From a virus: a DNA stretch of 64,000 bases. The DNA lies in the IMG/VR virus record IMGVR_UViG_3300046002_005110, positions 16,943 through 80,942 of that record; one strand, given 5' to 3'. Of this stretch, positions 1-64,000 are shown piece by piece. A program made the position numbers and the translations under genes. Under the pieces are notes generated by a model, which was not told where the DNA came from, did not search any database, and saw nothing but the letters and a program-made list of their open reading frames with translations. Within the stretch, counting starts at the first letter, position 1, and the number at the start of each line of letters is the position of its first letter.

Positions 1-483
1 TTTTAATTCAACGGCTTCCATAACGTCACTTTCTTCGTCGCCTTCTTCGCTACCAAATTCTTCTTCGCCAGCTTCTTCATCACCACCAAATTCTTGTTCA
101 AATTCGGCCATTAATTGATCAAGTTTGTCTTCAAGATCAACAACCCGATCTTCAAGTTCTTCTTCTTCGTATTCTTCACCTTCTTCGTCACTGTCTAGTT
201 CAACTTCATCGTCAAACTCAACATCGCCATCTTCACCATCAACATCATAGTCACCTTCAATTTCTTCGTCATCTAGGAATTCATCATCTTCCATCATTCC
301 ATCCATGCCTTCTTCTTCAGAAGTAACTTCGTCAACAAAACCACTGGTCATGTCTTCGTTAATCAGTGATTCATAAATATCGCGTGATTTTTCAACTACG
401 ATTTCGTGAAATAATTGTTCCGCTTTCTCATTGTCTTCATTGATAATAAGATCAATAAGTTTTTCAAATTTTGCTGTAGACAT
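1..483 (-). CDS. Acidic prohead core/scaffold-like protein (partial, runs off window start)
   Basis: Not in ORF track; my translation from ATG 483: MSTAKFEKLIDLIINEDNEKAEQLFHEIVVEKSRDIYESLINEDM...EDRVVDLEDKLDQLMAEFE...; very D/E-rich, SD AAGGAG (491-496), TAAATA upstream, downstream of portal as for T4 core genes. Confidence 0.65.
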   Translation of the reverse strand, partial: MSTAKFEKLIDLIINEDNEKAEQLFHEIVVEKSRDIYESLINEDMTSGFVDEVTSEEEGMDGMMEDDEFLDDEEIEGDYDVDGEDGDVEFDDEVELDSDEEGEEYEEEELEDRVVDLEDKLDQLMAEFEQEFGGDEEAGEEEFGSEEGDEESDVMEAVELK

Positions 484-517
484 TTAAAATCTCCTTATGT
501 AAATGGCTTTGTATTAA

Positions 518-524
518 TATTTAG
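518..524 (-). promoter_or_regulatory. Putative gp55-dependent late promoter (CTAAATA)
   Basis: Matches core of T4 late promoter TATAAATA; intergenic, upstream of core gene. Confidence 0.6.
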
Positions 525-533
525 CGAATAGCC

Positions 534-559
534 AAAAAAATAGCGTAATATGTACGCAT
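534..559 (-). terminator. Possible weak intrinsic terminator
   Basis: GCGTA/TACGC stem at 543-557 followed on minus strand by a T7 run (A run 534-540). Confidence 0.35.
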
Positions 560-590
560 TTTATGTGTTTTTTAAATATATAATATAGAT

Positions 591-815
591 TTACAAACCG
601 CCACCTTCGGCTGGTGGAGCACCATATTGTTTTCTGATGTTTTTTAAATCAATCGCTCGTTCATAACTTTGAACTTCGTTCATTTTACGAATCTTGGATA
701 TCATACCAAGTGTTAATTTGGTTTTGCGTGACTCGCCCCATTCTGGTTGAGATTTATCATCTTCAACATCTTGCCAACCTTGAGGCGCGGGGTTATAAAA
801 TTCTGTTAGATACAT
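591..815 (-). CDS. Small head-module hypothetical protein
   Basis: 74 aa ORF between portal and core gene; TAAATA 5 nt before ATG. Confidence 0.7.
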   Translation of the reverse strand: MYLTEFYNPAPQGWQDVEDDKSQPEWGESRKTKLTLGMISKIRKMNEVQSYERAIDLKNIRKQYGAPPAEGGGL

Positions 816-830
816 AATATTATTTATCTT

Positions 831-2600
831 TTATGCCGGTGGGGGAGTTGCCAATGCACCCGGACTGGCAGTTTGATCATTGGCACCAACTGGTGCAGGA
901 ACTTCTGGAGCCATAGCATCTTCTCCTTCAGCATCACTTTCAATATTGTCGGCAGTTTCCAAATCACTATCAATATCACCAGTACTAATACCAACACTAC
1001 GTAAATCAGAACCTTTGGCTTCTTGATCTTCTGGCTCAGATTTCTCTTCTTTCCATAATTTCTGATTTTCTTTGATTTCTTCTTGACTTAATCCCAAGAA
1101 TCTTTCCATGGCAAATCTAATACTCATATATGGTAACGCTGCCATAGTAGTAAATGTTTGAACTCTAGATGTATCCAATTCTGATTGACGATAACTAGCA
1201 AAGTTTTGTGGTGGAGTAAAGTGAATATCAAACAATCCACTATCAATATTAAATCCTCTCCAACGCATAAACAATTTAAACTCTTCATTGAGTTTTTTGC
1301 TCATATAACCTTGTAATCTCTCACAATACTTATTGAATCTAAACTCTTGAATCATAGCGGTACCAACACGACCATCACTTAATGGTGTTGGATTATCTTC
1401 TGGTCCAGTTGGCAAGTAACTACTTGGCACACGTAAACCACGAGCTAATCTGTTGTTGAAGTAACGTAAGTCATCAATCTCACCCAAGTTTTGTCCACCA
1501 GGCATAAGTTCTACACTAGATCCACGTCCATCGGCTGTTACTGGAAAGAAATAATCTTCATTTGTTGACAATGGATTGTAAGTAGCATCAACAATACTTT
1601 GACCACCTTGAATACTTGGAATTCTACGTTGATGAATTTCATCTTTAATACGATTAACAAATGCCATAGCCATATTACTTGGCATGTTACCAACGTCAAT
1701 CTTAAAAATTCTACGTTCTGGTGCTCGTTGAACACGATAGATTAGAACTGCATCTTCTAACAATTCTTTTTGTTTATAAACTTTAAAAATGTTTTCTAGT
1801 ACACTTTGACCAAATGGCCAATAACGATCAAGACCTTCTGTCAATGATAGATGTACTACATGTTTGGCATCAATTGCCATTTCATTAACACCCAAACTAA
1901 AACGTGTACCTGTTGTTCCGTATGGTTCATTTGGTACTGTATATGAATATGGTGCACTGTATCCTGCAGTTGGTGGTTGTGCTTGAAAGTCTGTACTAGT
2001 CTTTTCTGCTACAGTTAAATTTTGTAAATTTGGATTGATATCTTTAACTACATATTGTTCTGGTAATTTACCTGCACTTTCGTTTACGATAACTTTAACT
2101 ACTTTAGTTGGATCAACCCAAAACAATTTGAATGTTTCTGGATCACGTAGAAATACTTGATCACCATATTTTACAGTGTTTCTAAATATTTTGAATGCTC
2201 TGACATCCATTTCATTTAATTTACACCATTGTTGTAATTGTTTACCAATCAACTCTACTTCAGTTTGTGTTGGTTCCCCATTAAAATGAATATCAAATGG
2301 AGTTTTGTTATGTTCATTTAACTGTGTAGAAAATTCACTTAGAATATCTAAACATCCATTGATTTCCGGATCACAATCCATCATTTCATATTGATTATAT
2401 CGTTCAATACGGTTTGGATGTCCGGTATATACTTCTGGTAGACGACTTTGATAGTTTCTAAAGGCAAAATTATTATCCCAACCACCTGTTGGTTTTTGAT
2501 TCATACCTGCGCCGCCATTCCAGGAACCTTCGTTACTGTTGGCGCCTGAAATTGGACTCAGTGATCCGTGTTTATTGGTAAATTTTTTCTTGTATGACAT
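831..2600 (-). CDS. gp20: Portal vertex protein (T4 gp20 family)
   Basis: LLEDAVLIYRVQRAPERRIFKIDVGNMP, EDYFFP, GGQNLGEIDDLRYF, LRVPSSYL motifs characteristic of T4-like portals. Confidence 0.95.
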   Translation of the reverse strand: MSYKKKFTNKHGSLSPISGANSNEGSWNGGAGMNQKPTGGWDNNFAFRNYQSRLPEVYTGHPNRIERYNQYEMMDCDPEINGCLDILSEFSTQLNEHNKTPFDIHFNGEPTQTEVELIGKQLQQWCKLNEMDVRAFKIFRNTVKYGDQVFLRDPETFKLFWVDPTKVVKVIVNESAGKLPEQYVVKDINPNLQNLTVAEKTSTDFQAQPPTAGYSAPYSYTVPNEPYGTTGTRFSLGVNEMAIDAKHVVHLSLTEGLDRYWPFGQSVLENIFKVYKQKELLEDAVLIYRVQRAPERRIFKIDVGNMPSNMAMAFVNRIKDEIHQRRIPSIQGGQSIVDATYNPLSTNEDYFFPVTADGRGSSVELMPGGQNLGEIDDLRYFNNRLARGLRVPSSYLPTGPEDNPTPLSDGRVGTAMIQEFRFNKYCERLQGYMSKKLNEEFKLFMRWRGFNIDSGLFDIHFTPPQNFASYRQSELDTSRVQTFTTMAALPYMSIRFAMERFLGLSQEEIKENQKLWKEEKSEPEDQEAKGSDLRSVGISTGDIDSDLETADNIESDAEGEDAMAPEVPAPVGANDQTASPGALATPPPA

Positions 2601-2620
2601 ATCTCGTTTTCAATGTCTAG

Positions 2621-2628
2621 TATTTATC
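2621..2628 (-). promoter_or_regulatory. Putative late promoter (GATAAATA) for portal
   Basis: T4 late-promoter-like motif in the short intergenic gap upstream of gp20. Confidence 0.6.
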
Positions 2629-2630
2629 TA

Positions 2631-5039
2631 TTAGTTTAGCTTTGCTTCTAAAAACTTCTTTTGATTTTCCATACTAGTATCAGATAAATCTATCAACGTA
2701 TCCATTTTTTCAAATAAATTATTAAACATTTCAGTAATTTTATTAGATGAATTAGTCATCATTGATCCACTACCCAATGATGTTTTGCTTACACTTGACC
2801 CATCACCAATCTTTGATACAGATTCATCTCCGTGTAATTCTGCCAAATAACCACTTTCAGGTCCACTGAAAATACCACCTGTTCTTGCAGTTAAAGATCC
2901 AAGTTCATATCTTCCAGCACTAAAATGCATTGCATCAGATTTATTTGGCCAATCAAGACCCCATCCTAATCCCATTGATTTAGCTGCTTGTCTTGTTCCC
3001 TCTGGCATGTCAGTTATTCTTTGAGATCCCATTGGATTTTCAGCAGGATTTATATCGATTGCAGCGCCTCTAGAGTGATAACTGGGTGTGTTAGTTCCTG
3101 CTATATTTCTATCAGCATACCCACCTAAACTTTTTATCTTATATCCCGAAGCATCAAACCAATCAATTAATCCTTGAAAGTTTTTAGCAAATTCAGTTGC
3201 AACTGATGTACTTTGTCCGGATTTACTTCTAATAGTCGATAATTTTACTCCTCCCGCTTCACCTGCTGATTTTGGTTCTTCGCCAGCTCCAGGTAATCTT
3301 GCACGAGTGGCATTTTCACCACCGGACACTGATGAAGGTGCAAATACACCAACTCCAGCATCTTTTTCCGCCTGTATTCTTTTAGCAGTTGCGATTGCTA
3401 ATTGTTTTTGAGCCTCTTCTAGATTCTTTTTTGCTAGATACACATCACCAGACATAACACCGAGCTTAGTTGTGATAGAATCTACTAATGATCCTCTTAT
3501 ACCTCGATTTTTTCCAGTTTCACCAGATTCAGCATCTTTTAATTTTTTTCTTGCCTCAGATTCTTTTTCTATTGCCTGTCTTTCAGTCTTTTTTGCCGCC
3601 AAATGAGCAGGTAAATCTTCGCCGGCCATTTCATATAATTTTTCAGTTACAACCTCCAAACCGGTTGCCATGTGTTTCATTATTCCAGTTACAAGTTCAC
3701 TACTGGTCGACATTTGTTCTATGTCTCTTCCTGCCTGTTCTAAAGCCTGTTTGGTATCAGCTAATTTTGCATTTTCACTATCTTTATCTGTTATTATCTG
3801 AGCTTGTTTTGCATTTTGTTCCTCCAACAATTTTTGAGTATCTTTATTTGCATGCATTTCAGCATTTGCTTGTTCAATAGAATACTTTCCACGAACAGTT
3901 GCATCACCATATCGTCTAGTTTCTTCAAGCGCCGCTTTTCTAGCAATTCCACTCAATCTATTAATTTCATTACGAGCGACACCAGCTTTCATTTCTCCAT
4001 TTCTAAATTTTGTTAATATTGACGTTACCGCAGATGCTTGATCTCCAAAACTAGCCAACATCTCGGCTGCTTTTGCTCTGCCTGCATCACCAGTAGTCAG
4101 ATATTCTCTCATTCCTTCTTCTGTTAATTTTCCAGATTGAGCGGCTGTTAAATCAAGAAAAGTTTCATAAGTGTCTTTAAGTTTACCAGGAACATCAACC
4201 ATACCTGCTCGCCAAGCCGCATCATTCATTCTGGCTTCTCTTGCGGTTTGTATATCTTTCTTACTTGCGCCAGTAATCTTACTAATAGTATCCAGTTCTT
4301 TTATATAGTTAACTGAACCTTGAATCATTTCATCTATGGTTTTCTTTTGTCCACGACCAGTACGCATCTGTTGATTAAGATAACTCAGTTGCATCTCAGA
4401 AAATTCTTCACTACTAATACCAAGTTTTTGAAAATCTCGTCTTACATCATAACTACTAACTGATATTCTTTCAAATTCTTTTCTACCTTTTGTTGCTGAT
4501 CCTGCAAATAATGCTAAATTTTTACTGTGTTTTGTTAAAATATTTTCGGACTGAGAATAATTAAGTTGCATGGCACGTGCAGCATGTTTCATATCAGTAA
4601 AAGAAGTTACAACTCCACTATCACTTAATTTTTCGAAAGTTTGATATGATTTGTCAAAACTCTCAACCATGAAAGAAGCAACTTCACCAACTCCTTCCGA
4701 AAATCCTTTGAGTGCTTTACCAACAAAAGGTAATCCACCCATAACTTTGCCTATGACTTTGAAACCCAATTTCATGGCATTTGTCAATGGTGCAAAACTT
4801 CCTGAGCTATTAGATAAACTTTTAGCAAATCCTGTTAGACCAGAAATAGATCCAGAAATAGCCTTGGATAATTGCTTCTCAGATTCATTAAGTTCTTTTT
4901 CAATATCAGCACTGGTTTTTAACGAATTATCAAATATGTTATTACTTCTAGTAGTTCTTGCAATACTAGATTCAAAACTTTTTAGTTGTTTTGTGGTTTG
5001 TTCCAATTGATTTCGTAATTCATCTATTTCATTTGACAT
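2631..5039 (-). CDS. Tape-measure-like protein with C-terminal M15-family peptidoglycan peptidase
   Basis: Long helical A/G/K/E-rich body; SYHSRGAAIDIN...WGLDW...DAMHFS zinc peptidase motifs; GGIFSGP..GY..LHGDE tail motif; paralog of 5055-7841. Confidence 0.75.
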   Translation of the reverse strand: MSNEIDELRNQLEQTTKQLKSFESSIARTTRSNNIFDNSLKTSADIEKELNESEKQLSKAISGSISGLTGFAKSLSNSSGSFAPLTNAMKLGFKVIGKVMGGLPFVGKALKGFSEGVGEVASFMVESFDKSYQTFEKLSDSGVVTSFTDMKHAARAMQLNYSQSENILTKHSKNLALFAGSATKGRKEFERISVSSYDVRRDFQKLGISSEEFSEMQLSYLNQQMRTGRGQKKTIDEMIQGSVNYIKELDTISKITGASKKDIQTAREARMNDAAWRAGMVDVPGKLKDTYETFLDLTAAQSGKLTEEGMREYLTTGDAGRAKAAEMLASFGDQASAVTSILTKFRNGEMKAGVARNEINRLSGIARKAALEETRRYGDATVRGKYSIEQANAEMHANKDTQKLLEEQNAKQAQIITDKDSENAKLADTKQALEQAGRDIEQMSTSSELVTGIMKHMATGLEVVTEKLYEMAGEDLPAHLAAKKTERQAIEKESEARKKLKDAESGETGKNRGIRGSLVDSITTKLGVMSGDVYLAKKNLEEAQKQLAIATAKRIQAEKDAGVGVFAPSSVSGGENATRARLPGAGEEPKSAGEAGGVKLSTIRSKSGQSTSVATEFAKNFQGLIDWFDASGYKIKSLGGYADRNIAGTNTPSYHSRGAAIDINPAENPMGSQRITDMPEGTRQAAKSMGLGWGLDWPNKSDAMHFSAGRYELGSLTARTGGIFSGPESGYLAELHGDESVSKIGDGSSVSKTSLGSGSMMTNSSNKITEMFNNLFEKMDTLIDLSDTSMENQKKFLEAKLN

Positions 5040-5054
5040 GTTAATTATTCACTT

Positions 5055-7841
5055 TTATGTTATTCCAATCATTGCAATTGTACGTTGATCGGAAATTTCA
5101 CTTCTAGTCACACTAATCATTTTATCCACTTTTTTAGTCATCATAATTAAAAATTGATTAATTATTTCATTAGAGAACGATTGATTATTAGTACCGTTAA
5201 ATTGTAACTCGGCCGATCCAGAATTTACTGGAGTGACTATTTCATCACCATGTAATATAGCCATGTATCCTGTACTTGGTCCACTGAGAATACCTCCAGT
5301 TCTTGTTTTTGGAAATGTGTTACCTGCAGAAACAGACTCTTGTACTGGTTGATTTTTTATAAAAGATAAATCGGCAGTTTTATCAGATCCCCATTGTCCA
5401 CTTTGCAAATTTCTCATGTAAGCGTCTTTTTTTCTGTCTTCAGTAATACTATTTGGATTTCCAATACTACGAGCAACCTGAGTATATGTGTCAGCGTTTC
5501 CATATACTCTTTTATTGGCTGCCATTCCATCTTTCATCATCATAACGGCAATTTTAGCTGCAATTTTTGGATCATTAGCCAGATCAGGATTACCGACAAG
5601 ATCAATTCCTAATAGTTTTCCATATTTTGCATAATTATCTTTAAAAGTTATTCCTATGAATCCACGACCACGATATTTATATCCATCTCCTGGACTAGTA
5701 TTTCCATATCTACCGCCGTATATAAAATCAAAGAATTGCGCTGGATCTTTTTTTAATTTAGTAAGTTGATCATAAGACATTTTAGCAAACGCTGATCCTT
5801 GACCAAATGATTTTATAATATTTTCATTTGATGTATTTTCATAGGAAATTTCAGATTGTAATCTAAATCCAGATTCTCCTTCAGCGGTTGCGGCCATAGC
5901 GGCGCGAGTATTTGTGTCAGTTACTCCTAAATCATTCATTGCCTGTAATAGTAATTGTTGATTTTGACTTACACTAGTTGATTGAGATCCAGACGGCATT
6001 CCGCTGGTCGGAGTGCTTGATGTTCCTGCAGCATTAGGTGTTCCAGATGATGTTCCAGCAGTATTAGCAGATCCAGATGATGGGGGTGCACCAACTGTTT
6101 TTCCAAATCCTGCTTTTTGATCTTCTTCCTCTCTTATTTTTGATGCATTTTTTATTAGTTCTTCTTGTATCTTTATGTTTTCTCTATCAATCTGTATCTG
6201 TTCTTTAATATTTTTTAAGGCCCTTTCTTTATCAGAAATTAATTTTCTATTTTGTGGTGAATTAGGGTTTTTCTTAAGTTCTTCTAGTTCTTTTTCAAAC
6301 TTGGCCTGTTTTGTTAAATCATTAGTAAGGTCTGCTTGAAACTTTAAGTTTTTATTAATTGCAATACGTTCTTCTTTTCTTGCTGTCAAAAAAGCTGGAA
6401 TTCCTTTATCACCAACTAAACCATATAATTTCTCAACTAAATATTCTATTCCACCAGCAACTTTATTCATTACTGTTGTCATCGTTTTACTACCAGTAGA
6501 TAATTGATCAATATTTCTAGATGTTGCGTACAGTGATCTTCTAGTTCGTGCTAAATTTGCATCAGTGGTACCAGTTTCTGCTAAATCTTTTTTTCTTTTT
6601 TCATTTAGTTCTTCTTGATCTTTTAAAAGTTCAGCCTCTGATTTAAACACAGAATTTTGTGCCGCAATATATGATGCCCCAACAATATTACCATCGCCTA
6701 TATATTTAACTGTATCTCTCGTAGATGATTCATAACGCTTAAGTGATTCTGTAACTTTTGCATAAAACGCATTTATGTCTCCTCCAGCTCTTAATTTTGA
6801 TATTTCGGTCTCTACATCCATTCCGCCAGCTCTAAGAGCATATAATGAAGCCTGTTCTTTTTCACTAACTCCTGTTGCTTCACTGGCAATGGCATCTTGA
6901 ATACCTTCTCCAAAAGCCGGAGAAAGAGCTTTAAGTCTAGGCAACAACATATCTATGTTGCCTCTTATTTTTACATCCAATGGAGCAATACCAGCCATGT
7001 ATCTGGCATCTCTGGTTTGATCCATCATTTGTTCTTGAAGTTCTTTTCTAGTAACACCTGTTATCTTACTTAAGGTATCAAGTTTTTCTATATATTGTAA
7101 AGACCCAGTAGTAAGTTCTTTATCTGTTATTCTTGTTCCTAATGATAATTTTTCCTGTCTGGTGATATAATTTATTTGCATTTCAGCAAAATCTGCAGCA
7201 CTAATTCCTATTTGTTGAAATGATTCTGCTACCGTTTTAGTTTCAAATGCTATATCCTGAAGACGCTTTCTTCCCTCACCTGCCGAACCTCCAAAAACTG
7301 CCAATTCTTTACTATATTTTGATAATACTTTATCAGTATCAGAAAATGTTAAGCCTAAAGTGTTAGCTGATACTTTTAAATCTTCAAACGTTGATATTAC
7401 ACCAGTATCAGCCAACTTTTCAAAATTACCATACGCTTTTGAAAATTGACCAATCATAAACTTAGTTATTTCGGATGCACCCTCAACTACGCCTCCAATA
7501 ATATCACCTACATAAGGTATTGGAATTAGTTGAGCTGCACTACTAATTAGTTTTGCCGAAAGCATGATGGCTTGATTGATACTATCAAAACCCTCTTTAC
7601 TACCACTAGCAGATGTTAGACCGACTGTTAAACGATACATATCCTTAATCGTCGATTCGGCCAATTCAATTGCTTCTTTTTTTATCGCCTGTTGTTTTTT
7701 TAATGACTCGATTGACTTTTTGTTGGCCAAATCGGCAATAGTCAGATTTTTTTCATCTAAAGATAATTGAGACGCAAAACTTCCGAAACCTGTATTAAGG
7801 TCATTAATTTCATCCGAAGTTCCTAAATTATTATCAGCCAT
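5055..7841 (-). CDS. Tape-measure-like protein with C-terminal GH19 (chitinase/lysozyme-like) domain
   Basis: GESGF...YGGRYGN..PGDGYKYRGRGFIGITFKDNY...LVGNPDL GH19 signature; helical N-terminal region; GGILSGPSTGY..LHGDE motif. Confidence 0.8.
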   Translation of the reverse strand: MADNNLGTSDEINDLNTGFGSFASQLSLDEKNLTIADLANKKSIESLKKQQAIKKEAIELAESTIKDMYRLTVGLTSASGSKEGFDSINQAIMLSAKLISSAAQLIPIPYVGDIIGGVVEGASEITKFMIGQFSKAYGNFEKLADTGVISTFEDLKVSANTLGLTFSDTDKVLSKYSKELAVFGGSAGEGRKRLQDIAFETKTVAESFQQIGISAADFAEMQINYITRQEKLSLGTRITDKELTTGSLQYIEKLDTLSKITGVTRKELQEQMMDQTRDARYMAGIAPLDVKIRGNIDMLLPRLKALSPAFGEGIQDAIASEATGVSEKEQASLYALRAGGMDVETEISKLRAGGDINAFYAKVTESLKRYESSTRDTVKYIGDGNIVGASYIAAQNSVFKSEAELLKDQEELNEKRKKDLAETGTTDANLARTRRSLYATSRNIDQLSTGSKTMTTVMNKVAGGIEYLVEKLYGLVGDKGIPAFLTARKEERIAINKNLKFQADLTNDLTKQAKFEKELEELKKNPNSPQNRKLISDKERALKNIKEQIQIDRENIKIQEELIKNASKIREEEDQKAGFGKTVGAPPSSGSANTAGTSSGTPNAAGTSSTPTSGMPSGSQSTSVSQNQQLLLQAMNDLGVTDTNTRAAMAATAEGESGFRLQSEISYENTSNENIIKSFGQGSAFAKMSYDQLTKLKKDPAQFFDFIYGGRYGNTSPGDGYKYRGRGFIGITFKDNYAKYGKLLGIDLVGNPDLANDPKIAAKIAVMMMKDGMAANKRVYGNADTYTQVARSIGNPNSITEDRKKDAYMRNLQSGQWGSDKTADLSFIKNQPVQESVSAGNTFPKTRTGGILSGPSTGYMAILHGDEIVTPVNSGSAELQFNGTNNQSFSNEIINQFLIMMTKKVDKMISVTRSEISDQRTIAMIGIT

Positions 7842-7850
7842 TTTTTCTCA

Positions 7851-7886
7851 CTAAATAGTGAAGACAGTCCACTTACTATTATTTAG
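7851..7886. promoter_or_regulatory. Pair of face-to-face putative late promoters (CTAAATA + at 7851-7857; CTAAATA - at 7880-7886)
   Basis: Both motifs lie in the 79-nt gap between divergent genes, each pointing at its gene. Confidence 0.55.
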
Positions 7887-7920
7887 CCTATTATTTTTAG
7901 CACTTACAAGGAAATCAATT

Positions 7921-8748
7921 ATGTCAGATCAAAACCCATTAAAACAGTATTTTCGTAGACCAAGTATCTATTTCAAACTTCCTAGTATGGGAAAATTTTA
8001 TTCATCTGGAATTGTCAATATTCCAGAAAACGGTGAATTGCCAGTTTATCCAATGACTGCCGTAGATGAAATGACCGTTAGAACTCCAGACGGATTATTC
8101 AACGGTGCAGCAGTTGTTGATTTGATCAAAAGTTGCGTACCAAATATTATTGATCCATGGAAATTAAATAATATTGATTTGGATGCTACTATTATTGCTA
8201 TTAAAGCCGCGGCCGGAGATGGAACACTGGCAATTTCATCACAATGTCCGTCATGTAGTGAAGAAACAGAATACAATATTAACTTAATGCCAATATTAGC
8301 TAATATGAAAAATGTTGATTATGATTCTGTTATGAAAGTTAGAGATTTAGTAATAAAATTCAGACCACTAACATATATAGAAACAAATCAAAATGGATTA
8401 GATCAGTTTAATATTCAAAAAACATTGGCCACTCTTGAAGATTATCAAGATGATGAACAAAAAAGTCAAGTTATGACTAATACTTTAAAACGATTAGGTG
8501 ATTTAGTTGTTAGTATTATTGCATCAACTATTGAATCAATATCTACACCAGAATCAGTAGTAACAGATAAAAATTACATTATTGAGTTTTTAAATAATTG
8601 TGATAAAAATACAAATAATGCCATTAAAGATCGTAGTATACAATTACGTGAACAAAATGAATTGGATCCTATTGATATTAAATGTCCTAGCTGTGCACAT
8701 GAATACAAACAAAAAATTGTATTGAACGTCACTGATTTTTTCGAATAA
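7921..8748 (+). CDS. gp26: Baseplate hub assembly chaperone (T4 gp26-like)
   Basis: NPLKQYFRRP..Y..LPS.G, PMTA.DE, DLD...IAI..A, CPSC twice, ends DFFE; start moved to ATG 7921 (SD AAGGA 7908-7912). Confidence 0.75.
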   Translation: MSDQNPLKQYFRRPSIYFKLPSMGKFYSSGIVNIPENGELPVYPMTAVDEMTVRTPDGLFNGAAVVDLIKSCVPNIIDPWKLNNIDLDATIIAIKAAAGDGTLAISSQCPSCSEETEYNINLMPILANMKNVDYDSVMKVRDLVIKFRPLTYIETNQNGLDQFNIQKTLATLEDYQDDEQKSQVMTNTLKRLGDLVVSIIASTIESISTPESVVTDKNYIIEFLNNCDKNTNNAIKDRSIQLREQNELDPIDIKCPSCAHEYKQKIVLNVTDFFE

Positions 8749-8972
8749 GGCTTCTTCATCTCAATCCGGATGAGATCAAGAAGCTGACAGATGACATGGA
8801 AAAAGAAAGAATGAATATTCCGTTTAATGCTCAAAAACTAGCTTGGTTTATGAGAGGAGGAATTGATTTCAATGACATAATGAACATGAGTCATGCAGAA
8901 ATTGACAATATTAATAAAATCATTGATGAACATATGGAGACTACTAAGAAAACCAAATTACCTTTCTTCTAA
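8742..8972 (+). CDS. gp51-like C-terminal extension, probably reached by -1 frameshift from gp26-like gene (alternative ATG 8796)
   Basis: Open -1 frame RIRLLHLNPDEIKKLTDDMEKERMNIPFNAQKLAWFMRGGIDFNDIMNMSHAEIDNINKIIDEHMETTKKTKLPFF* directly after slippery T TTT TTC (8736-8742). Confidence 0.65.
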   Translation, partial: RIRLLHLNPDEIKKLTDDMEKERMNIPFNAQKLAWFMRGGIDFNDIMNMSHAEIDNINKIIDEHMETTKKTKLPFF

Positions 8973-8979
8973 TATTAAT

Positions 8980-9158
8980 AGATGAACTACGTTCATCTGC
9001 CAGTGACCTATCGGTACACTGGCATTTTTATATCTTGAGATTATATATGTGAAAAGATGTTTTGTGTCACTAAAAGCGAGTGATAACGAGCGATGTGACA
9101 CAATACGGGTTGTTGAGCGTAGCGATACAACCCATTACTTAGATATGCATATAAGTAA
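8980..9158. repeat. Cluster of five inverted repeats; candidate replication origin; hairpin 8998-9024 plus T run may also terminate gp26 transcript
   Basis: Stems 8980-87/8991-98, 8998-9005/9017-24, 9062-70/9095-9103, 9107-13/9127-33, 9135-41/9152-58. Confidence 0.6.
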
Positions 9159-9189
9159 AAACGTTTAAACTCACTGAATAAAGTACAAT

Positions 9190-9480
9190 CACCCCCCTCT
9201 TTTTCTTCTATTAAACCAGATATTTTCTCTGGGGGAAGAACGTTCGCCGAAGCACCGATAAAACCCATAACTATTTGTCATTGATCTGTTGACGCAGTAA
9301 AATTCCTTCCGAGAGGATGGTTACGTTTAGAGACTAGTTGCGCTTAGTATTGTCCGCGCTTTGGTCTTACTCCACAGACAGTGGTCGGATTGTCTGTAAC
9401 GTTTCTAGTTAGATTAGACAGGTAATTGTTTGACCTGTGGGCTACATGATGTTTCATGTGCCTTGCTCTGTTTAGTGTAG
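9190..9480. ncRNA. Candidate structured non-coding RNA, family unrecognised
   Basis: 44% GC over 9241-9480 (counted) versus AT-rich flanks, several short stems, no credible ORF. Confidence 0.35.
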
Positions 9481-9481
9481 T

Positions 9482-10078
9482 TTAGATTGTGTTTAAAGTG
9501 TTGTTAGACTTGGTGTCAGTTGAGTATTTTGTAGATTGTTGATTAGATGAGAGTAGTTTGACCAATGATCCATATCTCTGAAAAAATGGTTCAAACGAGT
9601 ATATATTCCAAGCACCATGTACTCTAGTTGAATAAGTTACATGATTGAGATCCATCCACAAACCAGTTTGTTGTTGCTGATGATGTAGAATAGATGTCTT
9701 GACTTGTACTGCTACATAGCGACCTTTACGATTAAACTTCATTAATAAGATATTGAAGTCACCAGGATCACTAGCGGTCATCAATTGATCTATCCACGTT
9801 TCCAATTGCTTAGATTCGTCAAATAGTTGATGAAATTGAAAATCAGCATAAAACTTACATTCACAATTAAACAATGGAAAACTTTGACCAGGAATAATAT
9901 CCCCTTTAAAGTTTCTAATTTGTCCCTCATGTAATATTTGTTTACGATGACTATTAGTACCACCAGTATAAGCACCAGAACCAGGTGCTCTCATGAAATT
10001 TTCTCCATATAACTCTGATAGAAATTTGGAAACTTCACGTTCAAACCCACTTCCTTTGTTTTTACTTTTACTTGGCAT
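9482..10078 (-). CDS. Holliday junction resolvase (Hjc-like PD-(D/E)xK nuclease)
   Basis: SKNKGSGFERE, RAPGSGA, GDII, ECKFY motifs. Confidence 0.8.
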   Translation of the reverse strand: MPSKSKNKGSGFEREVSKFLSELYGENFMRAPGSGAYTGGTNSHRKQILHEGQIRNFKGDIIPGQSFPLFNCECKFYADFQFHQLFDESKQLETWIDQLMTASDPGDFNILLMKFNRKGRYVAVQVKTSILHHQQQQTGLWMDLNHVTYSTRVHGAWNIYSFEPFFQRYGSLVKLLSSNQQSTKYSTDTKSNNTLNTI

Positions 10079-10115
10079 GGTAATACTTATCTCTTGATTG
10101 TTAAATTTAAAAATT

Positions 10116-10355
10116 TTATGTCCAGTCAGTTATAAACTGATCTTTGACTTCTACATTGGGAAATAACCAACGTGATACAAAATCAGTTTGGTGTTCTGCC
10201 GTACAATTATGATCAGTCAACCATGATTCAATATCTTTCCAATTTGGTCCAACATGAACAATGTTGACGATTAATTCATTATCAGTATTAAAATTTATAA
10301 CATATAAATTTCGTGATAACTTACTTATTTTAATTTTTTCATAATTTATTTTCAT
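10116..10355 (-). CDS. Hypothetical protein
   Basis: 79 aa, ATGA overlap with gp46 stop. Confidence 0.65.
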   Translation of the reverse strand: MKINYEKIKISKLSRNLYVINFNTDNELIVNIVHVGPNWKDIESWLTDHNCTAEHQTDFVSRWLFPNVEVKDQFITDWT

Positions 10356-12439
10356 ACCTGAGTCTCCATGGTAGTTTCATATGATGTGAATCCGCCCTCT
10401 TTAATAACTTTTAGAACACTGGATACACGATTTGTTAGTTCATCTCTGTGTGAGACAAGCCATACTGATTTGTTACGTCTACGTGACATATCTTTTAGTA
10501 GAGCAATACTATTTTCAACTCCAATAGTATCTAAACCATTATCAATCAACTCATCAACAAATAATACATTGATAGGACTATATAGTGATTCATATACATC
10601 TCTAAATGAAAAAGATAGCCCAAGGATCAGTCTATTACGCTCACCACGACTTAGATTATCAAAGTCTAGCTCACGACCTAGCTCAGTGATTTCAACTGTT
10701 AAATCATTCTGAAATACAACTGTGTGTGGTAACCCCATGGCATCCAAATAGAAAGACAGACGACTGTTCAAATAAGTTAAATTTTGTTCAATAATCTTTT
10801 TACGAACGAAAGATTTTTTGTTTGTCAACAAATCTAACAAGTATTCTTGATGTTGCATGACTCTTGTTAGTTGATTGATATGATCAAATGATACAGTTTG
10901 AATGGCTTCACGTTCCATTTCGGCGATTTGATCTATATATGGATCAGTTTCATCATGTTTATTGGCAATTTGATCCAATAATGAACTAACTCTAGATGAA
11001 TGTTTAATTGCCTGATCTTCTGTATCATAATGAGTTACAGGTAACTCACCACATACAATCTCGTCAGCACTAATATCAATTATCTGTAGATCGTATGGGT
11101 CTTGTTCCTGACGTTTGTTCTCAATTTCTATTTGTAAATTCAATACAGTATAACCATGTTTAATGGCATCACTTTCATTCTTATAATGTGTTACTGGCGT
11201 AATATTTATAACAATCACCGAATCATTAAGTAATTCAAGTTGACTGTTAAGATCAAATATTCTGACTAACGATAAATCCAATGATTCATTCTTTAATTTT
11301 AAGACTGATTCATGATTATGATCATGAAAATCTTGTCCACATGCATAACATTTGTTTTCTTTTAGAGTTTTTATTTCATTTTCTATCTTCTCAGAGTTTT
11401 TGGTTTCTTTATCTAGTTCAAGTTTAACTCTAACAATATCTTTTTTTATAGTATTCTGATCAACAACTTGTTGATTGTATACGGCTAAGTCTTTATGAGC
11501 CTGCAATTCAGCATCAATATTAATTGAATTGAGTTTCTCAAGTTTTTCACTCAATGATTTGATATCATTGGATCGTGATTGTTTCCAACTTGTTTGTCTA
11601 GCGACTAAACTATCATAACGATTTTTCTTTTCTAGACAATCATTATAAATGGATAGGTCTTTGTGTGACTTGAGTTCTAGATTAATGTCAATCTTACTCA
11701 ACTCATCATATTCGTTAACTAGTTTAGTTAAATCTTCATCATGTTTTGTTTTCCATAAACGTTGACGACGTTTGAGATTCTCAATCTGTTCACCAATACG
11801 TTTATTGGCTTCTTCAAGCGCACGTATACGATACTCTTCCTGTTGAATATCATCTTTGGTCTGTTTGTTCAGTATCTTAATGGCATCAGCTTTTTCAGAT
11901 AAGATAGTAACACCCAATAACTGTTCAATGATAACACGTTGATCATTGGCTTTAAGTGATAGAAATGGTTCGTTGTAAGTATTCAGACCAACAATGTGTC
12001 TGAACATATCACTACTCATGTGTAAGACCTTTTCAATAGCGTCCTGAGTTTCACGACTGTCACCTTGACTGTCATTGGTCTCTTCACTAGCCATTTCTTG
12101 ATCATTTACATAAAATTTCAAAAATGTAGGTTTACGTCCACGTTCAATTCGGTATTCAATATCATCTACTGAGAATGATAGTGTTACAACCATGGCTTTA
12201 CCATTGGTTCTATTTATAAGATTGTCTTTTTTGATGTTGTTGATACCACCACCAAAAAGAGCATAAGATAATCCTTGCAAAATACTAGTTTTACCGGTAC
12301 CATTTTTAGCCCCATCACCACCTAAATCTAGATTTTCACCTAGAATTAACGTTAGGTCTTGATTGTTGAAATCGACTGTTTGACTAACAGCGCCAATAGA
12401 TAGAAAGTTCTTAAGAGTTAAAATACCAAGTGTAATCAT
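10352..12439 (-). CDS. gp46: Recombination endonuclease ATPase subunit (gp46/SbcC/Rad50)
   Basis: KNFLSIG, Walker A NGTGKTS, zinc hook CYAC, signature LSRGE, Walker B LFVDE, VSH. Confidence 0.95.
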   Translation of the reverse strand: MITLGILTLKNFLSIGAVSQTVDFNNQDLTLILGENLDLGGDGAKNGTGKTSILQGLSYALFGGGINNIKKDNLINRTNGKAMVVTLSFSVDDIEYRIERGRKPTFLKFYVNDQEMASEETNDSQGDSRETQDAIEKVLHMSSDMFRHIVGLNTYNEPFLSLKANDQRVIIEQLLGVTILSEKADAIKILNKQTKDDIQQEEYRIRALEEANKRIGEQIENLKRRQRLWKTKHDEDLTKLVNEYDELSKIDINLELKSHKDLSIYNDCLEKKNRYDSLVARQTSWKQSRSNDIKSLSEKLEKLNSINIDAELQAHKDLAVYNQQVVDQNTIKKDIVRVKLELDKETKNSEKIENEIKTLKENKCYACGQDFHDHNHESVLKLKNESLDLSLVRIFDLNSQLELLNDSVIVINITPVTHYKNESDAIKHGYTVLNLQIEIENKRQEQDPYDLQIIDISADEIVCGELPVTHYDTEDQAIKHSSRVSSLLDQIANKHDETDPYIDQIAEMEREAIQTVSFDHINQLTRVMQHQEYLLDLLTNKKSFVRKKIIEQNLTYLNSRLSFYLDAMGLPHTVVFQNDLTVEITELGRELDFDNLSRGERNRLILGLSFSFRDVYESLYSPINVLFVDELIDNGLDTIGVENSIALLKDMSRRRNKSVWLVSHRDELTNRVSSVLKVIKEGGFTSYETTMETQV

Positions 12440-13452
12440 ATGTTCCTATAAATATCCAACAATAACTTCTTGTCAAATGTTCCTTGTTCCAAACTTTCAA
12501 TTTGTGTTTGAATAATTGTATCCACGCTTTCAAATTGAGTATCTGAATTATCTGGATTATTGTCTGTGAAATCTCGTTTGATAGGAATCAATGTAAGTTC
12601 TCTAAGATGATGTTCTGGCATGAGTTTTTCACGAATGAAACTTGCCTCTTCAAACGAGATATCAATATCTAGATTGATTCTAACATAACTATCAGACAAT
12701 AACAAGCCACTTGGATCATCCAATACATCACTTAAATTATATACACGATACTTAGGGGCATTAGGCCAACCAAAATACATGGGTTCTTTGTCCCATTCTA
12801 ATACCATCATGCCACGTTTATCATCACCAGCATCGGCATAGTTATGAGGGAAGGCATTTCCAATATAGGTAATGTTATTTTTCTTTTGACGTTTGTGAAA
12901 ATGACCACTAAATACGGCTTCATATCCATTTAAATGTTCACTTTGAATTTCTTTATAATCTGGCATTTGAATCATGGCATTCATAAAGAAATTTGGAAGT
13001 TCTAGATGAGAGAATACATATTTCCCTTTCATCTTTTTAAGACGTTTCCATTCATCTCCAACGATCCACGGAATGATAGTTACATCTCCCTGTGTGAACC
13101 ATTCATCTATTATAATGACATTTGGAAGATGTTTTGCCCATTCTACTGAATGAGTATCTCTTTTATCTCTATAAAACATATCGTGATTACCCACGATAAA
13201 GTATATTTTATCAAATGCCGCACTTAACTTTTCAAGACCTCTAAGACTAAACTGTAGAGTTTGAATATTAATAGCGGCACGATTATGATGCCAATCTCCT
13301 AGAAAGAAACAAGTTTCACAGTTTTGTTTTTTAGCAGTTTCAATAAACCAATCAACGAAATTTGTACAATCCGTATTATGTTGTATTGAATTGTTTTTCA
13401 AACCCCAATGAATATCAGTGAATGTTGCTGCTTTTTTGAATAAATTTGTCAT
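12436..13452 (-). CDS. gp47: Recombination endonuclease nuclease subunit (gp47/SbcD/Mre11)
   Basis: DIHWG, LGDWHH, VGNHD, SGHFH metallophosphoesterase motifs; adjacent to gp46. Confidence 0.95.
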   Translation of the reverse strand: MTNLFKKAATFTDIHWGLKNNSIQHNTDCTNFVDWFIETAKKQNCETCFFLGDWHHNRAAINIQTLQFSLRGLEKLSAAFDKIYFIVGNHDMFYRDKRDTHSVEWAKHLPNVIIIDEWFTQGDVTIIPWIVGDEWKRLKKMKGKYVFSHLELPNFFMNAMIQMPDYKEIQSEHLNGYEAVFSGHFHKRQKKNNITYIGNAFPHNYADAGDDKRGMMVLEWDKEPMYFGWPNAPKYRVYNLSDVLDDPSGLLLSDSYVRINLDIDISFEEASFIREKLMPEHHLRELTLIPIKRDFTDNNPDNSDTQFESVDTIIQTQIESLEQGTFDKKLLLDIYRNI

Positions 13453-13458
13453 CTAGTG

Positions 13459-13487
13459 ATTATACAGTATGAAAATTGATTAATCAA
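13459..13487 (-). promoter_or_regulatory. Sigma70-type promoter for gp47/gp46 (probably leaderless)
   Basis: TTGATT-N17-TATAAT, 6 nt before ATG; 14-bp perfect palindrome ATTGATTAATCAAT (13475-13488) over the -35. Confidence 0.7.
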
Positions 13488-13501
13488 TATTTTCGGAGTG
13501 A

Positions 13502-14443
13502 TTAACCAATATTACGTCTTTTTTCTCTTTCGCTATCTAAACTATGTTGACGAGTGAAACTGGGATTTAACCCATTAGATTCCAAAATATCATCTCTAAT
13601 GTTTTGAACACGTTTTTCTGTATTAAGAACACGACAGAAACTATTGGTAATAGCGGCTGTATAGTAGGCAAATGGATTTTGTGATTTAGCTTCATTGAAA
13701 CGTAAACCAACGTATGTCAATTGTAAAATGGCTGCACCTCTCATCTCATCCACGTAAGTATAACCACGCCAATTGAATCTTAATGAATACTTTTCACATA
13801 GTTTCAAGTACATGTTAGCCAACTTATTTGTAATTTGACCATGATCTTTTGAAAAATCTCCAGTTTTCAAATCACCAACCCAATGACTTTTACCAACACA
13901 AACTAGTGAATTTTTATCATTAATTTTGAAATGTTGAAATGGAGGGAAGTTTAAACGAACGTGAACCATATTATCTAGACCCATTTCTTTTGCTAATCCT
14001 TTGTCTTCCAAATCTTCAAATAGAATATCTTCTGTTGGTTCAAAGTCAAAGATTTCTTTTGCTGATTTTGGTTTGGAATTCTTTCTTGGTTGTTTTGGAG
14101 CAACTGGTATATGATCCCAAGTCATGACTCTAAAAACCAAATCTGTATTTTTAATGGTTTCTGGGTCAATTTTTTCTGTTTTGATTTTTACACCATCTGG
14201 ACCAACTACTTGACTCAATCTAGCCGCTCGATTTTCTTTAGCTTTTTGAATAGTTTCTGGTTTACTGGTATATTCCAAACTACGTTCTAGATTATTATTA
14301 TCTTCATAATCTACAATAAAGTCATATTGATGATCATCTAGAGTTTCAAATTTACAATATGAATTTTTACTTGCATGTATTTCTTTTAAAATATCTTTAT
14401 TGTTTAGATAGTTCTTTTTTGCTGGAATTTTTGTTGTGATCAT
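13502..14443 (-). CDS. gp55: Late-transcription sigma factor (T4 gp55 family) with large insertion
   Basis: KNYLNNKDIL N-terminus; NWRGYTYVDEM, RFNEAKSQNPFAYYT...NSFCRVLNTEKR. Confidence 0.9.
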   Translation of the reverse strand: MITTKIPAKKNYLNNKDILKEIHASKNSYCKFETLDDHQYDFIVDYEDNNNLERSLEYTSKPETIQKAKENRAARLSQVVGPDGVKIKTEKIDPETIKNTDLVFRVMTWDHIPVAPKQPRKNSKPKSAKEIFDFEPTEDILFEDLEDKGLAKEMGLDNMVHVRLNFPPFQHFKINDKNSLVCVGKSHWVGDLKTGDFSKDHGQITNKLANMYLKLCEKYSLRFNWRGYTYVDEMRGAAILQLTYVGLRFNEAKSQNPFAYYTAAITNSFCRVLNTEKRVQNIRDDILESNGLNPSFTRQHSLDSEREKRRNIG

Positions 14444-14468
14444 ATGCTCTTTAGGTTAATATGTTGCA

Positions 14469-14497
14469 ATTATACAACACAAGGTTGTGTAAGTCAA
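14469..14497 (-). promoter_or_regulatory. Sigma70-type promoter for gp55
   Basis: TTGACT-N17-TATAAT; spacer contains ACACAA-GG-TTGTGT inverted repeat (14477-14490). Confidence 0.8.
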
Positions 14498-14540
14498 GTG
14501 AATTGGAAGATTGGTGAAAAAATACGACTATTATTTTGCG

Positions 14541-14547
14541 CTAAATA
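14541..14547 (+). promoter_or_regulatory. Putative late promoter (CTAAATA) of baseplate operon
   Basis: Motif upstream of first structural gene; SD GGAG at 14579-14582. Confidence 0.6.
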
Positions 14548-14590
14548 GTAGTAGAGGTATTCTATTTAGGGTAATACCGGAGACAACTAT

Positions 14591-16450
14591 ATGGGCAATC
14601 TTACACAAAAAACTGCGAGCGAAATAGCTGCTTTAAAAACCAATCAAGGTGAGGCTATTAATGCGGCAAATACCATTATAAACAGTCCCAAGTATACTCA
14701 GACCGCAGAATTACTTGATCGTGCAAATAAAACGGCAGAAACTGCAGCAGCAGTGTATGCAGAAACATTAGCTAATAGAAGTACTACTCCTGAACAAATA
14801 GCGTCTGCTAAAGCGGCATATAATGCTGCTAGTGATGTTCGAACATCTCTAACTCAATCACTTACAGAAATGACTGCTCAGGCCAATAATTTATTGGCGG
14901 ACGCCGCATCATATCAATCTTCTGTTGATAGAACCGCGGCAACTCAAACTACTTCTCCAGCGCCAACACTTGCTCAAGATCAGGCAGCTGCCACTGAGGC
15001 AGGTAAGATTGCGGCCTCTCAGGCGTCCCCAAATCCTCCGCCTGTTCTTGAACCTGTTCAGAATTTAGCGGATTTTGACCCTAATATTCCTACTCCTATA
15101 ACTCAAGAAATTCGTTCAGAATCAACAACTAATAACTCTTCTCCATCTAACCAAGTTACCGGAATAGTTGATATAGGGGCGTTTGATCCAAATGTAACTA
15201 CATCACGAGAGGATATCAAGACCGTATCAAATGACGAAGTACGTAATTTATTACGTAAAGATGCTGAAAATATAATACAAGAAAATCAACGTGATGTCAC
15301 GACAGATGGAGAAATTGGCAATTTTCAAGCGGCTGATGCTCAAGCATCACAAGATCAACTAGTAGTTAATGTTACTACAGAAGGTATTAAGACTGTTGAT
15401 CTGATATCTGGAACAACATATGATGCAGAAACAATTAATCCTGGATCTGACCCAAACATTCGTCCTGGTACTATCATATATGATGATGGTAGTAGTTTGT
15501 ATTATGATCCCAATACAGGTGAAACAATTACTACTGATACTGATGGTAATACATCTAGTTCAATTTTAATACCAACAACTGATAGTACAGAAAATAATAG
15601 TCTTCTCTCTGCAACATCTACATTACCTAATAGAAATCAACAATCTGGTATAGGATCACCTAAAGATTGGCGTTTTAGAATGAGTTTGGCACCTAGTGCA
15701 AATTATCTATACAAAGCCGCAACTCCTGGAATTTTAAAACCATTACTGGCAACTAATGGAGTTATTTTCCCGTATAGTCCACAAATAAATGTATCTTATA
15801 ATGCAAGTTATAGTTCTTCTGATCTAGTACATACTAATTACAAAATATATAACTATAAAAACAGTAGTATTGAGTCTATCGGTATTACTGGAGAGTTTAC
15901 ATGTCAAGATAGTGCTGAAGCCAATTATGTATTGGCGGTTATACATTTCTTTAAAAGTGTAACTAAAATGTTTTATGGACAAGATCAAAATCCTCCAAGA
16001 GGTACTCCTCCTCCATTAGTGTATTTAAGTGGGTTTGGGCAATATCAATTTGATATGCATCCAGTTGTTGTTACAAGTTTTACACATACATTTCCGGCTG
16101 ATGTGGATTATGTCAATGCTTATCCTACTAATAATAGTGTCTCAATAGGTGGACAAAACATGGCTCCATATATGCCTCAAATTGCAACCTTCTTTAGTCC
16201 ATTGGATAGACTAAGAACATTGGCTAGCAACATTGTACCTGGAGGTAGAGCACCACCACCAACATTTATTAATAGTAAGAATATTAATGAAGTAACTAGG
16301 GTGCCTGCAAAAATTACCATTCAGTTGACATGTTTGCCAATAATAACAAGACAAGCCATGTCCAATGCATTTAGTTTGCAAAAATATGCTAGTGGGGAAT
16401 TGATGAGAGGAAGTGTAAATTTCGGAAAAACAGGCGGAGGTATTTGGTAA
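14591..16450 (+). CDS. Baseplate tail-tube initiator/cap-like protein with long low-complexity N-terminal extension
   Basis: C-terminal DWR..SL, GVIFPYSP, HTNY, FYG, GTPPPLVYLSGFG, PVVVTSF resembles tube-fold initiators; precedes gp53-like gene. Confidence 0.55.
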   Translation: MGNLTQKTASEIAALKTNQGEAINAANTIINSPKYTQTAELLDRANKTAETAAAVYAETLANRSTTPEQIASAKAAYNAASDVRTSLTQSLTEMTAQANNLLADAASYQSSVDRTAATQTTSPAPTLAQDQAAATEAGKIAASQASPNPPPVLEPVQNLADFDPNIPTPITQEIRSESTTNNSSPSNQVTGIVDIGAFDPNVTTSREDIKTVSNDEVRNLLRKDAENIIQENQRDVTTDGEIGNFQAADAQASQDQLVVNVTTEGIKTVDLISGTTYDAETINPGSDPNIRPGTIIYDDGSSLYYDPNTGETITTDTDGNTSSSILIPTTDSTENNSLLSATSTLPNRNQQSGIGSPKDWRFRMSLAPSANYLYKAATPGILKPLLATNGVIFPYSPQINVSYNASYSSSDLVHTNYKIYNYKNSSIESIGITGEFTCQDSAEANYVLAVIHFFKSVTKMFYGQDQNPPRGTPPPLVYLSGFGQYQFDMHPVVVTSFTHTFPADVDYVNAYPTNNSVSIGGQNMAPYMPQIATFFSPLDRLRTLASNIVPGGRAPPPTFINSKNINEVTRVPAKITIQLTCLPIITRQAMSNAFSLQKYASGELMRGSVNFGKTGGGIW

Positions 16451-16749
16451 TGAGTTACCCAACAAGCAGTCCTTATTATTTGACACCCGTTGTCAATAAC
16501 GTTTATTTAGATATTATGACAAATAGACCAATTTTTAGTGATCCAACTGATGTGTATTGGGAAATAACGGCAACATATAATCTTAGACCAGATTTGTTAG
16601 CTAGTGACTTATATAATGACAGTAGATTATGGTGGGTATTTGCTCAACGAAATCCAAACAAATTAAAAGATCCATTGTTTGATTTTGTAAATGGTGTTAA
16701 TATTTATATACCAACATTAGATGCTTTGAAAGCATCATTGGGAATATAA
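16450..16749 (+). CDS. Baseplate wedge LysM-like protein (T4 gp53-like)
   Basis: YNLRPDLLASDLYNDSRLWWVFAQRN...IYIP; TAATG overlap puts start at 16450. Confidence 0.75.
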   Translation: MSYPTSSPYYLTPVVNNVYLDIMTNRPIFSDPTDVYWEITATYNLRPDLLASDLYNDSRLWWVFAQRNPNKLKDPLFDFVNGVNIYIPTLDALKASLGI

Positions 16750-16750
16750 T

Positions 16751-19282
16751 ATGGCATTTGATCCAAATCAAACGTCTAACGCTTATTTGCCGGGTGAAGC
16801 AGAATGGGCTAGAAAGTCTGCGGCCGCGGCCAATTTGGCTGAAGCTGAAAGATTAAAGAATCTTAACTTGGATGATAATGTAAATTCTGGTACTCCTAAT
16901 GCTAGTGCTAAAAGTCCATCAACAGTAAACATTTCTACACCTATTAATTCTGGACAAAAAACAGGAAAAAGTTTAGTTGATCAAAATTTTCCCGGCAAAA
17001 GAAAAGATAATCCATTAAGTTATTATAGTAGTTATACATATTCATTAACATTGTATATGGTTACACCTGAATTTGCTAATGAGTTCACCAATGGACCTGC
17101 ATCTGGTGCATTGTTGGCAAAACGTGGAGGCACTAATCAAGTATTTGTAGTGGCTCAAAGTGGGGGTGTAAATACTAATGTAGATGATAGAGCAATAACT
17201 TTAAGTAAAACGTTGGGTAAAAACCAACAAGGACTTGATTATTTTATTGATGATCTTACATTTACAGCCGCGATGCCAGGAGGCCCTCAAGGACAAACTA
17301 CTGCTAGTGAAATATACTTTAAAATTGTTGAACCAAATGGATTTACTTTTTTACAAGATTTAACTATTGCGTCAAATAATTTAAATAAAATAAGTCAAAT
17401 ATCAAAATCTTCAACCACTAAACCAACAGCTGCAGCACAACATTATATTATATCAATAAGATATTATGGATATGATTCTTCCGGCAGTTTAATGCAATCA
17501 ACCACCGATAAAACTAATTTTTCTGATTCATCGGCTGCAGCAGAAAGACATATTCCCATTACCATTCGTAATATTAAGTTTAAACTTGACGATAAGGCAA
17601 CTACATATTCATGTGAAGCATTGAACTCCGGAGAACAGGCGGGTTTTGCAAAATCTACTGGTATTGTAGAACAACAAACCAGCGTTTCTGGTAGTACAGT
17701 ACAAGATGTTTTATTAGGTGGTACTGGTGGGGCTGTTGGATTACTTCAAGTTATCAACAATGTAAATAAAGATAAAAAAGATAAAAATAAAATAGTTGAA
17801 ATACCTAATGAATATACAATAGAATTTATTGGAAAAAACAATCCAATTGCCAAATCAAATTTACTTGATGATAAAAGTTTTGATTCAAGAACATCTAAGA
17901 TGAGTTCTGTATCAAGAACAGATGCATCAAACATTAGTGCTAGTTTCAAAGCAGTTACCGTAAATACAACGGCCAGAAGTTTAAGTATTGCGGCTGGAAC
18001 TCCAATTGTACAAGCAATCGATAATATTATTATTAAAAGTGATTTTATAACTGGAGCTCTTACTAAAGTAAACACTAGTGCACCCGAATCAAAAACAGTC
18101 ACTTCACCACCTACTAGACCACTACAATGGTATAGTATTAATCCAGTTGTTACTGTCAAAGGAATGGATTCAAAAACGAATAAATGGGCATATAAAATTA
18201 CATATCAAATTGGTACGTATGATGTACCATATGCAAGAAGTCCTTATGTTGGGTCAAGAGTCAAATATCCAGGGCCATTTAAATATTATGGATATTATCT
18301 TACTGGAGAAAATACAGAAATATTAGAATATGAACAGACATATAATAATTTGTATGCCATAACTGCTGGTAAAACTACAAATGATGCGGAAATATCTCCT
18401 ACTAATGTTAAAAACACAAATGTACCTTTACTATCTCAGCCATCTACCAGTAGTCCTGTTGGTGGTAAATTATTTCAAGGTAGTGAAATAAATGAAAGTG
18501 TTCGTGCGTCATTGTTTAGTCCTGGAGACAGAGCACAGGCAAAAATTAAAATATTAGGCGATCCTGATTATATAATGAGTATCATTGGTTGTAATCAAAC
18601 TGCTCAAGCAATAGGAAAAACATCTGCCGAATCAGCAATTAAATTAATGCATTATGGAGCAGATAATAGTATTAATCCTTTTACTGGTCAAGTGTTTATA
18701 CAAATTATGTTTAATCTTACTACTGATTATCAGAATAATGGCGTCATGGATATTAGCGATAAAATTCAATTTTATGATACCTCTGCAGTTGCAGATTCTG
18801 GAATTAAAGGTATAGTGTACAAAGTAAATAGAGTTGAGAGTAATTTTAGTAAAGGGTCTTTTACTCAAGTTCTTGATTTGTCAATCGTAGAAGCCAGTCA
18901 ATTATTACAAGATGAAGATAAAAAAACAGTAGAAAGAACTACTGATACTACGGGCGCCGGCAGTGGAACTGCTAGAGAAGGTAATTTAACAGCCGCGGAT
19001 CAAGAAGATGCAGACTTAGGCGCCGCCATAACAAATCAAGAAACCATTTCTCAAGTACAAAATTTTGAAAAAGAATTACCAGGCGCGGATGATGATAAGA
19101 TAACAGTGGCAAATAAACAAATACAAACTGGAGGAATAGTTGAAGATACTGCTAGAGAAGTTTTTGGTAACGAATCAGTAAACGCGTTTGGTACAAATGC
19201 GGGAGGAGCAGCATTTTCTTTTAGTAGAAAAGTAGTAAGAAATAGACAAACATTGGCACCTGGACAACAGGCAGAGGAATAA
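16751..19282 (+). CDS. Putative baseplate hub protein
   Basis: 843 aa between gp53-like and gp5-like genes; KIKILGDP and YKVNRVESNFSKGSFTQVL are typical of hub (gp27/gpD-like) C-termini. Confidence 0.55.
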   Translation: MAFDPNQTSNAYLPGEAEWARKSAAAANLAEAERLKNLNLDDNVNSGTPNASAKSPSTVNISTPINSGQKTGKSLVDQNFPGKRKDNPLSYYSSYTYSLTLYMVTPEFANEFTNGPASGALLAKRGGTNQVFVVAQSGGVNTNVDDRAITLSKTLGKNQQGLDYFIDDLTFTAAMPGGPQGQTTASEIYFKIVEPNGFTFLQDLTIASNNLNKISQISKSSTTKPTAAAQHYIISIRYYGYDSSGSLMQSTTDKTNFSDSSAAAERHIPITIRNIKFKLDDKATTYSCEALNSGEQAGFAKSTGIVEQQTSVSGSTVQDVLLGGTGGAVGLLQVINNVNKDKKDKNKIVEIPNEYTIEFIGKNNPIAKSNLLDDKSFDSRTSKMSSVSRTDASNISASFKAVTVNTTARSLSIAAGTPIVQAIDNIIIKSDFITGALTKVNTSAPESKTVTSPPTRPLQWYSINPVVTVKGMDSKTNKWAYKITYQIGTYDVPYARSPYVGSRVKYPGPFKYYGYYLTGENTEILEYEQTYNNLYAITAGKTTNDAEISPTNVKNTNVPLLSQPSTSSPVGGKLFQGSEINESVRASLFSPGDRAQAKIKILGDPDYIMSIIGCNQTAQAIGKTSAESAIKLMHYGADNSINPFTGQVFIQIMFNLTTDYQNNGVMDISDKIQFYDTSAVADSGIKGIVYKVNRVESNFSKGSFTQVLDLSIVEASQLLQDEDKKTVERTTDTTGAGSGTAREGNLTAADQEDADLGAAITNQETISQVQNFEKELPGADDDKITVANKQIQTGGIVEDTAREVFGNESVNAFGTNAGGAAFSFSRKVVRNRQTLAPGQQAEE

Positions 19283-19283
19283 C

Positions 19284-22200
19284 ATGGCACAAGATACCCA
19301 ACAACGAACAGGGTCCCCTAATAATTATCAAAGTGATCGTGGCGGCGCCACACTTATTTCCGAGGCAGTTATTGGAATAGTTAAAAATAACGTTGACCCA
19401 TCACATAGCGGAAGAGTTCAAGTATATATTGCAAAATTTGGTGGTAGTGATCCTAATGACAATAAAAGTTGGATTACAGTTAGTTATTTGAGTCCATTTT
19501 ATGGAGTATCGGGACCAGGAAATAATCCAGCAGAAGGCGGGTCAGCAGAAGGTTACGGAAAGTTTGTTGGTAATCCTCAAAGTTTTGGATTTTGGTCAGG
19601 TGCACCAGAAATTGGCACTCAAGTTCTTTGTATATTTGTTGATGGTGATACTCAAAACGGATTTTATTTGGGTTGTGTTCCTCAGGCCGGTTTACTTAGT
19701 ATGACACCAGCACTTGGTAGTAGTAAAGTAATTGTCCCTAATGACGGAGAAGCTAAAACATATGGTGGGGCGGATAGATTACCGGCCGGAGAAGTAAACA
19801 CAACTAATCCTAATATTAAGAATAGTGGTACTATAGTAACTGATCCAAAACCAGTGCATAGTTATCAAGCAGCAATATTATTTCAACAGGGTCTAATTAG
19901 AGACAATGCGCGTGGAGTTATCAGTAGTAGTGCTCAACGAGAAACACCTAGTAAAGTATTTGGCATCAGTACTCCCGGCGGGCCAATATATGAAGGTGGA
20001 TATAATAACAGTACTATCAAAACTGCAGCCACCGAGTCATCTAATCCAACAAAATTAGATGTGATTGGTAGAACCGGCGGTCATAGTTTTGTTATGGACG
20101 ATGGTGATTTACAGGGACAAGATCAATTAACAAGAATTAGAACCGCCAGTGGTCATATGATAATGATGAATGATAGTTCTCAATCATTGTTTATCATTCA
20201 CGCTAATGGTCAAAGTTGGGTAGAATTGGGTAAAGAAGGTACGGTTGATATGTATGCCTCTAACTCAGTTAACATTAGAACTCAAGGTGATCTTAACTTA
20301 CATGCAGATCGTGATTTGAATTTACATGCCAATAGAAACTTTACATTATATGGTAAAAATCTAAACATGGAATCTGATAATGATATGAATATCAGAAGCG
20401 GTGCCAATTTTAGTCAATATGCTAGTTCAAATTATACAGTTAAAAGTGGTAGTGATCTGGCATTGTTTGGTGGCGGTTCTACTAGTTTAGCTGGTAGTGG
20501 ATCTACGTATGTAAATGGAAAAAAGATATATTTAAACAGCGGAAATGGTGGTACAACACCAGCTGAAGTTCCAGTAATACCAAAAGTTAATCACCCAGAT
20601 ACAACGTATAGTACAGAAAAAGGATGGATGTATCCAAGTCCAAATGCTTTACTATCGGTTACCAGTAGAGCACCAACTCATATGCCTTGGATTGCAAGTG
20701 GAAAAGGTGTTGATGTTAGTGTTTCTAGCAGTACTAATAGTAGTACTTCGACAACCACTCCAGCGGTTGCTCAAGTAAATAATAACACTCCTAGTGTGCC
20801 AAAAAGTCCTACAAATGCTGCTATTACTAGTACGGTACCACCACAAAAGGGAAGCATCATACCTGATCTTAATGGATCGGCAGTTACTGCTCTTACTGGA
20901 CAAAATGCTGCCTCTAACAGTACATTACCTAGTGGTGCACCTCCGGCAAAAGCAATTAAAGGAACCGGAACATCAGCAGTTGTCTCTCCAGTTACATTAA
21001 TGCCATTAATGTTTGTATTAAATGAAACAATAACTGAAAATGGCCAGTCAGTTTCTCCTTTTGAACCTTCATCAAATTCTAAACGAGCAAATGGAGTTCT
21101 TGATGGACCAGGGGGTTTAACGTTAGAACAAGCATGTGGTCCTGGTATGGCAATAAAACCTGGTTCGCAAGAATTACTTCAAACTAGACTTGCTCAAGGT
21201 ATGCCAATGGATAAAGCAATACAAGGTTTAGTAACTGGTAATCTTGGTGCCACTGACGCTTATAAATTATTAACTAATGTTAAAGTTCAAACTCAAATTA
21301 TTGCTGGTAGTATCAATAATTCTGCTACAAGTTTAGTAAATTCTGGAATATTAACTGGTACAGAAAGTGCTGGTCAGGCTGGAGGATTAGTATTAGCCTC
21401 TTCTAATTTTGGTGTTAACGCTGTTACCGGAATAGTTAATGGTACTGTAGGAACAGTTACTGGAATTGCACAGGGAGTTACCAATGTTATAACTGGAACA
21501 ATTGGGACAGTAACCGCTATTGCTGGTGGAATTTCAACGGCCTCCAGTAAAATATCAGATATGATGGCTGGAGGTAAATTTGCCGGACAATTAAGTGATA
21601 GTATTAGTAATGGAGTTACTGGATTAGCTAATAGTGTCTCTGGAGCCATTTCAACTAGTGTTGATAATTTAGGAAAAAGTTTATCTGGTTTAGTAACTGG
21701 ACTAGAAAGTACATTAAGAGGTGCCTTCAAAACGGTAGAAGCATCATTTAAGAATCTTACTGCTAATACTCCAAATATATTAGGCGGAAAAGGTAATGCT
21801 AGTAGTGTTACTGATTTGACAACTCCCGGCGCGAAATATGAATCCTCACAGGCTGCATTGGATTTAGCACAATCTAAATATGATGATGCTAGAGCTGCAT
21901 ATAGAAATAATCCAGATGATATAAACTCAATTGTATTAAGTTCTGCTGAATCAGAATTATCTGACGCTAGAAAGAAAGCGGCTAGTGCATCATTAGGAAT
22001 TATAACTGGTGGAGTAGATTCTGTTATATCTGGAGTTAGTAATGCAGTTAAATCTGCCACATCTACTATTTCAAATATATTTACGGGTCCTGCAACAACA
22101 CTTAATAGCGGAATAAACTCATTACCTGGGGGTTCTGGATCAATCGTTAATACTGTCAGTGAAGGTAATACAAATGTTGTCAACAATGTTAAGAATAGTA

Positions 22201-23057
22201 TTACTTCTTCCGCTAGTACAGTAACTGGTTCTACAACAGCATCAAATTCATTATCTAATCCAACTGGGTTAGTTGGAAACTTAGTTAATAATACTACTAA
22301 TGTCGTTACTGGTGTTGTAGGCGGAGTTGTTAATACAGCCACTGGACTTGTTACTGGAGTTATAAATACAGCAACAAATTTAGTAACGGGAACAGTGAAC
22401 GCCGCGGTAGGTTTAGTAAATGGAGTTCTTGCTCTACCAGGCGCAATTGTCAAGTCAATCACTGCAACAGCAAATGGAATATTAAGTAGTATTCAAACTG
22501 CTATAGCAAGTTTTGGTAACATGGGCGGGCAAATCAAGTCGGCAATTCAGGCTGTTGAAACTTTTAGTAAAACTGATATGACATCAAAAATTGGGGTTAA
22601 TATGGGAGATCCAAGAATACCAATCCCACTAACACTTACTAAATCTTCATCTCCGGAAGTGAGAGATCAAGGAACAACTGCAAATGATTCAGCATTAGAT
22701 CAACAGGCTAAATTATTACAAAAAATAAACGATATTAAATCACAAATAAGTCAGACTCGCGCCAAGATTCGTCAAGAAAATAGAGAAGATGCTGGTTTTC
22801 TTACTAAACTATCTACTTTAAATAAAATAGAAAGTTTAGAAAGAGATTTAGAAAAAGCCAATAAAGAATATCAAGCGTTAGTATCTAATCAGAATCAAGC
22901 GCCACCAGCGGACCCACCTCCAGTGACTGCTACATCAGAAGTTACACCAAATGGATGGAATGTTAGTTCTTCTAAAACGTCAATATTTGCAGATGGTAAA
23001 GGGGCAGTAGTAAATCTTACGCCAGAACAATTTAATGCTAGATATGGTAACAAATAA
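19284..23057 (+). CDS. gp5: Baseplate central spike (gp5/VgrG-like) with long C-terminal extension
   Basis: OB-fold GIVKNNVDP..SGRVQV...P.IGTQVLC.F.DGD; GHSFVMDD, RTASGHMIMMND beta-helix region; followed by gp25. Confidence 0.75.
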   Translation: MAQDTQQRTGSPNNYQSDRGGATLISEAVIGIVKNNVDPSHSGRVQVYIAKFGGSDPNDNKSWITVSYLSPFYGVSGPGNNPAEGGSAEGYGKFVGNPQSFGFWSGAPEIGTQVLCIFVDGDTQNGFYLGCVPQAGLLSMTPALGSSKVIVPNDGEAKTYGGADRLPAGEVNTTNPNIKNSGTIVTDPKPVHSYQAAILFQQGLIRDNARGVISSSAQRETPSKVFGISTPGGPIYEGGYNNSTIKTAATESSNPTKLDVIGRTGGHSFVMDDGDLQGQDQLTRIRTASGHMIMMNDSSQSLFIIHANGQSWVELGKEGTVDMYASNSVNIRTQGDLNLHADRDLNLHANRNFTLYGKNLNMESDNDMNIRSGANFSQYASSNYTVKSGSDLALFGGGSTSLAGSGSTYVNGKKIYLNSGNGGTTPAEVPVIPKVNHPDTTYSTEKGWMYPSPNALLSVTSRAPTHMPWIASGKGVDVSVSSSTNSSTSTTTPAVAQVNNNTPSVPKSPTNAAITSTVPPQKGSIIPDLNGSAVTALTGQNAASNSTLPSGAPPAKAIKGTGTSAVVSPVTLMPLMFVLNETITENGQSVSPFEPSSNSKRANGVLDGPGGLTLEQACGPGMAIKPGSQELLQTRLAQGMPMDKAIQGLVTGNLGATDAYKLLTNVKVQTQIIAGSINNSATSLVNSGILTGTESAGQAGGLVLASSNFGVNAVTGIVNGTVGTVTGIAQGVTNVITGTIGTVTAIAGGISTASSKISDMMAGGKFAGQLSDSISNGVTGLANSVSGAISTSVDNLGKSLSGLVTGLESTLRGAFKTVEASFKNLTANTPNILGGKGNASSVTDLTTPGAKYESSQAALDLAQSKYDDARAAYRNNPDDINSIVLSSAESELSDARKKAASASLGIITGGVDSVISGVSNAVKSATSTISNIFTGPATTLNSGINSLPGGSGSIVNTVSEGNTNVVNNVKNSITSSASTVTGSTTASNSLSNPTGLVGNLVNNTTNVVTGVVGGVVNTATGLVTGVINTATNLVTGTVNAAVGLVNGVLALPGAIVKSITATANGILSSIQTAIASFGNMGGQIKSAIQAVETFSKTDMTSKIGVNMGDPRIPIPLTLTKSSSPEVRDQGTTANDSALDQQAKLLQKINDIKSQISQTRAKIRQENREDAGFLTKLSTLNKIESLERDLEKANKEYQALVSNQNQAPPADPPPVTATSEVTPNGWNVSSSKTSIFADGKGAVVNLTPEQFNARYGNK

Positions 23058-23071
23058 AATAAGGAAATAAA

Positions 23072-23524
23072 ATGCCAACATATAAGGGATTTTCAACACA
23101 AAACGTTAATCAACCATTATCATTAGTTAGAGCTGGTGTATATGGCGGAGTGGGATCCATAACTGTTCAACCGAGAATAGGTAAAAAGTTTGCGCTTTCA
23201 GATCAAAATTTAGTAATTAGAGATTTACTTAATGCTCTAAGTATTAAACAAGGGGATAAAGTAGGACAACCAACTTATGGTACAACATTATGGTCTTATT
23301 TGTTTGAATCAAGTACACAAGACACTCAACAGGCAATTGAAGATGAAGTTCGTAGAGTTATAAATTTAGATCCTAGAATCATCTTGAACAGTGTTGGTGT
23401 ATATGTTCAAGAGAATGGTGTATTATTACAAATTGAAATGGCGTTTAATCCATTTAATGTGGCAACTCAAGTTGATTTTTTCTTAAATCGATATGATGGG
23501 TCTATTCAGCAACTGGCTCAATAA
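23072..23524 (+). CDS. gp25: Baseplate wedge subunit (gp25-like)
   Basis: DLLNALSIKQGDK..QPTYGT.LW..LFE, VINLDPRI motifs. Confidence 0.85.
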   Translation: MPTYKGFSTQNVNQPLSLVRAGVYGGVGSITVQPRIGKKFALSDQNLVIRDLLNALSIKQGDKVGQPTYGTTLWSYLFESSTQDTQQAIEDEVRRVINLDPRIILNSVGVYVQENGVLLQIEMAFNPFNVATQVDFFLNRYDGSIQQLAQ

Positions 23525-23542
23525 CTGATGATATTTTTTTGT

Positions 23543-23550
23543 GATAAATA
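23543..23550 (+). promoter_or_regulatory. Putative late promoter (GATAAATA)
   Basis: Intergenic motif upstream of GIY-YIG remnant and gp6. Confidence 0.55.
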
Positions 23551-23576
23551 TATGATATTCCATGGACATTAATATA

Positions 23577-23693
23577 ATGTGTGTTTACACGATCTATAAA
23601 GCAACTAATATTGTAAATAATAAAGTTTATATAGGATTTACTTCATTGACTTTAGATGAACGTTCATGGAAAATTTTAAGGACGGAAGAATAA
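23577..23693 (+). pseudogene. Truncated GIY-YIG homing endonuclease remnant
   Basis: My translation MCVYTIYKATNIVNNKVYIGFTSLTLDERSWKILRTEE* (38 aa; in-frame ATG also at 23562) retains the IY..N..N.K.YIG.T motif only. Confidence 0.75.
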
Positions 23694-23694
23694 C

Positions 23695-26600
23695 ATGGCA
23701 ACATCATCTCGCCAAAGCGCGCTTTTTGGATTGGCTGATTGGAAAAGATTCTATCAGACTTATAGACAGGCTGACTTTTCATCATATGATTATGAAACAT
23801 TACGAAAAAGCTTCATTGATTATCTGACTATATATTATCCAGAAACGTTTAACGATTACATTGAATCCAGTGAATTTGTTGCACTATTGGATGTTATGGC
23901 CTTTATGGGTCAAGGATTAGCGTTTCGTGACGATTTAAACACTCGTGAAAACTTTATTGATACGGCAGAACGTAGAGATTCTGTTATAAAATTAGCAAAC
24001 TTAGTTAGTTATAACCCAAAACGTAATACAGAAGCCAATGGTTTAGTGAAACTAACTGCCGTTAGTACTACAGAAAGTATATTTGATATCAATGGAGTTA
24101 GTTTAGGAAATAATACTGTATTGTGGAATGACTCGGCAAATTCCAACTGGCAAGAACAATTTAATACTATTTTAAATGCTACATATGTTAATAGTCAACG
24201 TGTTGGTCGTCCAGGAAATAGTCAAGATATTCTTGGAATTCAAACAGAAGAATATACTGTAAATATTATACCAAATCAAAATCCAGTGGTTCCATATATA
24301 ACTCAAGTAAACGGAGTATTAACTAATTTTGAATTAGTTAGTGTCACTAGCATCAATAAAGATTATCTATATGAATTATCACCAGCCCCAAATGGTCAAT
24401 TTAATATGGTATATCGTAATGATAAGTTAGGATATGGTAGTCCAAATACTGGATTTTTCTTCTATTTTAAACAAGGTACATTACAAAGTTATGATTTTTA
24501 TTTTGCTGAAAAAATTCAAAATAATTTTCAAAACGTAGATATACCTGGTATTAATAATACTGATACCTGGTTATATAAAGTAAACAATGATGGTACCAAC
24601 GGTGATCAATGGAATTTAGTTGATAATATTTTTACAACTAATTACAATAGTCAAGTAAATAGTTTAAATTCAATATTCAGTGTAGTATCAAGAACCAATG
24701 ATCAAGTAAGTTATGTATTTGGAGATGGTGTATTTGGAGAAATTCCAGTTGGCAATTATAGAGCTTATGTAAGAGCTGGAAATTCATTAACCTATAGTAT
24801 TGATCCAAGTGAAATGAATGGAATTGTAGTTAATATTCCATATGTAAGTCGTCAAAATACAAATGAAATATTAACAATAACATTTAGTTTACAAACAGTT
24901 AATAGTACGGCTCAAGCTCGTGAAAGTATACTTAATATTAAAGAACGTGCACCAGCACGTTATTATACTCAAAATCGTATGGTTAATGGAGAAGATTATA
25001 GTAATTTCCCATTTACTTTATACAATAGTATTATCAAAAGTTCGGCTCTTAATCGTAGTAGTATTGGTGTAAGTAGAAATATTGATCTATTAGATCCAAC
25101 TGGAAAATATAGTAGTACTAACGTATTTGCTGATGATGGTGCATTATATACTGATCAATTAGATAAAAATGTGACATTCTCAACTCAAAATATTAATTTT
25201 GCAATTGAATTTCTATCAATAACTTTACCATCATTTTTAAGCAGTTCACCAACTATTCAATATTATCAAGAATATTATCCAAGATATACTGGATATTATC
25301 CAGGACCAGAATCAGATGATCATAGATGTTATTGGAATGAAACTACACTTGATGGATCAAATGTAACTGGATATTTTTACGTAAAATTATCATCTGGTGT
25401 TAATATACCAATATCTTTGGGAACTTACAGTACATATTCAATGAGATATATTACTCAGGGTGCACAACTTAAATTTGTAAGTCCACCAGGATTTTATTTT
25501 GATGTTAATAACAGATTACAACAAGGTATTCCAAATTACAACAACGGTGATCATACCAGTATATGGGTTGGTGTAAATGGAGTTATAGGAGATGGTTATA
25601 ATTTTGGAGATGGTAATTTGTCTACGGGCATTGGACCAGTTACATTAAATTCATATATACCAACGGGAGCATATTTAGATCCGGATCAATCAATACCAAC
25701 TGGAATAATTCCTCAATTTGATAATACTTTCAACACTGTTTTGACTACACAAATTCTTGATTTGATAAATCTCAAACAAGATTTTGCACTTAACTATGAT
25801 AATAGTATTTTAATTAATCAAGAACGTTGGTCTATTGTACAACCAATACCTACTAATCCAACTTCAACTGATTACTTTGTTAAATTTGTTAGTGATAGTA
25901 TTAATAATTCATATCTTGTCACTATTAAAAATGTTAACTATTATTTTGCATCTGTAGATCAAGTTAGATTTACATTCGATGGAACACAACGAGTATATGA
26001 TCAACGTAGTGGTCAAGTATTTTCTGATTTTGTAAATATATTTAAAACAAATTCCAATTCTACTAATACCAGTACACTAGGTGAAGATTACATTTTAAAT
26101 GTCACTGGACAACCAGCACAAAGTGATGGAATGCCAGATGATTATCAAATTACAGTAAGTAGTATTAATTTAATTAGTGGTTACACATATGATCCTGATT
26201 TTTTTAATACTATAGTTGGTTCAAGTTCAACTGCTTATGTATTTTTTAAAATATTTTCCGATATTAATGATTTATATAGAACTCAAGTTTTACCAGTTGG
26301 TTCAGTGATATATGCCTATTCAACTCAAAATCAAGTTTTAAATGTAATATATGAATATCCTACTGAAACATTATTCTATTGCATCAATGGAAGCATTACT
26401 AATCCAGTTCCAACTTTCTATCAATCTGTTGTTGTTCCTGGAACACAACCTCCAGTTCTCATTTTAAATGATGTTAGTTCATCATATACGGTTACTAGAG
26501 GACGTGGTGGAATTAACTTTCAATATCGTCATAATAGTGACAATACTACAAGAATTGATCCGGCCACTACAAACATCATTGATTTGTATTTGGTTACACA

Positions 26601-27129
26601 ATCATATTATACTCAGTTTCAAAATTGGCTTAATGATAGTACTGGAACTGTTCCTTTACCACCTAAACCAACTATTCAAGAACTTCAACAGGCTTATGGA
26701 GAATTAGATAGTTATAAAATGATCAGTGATAGTGTGATTTTAAATAGTGTAAACTTCAAACCATTATTTGGAACAAAAGCTGCTCCTGCATTACGAGGAA
26801 CAATTAAAGTTATTAAAAATCCTACAACAACTGTTAGTGATAGTCAAATTCGTAGTAGTGTTTTGGCTGCGCTTAATAGTTATTTTACAATTAATAATTG
26901 GGATTTTGGTGATACTTTCTACTTCAGTGAACTTACGGCCTATCTACATGTTCAATTGGGATCATTAATTAGTTCAGTAGTATTAGTACCTGCTAATCCT
27001 AATCAATCATTTGGTGATTTATATGAGATTTTAAGCGGCCCAAGCGAAATTTTCTGTAACGGTGCCACGGCTAATGATATTATTGTAATTAGTGCATTGA
27101 CTCCATCGGCTTTACAAAGAACAATGTAA
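23695..27129 (+). CDS. gp6: Baseplate wedge subunit (gp6-like)
   Basis: DF.SYDYETLR, FNDYIESSE, ENFIDTAERRDSV..LA..V.Y.PKR, FGDGVFG.IP, APARYYTQNRMVNGEDY. Confidence 0.85.
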   Translation: MATSSRQSALFGLADWKRFYQTYRQADFSSYDYETLRKSFIDYLTIYYPETFNDYIESSEFVALLDVMAFMGQGLAFRDDLNTRENFIDTAERRDSVIKLANLVSYNPKRNTEANGLVKLTAVSTTESIFDINGVSLGNNTVLWNDSANSNWQEQFNTILNATYVNSQRVGRPGNSQDILGIQTEEYTVNIIPNQNPVVPYITQVNGVLTNFELVSVTSINKDYLYELSPAPNGQFNMVYRNDKLGYGSPNTGFFFYFKQGTLQSYDFYFAEKIQNNFQNVDIPGINNTDTWLYKVNNDGTNGDQWNLVDNIFTTNYNSQVNSLNSIFSVVSRTNDQVSYVFGDGVFGEIPVGNYRAYVRAGNSLTYSIDPSEMNGIVVNIPYVSRQNTNEILTITFSLQTVNSTAQARESILNIKERAPARYYTQNRMVNGEDYSNFPFTLYNSIIKSSALNRSSIGVSRNIDLLDPTGKYSSTNVFADDGALYTDQLDKNVTFSTQNINFAIEFLSITLPSFLSSSPTIQYYQEYYPRYTGYYPGPESDDHRCYWNETTLDGSNVTGYFYVKLSSGVNIPISLGTYSTYSMRYITQGAQLKFVSPPGFYFDVNNRLQQGIPNYNNGDHTSIWVGVNGVIGDGYNFGDGNLSTGIGPVTLNSYIPTGAYLDPDQSIPTGIIPQFDNTFNTVLTTQILDLINLKQDFALNYDNSILINQERWSIVQPIPTNPTSTDYFVKFVSDSINNSYLVTIKNVNYYFASVDQVRFTFDGTQRVYDQRSGQVFSDFVNIFKTNSNSTNTSTLGEDYILNVTGQPAQSDGMPDDYQITVSSINLISGYTYDPDFFNTIVGSSSTAYVFFKIFSDINDLYRTQVLPVGSVIYAYSTQNQVLNVIYEYPTETLFYCINGSITNPVPTFYQSVVVPGTQPPVLILNDVSSSYTVTRGRGGINFQYRHNSDNTTRIDPATTNIIDLYLVTQSYYTQFQNWLNDSTGTVPLPPKPTIQELQQAYGELDSYKMISDSVILNSVNFKPLFGTKAAPALRGTIKVIKNPTTTVSDSQIRSSVLAALNSYFTINNWDFGDTFYFSELTAYLHVQLGSLISSVVLVPANPNQSFGDLYEILSGPSEIFCNGATANDIIVISALTPSALQRTM

Positions 27130-27176
27130 TTTAAATTTTTCTGACTGATATAGATAAATTAGTCGTTTTTTGTAGT

Positions 27177-27184
27177 GATAAATA
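27177..27184 (+). promoter_or_regulatory. Putative late promoter (GATAAATA)
   Basis: Intergenic motif upstream of 4137-aa gene. Confidence 0.55.
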
Positions 27185-27212
27185 GTAGATACAGTAATGG
27201 ATAATATAAAAA

Positions 27213-30200
27213 ATGGCAACAAAAATTCGGTCACTTGATTTTCTTCCTGAAGTTTTTAGAACTGACAGTAATGCTCAGTTTCTTGCCGCAACATTAGATC
27301 AGTTGGTACAACAACCTGATCTACGTAGAGTTGAAGGATTTATTGGTCAAAAATATGGCTATTCTATTAACCCAACTGATCGTTATGTAGTTGAACCATC
27401 AAAAATCCGCTATGATTATCAATTGAATCCAAGTGTTGTATTCTTAAAAACTGATACTCAAACTGCAAAAGATTTTATTAATTATCCTGGTATGTTAAAT
27501 GCTTTACAAAATAATGGGGCAATTACCGATAATAATAATAGATTATTTGAAAGTGAATATTATAGTTGGGATAGTTTTGCTGATCTAGATAAGATTGTTA
27601 ACTATAGTCAATATTATTGGTTACCATATGGTCCAGATGCCGTAACTGTATCAACCAACACAATTTATCTATCAGACAATTATATTGTATCCTACAGTGA
27701 TACTGGATATACAATTAATGATTCAGTACAAAAAAATCCATCTATAACATTGTTACGTGGTGGTACATATACATTTGAAGTAAATCAATCATCACAATTC
27801 TGGATTCAAGGTGTTCCAGGAACTTCTGGATATGGTGCAAGTTCTAATACTAGTACTAGAGATGTATTAGGAGTATTAAATAATGGAGATTCCATTGGCA
27901 CTGTTACGTTTGAAGTTCCATTAAAAGATGCTCAATCACAATATGATTTGCCCGGAAACAATACAGTTGATATTGTTTCTACACTAACATATGCAGAAAT
28001 TAACGGTCAAACATCGACATCAATTGGAAATATTGATGGTGTAACTCAGTTAAATGGTAGAACATTAATGTTCTATGATAATGGTGAATCAAGTTCACAA
28101 ATTAATTTTTATTCAATATCAGTAAATTCAATAACTGATATCGTTACATTAACATTAAGTACTGGAATTCCAGATTCTCAAAAAATTACAGTAACTAGCG
28201 GTACTACATATGTTGGTAGAACATTCTATCGTGATGGTACCGGTACAATTCAATTGATACCATATCTTTCGGCAGTATTAGATACATTATATTATCAAGA
28301 TGGGTCAAATCCACTTAATGTTGGTGTTATTAATTTAATAGAAAATAATACTACTAATAGTATTAACATTGATCAAATTTTAGGTAAGACAAATTATACA
28401 AGTCCAAATGGTGTTACATTTATCAATGGTCTTAAAGTTATATTTGAAGGATCTACAGTCCCATCAACATATCAAAATAATGAATATTATGTTGAAGGTG
28501 TAGGTACTGCAATCAATCTATTATTAGTTAATGATTTTCGTAGTGTAGAAAGCGATGATCCAGGATCATATTATCCTTGGGATTATTATAATTGGGACGA
28601 TAAAGAATGGGATCAATCAAATGAGGTACCATTATATCCGGATTATATAACAATCAATAGAAATAGTCGTGATTTAAATGCCTGGTCTAGAAGTAATCGT
28701 TGGTTTAATATTCAAGTTATTAATGCCACTATCGCTTATAATGGTACATTAACATTAATATCTGGAAATACTAGTACTCGTGCTCAACGTCCTATTATTG
28801 AATTTTATGGGAATCTTGGTCTTTATAATAGTGGAACAAAATCTTTAGGTTTCGTTTCATTATTTGATAATACAACAACTGATGCCTTTACTCAAATAGT
28901 TGGACAATCATCATATACTATTGATGGTCAACCATTAGTTTCTGGTCAAACAATTATTTTTAATCATGATACTAATAATTTAGTTCGTCAAAACATATAT
29001 GAAGTTTCTTTTGCACCAGTTGGTACAGGAAATTCAAATGTAATTGCACTTAATATTGTAGAAACTGCACAAGATAAAAATCAAGTTACTATCATATCTG
29101 GTACATTATGGAAATCAACAAGTTGGAGATTTAATTCTGTAGATTCTAGATGGATTCAATGTCAACAAAAATCAACAGTTAATCAGGCCCCATTATTTAA
29201 CATATATGATATAAATGACATATCACTTAGTGATCAATTATACTATAATGGTTCAACATTTGCGGGAACAAAATTATTTTCGTACACTGTTGGTACAGGA
29301 CCAAATGATCCAATATTAGGTTTTCCAATTAGTTATTCAAGCTCGGTTAGTATTGGTGACATTAATTTCACTGTCAATCTAAATGAAGATACATTTAGCT
29401 ATCAACAAAACGATAATATTATTGAATCAAACATTAATATTGGTTATGTATATGACTATATCACTGCTGATATACCAACTAAAAAAACTGGATGGGTAAC
29501 CGCATATACTGAAAGTTCTCAATATCAAGTATTTCAATTTACAGTTACTCAACCAACACAAAGTTCCTTTCAATGTGATGTGTTAGTAAAAACTGATTCA
29601 ATTGTTGATCCACATCATGTATATGTCAATGATGTTGAACTGAGTGATGATTCTGAATATACTTTTACTACTAATAGTTTTAATAATACAACAACCGTTA
29701 CATTGACAACTGCGGCAGTCAGTGGTGATAAAATTACCATTACATTGCTTAGTGATCAAGTTAGTAAAACTGGGTATTATGAAATTCCAAGTAATTTACA
29801 AAATAATCCATTCAATTCAAATATTACCACAGTTAACGTTGGTGATATTAAAAATCAATATGATTCAATAGTTCAAAATACGTTTGGCGTAATTGGACCA
29901 GTATTTGGTCCTAATAATGTTTATAACCTAGGAAACTTAAACAGATACGGTACGGCAATTATTCAAAATAGTGCCAGTTTGATATTACCTGGTGTATTTT
30001 TACGTAAACCTGGATATAATATATTTGAAGCATTACAATTCAACAGTGATCAATATACAAATTTTAAAACATTGTTGATTAATTTAACTGATCAAAACGA
30101 TTTTACAGTATATACCACTCCATCTACAATGTTGGATACAATTCTTTATCAAATTTCAAGTACCAGAAACAGTACAAATGCATTCTTCTGGAGTGACATG

Positions 30201-33200
30201 TTATATACTGGTAGTCCATATAGAACTAATAGTTATCCATTTAATGTTACATTATCTACTATTACTTTACCAACGTATAGAACATATGATTTTACATCAG
30301 CCAACTATTATGGGTTGGGTGTTTATATTACTACAACAGTTAATGGTCAGACAGTAACTAATCAATTAATACGTGGTGTGGATTATATTGTTAGTGATAT
30401 TAGTCCAAATTTAACAATAACATATGATATTGTTGTTGGTGATACTATTACAATTAATGAATATAATCAAACATATGGAACATATTGTCCCAATACACCA
30501 ACTAAATTAGGATTATACCCAAGTTTTATTCCGAGTGTTATTTTAGACAATACTTATACTACACCAACCTATTTTATTTTAGGACACGATGGTAGTTATA
30601 CAAAACTTTATGGTGATTATATTGATGAAGAATTATCTGATTTTCGTGATAAAGTTTTATTAGAATTTGAAACTAGAATTTATAATAACTTAAAAGTTGT
30701 TGGTGATATACCATTACCAGCTGATGAAGTTATTCCAGGACAATTTAGAACCACTGAATATTCACAGAGTGAAATTTTAGATATATATAGAACCAATTTC
30801 TTAAAATGGGTTGGTTTAAATCGTATTGATTATAAAACACAACAATATAATAGATCAAATCAGTTTTCATATAACTACAATCAAAGTACAAACATACTTA
30901 ACAGTGAAATATTAAAACAAGGTTATTGGAGAGGTGTATATAATTGGTTCTATGATACTAGTAATCCAGCAGATGCCCCATGGGAAATGTTAGGATTGAC
31001 CAGTGAACCAAGTTGGTGGACTGATAGATATGGTGCCGCCCCATATACTAGTGATAATACATATATGTGGCAAGAAATTAGTGAAGGTTATGTATGGAAC
31101 AATGGTGATAGTTATATTAATCCATTGAAAGTTAGACCAGAATTATTAAGAGTATTGCCAGTAAATTCGGCCGGAACATTACAATCACCATTACCAACTG
31201 TAGTTGGTAACTATGATTCATTTACATTTGATCGTAATTGGATTGTTGGCGATCAAGGACCGGCTGAAACTTCATATCTACGTAGTAGTTCATATCCATT
31301 TGATTTAATGCGTATATTGGCATTAACTAAACCAGCAAAATTCTTTAACTTAAATGTTGATCGTGACTTGTACAAATATAATACTGAATTCAATCAATAT
31401 TTGTATAATGATCGTTATCATTTAAATCCACAAGATATTATAGTATATGGCAATGGTGTAAGTAAAGCTAGTTATATCAATTGGGTAGTTGATTACATTA
31501 ATCAACGTGGTGTTGATGGTACAACTGAAGTTACTACTACATTAAAAAATCTAGATGTCAGATTAACATATAATCTAGCTGGATTTAGTAGTAAAAATTA
31601 CTTGAAATTTTTGATTGAAAAATCAACACCAAATACTCAAAATACAACATTATTAATTCCTGACAATAGTTATAGCGTCTTGTTGTACGACAATGTATCA
31701 GAAGATAAAATTGTATATAGTTCAGTTATTGTACAACGTACTAGTGATGGTTATACAGTTTGGGGTAATAGTCAAAGTGATCCATTTTTTAATATGGCTG
31801 TGCCCAAGGCCGGATTTACACAAACATTAACGGTGAATAATCTTTCAGTTACAGTTAATAATGAATTTTATACAGACAAAATCACTACAATTCCATATGG
31901 TAATTTATATTATACTGTTCAGGGAGTTAGTGAATTTCTTAAAGCATATGGTCAATATCTAGTAGATCAAGGTATGATTTTTGGTTATGTAATTGATACT
32001 ATTACATATAATTGGGATCAAATGATTCGTGAGTTTTTGCATTGGGCAGAACAAAGTTGGGAAGTTGGTAGTACTATTAATTTAAATCCATCTGCTAAAA
32101 TTGCTACTGTTAATAGACCTGGATTAGTGGTTCAGCCATTGACAATTCAACAAGATAATTTTATTTTAAATCAAAATCTAATACCATTACAAAGTCAAAA
32201 TGCTAGTATTGTAAGAGAAAATGAAAGTTTTACTGTTGGTGTATTAACTGATGGGGATAGTATTGCTCTTACAAATCTTAATTTATCTAGTATGGAACAT
32301 GCAGTGGTGTTTGATAATTATACCGTATTCAATGATACAATTTATGATTTAGTTACTGGATTACGTCAACAAAGATTATTATTACAGGGTTACAAATCTG
32401 GTGAATGGAATGGTTATGTTAATGCCAGCGGATTTATTATTAATGAAGATAATATTCAAGAATGGTTACCAAACATTAAGTATGCCAGTGGAAAAATTGT
32501 AACTTATAAAAATAAATATTGGGTTGCTAATCAATTGATTCAACCACAATCAGAATTCTTTGATGAACAATGGACTCAAACAACATACGATAAAATTAAA
32601 ACTGGATTATTACCTAATCCTAGCACTAATGCATATGAAAGTTTGTATTATTATGACAGTACTAGAGCAAACTTTGAACTAGATGCCGATCTATTATCAT
32701 TTAGTCTAATCGGTTATAGACCAAGACAATATCTCGCTGATGCAGAATTAAGCGATATTACTCAAATTGGTGTTTATAAAAACATCATTAAAGAAAAAGG
32801 AACCAACTTAATAGCAAATGCTTTTAAGAGTGCAAATTTGGCTCAAGGTAAAATTGATTATAATGTAAAAGAAAATTGGGCAGTTAAAACTAGTGTATTT
32901 GGTAGTGTATCTAACAGTAATTTTGTTGAATGTTTATTGATTCAGAATGAATTAACTGGTAATCCAACACTATTGGGATTCTCAGATAATGGGTCTGTAA
33001 GCGGTGTTCAACAAACAGTAATGATGAATGAAATCATTAACTGGAATATGCCACCAATTTCTGCAAATTTCTTACCGCCATTTAATGATGTTTATTCATA
33101 TGAGCGTGGTTTACCCAGCGCCGGATATGTCAATCTAAATGATGTAAAATTTAAAGCCTTTGAACTTACTGATTTAAACAATACATTTGACACAACTAAC

Positions 33201-36200
33201 ATAGATACATTGTATCGTAATGATAATATTTGGATTGCCAAATATCGTGGAAGTTGGAATGTATTTACTCCACAAACAGTCAATACACAAGTAATAAGTA
33301 TTATTAATAATTTAAATAATACAATTACTGTTAACTTTGGAAAAAATCCAAATTTGGCAAAATATGATCCAATCGCTATTGTTAATTTTGACTCCAGAAT
33401 AAATGGTTATTACGAAGTTTTAGCAGTGAATTCATTAACCAGTGTAATTATTGCAAAAGTATTAGATACTGCCGTATTACAATTACAAGGTAATGGTTTA
33501 GCTTTTAAATTAGTATCTAGAAGATTTACTCAAGCAAGTGATCAAGTATACAGTACAGTATTTAATAGTGAATACTATAATAAAAAATCTTGGATTGATA
33601 GAGATGTAGACAATCAATGGGCTGTATGGTCATGTGGTCCAAACTTTACTGAGATTAATATTGATTCTTCTGAATTAAATTTACAAGATTTTGGTAGTAG
33701 TGTCGCTTACAGTACAGAAATAGGATATGTCGGTGCTAGTGCAATTGATGGAACAATCTATCGTTATTATACTGACAGTACTACTAGTCAATCAATAACT
33801 CAAACTATATCTCAGACCAATTCAACATTTGGTACAGCAATGGTTGCAGTAGGTGATTATTTGTATGTTAGTGATGAACTTAATAATCTTGTTTATGTAT
33901 ATCTAGTAATTTATCCAAGTAAATATATTACTTTATATACGACTATTAGTCAAGAAACTACTGGACAAATAACAGTTAGTGAAGATAGACAGTGGTTATA
34001 TATTTCAAACGTTACTAATAAAACAATAGCGGTTTGGGCATTGATGTCCAATGGTAATTATGATTATGTTAGTACTATTACTGGTCCAAGTACGGCAATC
34101 GGATTTGGAACCTCAATCGCTACTAGTATAGATGGAGTTAAATTAATTGTAGGTGCCCCATTAGAAAGTTTAGTAACTAGTGAATCAACTCAATTGACTG
34201 CATCTGGCGCTGTTTATATATATACTAGAAGTGTACAAAGATTCATGGCTAATGGAATCAGTGATACCTATACAGTTAATGAAACTATTCCTAATTCTAT
34301 AGCTGATGTATTAATTGATGATGTATTAACTAGTGATGTAATTGTCTATTCCGATGGCAGAATTATATTTAATATAATACCAGTCTATGGTAGTATTATT
34401 GAAGTAAGTTATGGTGAAATGAATCTCGTTACTAAATTATTGAGTAGTAATCCAATAGTTGGTGGTAATTTTGGTACTAGTGTATCTACTAACAAATATG
34501 GTGCTCAACTAGTAATTGGATGTCCAAGTGAATTACAGACTGTAAACAATGTATCAAACGTACAGGGCGCAGTCTATCGTTTTACTAATGGCGGACAACA
34601 ATATGGATCTATAGTTGGATCAGTTAGTGGGTTAGTTAGTGGATATTTTTTCATTGATGGATTTAAAGTAAGTTATTCTGGAACTGCTAGTGAAATAGCT
34701 CAATCGATTAATACTCAAACTCCAACCAATATTATAGCTGCCGCTAGTGGTAATATACTTCAAATTGGGGTTATAAACAATACAGTAGAAACTATTAATA
34801 ATATTATTGATATTACTGGACCAGAATCTAATCTTGCTGATTTGGGATTAACATTGTATGTTAATACACAAGTAATGGTTAATCCAAATTTACCAACAAT
34901 TGGAAGTTTTGGAACTGTAGTATCTATGGGAACTCGCGACAGTTTGGTAGTCAGTGACCCAACTGCTACAGTATATGCTGAAACAACATTTGATTATAAT
35001 ACAGTTGACCCAACAGTCTGTAATCCTATTATATCAATTAATAATTTTACTATTTTTGATCATGGAGCTACAGCATTTATTGACACATTTGCAAACACTG
35101 GTGTAGTATATGAATTTGATTATCTACCGGCGGCTGATGAAAGTATTATAAATCCTGGAAAATATGTATTTGGTCAATATATTCAAAGTATAGATAGAAC
35201 TGGAATAGCAAACACTCCAAAATTTGGAACCAGTGTAGTTGATAATGATGGTGTAATAGTTGTGGGTGCTCCAAATTGGTACAGTACTGGTACTGGAAGA
35301 ATTTTTGGATATGTTAATTATTGTCAAACTAGTAGTTGGTATATAGATAAGAAACCATTACCAATGGTCTCTGTTGAACGATTAAATAATATTTCTATCT
35401 ATGATACTATTAGTAATAATACATTAGATTATCTAGATTATATTGATCCAATACAAGGAAAATTATTAGGTGCAGTTGAAACAAACTTAGATTATATAAG
35501 TTCAACTGATCCAGCCACATATTCTGATGGAATCGTGTGGAGTTTTGAACATATTGGTTCTACGTGGCTTGATACAACAAGTATTCGAATGTTGAATTAT
35601 AATCAACCAAGTGCTACATATAACGCTAGTAATTGGGGTAAGGCATTTCCAGGAAGTACGGCCGACATATACACTTGGGTAGGTAGTTCATTTCCTCCAA
35701 TTCAATATAATGGTAGTGGATATGTAGTTGATTTTAATAGTTATACTACGATTCAAAGTTTAGATCGCTCAACCAATGCAATTGTTGTTGATTATTTCTT
35801 CTGGGTTAAGAATTATAATATTATACCTCCAGGAAAAACATTAAGTCCGTTGACTTTAAGTCAATATATACTTAACCCACTTAATAGTGGAATTAGTTTC
35901 TTGGCAGCAATTACTACTAACATTGTTGGATTATTTAATTGTGAAAGTAGTATCAATTCTTCATCTAGTGCTTTACATATTGGTTATCGTATTGGTAACA
36001 CATTAGATCAAAAACATGAAAGTTGGACATTGATTCAAGAAAATAATGCAACTGATTTCTTAACTGGATTTCCAACAGAAAGTCAACAAGATCCAATTGG
36101 ATTATATGCAAAATATCTAGATAGTTTTGCTGGACAAAATCGTCTTGGACTATATATACCAAATTCAAAGTTGCCAATTTTGACTCGTTATGGTATTGAT

Positions 36201-39200
36201 TATTCACAAAGTATGTTTATAGATCGCCCATTGGCTTTACAAAATTATGTTAACTATGCCAATCAAGTTCTAATTAAATTCCCTATTGCCGAAACTCGTA
36301 GTTTATATTTCTTAAACAAAGTTGGAGTTGGATATGATACAAGAGATTATTGGACATATACTGATTGGTGGGCCACTGGATATAGTAGTAGTACAAAAAT
36401 TGTATTAGAAGTAAACACAGTTACTGATCTACAAACACTTCAGCCAAATCAAATACTTCCAGGAACAGAACAAATTGTTATTGGATTAAAAGATGGAATT
36501 ATTGTCAAAGTAAAAGCCAATTCACAGGGTAATAGCGAAGTGTGGACCTGGTATGAGGCTACTGGATGGGATAGAATTGGTTTACAAAACGGAACAATTC
36601 AATTATCAGATTCATTGTATAATACTCCAGTTAATTGGGATATTGGTGGATTTGATATTGGATTATATGATGATACAGTATATGAAGAAACTTATTGGAT
36701 CATTCGTTGGTTGAATGAAGAGGCTTATATAGAAGATTTGTTGATTGAACGTAATAATAGTTTGATATTAATGTTTAATTATATTCAAAGTGAATCACTA
36801 GAACAACAAAATTATCTAACATGGCTTAATAAAACAAGTTTGATTGATGTTACTCATACTGTTCGTGAATTGTTACCATACAAGAAATTTCAAAGAGATA
36901 ATCAAGAATTCTTAAGCGGATATTTGAATGAGATCAAGCCATTTCATGTTAAGATTAAAGATTTCTTATTTGTATATCCTGGACAAGATACATTCTTAGG
37001 AGATGTAACTGACTTTGATTTACCTGCAAAATATGTACCAAGTATAGGACAATTTGAAACTCCACAATTAGTATATACTACACCAAATTTATATTCCCCA
37101 GAATATTTACCTACTAGTACAGTATGGCAAGATCCAGAATATACACAGTGGTTTGAAAATTATGGTTTGAATATTACTAATGAACGCGGACTTTATAATC
37201 TAACATCATTATCGGCCTATATTACTTCAAGTTCCACAATTATTCCGGTTAAAAATACATATGGAATGCCTGATGCTGGATTTATATATATTGGTGATGA
37301 GAAAATTTCTTATAGTAATGTCGATAAGTTACAAAATATATTGACAGATATTCAACGTGGTATTGACTCAACTCCAACTGATCATATGCCAAATGCAACA
37401 GTTAGTGCCATATTGCCAGCTGTAATTGTATTAGATAAAGCTCGCGGATATTCAGAACCACCAGTAATTACTGTAATCAATAATAGTAATTATCCAAATC
37501 CAAGAACTGTTGCTCAGTTAGTTCCGATTATGATAAATGAATCATTGTTGGGAGTTCAGGTAATTAATTCAGGTTCAGGTTATGCTACTCAACCAATAAT
37601 TGAAATTGAAAGTAGTTCAATATTCTCTACATTTGTCAGTACTGACGTTAATACGGTATTTAATACTATCACTATAATAAATCATAGTTTTATTACTGGT
37701 GATTCAATTAAGTATACAATTGGATTGAATACAGTATCTCCAACAGGTTTGATCAATAACAATTACTATTATGTTAGAGTAATTGATGTTAATACTATTG
37801 CTCTTTATTATTCAGTTAAGGGTGCTTATAACATTGACAAAACTAGTTTGATGGATTATGAACGAGTTTCATTAGAAACACAAGGTTCTGGATCTGAAAA
37901 TACATTAGCGGTTACTGCCAGAGCAGCAATATTAACCTCAAGTCAGCCAGTTAGAGAATTAATGACTACTATTAAATTTGATAGAACAAGTTATGGTAGT
38001 TTAATCACTGAATGGAATAGTGGGCAAATTTATGCAGGAGAATTTACTGATATTGGTAAACTTGCAAGTTCAACATTGTTAACATCATCAAGTAGTCCAT
38101 GGGAATATTTGTCATGGACTGGAACAAATTGGGACGCTGATTTATTAGCATCAGCTCAAGGTGCATCATTTCCGATAGTACAAGTGAGAAACTCATATGC
38201 ATATGATGGTGCAGTACTTGTAGAATTAAATTATGGGTATACACCCGTAACTCCTGGACAATTGAATGGGCAGAAGATTATTGCTTATGAAGTGAGTTCT
38301 ACTGAATGGACTAATCCGATTAGTTACTATGTCAAAGTTATGACTACGACATTAGTAGAAATATATTATGATCCATTATTTAACTTTCCAGTGAAAATTG
38401 CCAACTTTAATTATACCTCAAATGATGTATTATTTTTAGAAGAGCCATTTACATTTAGTAAAAGTTTAGTAACATATGCTGGAAAATTATATCAATGTAT
38501 AGTTAGTAATAATGATACAATATTTGATTATGATAAGTGGGAACAAATTTACAGTAATAATTCAATATTGAACGCGGCCGATAGAATTGCTGCCTTTTAT
38601 GAGCCAACTGCCAACATGACTGGACGTGATCTTAGACAGTTAATGAGTGGTGTGGTTTATCCAAATGCTACTACAATTGGCGCCCCATTTAATTATAATG
38701 ACGGTCAGTTGTATGATTCTGTTAATTTTGAATATTCATCATATGATGTTAATTCAACGGCCGAACTTGATACAAATCTTCAATCTCCTGATTTTAACTA
38801 TAATCAATTGACTAACCCAACTACATATGATGTTCAGGGTGGATCATTCAATGAAGGATATGGACCAGAAGAATTGATTCCTGGTCTGGTAACTGATTTC
38901 TTACAATTTAATGTTACTACAAATCCAGATACATTAGGCCCAGGAAATTATTTGAATTTTAGAATTCAAGTTGATCAATTTGGTCAGAATTCAGTTTATA
39001 ATCCCAATACATATCCATATGTAACATATGAATATGTCACTTCAGTTTATAATACCAATCCATATACTCAAACATATTTGACACAAGATTTTGTCAGTAC
39101 TAATAGTATAAGCGATGTATTACATGTTAACGATGCTAGTAAATTAGTAAGTACGTTACAAGAAATAGTAACTACTGATAGTGATGGTGTGGCATATATA

Positions 39201-39626
39201 TTAAACGTTGCTCGATATATGACTTCCTATCCAATATTAAGTATACCAAATACGTTTACGCTTGAATATGTTAATTATAATGACATTAAGATAACTATTA
39301 ATGGTATTACTAGTCCAACACTAGTAGAGATTACAATCAGTGAAGGTAATATGTTGTTGATCAACAGTGAATATATTCAATTTACTAATATTGATTTGAC
39401 AACTAATACTGTTTCTGGTCTATTACGTGGTAGAAATGGTTCAATTACCAATCAATTAATTGAATCTGGTACAGTAATTCAAAGTGTATTAAATAGAGAT
39501 CAATTGCCTGAAGAATATTACTATCAATGGTGGTATGAATATGACATTAGTGGACCGGTAAGTCAAACTTTAAGTCAAAGTAATACAGTCCCGGCACTTT
39601 TCTTACGTAGAGTAACGGCGCCATGA
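27213..39626 (+). CDS. Giant baseplate wedge/structural protein (gp7-like position), 4137 aa, with FG-GAP-like propeller repeats
   Basis: N-terminal LDFLPEVFRT...FL; Y.NEIKPFHVKI motif; FGSSVA/FGTSIA..LIVGAP/FGTSVV..IVVGAP repeats; follows gp6. Confidence 0.65.
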   Translation: MATKIRSLDFLPEVFRTDSNAQFLAATLDQLVQQPDLRRVEGFIGQKYGYSINPTDRYVVEPSKIRYDYQLNPSVVFLKTDTQTAKDFINYPGMLNALQNNGAITDNNNRLFESEYYSWDSFADLDKIVNYSQYYWLPYGPDAVTVSTNTIYLSDNYIVSYSDTGYTINDSVQKNPSITLLRGGTYTFEVNQSSQFWIQGVPGTSGYGASSNTSTRDVLGVLNNGDSIGTVTFEVPLKDAQSQYDLPGNNTVDIVSTLTYAEINGQTSTSIGNIDGVTQLNGRTLMFYDNGESSSQINFYSISVNSITDIVTLTLSTGIPDSQKITVTSGTTYVGRTFYRDGTGTIQLIPYLSAVLDTLYYQDGSNPLNVGVINLIENNTTNSINIDQILGKTNYTSPNGVTFINGLKVIFEGSTVPSTYQNNEYYVEGVGTAINLLLVNDFRSVESDDPGSYYPWDYYNWDDKEWDQSNEVPLYPDYITINRNSRDLNAWSRSNRWFNIQVINATIAYNGTLTLISGNTSTRAQRPIIEFYGNLGLYNSGTKSLGFVSLFDNTTTDAFTQIVGQSSYTIDGQPLVSGQTIIFNHDTNNLVRQNIYEVSFAPVGTGNSNVIALNIVETAQDKNQVTIISGTLWKSTSWRFNSVDSRWIQCQQKSTVNQAPLFNIYDINDISLSDQLYYNGSTFAGTKLFSYTVGTGPNDPILGFPISYSSSVSIGDINFTVNLNEDTFSYQQNDNIIESNINIGYVYDYITADIPTKKTGWVTAYTESSQYQVFQFTVTQPTQSSFQCDVLVKTDSIVDPHHVYVNDVELSDDSEYTFTTNSFNNTTTVTLTTAAVSGDKITITLLSDQVSKTGYYEIPSNLQNNPFNSNITTVNVGDIKNQYDSIVQNTFGVIGPVFGPNNVYNLGNLNRYGTAIIQNSASLILPGVFLRKPGYNIFEALQFNSDQYTNFKTLLINLTDQNDFTVYTTPSTMLDTILYQISSTRNSTNAFFWSDMLYTGSPYRTNSYPFNVTLSTITLPTYRTYDFTSANYYGLGVYITTTVNGQTVTNQLIRGVDYIVSDISPNLTITYDIVVGDTITINEYNQTYGTYCPNTPTKLGLYPSFIPSVILDNTYTTPTYFILGHDGSYTKLYGDYIDEELSDFRDKVLLEFETRIYNNLKVVGDIPLPADEVIPGQFRTTEYSQSEILDIYRTNFLKWVGLNRIDYKTQQYNRSNQFSYNYNQSTNILNSEILKQGYWRGVYNWFYDTSNPADAPWEMLGLTSEPSWWTDRYGAAPYTSDNTYMWQEISEGYVWNNGDSYINPLKVRPELLRVLPVNSAGTLQSPLPTVVGNYDSFTFDRNWIVGDQGPAETSYLRSSSYPFDLMRILALTKPAKFFNLNVDRDLYKYNTEFNQYLYNDRYHLNPQDIIVYGNGVSKASYINWVVDYINQRGVDGTTEVTTTLKNLDVRLTYNLAGFSSKNYLKFLIEKSTPNTQNTTLLIPDNSYSVLLYDNVSEDKIVYSSVIVQRTSDGYTVWGNSQSDPFFNMAVPKAGFTQTLTVNNLSVTVNNEFYTDKITTIPYGNLYYTVQGVSEFLKAYGQYLVDQGMIFGYVIDTITYNWDQMIREFLHWAEQSWEVGSTINLNPSAKIATVNRPGLVVQPLTIQQDNFILNQNLIPLQSQNASIVRENESFTVGVLTDGDSIALTNLNLSSMEHAVVFDNYTVFNDTIYDLVTGLRQQRLLLQGYKSGEWNGYVNASGFIINEDNIQEWLPNIKYASGKIVTYKNKYWVANQLIQPQSEFFDEQWTQTTYDKIKTGLLPNPSTNAYESLYYYDSTRANFELDADLLSFSLIGYRPRQYLADAELSDITQIGVYKNIIKEKGTNLIANAFKSANLAQGKIDYNVKENWAVKTSVFGSVSNSNFVECLLIQNELTGNPTLLGFSDNGSVSGVQQTVMMNEIINWNMPPISANFLPPFNDVYSYERGLPSAGYVNLNDVKFKAFELTDLNNTFDTTNIDTLYRNDNIWIAKYRGSWNVFTPQTVNTQVISIINNLNNTITVNFGKNPNLAKYDPIAIVNFDSRINGYYEVLAVNSLTSVIIAKVLDTAVLQLQGNGLAFKLVSRRFTQASDQVYSTVFNSEYYNKKSWIDRDVDNQWAVWSCGPNFTEINIDSSELNLQDFGSSVAYSTEIGYVGASAIDGTIYRYYTDSTTSQSITQTISQTNSTFGTAMVAVGDYLYVSDELNNLVYVYLVIYPSKYITLYTTISQETTGQITVSEDRQWLYISNVTNKTIAVWALMSNGNYDYVSTITGPSTAIGFGTSIATSIDGVKLIVGAPLESLVTSESTQLTASGAVYIYTRSVQRFMANGISDTYTVNETIPNSIADVLIDDVLTSDVIVYSDGRIIFNIIPVYGSIIEVSYGEMNLVTKLLSSNPIVGGNFGTSVSTNKYGAQLVIGCPSELQTVNNVSNVQGAVYRFTNGGQQYGSIVGSVSGLVSGYFFIDGFKVSYSGTASEIAQSINTQTPTNIIAAASGNILQIGVINNTVETINNIIDITGPESNLADLGLTLYVNTQVMVNPNLPTIGSFGTVVSMGTRDSLVVSDPTATVYAETTFDYNTVDPTVCNPIISINNFTIFDHGATAFIDTFANTGVVYEFDYLPAADESIINPGKYVFGQYIQSIDRTGIANTPKFGTSVVDNDGVIVVGAPNWYSTGTGRIFGYVNYCQTSSWYIDKKPLPMVSVERLNNISIYDTISNNTLDYLDYIDPIQGKLLGAVETNLDYISSTDPATYSDGIVWSFEHIGSTWLDTTSIRMLNYNQPSATYNASNWGKAFPGSTADIYTWVGSSFPPIQYNGSGYVVDFNSYTTIQSLDRSTNAIVVDYFFWVKNYNIIPPGKTLSPLTLSQYILNPLNSGISFLAAITTNIVGLFNCESSINSSSSALHIGYRIGNTLDQKHESWTLIQENNATDFLTGFPTESQQDPIGLYAKYLDSFAGQNRLGLYIPNSKLPILTRYGIDYSQSMFIDRPLALQNYVNYANQVLIKFPIAETRSLYFLNKVGVGYDTRDYWTYTDWWATGYSSSTKIVLEVNTVTDLQTLQPNQILPGTEQIVIGLKDGIIVKVKANSQGNSEVWTWYEATGWDRIGLQNGTIQLSDSLYNTPVNWDIGGFDIGLYDDTVYEETYWIIRWLNEEAYIEDLLIERNNSLILMFNYIQSESLEQQNYLTWLNKTSLIDVTHTVRELLPYKKFQRDNQEFLSGYLNEIKPFHVKIKDFLFVYPGQDTFLGDVTDFDLPAKYVPSIGQFETPQLVYTTPNLYSPEYLPTSTVWQDPEYTQWFENYGLNITNERGLYNLTSLSAYITSSSTIIPVKNTYGMPDAGFIYIGDEKISYSNVDKLQNILTDIQRGIDSTPTDHMPNATVSAILPAVIVLDKARGYSEPPVITVINNSNYPNPRTVAQLVPIMINESLLGVQVINSGSGYATQPIIEIESSSIFSTFVSTDVNTVFNTITIINHSFITGDSIKYTIGLNTVSPTGLINNNYYYVRVIDVNTIALYYSVKGAYNIDKTSLMDYERVSLETQGSGSENTLAVTARAAILTSSQPVRELMTTIKFDRTSYGSLITEWNSGQIYAGEFTDIGKLASSTLLTSSSSPWEYLSWTGTNWDADLLASAQGASFPIVQVRNSYAYDGAVLVELNYGYTPVTPGQLNGQKIIAYEVSSTEWTNPISYYVKVMTTTLVEIYYDPLFNFPVKIANFNYTSNDVLFLEEPFTFSKSLVTYAGKLYQCIVSNNDTIFDYDKWEQIYSNNSILNAADRIAAFYEPTANMTGRDLRQLMSGVVYPNATTIGAPFNYNDGQLYDSVNFEYSSYDVNSTAELDTNLQSPDFNYNQLTNPTTYDVQGGSFNEGYGPEELIPGLVTDFLQFNVTTNPDTLGPGNYLNFRIQVDQFGQNSVYNPNTYPYVTYEYVTSVYNTNPYTQTYLTQDFVSTNSISDVLHVNDASKLVSTLQEIVTTDSDGVAYILNVARYMTSYPILSIPNTFTLEYVNYNDIKITINGITSPTLVEITISEGNMLLINSEYIQFTNIDLTTNTVSGLLRGRNGSITNQLIESGTVIQSVLNRDQLPEEYYYQWWYEYDISGPVSQTLSQSNTVPALFLRRVTAP

Positions 39627-39637
39627 CTAAATATAAC

Positions 39638-39805
39638 ATGAACACAAATAATGCATCTAAAATAAGTGACGAACATAGTTCGAATAAGAGACAAAGTTCA
39701 CCAACTAAGAAACCAAACGAACAAGTAGGGTTTCACTTTAGTAGTTCAATGAAGATTACTGATCCTAATACTGGAAAAGTAATACTTCATATGAGATGCG
39801 ATTAA
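39638..39805 (+). CDS. Small hypothetical structural/accessory protein
   Basis: 55 aa from ATG 39638 (TAAATA 4 nt upstream); C-terminus resembles N-terminus of next protein. Confidence 0.6.
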   Translation: MNTNNASKISDEHSSNKRQSSPTKKPNEQVGFHFSSSMKITDPNTGKVILHMRCD

Positions 39806-39816
39806 CGGATATCACT

Positions 39817-40434
39817 ATGAAAACAAATATTACATTCGAAATTGAAGGTTTTCTTAAAATACATGATCCCAAATCTGGAGAAGTATTTTTTGACGATCAC
39901 AATGCAATAAATTACGAAACAATGTCAGAAGCCATGGCGTATACGTTGGCTGATCGTGGCAGAGGTACAATTTATCAAATGGCATTTGGTAACGGAGCTG
40001 CTAGTATTGACTCAACTGGATTGATTACATATCTACCGCCCAATACTACTGGTCAAAATGCTGCGTTATATAATCAAACATACGCTAAAATTGTTGATGA
40101 TACATTAATTTCAAACAATGATCCAACCAGAAACAATATGACTGTAAATCACATAGTAGGTGAACTTTATACTGATATTTTAGTACAATGTTTATTAGAT
40201 TATGGTGAGCCAAGTGGTCAGGCTGCATTTGATAATGGTACAGATACGGATAGTACATATACATTTGACGAATTGGGTTTGTTAGCTAATTATGGTTTAG
40301 ATGGTGATGGCAATGTTATTACTAGATTATTGACACATGTTGTCTTTGCCCCAATACAAAAATCATTAAATCGTCAAATTCAAATCGATTACACGGTCAG
40401 AATTCAAACGCTGACTAATTTGGTTACAATTTAA
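39817..40434 (+). CDS. Baseplate/tail-fibre attachment structural protein
   Basis: MAFGNG, FDELGL, LLTHVVFAPIQKSLNR.IQIDYTVRI; position between wedge and fibre genes; start at 39817 inferred. Confidence 0.55.
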   Translation: MKTNITFEIEGFLKIHDPKSGEVFFDDHNAINYETMSEAMAYTLADRGRGTIYQMAFGNGAASIDSTGLITYLPPNTTGQNAALYNQTYAKIVDDTLISNNDPTRNNMTVNHIVGELYTDILVQCLLDYGEPSGQAAFDNGTDTDSTYTFDELGLLANYGLDGDGNVITRLLTHVVFAPIQKSLNRQIQIDYTVRIQTLTNLVTI

Positions 40435-40442
40435 GATAAATA
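40435..40442 (+). promoter_or_regulatory. Putative late promoter (GATAAATA) for fibre genes
   Basis: Intergenic motif; SD AAGGA before ATG 40475. Confidence 0.55.
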
Positions 40443-40474
40443 AAGATATCAGAACTCAAAGGATTAATTAAATC

Positions 40475-41599
40475 ATGGCATATACTCTAACATATTCAAT
40501 TGGCACAATAACTGTCATTGACACTACACTTAACACTCAGACAAGTCTTTCCTTGCCTGGTAGAAACTATGCAGGGTATGGCCAACCAGTAGATCAGAAT
40601 CAAGTATCTCTATTAGAAAATTTTGCTAGCTATCCAGTAACAGGACCGGCTAATCCTATTCCTGGTCAAACATGGTTTGATTCTGATTCTGTTACATTTA
40701 ACGTTAATATCAGTTCAACATCCACTCCTAATTGGGAAACTTTAGTAACTACCGGATCAGCCAACGTATCTTTTGGTAATTTGATCATAACCGGAGAGTT
40801 AACGGTTACTGATATAACTACTGGTGGTGCATCTATTCCTGGAAATATCACCGGATTATGGTCGTTAACAACTGGTAGTACTATGAATTTTTCAAATGGA
40901 ACATTCATCACTGATAATATTACTACTGGATCAAATATAACGGCTGGAGCTTTGACAGGTGGCTGGTCGTTAACAAATGGTAGTAGTATGAATTTTTCAG
41001 ATGGAACATTAACTACTGATAATATTACCACTGGGTCAAATGTAACAGTCGGAATTATGGCTGGAGCCTGGTCGATAACAAATGGTAGTAGTATGAATTT
41101 TTCAAATGGAACATTCACTACTGATAATATTACCACTGGATCAAATATAACGGGTGGCAACATTACTGGTAATTGGACACTAACAGCTGGTAGTCAGTTA
41201 AATGCCACATATGCTGACTTAGGCGAACGTTTTGAGGCAGATGCCGAATACGATGCCGGAACTGTAATGGAATTGGGCGGAGACGCTGAAATTACAGCCG
41301 TTCGTGATGAATTAAGTGATATTATATTTGGAGTTGTTAGTGAATCGGCTGGTATGATCATGAACGGATCAGCGGGTCCATCGTCAACTCATCCAATTAT
41401 TGCAATGACAGGAAGAGTTCCAGTAAAAGTTCGTGGTATAATTAAAAAGGGTGATAGATTAGTTAGTGCCGGTCAAGGATTTGCAAGAGCAGCAAAGAAA
41501 AATGAAGCCACACCATTTAATACAGTAGGTCGTAGTTTAGAAAATAAAACAACTAACAGCGAAGGAACAGTTCTGGCCGCAGTAAGTGCTAAACTTTAA
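40475..41599 (+). CDS. Tail fibre/spike protein with C-terminal intramolecular-chaperone (peptidase G2/S74-like) domain
   Basis: N-terminal LPGRNYAGYG...LLENFA..P.NPIPGQTWFD; TYADLGERF, FGVVS, GRVPVKV.G.IKKGDRLVS chaperone motifs. Confidence 0.75.
   Translation: MAYTLTYSIGTITVIDTTLNTQTSLSLPGRNYAGYGQPVDQNQVSLLENFASYPVTGPANPIPGQTWFDSDSVTFNVNISSTSTPNWETLVTTGSANVSFGNLIITGELTVTDITTGGASIPGNITGLWSLTTGSTMNFSNGTFITDNITTGSNITAGALTGGWSLTNGSSMNFSDGTLTTDNITTGSNVTVGIMAGAWSITNGSSMNFSNGTFTTDNITTGSNITGGNITGNWTLTAGSQLNATYADLGERFEADAEYDAGTVMELGGDAEITAVRDELSDIIFGVVSESAGMIMNGSAGPSSTHPIIAMTGRVPVKVRGIIKKGDRLVSAGQGFARAAKKNEATPFNTVGRSLENKTTNSEGTVLAAVSAKL
40859..41173 (+). repeat. Three 105-bp (35-aa) tandem repeats inside fibre gene
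   Basis: Units start at 40859, 40964, 41069: WS(L/I)T(T/N)GS(T/S)MNFS(N/D)GT..TDNITTGSN(I/V)T. Confidence 0.9.
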
Positions 41600-41623
41600 T
41601 ATAAAAATACTCGGAGCAGATAA

Positions 41624-42544
41624 ATGACTTACGAACAGGGAGGAAGAATTCAGGCAACAGACTTTAACGGGTTTGTTAGTACTGGGTCTCCAAATTTAAA
41701 TAGTTTCTGGTCTACTGGTTCAGAAAGTTTGGGATATGGTCAGACCGCAGTATCCACGGTCGCTCAAAATTCATTGGTATATGCGCTAAGTTGGGCAAAT
41801 CTAATAAACGCTATTAATAATTCAGCATTACATCAAGGAACATCAATTACTGCCATAGACGTTCCAACTTCAATGGCCGAAATTTCATACGAAAGTACGT
41901 TATCATCAAGTTTAACAAGTGTTTATAATAATTCATTAAATGCAGCGGCTGTAGGAACTGATATTACTAATAGCGGTACAAGAACCGCCGATTGGGGAAC
42001 AAATGCATCTATACCTACAGTAAGTAGTGTAATAACTGTAACTTTTGGATCATATGATCAGGCTAGATATTTCTTTAATTTGGGCGGTACTATTATTGTT
42101 AGTTGTAGTAGAACTGGCGGAGATGGTACTGCAGTGGATCTAACATGGACTCAAATGTGTACCGATATAGGAACTTTGGGATTACCGGCAGTAAGTACTA
42201 GTCAATCGATTGCCGCGGCATCATATACAGGATTAACACAATTTAACGGTACTGGAGAAACTCCAGATATTTACATACGAAGTGGTTTTTATGATCTCAC
42301 ATCTACCCCACAAATATTATTCAGACAATTTGCGGGAAGTTACTATACTAGTGATAATATTGATATAGAATATAGTTTAAGCGGAAGTGTGGTGACAATT
42401 ACAGTGACATTCAATGACGGCACACTCAATGCTACAAATATAACGGGTAATTTAACTGTTACTGCTGTGGCAAGACCTCCATCAACTACTTATATCACTA
42501 ATAGTTGGGGAACTCCGGTTGTAGCAGTATCGGCTGCAGCCTAA
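41624..42544 (+). CDS. Putative virion fibre/decoration protein, paralog A
   Basis: S/T/G-rich, ARYFFNLGG motif, clear paralog of next gene. Confidence 0.6.
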   Translation: MTYEQGGRIQATDFNGFVSTGSPNLNSFWSTGSESLGYGQTAVSTVAQNSLVYALSWANLINAINNSALHQGTSITAIDVPTSMAEISYESTLSSSLTSVYNNSLNAAAVGTDITNSGTRTADWGTNASIPTVSSVITVTFGSYDQARYFFNLGGTIIVSCSRTGGDGTAVDLTWTQMCTDIGTLGLPAVSTSQSIAAASYTGLTQFNGTGETPDIYIRSGFYDLTSTPQILFRQFAGSYYTSDNIDIEYSLSGSVVTITVTFNDGTLNATNITGNLTVTAVARPPSTTYITNSWGTPVVAVSAAA

Positions 42545-42564
42545 TAAGGAACAACATTAGATAA

Positions 42565-43494
42565 ATGACTTATTCAGCAGCCGGATTAATACAATCAACA
42601 GACTTAAACGGATTTGTTAGCACTGGATCTCCAAATTTTAATAATATTTGGAGTATTGGATCTGGAAATTCCGGCTGGGGCCAGACGGCTGTAAGCACAG
42701 TCACTGCTGGAACCGTAGTATCATTCAATCCATGGAACACCTTGATAACAAACATGGCAAGCGCCGCGGCTCATCAAGGTACTAGTATAACTGCTATAAC
42801 CGCCCCAGTAGCCGGAAATACAATTGCTTATTTGTCAGCGTTAAGTACAAATTTGACCAGCATTAATAACGGTAGATTAAATGCCGCGGCAGTTGGAACA
42901 GATATAACGACCAGTGCAACCAGAACTGCCAACTGGGGAACTGCGGTTTCAATACCGGTGGTAACTAGTACCATTACTATTACATTTTCTACTACCGACA
43001 CCGCTAGATATTTCTTTAATGCGGGCGGCACATTACGAATCAGTTGTAGTAGATCCGCCGGAACAGGTAACCCACAAGATTTAGCATGGACTCAGTTATG
43101 TACTGACATTGGCACATTGGCATTACCTGCAGTTAGCACTGCTCAGACAATCGCGGGTACAAGTTACACTGGATTTACAAAAATCGGAGGTGGTGGAACA
43201 GCCCCATCAATTTATGTAAGAAATGGATATTATAATTTAACCGGTACTCCTACTACATATTTTCGACAATTTTCCAATACTGGAGTATATACTGGTGATA
43301 ATCTATCGATGAATCTCAGTGTAAGTTCAAACATTGTTACTATCAGCGTAATATTTACAGACGTATCTAGCGGAACAGCAGCCGACACTGTGACGGGTAA
43401 TTTAACTGTTACTGCTGTGGCAAGACCTCCATCAACTGTTAATATTACTAATAGTTGGGGAACTCCAACCGTAGCAGTAACAGCACCAGCTTAA
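42565..43494 (+). CDS. Putative virion fibre/decoration protein, paralog B
   Basis: S/T/G-rich, ARYFFNAGG motif; shares 45 identical bp with paralog A. Confidence 0.6.
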   Translation: MTYSAAGLIQSTDLNGFVSTGSPNFNNIWSIGSGNSGWGQTAVSTVTAGTVVSFNPWNTLITNMASAAAHQGTSITAITAPVAGNTIAYLSALSTNLTSINNGRLNAAAVGTDITTSATRTANWGTAVSIPVVTSTITITFSTTDTARYFFNAGGTLRISCSRSAGTGNPQDLAWTQLCTDIGTLALPAVSTAQTIAGTSYTGFTKIGGGGTAPSIYVRNGYYNLTGTPTTYFRQFSNTGVYTGDNLSMNLSVSSNIVTISVIFTDVSSGTAADTVTGNLTVTAVARPPSTVNITNSWGTPTVAVTAPA

Positions 43495-43530
43495 ATTTTC
43501 TAATCTTATGCAAATAGAATAAGTATTTGC

Positions 43531-43839
43531 ATGAATACAGAACTTATCAAACAGACTAGTAAAACTAAGTACTTACACAGTCTAGCCAAAATATCAAATA
43601 AAGAAAATCATGAGTCACAACTATTAGTGACTATTTCTGGTGGGACATTTCGCTCAAGTCCAGAATTAATATCTTTTTTATCAATAACACAAATGGGAGA
43701 CAATGTCATATTATTGGACATATATGAAAATCCAGTAAGTGTTAATCGTTTAATATTATTAGACATGTGTATTGAATCCTACAAAACCACTATGTCAAGT
43801 TGGCTCGAATGTTCAGAAAAAATCAATGGACAACGATAA
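43531..43839 (+). CDS. Hypothetical protein
   Basis: 102 aa; TAAGTA 5 nt upstream; TAATG coupling to next gene. Confidence 0.65.
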   Translation: MNTELIKQTSKTKYLHSLAKISNKENHESQLLVTISGGTFRSSPELISFLSITQMGDNVILLDIYENPVSVNRLILLDMCIESYKTTMSSWLECSEKINGQR

Positions 43840-44645
43840 TGACCAGAGGAATATTATTATTTGCAATTGATACTGAAACAAAATCATATACCACAATGGC
43901 AAAATATTGTGCACAAAAAATAAAAGAACATTTAAATTTGCCAGTTGCATTAGTAACCGATAAAGATATCAAAGACTCAATCTTTGATCATGTGATTAAT
44001 ATCAAGTCAGAAACTCCTCAATCTCGTGTTCAACAATCTACGGGTATAAAAGAACAATGGAATAATTTTGAAAGATATCAGGCATATAACTTAAGTCCGT
44101 TTGATCAAACCATTTTAATTGATACTGATTACATATGTCATAGTAACAAACTACTAAAATTGTTTGATATTAATCAATCATTTTTGTGTCATAAACGAAG
44201 AATATATCTAGGTAGTCAAATCTATTCTGAGATAGAATATTTTGGAAAAGAATTAGAAATGTTCTGGGCAACGGTTATATATTTTGATAAAAGTAATGAG
44301 TCAAAATGTGTATTTGATATGATGAAAATGATTCAGAAAAATTATGATCATTACAGTAAGTTATATCGTTTTAGATCAAATCCATTTCGTAATGATTTCG
44401 CATTAAGTATTGCGTTAAATACTGTATATGGGCATGCTATTCCAATCACTGTAGAAATTCCGTGGAGTTTAATAAATGTAGAATTCAATACACAAGTATT
44501 ACTGAAAAGTTCACATAGTTGGGAATTAAAATTTAATAAACGAGTAAACAATAAAGTTGCTGACTACAGAATCACTACATATAATCAAGACTTGCATATT
44601 TTAAATAAAGATTCTTTGTTTTCTGTTATTGAGAATGATAAATGA
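43839..44645 (+). CDS. GT-A fold glycosyltransferase (GT8-like)
   Basis: RGILLFA, SPFDQTILIDTDY (DxD), late H motif; start at TAATG overlap 43839. Confidence 0.65.
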   Translation: MTRGILLFAIDTETKSYTTMAKYCAQKIKEHLNLPVALVTDKDIKDSIFDHVINIKSETPQSRVQQSTGIKEQWNNFERYQAYNLSPFDQTILIDTDYICHSNKLLKLFDINQSFLCHKRRIYLGSQIYSEIEYFGKELEMFWATVIYFDKSNESKCVFDMMKMIQKNYDHYSKLYRFRSNPFRNDFALSIALNTVYGHAIPITVEIPWSLINVEFNTQVLLKSSHSWELKFNKRVNNKVADYRITTYNQDLHILNKDSLFSVIENDK

Positions 44646-45409
44646 CACAGGGATATATCATTCAAGCAATTAATACCGACACTGTAGACTATCAAACATG
44701 TGCTCAAGTATTGGTTAAATCATTAAGGGCGGTGGGTGATATAAGACCTGTTACGATATTGACTGATATATCTAATGATAAAGTTAGTAGTGCAACATAT
44801 GGACCATATGCAGATGATTGGCAAGTATATGAACAATCTCCATATGATGAAACGTTCAAATTAGAAGCAGATATGATAGTTACCAGATCATTGGATAGTT
44901 GGTGGAATTCAATGAAAAATCGTGATTTGCATATTGCAACTGGATGTAGAGATTACAAACAACATGTATCTAAATCTAGGTATTATCGTCAAGTATTTGA
45001 TAAAAATAATTTACCAGATGTATATAATGGAATAACTTATTTTAAAAAATCATTATTGTCAAAACAATTCTTTGACATTGTAAAACTAATATTTGAAAAT
45101 TGGCAAGAAATAAATAATAATTTATCATATTCAAGTGAGTTGACCTATGGAGATACTGATACAGTATATGCAATAGCGGCTAATATTATTGGTATAGAAC
45201 AATGTACAATACCTAACAGTTCAATTCAATTTGTTCATATGAAACAGAGAATACACAATGGGTTAATGGATGATTGGACTAAAGAAATGATTTGGGAATT
45301 AATTGACTCGGACTTTAGAATAAACACTATTAGTCAATTATACCCAGTACATTATCATATTAAATCATTAGCATCAGATTTGGAATTGGCATATGACATC
45401 AAAATATAA
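44642..45409 (+). CDS. GT-A fold glycosyltransferase-like protein, paralog of previous gene
   Basis: SPYDETFKLEADM (ExD), YNGITYFKKS, FVHMK, PVHYH. Confidence 0.6.
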   Translation: MTQGYIIQAINTDTVDYQTCAQVLVKSLRAVGDIRPVTILTDISNDKVSSATYGPYADDWQVYEQSPYDETFKLEADMIVTRSLDSWWNSMKNRDLHIATGCRDYKQHVSKSRYYRQVFDKNNLPDVYNGITYFKKSLLSKQFFDIVKLIFENWQEINNNLSYSSELTYGDTDTVYAIAANIIGIEQCTIPNSSIQFVHMKQRIHNGLMDDWTKEMIWELIDSDFRINTISQLYPVHYHIKSLASDLELAYDIKI

Positions 45410-45689
45410 ATTATATTATAATAAACAAGATGGAACACCAAAATACTACAGTATGGAAGATTTGGATGAAGATTACATTGATGTAGATCAAAAAACTTTC
45501 GAGGCTAGTAGATATGACATCAAAGTAGTAGATGGTAAAATAAAGTCTTTATATGAGAATAGTATTTCCAAATATCAATTGATAACTGAGTCAACTGATA
45601 CCTGTATAATGTGTGATTATGATGATATATCCATAATAGTGAATAATAGTTTATCATACAAATTATGGGACTACAAATTCACTAACTAA
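45393..45689 (+). CDS. Hypothetical protein
   Basis: 98 aa, overlapping in operon. Confidence 0.6.
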   Translation: MTSKYKLYYNKQDGTPKYYSMEDLDEDYIDVDQKTFEASRYDIKVVDGKIKSLYENSISKYQLITESTDTCIMCDYDDISIIVNNSLSYKLWDYKFTN

Positions 45690-45698
45690 ATATTCAGT

Positions 45699-46643
45699 AT
45701 GAATACTGAAAAAATTATAGAATATGTAGATGTTGCTGACTTAGATTGTATATATCTAAGTTATGATGAGCCGCAGAAAGAGCAATTTTGGGTAAAAATA
45801 AAGAACATGATACCATGGGCAAAACGAGTAGATGGCGTTTATGGTAGTGATGCTGCACATAAGGCTGCAGCCGAATTATCAGATACCGAGAGATTCATTC
45901 TAATAGATGGCGATAATATGCCAGATTCTAAATTTTTTGATTTAACATTAGAGATTACAGAACAAAACAAAAACGCTCAATTTCGTTGGAGAGCCAAGAA
46001 TCATGTAAATGGATTGTACTACGGTAATGGTGGTATGAGTAGTTGGACAAGAACATTTGTTAATAGCATGAAAACTCACGAGAATACTGATGGTACAGAT
46101 CAGACTAATATTGAGTTTTGTTTTGATCCACTTTATTGGCCAATGCATGATTGCTACAGTACTACTTATATCAATCATACTGCAAAACAGGCATGGAGAG
46201 CGGGATTCAGAGAAGGTGTTAAGATGTGTACTAGACAGGGAGTAATACCATCTAGTAAACAAGAATTTTTAAAATGGGTATGGCCTAGTAACTTACGAAA
46301 TTTAAGCATATGGCATACCATTGGACGTGATGTAGATAATGGTTTTTGGGCAATACATGGGGCCAGATGTGGCACACATTATCTTATGTTACAAGATTCA
46401 TGGGATCATACTGACGTAAGAGATTTTAATAAGTTAGATGAGCTATGGGAAATACATAAAAATGATGGACCAGCGGAGTGTGTTGAAATTGGTAAGCAAT
46501 TAAACACACATTTGGGAACTAACATTGTAGAGTTTGATGAACAACAAAGTTTATTTTTCAAAGAATATATCAGTAAAAATTGGCACAATATTGGTCCAAT
46601 GATTACTGAAATGTCAGTAATTAGATCACAAGAAGGATGGTAA
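45699..46643 (+). CDS. GT-A fold glycosyltransferase-like protein
   Basis: IYLSYDEP, RVDGVYGSDAAHKAAA, FILIDGDN (DxD), AWRAGFREGVKM; TAAATA 6 nt upstream. Confidence 0.6.
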   Translation: MNTEKIIEYVDVADLDCIYLSYDEPQKEQFWVKIKNMIPWAKRVDGVYGSDAAHKAAAELSDTERFILIDGDNMPDSKFFDLTLEITEQNKNAQFRWRAKNHVNGLYYGNGGMSSWTRTFVNSMKTHENTDGTDQTNIEFCFDPLYWPMHDCYSTTYINHTAKQAWRAGFREGVKMCTRQGVIPSSKQEFLKWVWPSNLRNLSIWHTIGRDVDNGFWAIHGARCGTHYLMLQDSWDHTDVRDFNKLDELWEIHKNDGPAECVEIGKQLNTHLGTNIVEFDEQQSLFFKEYISKNWHNIGPMITEMSVIRSQEGW

Positions 46644-48061
46644 TGACTGATAAACAACCTATTAAATATGATAGAACCATTATAGAAATTAAAAATAAAA
46701 GAGATATTATCAATCAAGTAAGTCCTACTTTTTGTTCGGCAAAATGGGTTCAAAGTACGATATTATTATATAATGGAGAAACACACAGTTGTCATCATCC
46801 AAGTCGTCATAAAATACAACTCAGTGACATTAAAGATAATCCAACTGGTATTCATAATACTCAAGTTAAACTTAAAGCTAGACAAGAAATGTTAGATGGT
46901 ATACAGACCAAAGAATGTGATTACTGTTGGAACATTGAAAATTTAGATAATAATTATATTAGTGATAGAATTTATAAATCAAGTTATTCTTGGGCCTGGC
47001 CTCATTTAGAAGAAATAAAGAAAAGCGGAATTGGAAAAAATATTGATCCTACATATATGGAAGTTGCATTTGAAAACACCTGTAATTTTAAATGCTTATA
47101 TTGTAGTCCAGAAAGTAGTTCTAGATGGCAAGAAGAAGTTAGTCATCATGGTCCAATTTCAGTAACTGGATATAAACTTCATGACGTTGTTTGGCTTAAA
47201 CAAAAAGGAAAATTGCCAATACATAGAGACAGTCCAAATCCATATATTGATGCATTTTGGGAATGGTGGCCAACTCTTTATCCTAAACTTCATACATTTA
47301 GAATTACTGGTGGTGAACCATTACTTAGCAAACATACATGGGCTGTATTGGAATACATAAAAGAAAATCCAAGATCGGATCTGACACTGGCAATCAATAC
47401 TAATATGAATGTTCCTGTTAATTTAATCAAAAAATTAATAGAATATATACAGATAATTGCCCCTCAAATTAAAGATTTTGATGTATATACTAGTATTGAA
47501 AGTACTGACAGTCAGGCAGAATATGCTCGTAGTGGAATGGTATACAATCAATTCAAAGACAATTGTGAATATTTTTTAAAAAACACACCAAATAATTCTA
47601 GACTTCATATTATGACTACGGTTAATCTTATGAGTGCTCCAACATTTATTAATTTTTTAGAATTAATTCAAACATGGAGAGAAAAATATTTTCTTAATCG
47701 GCATGATTTTAGAGTCAGAACTATGATCAGTTATTTACGTTGGCCTCAGTTTTTAAGTTTAAATTTATTATCTTTAAAAGATAAACAAAATTTTGCTAAA
47801 GAATGGATAAGTTTTGTTGAAGATTTTGTAATTACAGAAGAATATGAAAGTTTTCATACGTTTTATGTTGAAGAGTTAGATCAGATAAAAAGATTATGTG
47901 ACTATATGATTACTTCTAAACCAGAAAGTCAGACTCATTATGATGATTTTCGTAGTTTTATCAATACGTGTGATCAGCGCAGAAATACAAGTTTTATTAA
48001 AACTTTCCCTACATTGGAATATATGATGAACTCAAATTATTATGGGCAAACTAGTGAATAA
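46643..48061 (+). CDS. Radical SAM enzyme with N-terminal twitch-like Cys domain (1)
   Basis: FCSAKW..SCHHP..ECDYCW; CNFKCLYC; ITGGEP; start at TAATG overlap. Confidence 0.9.
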   Translation: MTDKQPIKYDRTIIEIKNKRDIINQVSPTFCSAKWVQSTILLYNGETHSCHHPSRHKIQLSDIKDNPTGIHNTQVKLKARQEMLDGIQTKECDYCWNIENLDNNYISDRIYKSSYSWAWPHLEEIKKSGIGKNIDPTYMEVAFENTCNFKCLYCSPESSSRWQEEVSHHGPISVTGYKLHDVVWLKQKGKLPIHRDSPNPYIDAFWEWWPTLYPKLHTFRITGGEPLLSKHTWAVLEYIKENPRSDLTLAINTNMNVPVNLIKKLIEYIQIIAPQIKDFDVYTSIESTDSQAEYARSGMVYNQFKDNCEYFLKNTPNNSRLHIMTTVNLMSAPTFINFLELIQTWREKYFLNRHDFRVRTMISYLRWPQFLSLNLLSLKDKQNFAKEWISFVEDFVITEEYESFHTFYVEELDQIKRLCDYMITSKPESQTHYDDFRSFINTCDQRRNTSFIKTFPTLEYMMNSNYYGQTSE

Positions 48062-49454
48062 ATCTAAAATTATTAATATTATTCCAAGAAAAAATATTCA
48101 GGCTAGTAGTGATATAAAAAGCTATGATCAGGCAAATGAAATTAGTCCGACTTTTTGTGCTGCAAAATGGTACATGACTACTATACATTTGGCTCATGGT
48201 GAAACTCATAGTTGTTATCATCCATGGACTCACAAAATTCCACTTGAAGAATTAAAAAAAGATTCTGGTGCTATTCATAATACTGAATATAAAAAGAGTC
48301 AACGAAAATTGATGTTAAATGGAGAAAGACCTAAAGAATGTCAATACTGCTGGAACATGGAAGATTTGGGTCACATCAGTGACAGAATTATCAGAAACGA
48401 TGAGAAATGGACCAAGTATGATTTAGCAGATTTTAAAAATATGACAGGTGATGAAAATGTTTATCCTAGACACGTTGAACTTAGTTTTTCTACTACCTGC
48501 AATTTAAAATGTAGTTACTGTAATCCAGGAGTTAGTTCTAAGTGGTTAGAAGAAATTCAGAAGTATGGAGGATATAATACTAGTACAAAATTTAATAATT
48601 TTGGTCTAAAAGGACAAGCATTACCATATATCAAAGAGTCAGATGACAATCCGTATATTGACGCTTTTTGGGATTACTTACCTAAAATGTATCCTCATGT
48701 TAAAGTTCTCAGAGTGACTGGCGGCGAGCCGCTAATGAGTAAGCATACTTTTAAATTACTTGACTATGTTAAAACTCATGAAAATAAAAATTTAGAAATG
48801 GTTGTCAACAGTAATTTATGTGTACCTGATTCACTCATTGATAAGATTTTAGAAGCGGCAATTGAGATAGAAAATGCTAATGTTATTCAAAATTTTAAAT
48901 TATTTCTTAGTATTGATGCTACTGGTAAACAAGCAGAATATGGAAGAGATGGACTTGATTGGGAACAATTTAAAAGAAATGTTTACAAGTACTTAAACAC
49001 TGTTGACAACTGTAGAATAGGTTTCACAGTAACTTTCAATATATTTTCAGTGCCTGATTTTCCTAATTTAATTAAATTTTTTCATGAGTTACGAAAAGAA
49101 TTTCATCCTCAGGGCAAAATAGTTACATATGATAATCCATATCTGAGATATCCTCCACATCAATGTATTAACATACTTCCTAATGAGTTTGTAAAATATT
49201 TGAAAGAAACTGAATTATATATGGAACAACATAAAAATGTACCTTTCGGATTCACACAACTTGAAATAGATAAAGTTAAAAGATTGCAAGCATTTATGTT
49301 ACATAAAGATGCATTGATAGATGATCAATTGAATATATATAGAAAAGATTTTGTTATTTTCGTAGACGAACATGATCGTCGTCGAGATACTAATTTTTTA
49401 AAAACATTTCCAGAGTATGAAGAATTTTATAAACTATGTCAAGGACTAACATGA
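48042..49454 (+). CDS. Radical SAM enzyme with N-terminal twitch-like Cys domain (2)
   Basis: FCAAKW..SCYHP..ECQYCW; CNLKCSYC; VTGGEP. Confidence 0.9.
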   Translation: MGKLVNKSKIINIIPRKNIQASSDIKSYDQANEISPTFCAAKWYMTTIHLAHGETHSCYHPWTHKIPLEELKKDSGAIHNTEYKKSQRKLMLNGERPKECQYCWNMEDLGHISDRIIRNDEKWTKYDLADFKNMTGDENVYPRHVELSFSTTCNLKCSYCNPGVSSKWLEEIQKYGGYNTSTKFNNFGLKGQALPYIKESDDNPYIDAFWDYLPKMYPHVKVLRVTGGEPLMSKHTFKLLDYVKTHENKNLEMVVNSNLCVPDSLIDKILEAAIEIENANVIQNFKLFLSIDATGKQAEYGRDGLDWEQFKRNVYKYLNTVDNCRIGFTVTFNIFSVPDFPNLIKFFHELRKEFHPQGKIVTYDNPYLRYPPHQCINILPNEFVKYLKETELYMEQHKNVPFGFTQLEIDKVKRLQAFMLHKDALIDDQLNIYRKDFVIFVDEHDRRRDTNFLKTFPEYEEFYKLCQGLT

Positions 49455-50533
49455 AAGTTAAGTTAACATTAAGAAATCCATTAAATGAGTCAGAAACTCA
49501 TGATGTATATATTATACCAAAAGATGCCCCAATTGGTAAAAAATGGATCGAAAAACTAACACACTGTCTGACAGAGAATCTTAAACTAGAGAAAAATTAT
49601 TGTTGGGTAGGTTGGCCAGATGGATCTCGTGATTTAAAATATTTGACGAACAATCTTATGAAATTTATTAATGTGATTAATAATTATAATGACAGTCCAA
49701 AATGTCTATGGACAGAAAAATATATTATAACAGAAGTATTCAATGAGTCAAATGTTATGACATCGGATTTTCAAGTGAATCATGATTTGTTTAATAAATT
49801 ACATCATCATTTTGAAATACTTCAGGGTCAAGTTTGGAATATCAGTGATTGGTTTATAAATGCCGATAATGAAACTAGATATGCTATCAGACAATTAAAC
49901 AATCATTGTCATGAAATGGAAATTTTAATCAAGCAGATTCGAGCAAAGAATGTATACCCAGATGGAATTAATCCATCAGCTATTATAGCATTTATAAATG
50001 GCCCAAGAGAATTGTTAGAGCCTGAAGATCATGATCATTTTACTCTTCAACGTGGCGCTGGTAGAGTGTTTCTAGGTTATTGTCAAATTGGAAAGATTCA
50101 TTGGGAAGCATATGTAGATGGAGATCAAGATATTCACGATTCTGGTATCAGTGGTTTACGATATGTTAGTGGGGAAATAACTATAGATTTTGGTGCCGGA
50201 ACTGATAATAGACTTCATCATCAAAATAATATTGACAAATATGCTAAATGGCTAGAATTGAATGGACTTTCAATCGACGATAAATATTTGGCTCATGGGT
50301 GGTTACATGTAGCAACGGTTGATTTAACTCCATATACGAACATGTCTCCTCTGGAAATTGAACAATATCTTAGTAAATATTTGGATATTTTTAAAATATC
50401 AGTGATTGATGATAATGATGTTACTATAATTGAATCAATATATGATTATCATTGGAACAAAGTTGATTTTGAATCTTCACAGAAATCAGAATTATTCGAA
50501 ACTTTTAAATCATTTTGTAAAAACACGGATTAA
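49451..50533 (+). CDS. Hypothetical protein embedded in radical SAM array
   Basis: No CxxxCxxC; LHHHFE and LNNHCHEME motifs; SD AAGGA and ATGA overlap favour start 49451. Confidence 0.65.
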   Translation: MKVKLTLRNPLNESETHDVYIIPKDAPIGKKWIEKLTHCLTENLKLEKNYCWVGWPDGSRDLKYLTNNLMKFINVINNYNDSPKCLWTEKYIITEVFNESNVMTSDFQVNHDLFNKLHHHFEILQGQVWNISDWFINADNETRYAIRQLNNHCHEMEILIKQIRAKNVYPDGINPSAIIAFINGPRELLEPEDHDHFTLQRGAGRVFLGYCQIGKIHWEAYVDGDQDIHDSGISGLRYVSGEITIDFGAGTDNRLHHQNNIDKYAKWLELNGLSIDDKYLAHGWLHVATVDLTPYTNMSPLEIEQYLSKYLDIFKISVIDDNDVTIIESIYDYHWNKVDFESSQKSELFETFKSFCKNTD

Positions 50534-50538
50534 TATAA

Positions 50539-51510
50539 ATGAAAGTAATCAAGATAGAAAGACAATTGGATTCAGTAAACAGAAAAACATTTTTTATATG
50601 TTGGACTCTGCATGATTTTTGTAATTATAGATGTAGTTATTGTCCACCAGGACTCAATGGTGGTAATAGACGACATATTACATTTGAACATGTAAAAAAG
50701 TTATATACTAATTTAAAAAGTAAATTGAGTTCAGATACTAAAATAATTATTGCCTTTAGTGGTGGTGAACCAACATTACATCCAGAATTCATAGAGATAG
50801 TTAAATATCTCAGAGAGAATGGATGTGAAGTAACTATGACTAGTAATAGTGGTCGTGGTTTAGAATGGTGGAAAGAAATAGAACCATATCTTACTCATAT
50901 GGTATTCAGTTATCATCCAGAATTTACTAAATTTGACAAGTTCTATGAAAAAGTTGAGTATCTAAGCCAACACTGTTGGATCAATGTTGATATCATGATG
51001 GATCCAGATCATTGGGACGAACTAATAGGATATGCAAATGAATTTAAAAAACTCAAGAGAAATGTAGGTGTAATTCATCTTCCAATTCAACAAAATTTTG
51101 GAACTACTAATGAAGGTCTACTATATTCTTATACTGAAGAGCAAAGACAATTTTTAGCAAATCCTCCTAATTTTTATGGATCTCATGATATACCAAAACA
51201 TAAACTAGCTCAAAGTGGTGGAAAAATTGGGCGTGGGCCAGCTACTGTAACATATGATGATCAAACAACTGAAAGACTTGATTATAAGACTCTTATCGCT
51301 AAAGATTTAAATAAATTTAATGGTCTGACATGTAATATTGGCTTGGAAGGATTAATATTAGAATTTGAAGATGTTTATAGAGGTTACTGTCATGTGGGTG
51401 GTAAAATAGCAAATCTATTAGATGATGATTTTGATCTTCCTATTGATCCAGTGATTTGCAATAAGGAAAGATGTGCTTGTTCAGTTGATATAGAAGTGAG
51501 TAAGTATTAA
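50539..51510 (+). CDS. Radical SAM enzyme with C-terminal SPASM/twitch-like Cys domain (3)
   Basis: CNYRCSYC; FSGGEP; C-terminal C..G...GYC...C....CAC. Confidence 0.9.
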   Translation: MKVIKIERQLDSVNRKTFFICWTLHDFCNYRCSYCPPGLNGGNRRHITFEHVKKLYTNLKSKLSSDTKIIIAFSGGEPTLHPEFIEIVKYLRENGCEVTMTSNSGRGLEWWKEIEPYLTHMVFSYHPEFTKFDKFYEKVEYLSQHCWINVDIMMDPDHWDELIGYANEFKKLKRNVGVIHLPIQQNFGTTNEGLLYSYTEEQRQFLANPPNFYGSHDIPKHKLAQSGGKIGRGPATVTYDDQTTERLDYKTLIAKDLNKFNGLTCNIGLEGLILEFEDVYRGYCHVGGKIANLLDDDFDLPIDPVICNKERCACSVDIEVSKY

Positions 51511-52772
51511 TGAATTCTTCATTTTGTCCCAATCCATTTATATATCTGACTAATAGCACCGACAGTAAAATTAAATATTGTTGTCTGATCAATGACGGAA
51601 TAAAAGACAATGATGGAAAATTGTTCAGTAGTGACAGTGCAAATATGACTGAAGTATGGAACTGTAATGAACTTAACAATGTTCGTAAAAAAATGATCAA
51701 TGATGTAAAATTACCACAGTGTCAAGTCTGTTATAAAGCGGAAGACAAGGGTGGTAGTAGTCTGAGATTGGATCTATTGTCATATTGGTATAATGGTCCA
51801 AAAAGACCAGAATTTCAGAAAATGTATGATGAATATCTCAGTGAAACAACCATGACTGGACCAGTCAGTGTTGAAGTTAGAACCGGTAGCATATGTAATC
51901 TAAAATGTCGTATGTGTTACCCATCATGTAGTATACTTATTGAAAAAGAGTATAACAAAATACAAAAAACTGAACCAGGATGGCATAAATTAAGTTTTGG
52001 CTCAGGCAGTAGTACTGTAATACATGACAAGTATTTTTTAGAAACTATTAAAAATTTTGAAAACATTGAAGTATTAAGATTCAGTGGAGGAGAACCATTT
52101 TTAAATGAATCAACTAATCACTTGATATCCGAAGCAGCAAAATCTGGCCATAGTAAACATATTGATCTGTATGTCAATACTAATTTTACTAAAATCACTG
52201 TACAATTGTTAGAAGATTTAAGTACATTTAAAACCGTTAACATTGATATTAGTTTAGATGGATATAAACAAGTTCATGAATATATTAGAAGTGGATTATC
52301 TTGGACTACTATTGAGGAAAATTTAATTAAATTACGTCCATATTTAAATGAAAATTTTTACTTGACCACTAATACTACTGTTCAAAATCTAAATGTGTTA
52401 TATTTAAAAGAAATTCTAGAATGGACTATATCTGAATTAAATATTACTCCAGTACTCTGTATGCTTAGTAATCCAAAATTTTTAGCAGTTAATAATATGC
52501 CAGATGAAATGAAAATTGAGGCTCTCAAACGGTTGAATGAATTGATGAACAGTGATTTGGTTAATAACTTTAAAAATAGTCATTGGCTCAAGGGCCGATT
52601 GACCAATATTATTGAGACTATTAATCTTAGTTCAGATGTTAATACATTTCAAGAATTTTTGTATTTTACCAAAGTTACTGATAAAGAAAGAAATCAAGAT
52701 TTTCGTGTCAATATACCGGAAGTTGCCGAATATTATTTAAATTATTATAATCAAGAAGATATCAATGTCTAA
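51510..52772 (+). CDS. Radical SAM enzyme with N-terminal twitch-like domain (4)
   Basis: FCPNPF..YCC..CQVC; CNLKCRMC; FSGGEP. Confidence 0.9.
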   Translation: MNSSFCPNPFIYLTNSTDSKIKYCCLINDGIKDNDGKLFSSDSANMTEVWNCNELNNVRKKMINDVKLPQCQVCYKAEDKGGSSLRLDLLSYWYNGPKRPEFQKMYDEYLSETTMTGPVSVEVRTGSICNLKCRMCYPSCSILIEKEYNKIQKTEPGWHKLSFGSGSSTVIHDKYFLETIKNFENIEVLRFSGGEPFLNESTNHLISEAAKSGHSKHIDLYVNTNFTKITVQLLEDLSTFKTVNIDISLDGYKQVHEYIRSGLSWTTIEENLIKLRPYLNENFYLTTNTTVQNLNVLYLKEILEWTISELNITPVLCMLSNPKFLAVNNMPDEMKIEALKRLNELMNSDLVNNFKNSHWLKGRLTNIIETINLSSDVNTFQEFLYFTKVTDKERNQDFRVNIPEVAEYYLNYYNQEDINV

Positions 52773-54048
52773 TAAAATAAAAAATTCTAGTTTCTGTGTT
52801 TTGCCATTCATTCATGTGGCTGCAGATCCTGGTGGGGAAATTAAACCATGCTGTCTGACAAGAAATAGAAATGTGGATGCAACTGGCAAGCCATATAATT
52901 TAGGGTATGATAAAATTGAAACATTTTTCAACAGCGATTATATGAAATCACTGAGAAAAGATATGATGACAGACGTTCGCCCAACTACATGTCAGACATG
53001 TTACGATGAAGAATCTTCTGGCGGTATTAGTCAGCGACAGACATATACTAAAGGATGGTTTGAAAAAGACCCAGAACTAACTCAAAAGATACTAGACAGT
53101 GAATTACAAGATTATCAAATTGAACCAGATATTAAATATTTTGATTTGAGATTTGGCAATATGTGTAATCTAAAATGTAGAAGTTGTGGTCCTGTTAATA
53201 GTGTACAATTGTTAAAAGAGTCAAGAGAAATACAGATTAATAATCCGGAAATAAGAAAATATTTTTTGTTCAATGATAAAAAAGTTGACAATATCAATGA
53301 TTGGTATCAAACATCTGAATTTTGGGAAAATTTTGTATCTCAAGAAGACAACGTAGAACAACTATATTTTACTGGTGGTGAACCAACTATTATTGAACAA
53401 AACTATGCAATATTGAATAGATTGGTTGAAACTGGACGATCACAGTCTGTGTCATTAATTTTTAGTACTAACATGACAAACATTCAACCTAAGTTTTTGG
53501 ATTTAATAAATCAGTTTAAGAGTGTGACATTTTTGGCAAGTTGTGAGGGATATGGTAATGTTCATGAGTATCTTAGATATCCAGCCAAGTGGTCGGTATT
53601 TGAAACCAACATTCGTAAATTGGCAAAAATGGATCCACATAGAATAACTATACATTGCACTCCAGTTGTTCAGTCGGTTAATCTCAGTCAGATCACTGAA
53701 TTCTTTAAATGGATTGATTCAATAAATGAAGAATATGGATTTAATAGAGTAAACATTTTACCTATAGTATTAACATTTCCCACTCACTTGACGTTTGAAA
53801 TTCTCCCATATGATATGAAACAACGAGCATTGATTAAACTTAACGAGTTTTTGAAAACATCTAGATCATCATTAAATCCTCATTTTGTGGGTAGAATTAA
53901 TGTAATAGTTGACAAATGTAATAAAGACATGTATAATGAGACAGAACTTATAAAATTTAAAGAGTTTACACTGCTTCTGGATCAGCATAGAGAACAGAGT
54001 TTAAACACTGTTAATCCGGAATTATATCAATTGATTTCAAAACTATGA
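52765..54048 (+). CDS. Radical SAM enzyme with N-terminal twitch-like domain (5)
   Basis: FCVLPF..PCC..CQTC; CNLKCRSC; FTGGEP. Confidence 0.9.
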   Translation: MSNKIKNSSFCVLPFIHVAADPGGEIKPCCLTRNRNVDATGKPYNLGYDKIETFFNSDYMKSLRKDMMTDVRPTTCQTCYDEESSGGISQRQTYTKGWFEKDPELTQKILDSELQDYQIEPDIKYFDLRFGNMCNLKCRSCGPVNSVQLLKESREIQINNPEIRKYFLFNDKKVDNINDWYQTSEFWENFVSQEDNVEQLYFTGGEPTIIEQNYAILNRLVETGRSQSVSLIFSTNMTNIQPKFLDLINQFKSVTFLASCEGYGNVHEYLRYPAKWSVFETNIRKLAKMDPHRITIHCTPVVQSVNLSQITEFFKWIDSINEEYGFNRVNILPIVLTFPTHLTFEILPYDMKQRALIKLNEFLKTSRSSLNPHFVGRINVIVDKCNKDMYNETELIKFKEFTLLLDQHREQSLNTVNPELYQLISKL

Positions 54049-54959
54049 ACAATTTAAATACATCAATAGAATTGGCATTAGATACAAATTGTCAGGCAAT
54101 GTGTATTCATTGCTCGCCATCATATAGTGATTTCTATAGAAATGAATCTGATTCTTTAACTCAAATTACTGATCATAGAGTAATCAAAGCATTTTATAGA
54201 ACCAGAGCTAAAAATGCATTCACAGAAAAATCTGAAATTAAAAATTCTGTATATTGGGATAATTTTTGGCAAAATTTAACTCAATTGACTGAGATTAGTT
54301 TGAATGGTGGTGAACCATTACAAAGTGAAAACACATTAAAATTAATAAAAGATTTAAGTAATCATGATCATGCCAGTAAGATAACATTAAAAATATTTAC
54401 TAGTGGAATGTCAATTCCTGATTGGTTTTTTGAAATATTAGAAAAATTTAATCAGGTCATTATAACATTCAGCATTGATGCTACTGAAGAACAAGCCGAA
54501 TATCTTAGATGGCCAATTAGATGGGAATCCGTAGTTGATAATGTAAAAAAATCAATGTCATATTCAAATGTTAAAATATATTTCGCTCTATCGGTTCATT
54601 CATTAAGCTTAAGTTGTTTTCCTGATATAATTAAGTGGATATTCAGTTTAAATTTAAACTTGGATTATAATCCTTTAACTTTTAAATATGTTCATAGACC
54701 AACTTGGATGGATGTAAGATTTGTTGAACAACATACTAAAGAATATATAAATCAAATAATTTGGGACTTTATTGGCCAATGCAATCAAGATGACTGTCAC
54801 AAATTATTAATTAATTCTCTCAAAGGATGTTTAGATTTTATGTGGCAACATAAAGATCAAAGACAAAATGTATTACTTCGTAATTTTATTATTAGTATGG
54901 ATAAAAAGCGTAATACTAATTTTGATATAGTTTTTCCCAAACTAAACAAGGTCATATGA
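54045..54959 (+). CDS. Radical SAM enzyme lacking the N-terminal twitch-like domain (6)
   Basis: CQAMCIHC; LNGGEP; SIDA...AEYLRWP; same C-terminal D..R.TNF...FP motif. Confidence 0.85.
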   Translation: MNNLNTSIELALDTNCQAMCIHCSPSYSDFYRNESDSLTQITDHRVIKAFYRTRAKNAFTEKSEIKNSVYWDNFWQNLTQLTEISLNGGEPLQSENTLKLIKDLSNHDHASKITLKIFTSGMSIPDWFFEILEKFNQVIITFSIDATEEQAEYLRWPIRWESVVDNVKKSMSYSNVKIYFALSVHSLSLSCFPDIIKWIFSLNLNLDYNPLTFKYVHRPTWMDVRFVEQHTKEYINQIIWDFIGQCNQDDCHKLLINSLKGCLDFMWQHKDQRQNVLLRNFIISMDKKRNTNFDIVFPKLNKVI

Positions 54960-56212
54960 AATTTAATTTAAAAGAATCTAAAACTTTTTGTGTATACCCA
55001 TTTATTCACATGGCAACGTTGACCAATGGCAATGTCACTCCATGTTGTATTGCCGCCGGAACATCTGATAATTTAAATTCAATGACTATAAAGCAGGCAT
55101 GGAACAGCAATGACATGAAAAGTATACGATTGGCAATGATGGCAGATCAGCCAGTTAAAAATTGTAAACAATGCTATTTCGATGAAGAGTATGGTATAGA
55201 AAGTCATAGACTTAAATCAAATAAGTTTTATTCATCTAAATACTCAGAAAAACTTGATTTAGCTTTAGAATCAGTAGATGAATTCGGACATAGTAGTATT
55301 GATCCATTTACACTAGATATTAGAGCCGGAAATACATGTAATCTAAAATGTATAATGTGTCGTCCAAATGAAAGTTCTAAATGGTTGGCTGATAGTAAAC
55401 TATTAAGTGAAATCAGTCAAAATCCATCACTGAAATCCATATGGACTAGTAACTCAATGATTGACATTGGTCAGTTTACGTGGGTTGAAAAACCAGAATT
55501 TTGGAAAGAATTTGAAATATTAGTTCCAGAACTACAAGAAATAATATTTGGCGGGGGCGAACCGTTCTTATCAAAAAGCATTAATAATTTAATACAGTAC
55601 ATGGTAGATACTGGACATAGTGAACATATTAAAATTAGATTTCATACTAATGGAACTCAAATACCCACTTCGTTTTGGTCATTGATTCCAAAATTTAAAG
55701 AAATAGAATTGATGTTCTCTATAGATGGATATGATGATAAAAATTACTATGTCAGATATCCTGCTCAATGGTCTGAGATAGAACATAATGTTAATCTTAG
55801 CATTGCTAGTGGTGCAAAAACAATGATCTTAACCAGTATACATGCTCTTAATGTTTTAGATTTAGTAGAATTATATCGCTGGTGGATGAAATTAGACTAT
55901 AAAAATACTACTAGATATCCTATTGTTTTGGGAAGAGTATACAATCCAACATATTTAAATCCACAGATTCTTCCAAAAAATGTTAAGAATAAAATTGAAC
56001 AGAAAATACAGGAATTTTTACTTGAAGTCAATGACAAATTTCCTGAATATTATTTTACGTCACTGAAAAGCAATCTTAGTTGGATTTTAGAATCTTCTAA
56101 TACTAATATTGAAGCCATTACTGAGTATGTGACACATTTAGATACAATTAGAAAAACTAACTTTTCAGAAACATTTCCAGAACTTAATCAATTACTAATG
56201 AATAATGAATAA
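54956..56212 (+). CDS. Radical SAM enzyme with N-terminal twitch-like domain (7)
   Basis: FCVYPF..PCC..CKQC; CNLKCIMC; FGGGEP. Confidence 0.9.
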   Translation: MKFNLKESKTFCVYPFIHMATLTNGNVTPCCIAAGTSDNLNSMTIKQAWNSNDMKSIRLAMMADQPVKNCKQCYFDEEYGIESHRLKSNKFYSSKYSEKLDLALESVDEFGHSSIDPFTLDIRAGNTCNLKCIMCRPNESSKWLADSKLLSEISQNPSLKSIWTSNSMIDIGQFTWVEKPEFWKEFEILVPELQEIIFGGGEPFLSKSINNLIQYMVDTGHSEHIKIRFHTNGTQIPTSFWSLIPKFKEIELMFSIDGYDDKNYYVRYPAQWSEIEHNVNLSIASGAKTMILTSIHALNVLDLVELYRWWMKLDYKNTTRYPIVLGRVYNPTYLNPQILPKNVKNKIEQKIQEFLLEVNDKFPEYYFTSLKSNLSWILESSNTNIEAITEYVTHLDTIRKTNFSETFPELNQLLMNNE

Positions 56213-57377
56213 CAAATCATCTGATCTATTTTGTTACGCTCCTTGGACTCATTTATATGTTAATCCAGATAGTAGATTATTGCCATGTTGTTTGTATGAG
56301 GATAAGAATCATGAATTTTCAGTATTAAATAATACTCATTCAATTTTAGAATCAATGAATCATCCAAGAATGATTCAAATTAGATCGGAATTTATACAAC
56401 ATAAAATTCCTGCAGGCTGTTACAAATGTGAGTCTCAGATGAAAATGAATATGACTCCTTATAAACAAAAAATAAATAATATTGCTGAGTCTTCTGATAA
56501 ACCAATTGAAATACTACAAGATGGAACAGTTGAACATTTTGAACCATTGTACTTGGATATAAGATTTGGAAATTTATGTAATTTAAAATGTTTAACATGC
56601 AGTCCTACTTTTAGCAGTAGCATTGCGGTTGAATTCAATAAAATACATAATAGAAAAAATAAAACTCTACATAGATTAGATCATGAGATTATAGACGAAA
56701 TTTTTAATGATCTAGTTCAGGTTAAAGAAATATATTTGGCTGGTGGTGAACCACTGATAACTGAAGAAAACTATAATCTACTGAATATCTTAATAGAACA
56801 TGAATTAGATCCAAGTTTAACCTATAATACTAATTTGACAAACATTCAATATAGAGATAAGCAGTTGACTGATCTATGGAACAAATTTACTAATATTACT
56901 GTAATTGTTAGTTTGGATGGTTATAAACATGTCAATGATTATATCAGATATGGATCTGATTATGATTCAGTTATTAATAATATTTTGACAGTAAAGCAAC
57001 AGACGCCACATGTCAAAATAAAAATAAATAGTGTGGCTAGTGTAATGAGTATGTTGTCTCTTCCTGACTTGGGACAGAATCTATTGTCAACACATATATG
57101 TTCCGCCAAAGATATTATGTATAGTATTGCTCATCAACCAGAAAATATGGATCCCACGGTTTTACCATTGGATAAAAAAAATCAGATTGTAGAACGATGG
57201 GAAAGTTATATACTATGGCTAACTGAAAACAATCATGATTATGATTATATAGATCGTTGTCGTGGGTTGATCAATTATATGATGAGTAAAGATAATTCCA
57301 TAAAATTTGAACAGATAATTTATAAACTTCAAGAAACTGATCGATTCAGAAATTCTGATTATAAAACTATACTATGA
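56205..57377 (+). CDS. Radical SAM enzyme with N-terminal twitch-like domain (8)
   Basis: FCYAPW..PCC..CYKC; CNLKCLTC; LAGGEP. Confidence 0.9.
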   Translation: MNNKSSDLFCYAPWTHLYVNPDSRLLPCCLYEDKNHEFSVLNNTHSILESMNHPRMIQIRSEFIQHKIPAGCYKCESQMKMNMTPYKQKINNIAESSDKPIEILQDGTVEHFEPLYLDIRFGNLCNLKCLTCSPTFSSSIAVEFNKIHNRKNKTLHRLDHEIIDEIFNDLVQVKEIYLAGGEPLITEENYNLLNILIEHELDPSLTYNTNLTNIQYRDKQLTDLWNKFTNITVIVSLDGYKHVNDYIRYGSDYDSVINNILTVKQQTPHVKIKINSVASVMSMLSLPDLGQNLLSTHICSAKDIMYSIAHQPENMDPTVLPLDKKNQIVERWESYILWLTENNHDYDYIDRCRGLINYMMSKDNSIKFEQIIYKLQETDRFRNSDYKTIL

Positions 57378-57430
57378 ATTATAATGACTTTTGTGTATTA
57401 CCGTTCATTCATACTATTGATAGATTCTGA
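57374..57430 (+). pseudogene. N-terminal stub of a deleted ninth radical SAM gene
   Basis: ATGA overlap then MNYNDFCVLPFIHTIDRF*; FCVLPFIH is identical to the start of the 52765 enzyme. Confidence 0.75.
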
Positions 57431-57479
57431 TTCTCCAGAATGTATTTATATTAATAAATATATCACATGGAGTAATATT

Positions 57480-57578
57480 ATGTTTATAGTCAAATTTTTC
57501 AAACGTCTGATCAGAGAATATAGATTTAAAAAACGTCTAAAAGAATTACGTGAAAAAGATCCATTTATATACAAATGA
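57480..57578 (+). CDS. 32-aa basic peptide
   Basis: MFIVKFFKRLIREYRFKKRLKELREKDPFIYK; TAAATA 57455-57460, SD GGAG 57469-57472, ATGA coupling to next gene. Confidence 0.65.
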   Translation: MFIVKFFKRLIREYRFKKRLKELREKDPFIYK

Positions 57579-58516
57579 TACATTGGGGAGTAAACGCATT
57601 AAACCACGGACATGGTATTGCCGTATTTAAAGATGATAAATTTATTGACAATTATGTTGGTCAACATGATCAAATATCAAGTTTAAACATTGATTTAGCA
57701 CTTGAACACGGAACTCCTGACCGAATTTTTTGGTATGAAAATCCTTGGATAAAAAAGGCTCGGCAAATATATGCTGGTCAATATAATAGGGCATTTGATT
57801 TTAGTGTATTACCAAAAAATTATATGAATCTATATACATCAGCGCCTATTACGTATACTTCACATCATTCTAGTCATGCGGCGGCTGGATATTATACAAG
57901 TCCATTTAGTAACTGTGCAATTGTGGTTCTTGATGCAATAGGAGAATTTGAATGTGCTACAATTTGGCAAGCTAAACACGGTGAATTACATAAAGTATGG
58001 AGTCGCAATTATCCACATAGTTTAGGATTATTTTATAGTGCATTTACTAAGTTAGTGGGACATACACCAATCAAAGACGAATACTTATTACAAAACATGG
58101 CAGAATTGGGAGATTCTACCAGATATTATAATCTCGTATTAACATATATGAATGGTCTGATTCATTCTCAGAAGAATCTTCATCGTGGTATATCTGATTG
58201 GCCTCACGAGATTAAAAATTTGCAAGATAAATGTGACATTGCTGCATCTGTTCAACAAGTATTTGAAATTCAAATTGAATCAGTTATGATAAAAGCCAAA
58301 CAGTTAACTGATGCAGATTCATTAGTTTACATGGGAGGTTGTGCTATGAACAGTAAAACGAATAAAGACATTGTAGAACCAATGTGGAAATATATATGGT
58401 CATTGCCGAATCCGGGTGATGAAAGTAGTGGTATTGGTTCAGTATTATATCATACTAAAAATCGTATACGTAATTATCAATGGAATTCAGTTAAACATAT
58501 TACTATCAAACTTTAA
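57575..58516 (+). CDS. Carbamoyltransferase (NodU/CmcH family) N-terminal Kae1-like domain only
   Basis: HHSSHAAAGYYTSPF, VVLDAIGE, HSLGLFYSAFT, DIAASVQ, GGCAMN, PGD; stops before the C-terminal YrdC-like domain. Confidence 0.8.
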   Translation: MIHWGVNALNHGHGIAVFKDDKFIDNYVGQHDQISSLNIDLALEHGTPDRIFWYENPWIKKARQIYAGQYNRAFDFSVLPKNYMNLYTSAPITYTSHHSSHAAAGYYTSPFSNCAIVVLDAIGEFECATIWQAKHGELHKVWSRNYPHSLGLFYSAFTKLVGHTPIKDEYLLQNMAELGDSTRYYNLVLTYMNGLIHSQKNLHRGISDWPHEIKNLQDKCDIAASVQQVFEIQIESVMIKAKQLTDADSLVYMGGCAMNSKTNKDIVEPMWKYIWSLPNPGDESSGIGSVLYHTKNRIRNYQWNSVKHITIKL

Positions 58517-58521
58517 AACTT

Positions 58522-59151
58522 TTACTTACGCCAGATACTCATGTATCTGGTATATTGATCAGTATGAAATTGTCCTGAAAATAATGGATTATATACATTG
58601 TTCATATTCTCAAAGTCATTTAAACTTTGACTACATCTAATATGTTCTGAACAATCAAAAAAGTTATTGCCTTGAACCACTATTAAACTTCCTGGACAGA
58701 TCATGTTAAACCAGTGATCATAAGTAAATTGATCTACATGTTCACTACTAGTATTGATTACTACATCACTGGTAATACCCCAATCATAATCATATGATTT
58801 CATATCATTGGTAATAGCCTTGAATCTCCACTCATCCATTTCATATGGTTTATTGATCATATCTGCTATTGACTCACACCATGGATCCAGATCAATGCTA
58901 CGAATCTTTTTAACTGGCAAATGTTGAAACATCATACTGGCCAATATTCCAATCCATCCTCCAAATATATATACATTACTTGGTTGATTCATATATTGTT
59001 TTAATGTGTTTACTAACCAGGCTTTACTCTGAAGTTGTCCGGACCAAGTAGCGTCTAGAGCGCGAGTACGTTCGTCGTCTGGTAGATTTCTAATAGCATT
59101 AAACCAATATATCAAATCATTGGTATTGATGGTGAGTGATTGACTTGTCAT
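58522..59151 (-). CDS. Class I SAM-dependent methyltransferase-like protein
   Basis: VYIFGGWIG glycine loop, IRSIDLDP acidic motif, DVVINTSSEH. Confidence 0.7.
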   Translation of the reverse strand: MTSQSLTINTNDLIYWFNAIRNLPDDERTRALDATWSGQLQSKAWLVNTLKQYMNQPSNVYIFGGWIGILASMMFQHLPVKKIRSIDLDPWCESIADMINKPYEMDEWRFKAITNDMKSYDYDWGITSDVVINTSSEHVDQFTYDHWFNMICPGSLIVVQGNNFFDCSEHIRCSQSLNDFENMNNVYNPLFSGQFHTDQYTRYMSIWRK

Positions 59152-59156
59152 ATATA

Positions 59157-59192
59157 TATTTATTTTTGGTTACATGTATTATAAAGTAAATA
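59157..59192. promoter_or_regulatory. Back-to-back putative late promoters (TAAATA - 59157-59162; TAAATA + 59187-59192)
   Basis: Each lies exactly 5 nt before an ATG (59151 minus; 59198 plus). Confidence 0.55.
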
Positions 59193-59197
59193 TTAAC

Positions 59198-62047
59198 ATG
59201 GATAATAATGAGTTAGAACGTAGACGTAAATTGTGGGAACAAGGATTTTGGGAAATTCCAGATGATATAGACTGCGATAAATTTGATTTTAACTGGCGTC
59301 CATACCCGTATGATCGTCCATATGTTCACGAATTTGGAACTCAATGGCAACGCACGGGCGGGCCAAGATTTGTAGTTCCTGAATATGAAGGAATAAAATA
59401 TCGTACTGAACAACAGTCCAAAAAGATACAAAGCAAAATAATTCCTAGTAACTTTAAAGTTCTAGTTGATGATAATATAGAATTTGATTATAGTTGGCAT
59501 CCAGATAATACAGAACCTCCATTTATTTGGGTATTTGGCAATCAACATTTAAGTTCATCTGAAATGCCAACTGTTGAATATCATGTTACTGGAGCCACTG
59601 AAAGAAAATTTGTCACTGATGTTTCTGCCAGAATTATTGGAGATCCTCAGTGTTGGAGAGTATTAATTCCTGTTGATTCTACATTTGACTTTAACTGGAC
59701 TCCACATCCATATGATCCTCCATATATATATGTTTGGGGTAACAAATGGAATGATGCTACTATTGAGCCAACAGTTGAATATCATATGTCTGGAGCAACT
59801 GATCGTAAGTATATAACTGATTCAGTTGCCAATTTAGAACCTACTAAAGATAATTGGACTGTATCAAATCCAGAAGATAATAGTAGTTTTGATTTTAGTT
59901 GGAGACCAAATCCATTTAGTCCACCTCAAATCTATCAATGGGAAAATAATGGTCCAGTATATACTGTTCCAAATGCTACTGAAATTGTTTATATGACTAG
60001 AGAAGATTCTAATGACATTATTGCCAAATATTATGTTACAACTACATTAGAAGATTTGATCGAACAACATTCAACAGAAGTATTCTGGGCATTGAACCGT
60101 GATTTGAATTATGATAAGTTTGATTTCAATTGGAAACCAACATCAGATAACTTCAGACATATAAATGTATTTGGAACTTCATTGAGTAAAGATGTAGCCA
60201 CATACTATATTAATGGACCAATTTGGAGTAAAGGATTCAGAGAACTTAACTATATAGACTATGAACTTGATATTGTTACTGATCTAGATATGTTCTATGT
60301 CAATCGTGGAAATAATTCAGATCAGTTTGATCAATTGAAATTACAATTCCCACAACTACAAAAAACCAGATATGCCAGTAGCTGGATTGATACTATCAAT
60401 CGTTGTATAAAGAAATCATCCACCAAACTTATATGGATATTAAGTAGTGAAGTAGACTATAGTGAGTTTCAGTTTGATTTTTATCCAAGTCATTGGCAAC
60501 GCAACATGATTCATGTATTTGGTACTCAGTGGTCACATTGGGGAAATACATATATGATTAATACTGAATCATTTGAGACAGATACCAAATATCTAAAACA
60601 GATAGAACATGTCAAGAATATTAATTTTGTTAGACGTAGACGAGCCAAGATATCACAATGTCTACATGACATTGTTTATATTGATTTTGGAAATAAATCT
60701 GATTCACTATATCAATTACAAGACAAATGTGATGGTCATCAAATAACAGTGTTGTCATATGATAATAGTTATATTGAGACATTGACCAAGTGGGTCAATA
60801 GTAAATCAGAATATGAAATCAAACAAGAACATTATGTTTGGGTTTGTTCTAGTTTGTGTGACTACGAGAATTTTGATTTTACTTGGGTAGGAGACCCATT
60901 TCAATTTAATCAAGTACATGTATTCTCAAGTAAATTTGAAAACTCAAGACAAAAGTTTGGTGATACATTCTTTATCAATATAAATGAGTTCAAGAAAGAA
61001 AGTGAAGACTTAACTTCGCTTGAAGCTTATAGTAAATCTGTAAATTACATTGGACATATAACAGTTCCCAGATTAAAACATCCTGTTATTGAACATGATT
61101 ATGATAGTCAAGCAGATGCTATTATGAAAATTTCTAATAGAAATTGGCCGTACTATGAATTAATTAATGGTAATTCTGCTTCTGAAAATAAGCAAAATGT
61201 AGTTCCTAATATGTGGGATTCTCGTGATCATCAGATAATTATTACTAGTACGGGATCATCACGAATTTTTGTTCCTGATATATCAATTGATATAGTACAG
61301 TCTGAAGTATATGATTATCCAAACATAAAGATGTCTGAACAATTAGATGAATCCAAATCATTGGACATTGTATTCTTTAGTAATGGAGAGCCAAATGCTG
61401 ATGAAAACTATGATCAAATACTGAAAATAGTATCAGATCAAAGTTTATCTAATAGAGTAGTCAGAGTTAAAGATGTAGTTGGACGAGTTGCCAGTCAACA
61501 TGCCGCGGCCAATGTCAGTAATACTAGTTGGTATTTTTTAGTTAACGGTAAACTCAAAGTAAATCCAAAATTTGATTTTTCATGGCAACCAGATAGATTA
61601 CAGAGATCAAAACACTACATCTTCATGGCAACAAACCCAGTTAATCATTTAGAATACGGTCATCAGGCTATTGTAGCAAACAATAAACGATTGACATTAT
61701 TAACTGACGTTCGTGGTCTAGACTTTACAATGGATAGTGCACATGAAGTTGTAGATATGAATTCTGGAGTTGCTATTTATAATACTGATAGTTGGACTAC
61801 TTGGAGAACTGCATTTAGAGAATGTATTAAACTCAAACATTATAGTGTTGTCAATGACAATCAACAGAACTTGGATCGTTTGAATACTTGGTTAACTGTT
61901 GGTGATGGTAAAAATGGACAATGGAGTACTGGTGGGGCATATGATGCCATGGAGTACTATGAATCAGTTAATGGTGAATTGTCAGAATTAATGAAATCTT
62001 ATGATTGGGCAATGTTGAAAAAACTTTACGATAGTAAGTATAGTTAA
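59198..62047 (+). CDS. Multi-repeat glycosyltransferase-like protein
   Basis: Eight F(D/Q)(F/Y).(W/F).P-type repeats; C-terminal domain homologous to 45699 protein (LDIVFFSNGEP, HAAANVS, NPVNHLEYG, WRTAFRECIKL); start 59198 inferred (track gives 59174). Confidence 0.6.
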   Translation: MDNNELERRRKLWEQGFWEIPDDIDCDKFDFNWRPYPYDRPYVHEFGTQWQRTGGPRFVVPEYEGIKYRTEQQSKKIQSKIIPSNFKVLVDDNIEFDYSWHPDNTEPPFIWVFGNQHLSSSEMPTVEYHVTGATERKFVTDVSARIIGDPQCWRVLIPVDSTFDFNWTPHPYDPPYIYVWGNKWNDATIEPTVEYHMSGATDRKYITDSVANLEPTKDNWTVSNPEDNSSFDFSWRPNPFSPPQIYQWENNGPVYTVPNATEIVYMTREDSNDIIAKYYVTTTLEDLIEQHSTEVFWALNRDLNYDKFDFNWKPTSDNFRHINVFGTSLSKDVATYYINGPIWSKGFRELNYIDYELDIVTDLDMFYVNRGNNSDQFDQLKLQFPQLQKTRYASSWIDTINRCIKKSSTKLIWILSSEVDYSEFQFDFYPSHWQRNMIHVFGTQWSHWGNTYMINTESFETDTKYLKQIEHVKNINFVRRRRAKISQCLHDIVYIDFGNKSDSLYQLQDKCDGHQITVLSYDNSYIETLTKWVNSKSEYEIKQEHYVWVCSSLCDYENFDFTWVGDPFQFNQVHVFSSKFENSRQKFGDTFFININEFKKESEDLTSLEAYSKSVNYIGHITVPRLKHPVIEHDYDSQADAIMKISNRNWPYYELINGNSASENKQNVVPNMWDSRDHQIIITSTGSSRIFVPDISIDIVQSEVYDYPNIKMSEQLDESKSLDIVFFSNGEPNADENYDQILKIVSDQSLSNRVVRVKDVVGRVASQHAAANVSNTSWYFLVNGKLKVNPKFDFSWQPDRLQRSKHYIFMATNPVNHLEYGHQAIVANNKRLTLLTDVRGLDFTMDSAHEVVDMNSGVAIYNTDSWTTWRTAFRECIKLKHYSVVNDNQQNLDRLNTWLTVGDGKNGQWSTGGAYDAMEYYESVNGELSELMKSYDWAMLKKLYDSKYS

Positions 62048-62050
62048 TTA

Positions 62051-62692
62051 TTAGAAATGAGGAACAACCCAAGGATCAACGATAACTGGAGTGCCATCAT
62101 CTCTTTTCATAAAGTTTTGATCATGAAGATCCAAAACCCAATCCTTGGTATTTCCAATTTTATTTAACTTTTTAATAGTTTTATATAATTTATCTACACC
62201 CGCGGGCCCAACTAATTTATCTAAATCTTCAAAGGCCATTTGAATATTTGAACCATATTCTACTGGTATTAATTTTATAAATGTTTCAAAATCACCGTTT
62301 TCTTCAACATCATCAGCCATACCCGCTAATAAATCACCAGTTCCCTGATCAAGTTGAAATAAGAATTCTTGACGTATTTGTAAATAACGATGACCTTTAA
62401 ATATGAAACTGTCATACCCATAAAATTTTGGTAAAAATGGATTGTCTTTATTTTTATCGCAAAACTTAGCCCATTTGAAAAACATCAGATGATCTTCACT
62501 AAAACTATCACTATCTTTTTGTGTTCCAAATACTTTTAAAACCATATTAGTTCCTGGTTCTAAGTAGGCACTTTGATCAACACCCGCTTTCAAGAATTTA
62601 TATCCTTTCTTTTCAAGAGCACGTCTAATACCAACGTCTGTTTGACTGTATTCTTCCAGTTCTTGTTCGGGTATAAATTCTTGATATTTCAT
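62051..62692 (-). CDS. Protein kinase-like protein (T7 gp0.7-like) with T4-type capsid-targeting N-terminus
   Basis: G-loop KAGVDQSAY, VLKVF, DLHDQNFM catalytic loop, PVIVDP; starts MKYQEFIPE. Confidence 0.75.
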   Translation of the reverse strand: MKYQEFIPEQELEEYSQTDVGIRRALEKKGYKFLKAGVDQSAYLEPGTNMVLKVFGTQKDSDSFSEDHLMFFKWAKFCDKNKDNPFLPKFYGYDSFIFKGHRYLQIRQEFLFQLDQGTGDLLAGMADDVEENGDFETFIKLIPVEYGSNIQMAFEDLDKLVGPAGVDKLYKTIKKLNKIGNTKDWVLDLHDQNFMKRDDGTPVIVDPWVVPHF

Positions 62693-62693
62693 A

Positions 62694-62987
62694 TTAACCG
62701 TTTAAGATTGATGTTACTTTAGCGATTAAATCGGCGTTTGCCCATGTATCACGAATAGCATCATATTCATCATTTTCCCAAACAGTTACGCCGCGAGTGG
62801 ATGACCCACGAGTTTCAGTTTCTCCATTTGGACGTTCTTCGGTAATAAATGGTCCCAATTCAACTCTAACATGAACTTTACGATTTTCAATTTCTTCTTG
62901 AATTTCACGAATTCTAAACTCATTTGTTACTTGTCTTTCTGATAAAACTACTTCATTAGTTAATGATTGTGTACCTAAGATAGCCAT
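62694..62987 (-). CDS. Hypothetical protein
   Basis: 97 aa, SD AAGGA, TAAATA at 63015-63020. Confidence 0.7.
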   Translation of the reverse strand: MAILGTQSLTNEVVLSERQVTNEFRIREIQEEIENRKVHVRVELGPFITEERPNGETETRGSSTRGVTVWENDEYDAIRDTWANADLIAKVTSILNG

Positions 62988-63061
62988 TTTATTTCCTTTT
63001 AAAAATGATACAAGTATTTATTCAATTTTTTGTTAAAAAAGAAGTTTCATTTATTTTCATA

Positions 63062-63709
63062 TTATAGAGCCCATGGATCAAGAATAACTGGTGTGCCATC
63101 TCGACGCATCATGATGTTGTCACCGTGAAGATCATAGGCCCAGTTTTTTTGATTCGCAATATTGGCAATATCTATCATTGTCTGATAGAACAATCTCAAG
63201 TCTTTGTCATCTATTTTCTCTTTTATTTGTTTCCATGATGCTCTGGTGTCAGCATAATTATTATTAGTGTACTTTTCGTCCATTGTCTCAAACGGAACTT
63301 TGCGTCTGGCCATCATGGCCATGGATTCTATTGTTCTTTTTTGATCTTTTTCCAAGTCATATAATCGTTCTTGACGAATCTGTAGATAGACTGAACTGCC
63401 CCAATGAAAACTTTCAATGCCTGAAAACTTTGGTAGAAATTTATTATCAGAATGCATATCGCAATACTTAGACCAATAATATGCCATCTTTTGATGTTCA
63501 TTAAAATTGGTCTGTGGTTTGCCATTCTTTTTCACAACATCTGCCCCGTCTCCAGTTCCAAATATTTTGAGAATTTGTCCAGTTCCTGGTTCTAAGAATG
63601 CAATCGCATCATCTCCACGACCTTTCTGTTTATAACCTTTTTTCTTGAGAGCATCAATAATACCTGGATCTATGTGACTTTCTTCATTGATAATTTGATT
63701 GATTTTCAT
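63062..63709 (-). CDS. Protein kinase-like protein, paralog of 62051-62692
   Basis: GRGDDAIAF, ILKIF, FLPKF, YLQIRQE, DLHGDNIM, PVILDP; start moved to MKINQIINEE at 63709 (TAAATA 63717-63722). Confidence 0.75.
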   Translation of the reverse strand: MKINQIINEESHIDPGIIDALKKKGYKQKGRGDDAIAFLEPGTGQILKIFGTGDGADVVKKNGKPQTNFNEHQKMAYYWSKYCDMHSDNKFLPKFSGIESFHWGSSVYLQIRQERLYDLEKDQKRTIESMAMMARRKVPFETMDEKYTNNNYADTRASWKQIKEKIDDKDLRLFYQTMIDIANIANQKNWAYDLHGDNIMMRRDGTPVILDPWAL

Positions 63710-63733
63710 GATATAGTATTTATCCAAAATCTC

Positions 63734-63762
63734 TTGACTGTTATGTATAATTATGAGATAAT
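63734..63762 (+). promoter_or_regulatory. Sigma70-type promoter (probably leaderless)
   Basis: TTGACT-N17-GATAAT with TGn extension, 6 nt before ATG 63769. Confidence 0.6.
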
Positions 63763-63768
63763 CATTAA

Positions 63769-63954
63769 ATGAGCGAAGAAAACATTTTTGATTTTACTGG
63801 TTTACCACCACCAAAAAAGAAAAAAGAAGTGGTTGATGATGTTAGAAATATCTTAATTCTAGAATTGCCAGGAACTAAAGATGGTGAAATGAAACTTAAG
63901 AAGATATATGAAGAACTTACTGAAAGAGGATTCAAGTGCAAACTTATGAATTAA
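63769..63954 (+). CDS. Hypothetical protein
   Basis: 61 aa ORF behind sigma70 promoter. Confidence 0.6.
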   Translation: MSEENIFDFTGLPPPKKKKEVVDDVRNILILELPGTKDGEMKLKKIYEELTERGFKCKLMN

Positions 63955-64000
63955 CACTTAAATGTGATGCTCCAGAAGACTTTTACGTTATCTCTTCTCT

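What the first reader, a model, noticed from the sequence alone, without database searches (positions are those of the whole stretch)
8980..9158. Mirror-symmetric GATA/GTA-loop hairpin pairs on opposite strands: candidate bidirectional replication origin
Seen: read 5'->3' on the minus strand, a GATA-loop hairpin (8998-9024) is followed by a C-GTA-G triloop hairpin (8980-8998). Read on the plus strand, a GATA-loop hairpin (9062-9103, inner GC-GA-GT-GATA-AC-GA-GC) is followed by a GTA-triloop hairpin (9107-9133, inner GA-GC-GTA-GC-GA). The two sets point away from an AT-rich 37-nt spacer (9025-9061). Known: GNA triloops and tandem sheared G.A pairs are strand-specific ssDNA structures found in primosome-assembly/ssi sites and N4 hairpin promoters. 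Inference: strand-specific primase/helicase loading sites of an origin, located where transcription converges next to the recombination genes.
Basis: partly seen in the sequence, partly recalled or inferred. Interest (0 to 1): 0.75.

Follow-up and report, generated by a model that had tools for sequence, protein, structure and literature searches.

The report
Back-to-back capped hairpin terminators, phage
The four mirror-image hairpins are real and conserved in a lake T4-like giant phage, but they look like two facing transcription stop signals with unusual, strand-specific DNA mini-hairpin caps, placed beside an undescribed conserved non-coding block, rather than a replication origin.

Summary
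H1 (8980-8998), H2 (8998-9024), H3 (9059-9106) and H4 (9107-9133) fold far better than shuffles. They recur in five diverged lineages with compensatory stem changes. Their G(N)NA caps stay on the stated strands: minus for H1/H2, plus for H3/H4.

The origin reading has no direct support:
- No iterons were found.
- The origin-like skew minimum lies about 5 kb away, at a divergent junction.
- The "AT-rich spacer" consists of two facing U-tracts, T5 after H2 on the plus strand and TCTTTTC after H3 on the minus strand.

The best reading is therefore two convergent "hairpin pair plus U-tract" stop modules. They separate the late baseplate-hub genes from the early recombination genes. A late-promoter-like box follows, then an ultraconserved roughly 200-nt non-coding block, probably a plus-strand RNA.

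Some features are not explained by termination alone:
- The cap (GAGCGNAGCGA in H4) is the most conserved part of each hairpin.
- It lies on the template strand of the transcript being stopped.
- Capped hairpins occur only at this locus in 81-367 kb genomes.

The same cap tops variable palindromes in well over 100 unrelated viral contigs. This scan has noted the cap class before on other DNA. A DNA-level role is not excluded.

The parts
7858..8748 (+). Baseplate hub gene (Pfam T4_baseplate, PHROG baseplate hub); first gene of the short plus-strand late unit
8796..8972 (+). Conserved 58-codon ORF ending the plus-strand unit. Earlier notes call it gp51-like and reached by a frameshift; I did not test that.
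   Evidence: Conserved by tblastn in over 80 loci; for the earlier notes
8980..8998 (.). H1: 8-bp hairpin with loop TAC on the plus strand, which reads C-GTA-G on the minus strand
   Evidence: Nearly the same sequence occurs in distant relatives.
8998..9024 (+). H2: 7+3 bp hairpin with a conserved one-base bulge and loop TATC (C-GATA-G on the minus strand). With the T5 tract it forms a canonical plus-strand intrinsic terminator.
   Evidence: (-16.7 kcal/mol); the T tract follows H2 in all five lineages
9025..9031 (+). U-tract (TTTTTAT) of the plus-strand terminator
9051..9057 (-). U-tract (TCTTTTC on the minus strand) that follows H3 in the minus direction
   Evidence: the equivalent T-rich tract is present in L212, L215, L064 and L087
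9059..9106 (-). H3: 9-12 bp outer stem. The apex on the plus strand is GC-GA-GT-GATA-AC-GA-GC here and GAGCG(A/C)AGCGA in three relatives. It is terminator-like for minus-strand transcripts.
9107..9133 (.). H4: 7-bp stem with cap GAGCGTAGCGA (9115-9125) on the plus strand. The cap is invariant except for the loop N in all five lineages.
9150..9157 (+). Late-promoter-like box TATAAGTA, 20-25 nt after the H4 cap in all five lineages
9270..9475 (+). Ultraconserved non-coding block ending in a covarying hairpin (9440-9462) plus a U-rich tract. It is a candidate plus-strand non-coding RNA.
   Evidence: a metatranscriptome contig covers 9233-9508; no Rfam match
9482..10078 (-). PDDEXK nuclease gene (PHROG name: RusA-like resolvase); last gene of the minus-strand recombination unit (SbcC/SbcD-like genes at 10352-13452)

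Best explanation
The cluster is the stop and insulation zone between two convergent transcription units of a freshwater T4-like giant phage. It is built from two oppositely oriented modules, each a pair of hairpins followed by a U-tract.

Plus-strand transcripts of the late baseplate-hub genes meet H1, then H2, then UUUUU. This is a canonical intrinsic terminator. Minus-strand transcripts from the PDDEXK and SbcCD-like genes cross the non-coding block, then meet H4, then H3, then a UCUUUUC tract. The 'AT-rich spacer' is simply the two U-tracts facing each other. To the right of H4, a late-promoter-like box and an ultraconserved non-coding block follow, so H3/H4 also sit directly upstream of a probable plus-strand RNA gene.

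Shown here:
- the hairpins, their covariation and the conserved strand of the caps
- the U-tracts
- the gene layout
- the restriction of capped hairpins to this locus

Inferred:
- that transcripts actually end at these points
- that the box is a working promoter

Not explained: why each apex carries a conserved G(N)NA cap, often bracketed by tandem G.A, on the DNA strand that is the template of the stopped transcript. That feature suggests an added, still unknown reader of the cap, either a protein or a DNA-level process.
For: Gene layout:
- The plus unit ends at 8972 and the minus unit at 9482.
- This is the largest gap between the ORFs of 100 aa or more. The other two convergent junctions have gaps of only 4-6 nt.

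Terminator features:
- H2 is -16.7 kcal/mol and is followed by T5.
- A T tract follows H2 in all five lineages, and a T-rich tract follows H3 on the minus strand in all five.
- In the wider clade, the orthologous H1 plus H2-type pair is followed by ATTTTTTACGG on the plus strand. The minus-strand side is not T-rich: mean 2.5 T in 9 nt, and 0 of 31 loci reach 5 T. The module is therefore directional, with the cap on the template strand.

Structure is under selection:
- Stems covary; 8 of 27 pairs changed on both sides.
- Strain variants in lake metagenomes change loops and the spacer, not the stems.

Right-hand neighbours:
- A late-promoter-like box lies 20-25 nt after the H4 cap in five lineages.
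- The same motif class sits before many start codons of this genome.
Against: - No transcript ends were observed. The only RNA data are contigs, which cannot show ends or strand.
- H3 has a 24-nt apical region and only -12.3 kcal/mol as minus-strand RNA, and its U-tract starts 3 nt after the stem. That is weak for an intrinsic terminator.
- The H2-type hairpin of the wider clade is a poor hairpin as plus-strand RNA: a 6-bp A/U stem with a UC/UC internal loop.
- A plain terminator does not need an apex that is more conserved than its stem.
- H1 is almost sequence-identical across phages whose proteins are only about 50% identical.
- The exact cap occurs only here in relatives' 109-265 kb contigs. 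One further exact match sits inside a gene without a hairpin, and a complete 367-kb wider-clade genome has no exact match. That pattern fits a single-copy cis site better than a generic terminator.
Confidence: 0.55

Rival explanations
1. Bidirectional replication origin. The cap-bearing strands are the lagging-strand templates of forks that leave the spacer, and the mini-hairpins resist the single-strand binding protein and direct primase or helicase loading.
For: - The geometry fits: caps are on the minus strand to the left and the plus strand to the right of an AT-rich spacer.
- GCGNAGC and GCGNNAGC mini-hairpins occur at the phage G4 complementary-strand origin, at RSF1010 ssiA and in N4 promoters (review PMC13037366).
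- Capped hairpins are single-copy in genomes of 81-367 kb.
- The non-coding gap is conserved across the whole clade.
- A promoter-like box and a conserved RNA-like block lie beside it, which recalls R-loop origins.
Against: - There are no iterons or other direct repeats.
- The spacer is only 37 nt and is accounted for by the two U-tracts.
- The origin-like skew minimum in the window is at about 14-15 kb, at a divergent junction. This site is convergent.
- Known T4 origins are a promoter plus an unwinding element, without hairpins, and lie near transcriptional divergence.
- The wider clade has only the left (minus-strand) module, so the mirror symmetry is specific to one subclade.
Confidence: 0.1
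2. Hairpin-headed promoter or regulatory element. H3/H4 act in cis on the late-promoter-like box and the downstream non-coding RNA gene, either as a binding site for a cap-specific protein or as an extruded DNA structure that helps activate late transcription.
For: - The spacing from the H4 cap to the box is fixed at 20-25 nt in five lineages, although the sequence between them is otherwise poorly conserved.
- The cap is invariant while the stems vary.
- A downstream block more than 90% conserved is covered by a metatranscriptome contig.
- Earlier notes from this scan describe mini-hairpins at fixed distances before promoter boxes in other lake phages. This is a lead only.
Against: - Promoter activity is untested.
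- L215 keeps H3/H4 and a box but lacks the conserved block.
- The left module H1/H2 has no such box in this subclade.
- In the wider clade, the conserved box TTCATTTAT near H1 fits a 3'-UTR element as well as it fits a promoter.
Confidence: 0.15
3. Fixed copies of a selfish or neutral class of mini-hairpin-capped palindromes (REP-like), which settle behind genes and were retained here because they are harmless or useful as terminators.
For: - The same cap, GAGCGNAGCGA, tops palindromes with unrelated stems in more than 119 viral contigs of every G+C content, giant-virus bins included.
- Earlier notes from this scan report the cap as a dispersed, gained-and-lost element in giant viruses and archaea.
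- H3/H4 are an extra, inverted module found only in this subclade.
Against: - They are not dispersed here. Capped hairpins are confined to one locus per genome.
- The position is orthologous in lineages whose proteins are 53-70% identical, and the stems covary, which means the structure is under selection.
- No presence/absence polymorphism appears among strain variants.
Confidence: 0.1
4. Programmed substrate for the neighbouring nucleases. The hairpins or cruciforms are cut by the SbcCD-like complex or by the PDDEXK (RusA-like) nuclease encoded next door, making a break that seeds recombination-dependent replication.
For: The adjacent genes are named SbcC-like and SbcD-like 'palindrome specific endonuclease' and 'RusA-like resolvase' in PHROGs. 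The linkage of the gap to these genes is conserved clade-wide.
Against: The only evidence is adjacency. In the L010-L026 group the PDDEXK gene is inverted. Sheared-G.A mini-hairpins are reported to resist nucleases.
Confidence: 0.05

Closest known systems
Rho-independent (intrinsic) terminators, including facing or bidirectional pairs between convergent genes
   Same: A stem-loop directly followed by a U-tract on the strand of the incoming transcript, placed after the last gene of each unit, with covarying stems.
   Different: - Each module has two hairpins.
- The apex is conserved in sequence and is strand-asymmetric, with the stable cap on the template strand.
- H3 has a very large apical region.
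- Capped hairpins are unique to this locus rather than used at many gene ends.
DNA mini-hairpins GCGNAGC and GCGNNAGC (Hirao and colleagues; review PMC13037366)
   Same: H4 contains GCGTAGC. Relatives have GCGAAGC, GCGCAGC and GCGATAGC. H1 and H2 have C-GNA-G and C-GNNA-G closing motifs. The asymmetry between the two strands is as described for these motifs.
   Different: Here the mini-hairpin caps a longer covarying stem and is bracketed by tandem G.A. It sits in a large double-stranded DNA phage at a transcription boundary, not at a single-strand origin. Stability was not measured.
RSF1010 oriV ssiA/ssiB and the phage G4 complementary-strand origin (single-strand initiation signals)
   Same: Strand-specific hairpins with mini-hairpin motifs on opposite strands, near an AT-rich stretch.
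   Different: Those replicons use dedicated primases (RepB', DnaG) on exposed single strands, and RSF1010 has iterons. Here there are no iterons, the context is that of a T4-type replisome, and U-tracts give a simpler reading.
PeSL promoter-early stem-loop cassettes of T4-type phages (PMC2839356, PMC4122927)
   Same: A composite of a terminator-like stem-loop and a promoter-like box in a T4-type phage.
   Different: PeSLs are multi-copy, lie in hyperplastic regions, carry sigma-70 early promoters and have simple stem-loops. This site is single-copy, lies between core genes, has a late-type box and carries capped hairpins.

Membership tests
Intrinsic terminator | Stable RNA stem-loop on the transcript's strand | tested here: met
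   H2 plus strand -16.7 kcal/mol; H1 -7.3; H3 minus strand -12.3 with a 24-nt apical region; H4 minus strand -6.0
Intrinsic terminator | U-tract within a few bases after the stem | tested here: met
   TTTTT lies directly after H2. TCTTTTC lies 3 nt after the extended H3 stem on the minus strand. Equivalent tracts occur in all five lineages.
Intrinsic terminator | Transcript 3' ends at the U-tract | not testable with these tools
   Only assembled contigs of one RNA run were available, and they cannot show ends or strand.
Single-strand initiation (ssi) / primosome assembly site | Strand-specific hairpin with a mini-hairpin motif, conserved in relatives | tested here: met
   Caps are conserved on fixed strands and the stems covary.
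Single-strand initiation (ssi) / primosome assembly site | Part of an origin with initiator repeats or an unwinding region | tested here: not met
   No iterons. The 37-nt spacer is two U-tracts.
Single-strand initiation (ssi) / primosome assembly site | Priming activity on the folded strand | not testable with these tools
   Needs primase assays.
T4-type R-loop origin (oriF/oriG kind) | Lies at a shift of strand compositional bias or at transcriptional divergence | tested here: not met
   The site is convergent. The skew minimum is at about 14-15 kb. The criterion comes from PMC3016281.
T4-type R-loop origin (oriF/oriG kind) | Promoter whose transcript primes leading-strand synthesis | tested here: inconclusive
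   A late-type box (9150-9157) and a sigma-70-like site (9275-9303) exist, but neither their activity nor R-loop formation is known.
N4-type hairpin promoter | Phage encodes a virion RNA polymerase that reads template-strand hairpins | tested here: not met
   None was found among the 15 proteins of the window that I scanned. The 4137-aa protein is fibre-like, not a polymerase. Most ORFs of the window, and the 17 kb of the record outside it, were not scanned.
REP-like dispersed mini-hairpin repeats | Many copies per genome, gained and lost between close strains | tested here: not met
   One locus per genome in contigs of 81-367 kb. It is retained at the orthologous site in five lineages.
PeSL cassette | Multi-copy early-promoter plus stem-loop composite in hyperplastic regions | tested here: not met
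   The site is single-copy, has a late-type box and lies between core genes.

The most novel reading that the evidence does not exclude
The caps are DNA-level signals. The idea is that extra-stable mini-hairpins form on the template strand, or on the lagging-strand template, at one unique site per genome. There they would be read by the phage's replication, recombination or late-transcription machinery. Possible roles are priming or helicase-loading sites of an origin coupled to the neighbouring promoter and conserved RNA, a break site for the adjacent SbcCD-like nuclease, or a template-strand component of termination. Any of these would be a new kind of cis element for T4-like phages, and it would give a function to a cap motif that is spread across many unrelated viruses.
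Probability: 0.15. Interest if true: 0.75.

Novelty: new variant of a known kind. Interest (0 to 1): 0.5.

Why it matters
If the plain reading holds, this is a clean natural example of a facing double terminator whose hairpins carry a conserved, strand-specific mini-hairpin cap. That feature is not part of the textbook terminator. The same cap tops palindromes in many unrelated viruses.

Here it can be studied at one single-copy, conserved site with clear predictions: which strand matters, and whether flipping the cap changes termination or promoter use. The neighbouring ultraconserved non-coding block, together with the different conserved block at the same position in the wider clade, points to undescribed non-coding RNA genes in freshwater T4-like giant phages.

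Tried and rejected
**Database searches with no result**
- Rfam at gathering and permissive thresholds on the window and six relatives: no match.
- tRNA and tmRNA scan: none.
- Megablast against deposited phages: no match.
- Metagenome scan for more close relatives: one useful hit (L292), which stops before the gap.

**Tests on the general class of cap-bearing palindromes**
- Gene orientation around them showed no clear bias, and my ORF calls are noisy in GC-rich contigs.
- A-runs or T-runs beside them showed no enrichment. The U-tract link is therefore specific to this phage clade.

**Tests within this genome**
- I scanned for other terminators, to ask whether template-strand G(N)NA loops are a general rule. 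Only four perfect-stem candidates turned up, and no other C-GNA-G hairpin between genes, which is too few to test.
- RNA contigs of run X23 do not cover 8840-9232. No conclusion is drawn from that.
- I looked for a promoter in the 37-nt spacer and found nothing convincing (and by eye).
- The late-like motif on the minus strand at 9136-9142 is not conserved in relatives, so I dropped it.

**Other ideas dropped**
- A profile of the wider clade's 300-nt block finds nothing in the window subclade.
- The wider clade's block is not protein-coding; all six frames have many stops.
- GNRA-type RNA tetraloops do not fit. The four-base caps seen are GATA, GGTA, GACA, GTCA, GTTA and GCTA, with a pyrimidine at the third position.

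Full report
**What the window is.** The window is part of an 80.9-kb viral contig estimated at 23% complete. It carries a T4-type portal, baseplate hub and fibre genes. About 20 lake-water metagenome runs hold the stretch. The finding lies in a 510-nt non-coding gap. This is the largest gap between the ORFs of 100 aa or more in the window.
- To the left, on the plus strand, are a baseplate-hub gene (7858-8748) and a conserved 58-codon ORF (8796-8972).
- To the right, on the minus strand, are a PDDEXK nuclease gene (9482-10078) and SbcC/SbcD-like genes, the gp46/47 kind.
- The other two convergent junctions of the window have gaps of only 4-6 nt.

**The observation.** The 208-nt stretch folds with z about -5.7 on both strands, and no shuffle does as well. 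H1, H2, H3 and H4 are each significant alone.

**Relatives.** Protein-anchored and motif-anchored scans of viral contigs gave four further lineages with the same H1-H2-spacer-H3-H4 layout: L212 (the same lineage as L002), L215 (the same contig as L007), L064 and L087. Their flanking proteins are 53-96% identical to the window's. Each folds into the four hairpins on its own.
- The consensus fold of H1, H2 and H4 has 27 pairs, 8 with changes on both sides.
- The H3 outer stems are almost entirely different in sequence yet still pair.
- The one-base bulge of H2 is kept.
- The caps keep their strand. H1 and H2 read G(N)NA on the minus strand. H3 and H4 read GAGCGNAGCGA, or the GATA variant, on the plus strand. 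The H4 cap is invariant except for its middle base.
- Strain variants in lake metagenomes change loops and the spacer, not the stems.

**What the spacer is.** H2 is followed at once by TTTTT on the plus strand in all five lineages. H3 is followed by a T-rich tract on the minus strand in all five: TCTTTTC here, and TTCTTTTT, TTCTTTTAT and TTTTCTC in relatives. The 37-nt "AT-rich spacer" is these two tracts facing each other. Each side is thus a hairpin pair plus U-tract in the direction of the incoming transcript. This is the signature of facing intrinsic terminators between a late unit and an early/middle unit.

**The wider clade.** Eighty further loci share the synteny and a gap of about 500 nt.
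- About half carry a nearly sequence-identical H1 (AGATGAAC-TTC-GTTCATCT). Its loop reads GAA on the minus strand in 22 of 30.
- H1 is followed immediately by a second hairpin whose minus-strand apex is GA-AC-GAA-GT-GA or GAGCG(N)NAGCGA, and then by ATTTTTTACGG on the plus strand.
- The minus-strand side of this module is not T-rich. None of 31 loci reaches 5 T in 9 nt.

The module is therefore directional. The cap is consistently on the strand that is the template of the stopped transcript. The window's left module (H1/H2) is the ortholog of this module. H3/H4 are an extra, inverted module confined to the window's subclade, so the mirror symmetry is a subclade feature.

**What does not fit a plain terminator.**
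- The apex is more conserved than the stems.
- H1 is sequence-conserved across phages whose proteins are only about 50% identical.
- As RNA on the stopped strand, the capped apexes are poor: UC/UC internal loops, and a 24-nt apical region in H3.
- Capped hairpins are confined to this locus. There is one exact cap in the 80.9-kb contig, and one to two in relatives' contigs of 109-265 kb. One further exact match lies inside a gene without a hairpin. A complete 367-kb wider-clade genome has no exact match.

The cap contains the GCGNAGC or GCGNNAGC DNA mini-hairpin. The literature describes this motif as extraordinarily stable, poorly bound by single-strand binding protein, and present at the G4 origin, RSF1010 ssiA and N4 promoters. 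The four-base caps seen here have a pyrimidine at the third position, so they are not GNRA RNA loops.

**The cap elsewhere.** Two caps within 12-42 nt of each other occur in more than 119 viral contigs of every G+C content, including giant-virus bins. In that general population I found no link to U-tracts or to gene orientation. Earlier notes from this scan describe the same cap as a dispersed, gained-and-lost element in giant viruses and archaea, and at terminator or promoter joints in other phages. I treat these as leads only. I confirmed that the cap is widespread. At this locus, however, it is not dispersed or polymorphic.

**The origin reading.**
- No iterons or other direct repeats are present.
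- The cumulative GC skew follows gene orientation. Its origin-like minimum in the window is at about 14-15 kb, at a divergent junction, whereas this site is convergent.
- The T4 review places active origins near transcriptional divergence and describes promoter-plus-unwinding-element or iteron sites, not hairpins.
- No N4-type virion polymerase was found among the 15 proteins scanned.

The geometry (caps on the would-be lagging-strand templates) and the single-copy nature keep the idea alive, but only at low probability.

**The right half of the gap.**
- A late-promoter-like box, TATAAGTA at 9150-9157, lies 20-25 nt after the H4 cap in all five lineages. It is the only such motif within 75 nt. 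The motif class precedes many start codons in this genome.
- From about 9270 to 9475 the sequence is more than 90% identical between the window, L212, L064 and L087, far above the flanking genes. Its predicted stems hold many G.U pairs in the plus orientation.
- It ends in a hairpin (9440-9462) with five pairs changed on both sides, plus a U-rich tract.
- A metatranscriptome contig covers 9233-9508. This shows presence in an RNA library, not strand or ends.
- L215 keeps the hairpins but lacks this block.

The wider clade has a different conserved block of about 300 nt at the same place (56 of 62 loci). It is non-coding, has strongly covarying stems and has a U.G pair kept in 46 of 48 sequences. 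None of these blocks matches Rfam.

**Verdict.** The most likely function is a pair of facing stop modules that insulate a late unit, an early unit and a probable non-coding RNA gene from each other. The conserved, strand-specific, single-copy caps are a real unexplained feature. The origin interpretation is not supported by any direct evidence and fails its skew test, but it is not excluded.

Noticed in passing
window 9270-9475 (+), with the box at 9150-9157 and the sigma-70-like site at 9275-9303: An ultraconserved non-coding block, more than 90% identical in lineages whose proteins are 53-66% identical. It has G.U-rich predicted stems in the plus orientation and ends in a covarying terminator-like hairpin at 9440-9462. 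It has no Rfam match. A metatranscriptome contig covers it. It is a candidate new phage non-coding RNA.
   Followed up: partly
L216-L291, between the 58-codon ORF and the PDDEXK gene (for example L226:2130-2600): The wider clade (56 of 62 loci) has a different conserved non-coding block of about 300 nt at the same position. It begins GCCGCTTTGAAGCCATGGTAGTGC, has strongly covarying stems (up to 4 pair types per pair) and has a U.G pair kept in 46 of 48 sequences. All frames have stops and there is no Rfam match.
   Followed up: partly
L217-L289, 19-24 nt before the first hairpin (plus strand): The conserved box TTCATTTAT(CA), often within CCGTAACT-TTCATTTATCA, lies between the stop codon and H1 in 35 of 68 distinct loci. 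On the minus strand it reads GATAAATGAA, which is late-promoter-like. It may instead be a 3'-UTR element.
   Followed up: partly
window 8731-8972: The 58-codon ORF is conserved in more than 80 loci. Earlier notes from this scan propose that it is reached by a -1 frameshift from the baseplate-hub gene (gp26/gp51 logic). I did not test this.
   Followed up: no
L010-L013, L016-L023, L026 (about 3300-4000): In this group the PDDEXK gene is inverted, so it is co-directional with the hub gene. The gap of about 700 nt holds yet another conserved non-coding sequence, shared by L010, L016, L018 and L021.
   Followed up: no
window 58516-58522 and 62047-62051: The other two convergent gene junctions of the window have gaps of only 4-6 nt and no room for terminators, in contrast to the 510-nt gap studied here.
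   Followed up: no
window 27213-39626: A 4137-residue protein with only weak FG-GAP and carbohydrate-binding matches. It is probably a giant fibre or adhesin, not a polymerase.
   Followed up: partly
window 10084-10078 region (minus strand): The PDDEXK gene start is preceded by a late-type motif (GATAAGTA, then 6 nt, then ATG), although it sits in the recombination gene unit.
   Followed up: no
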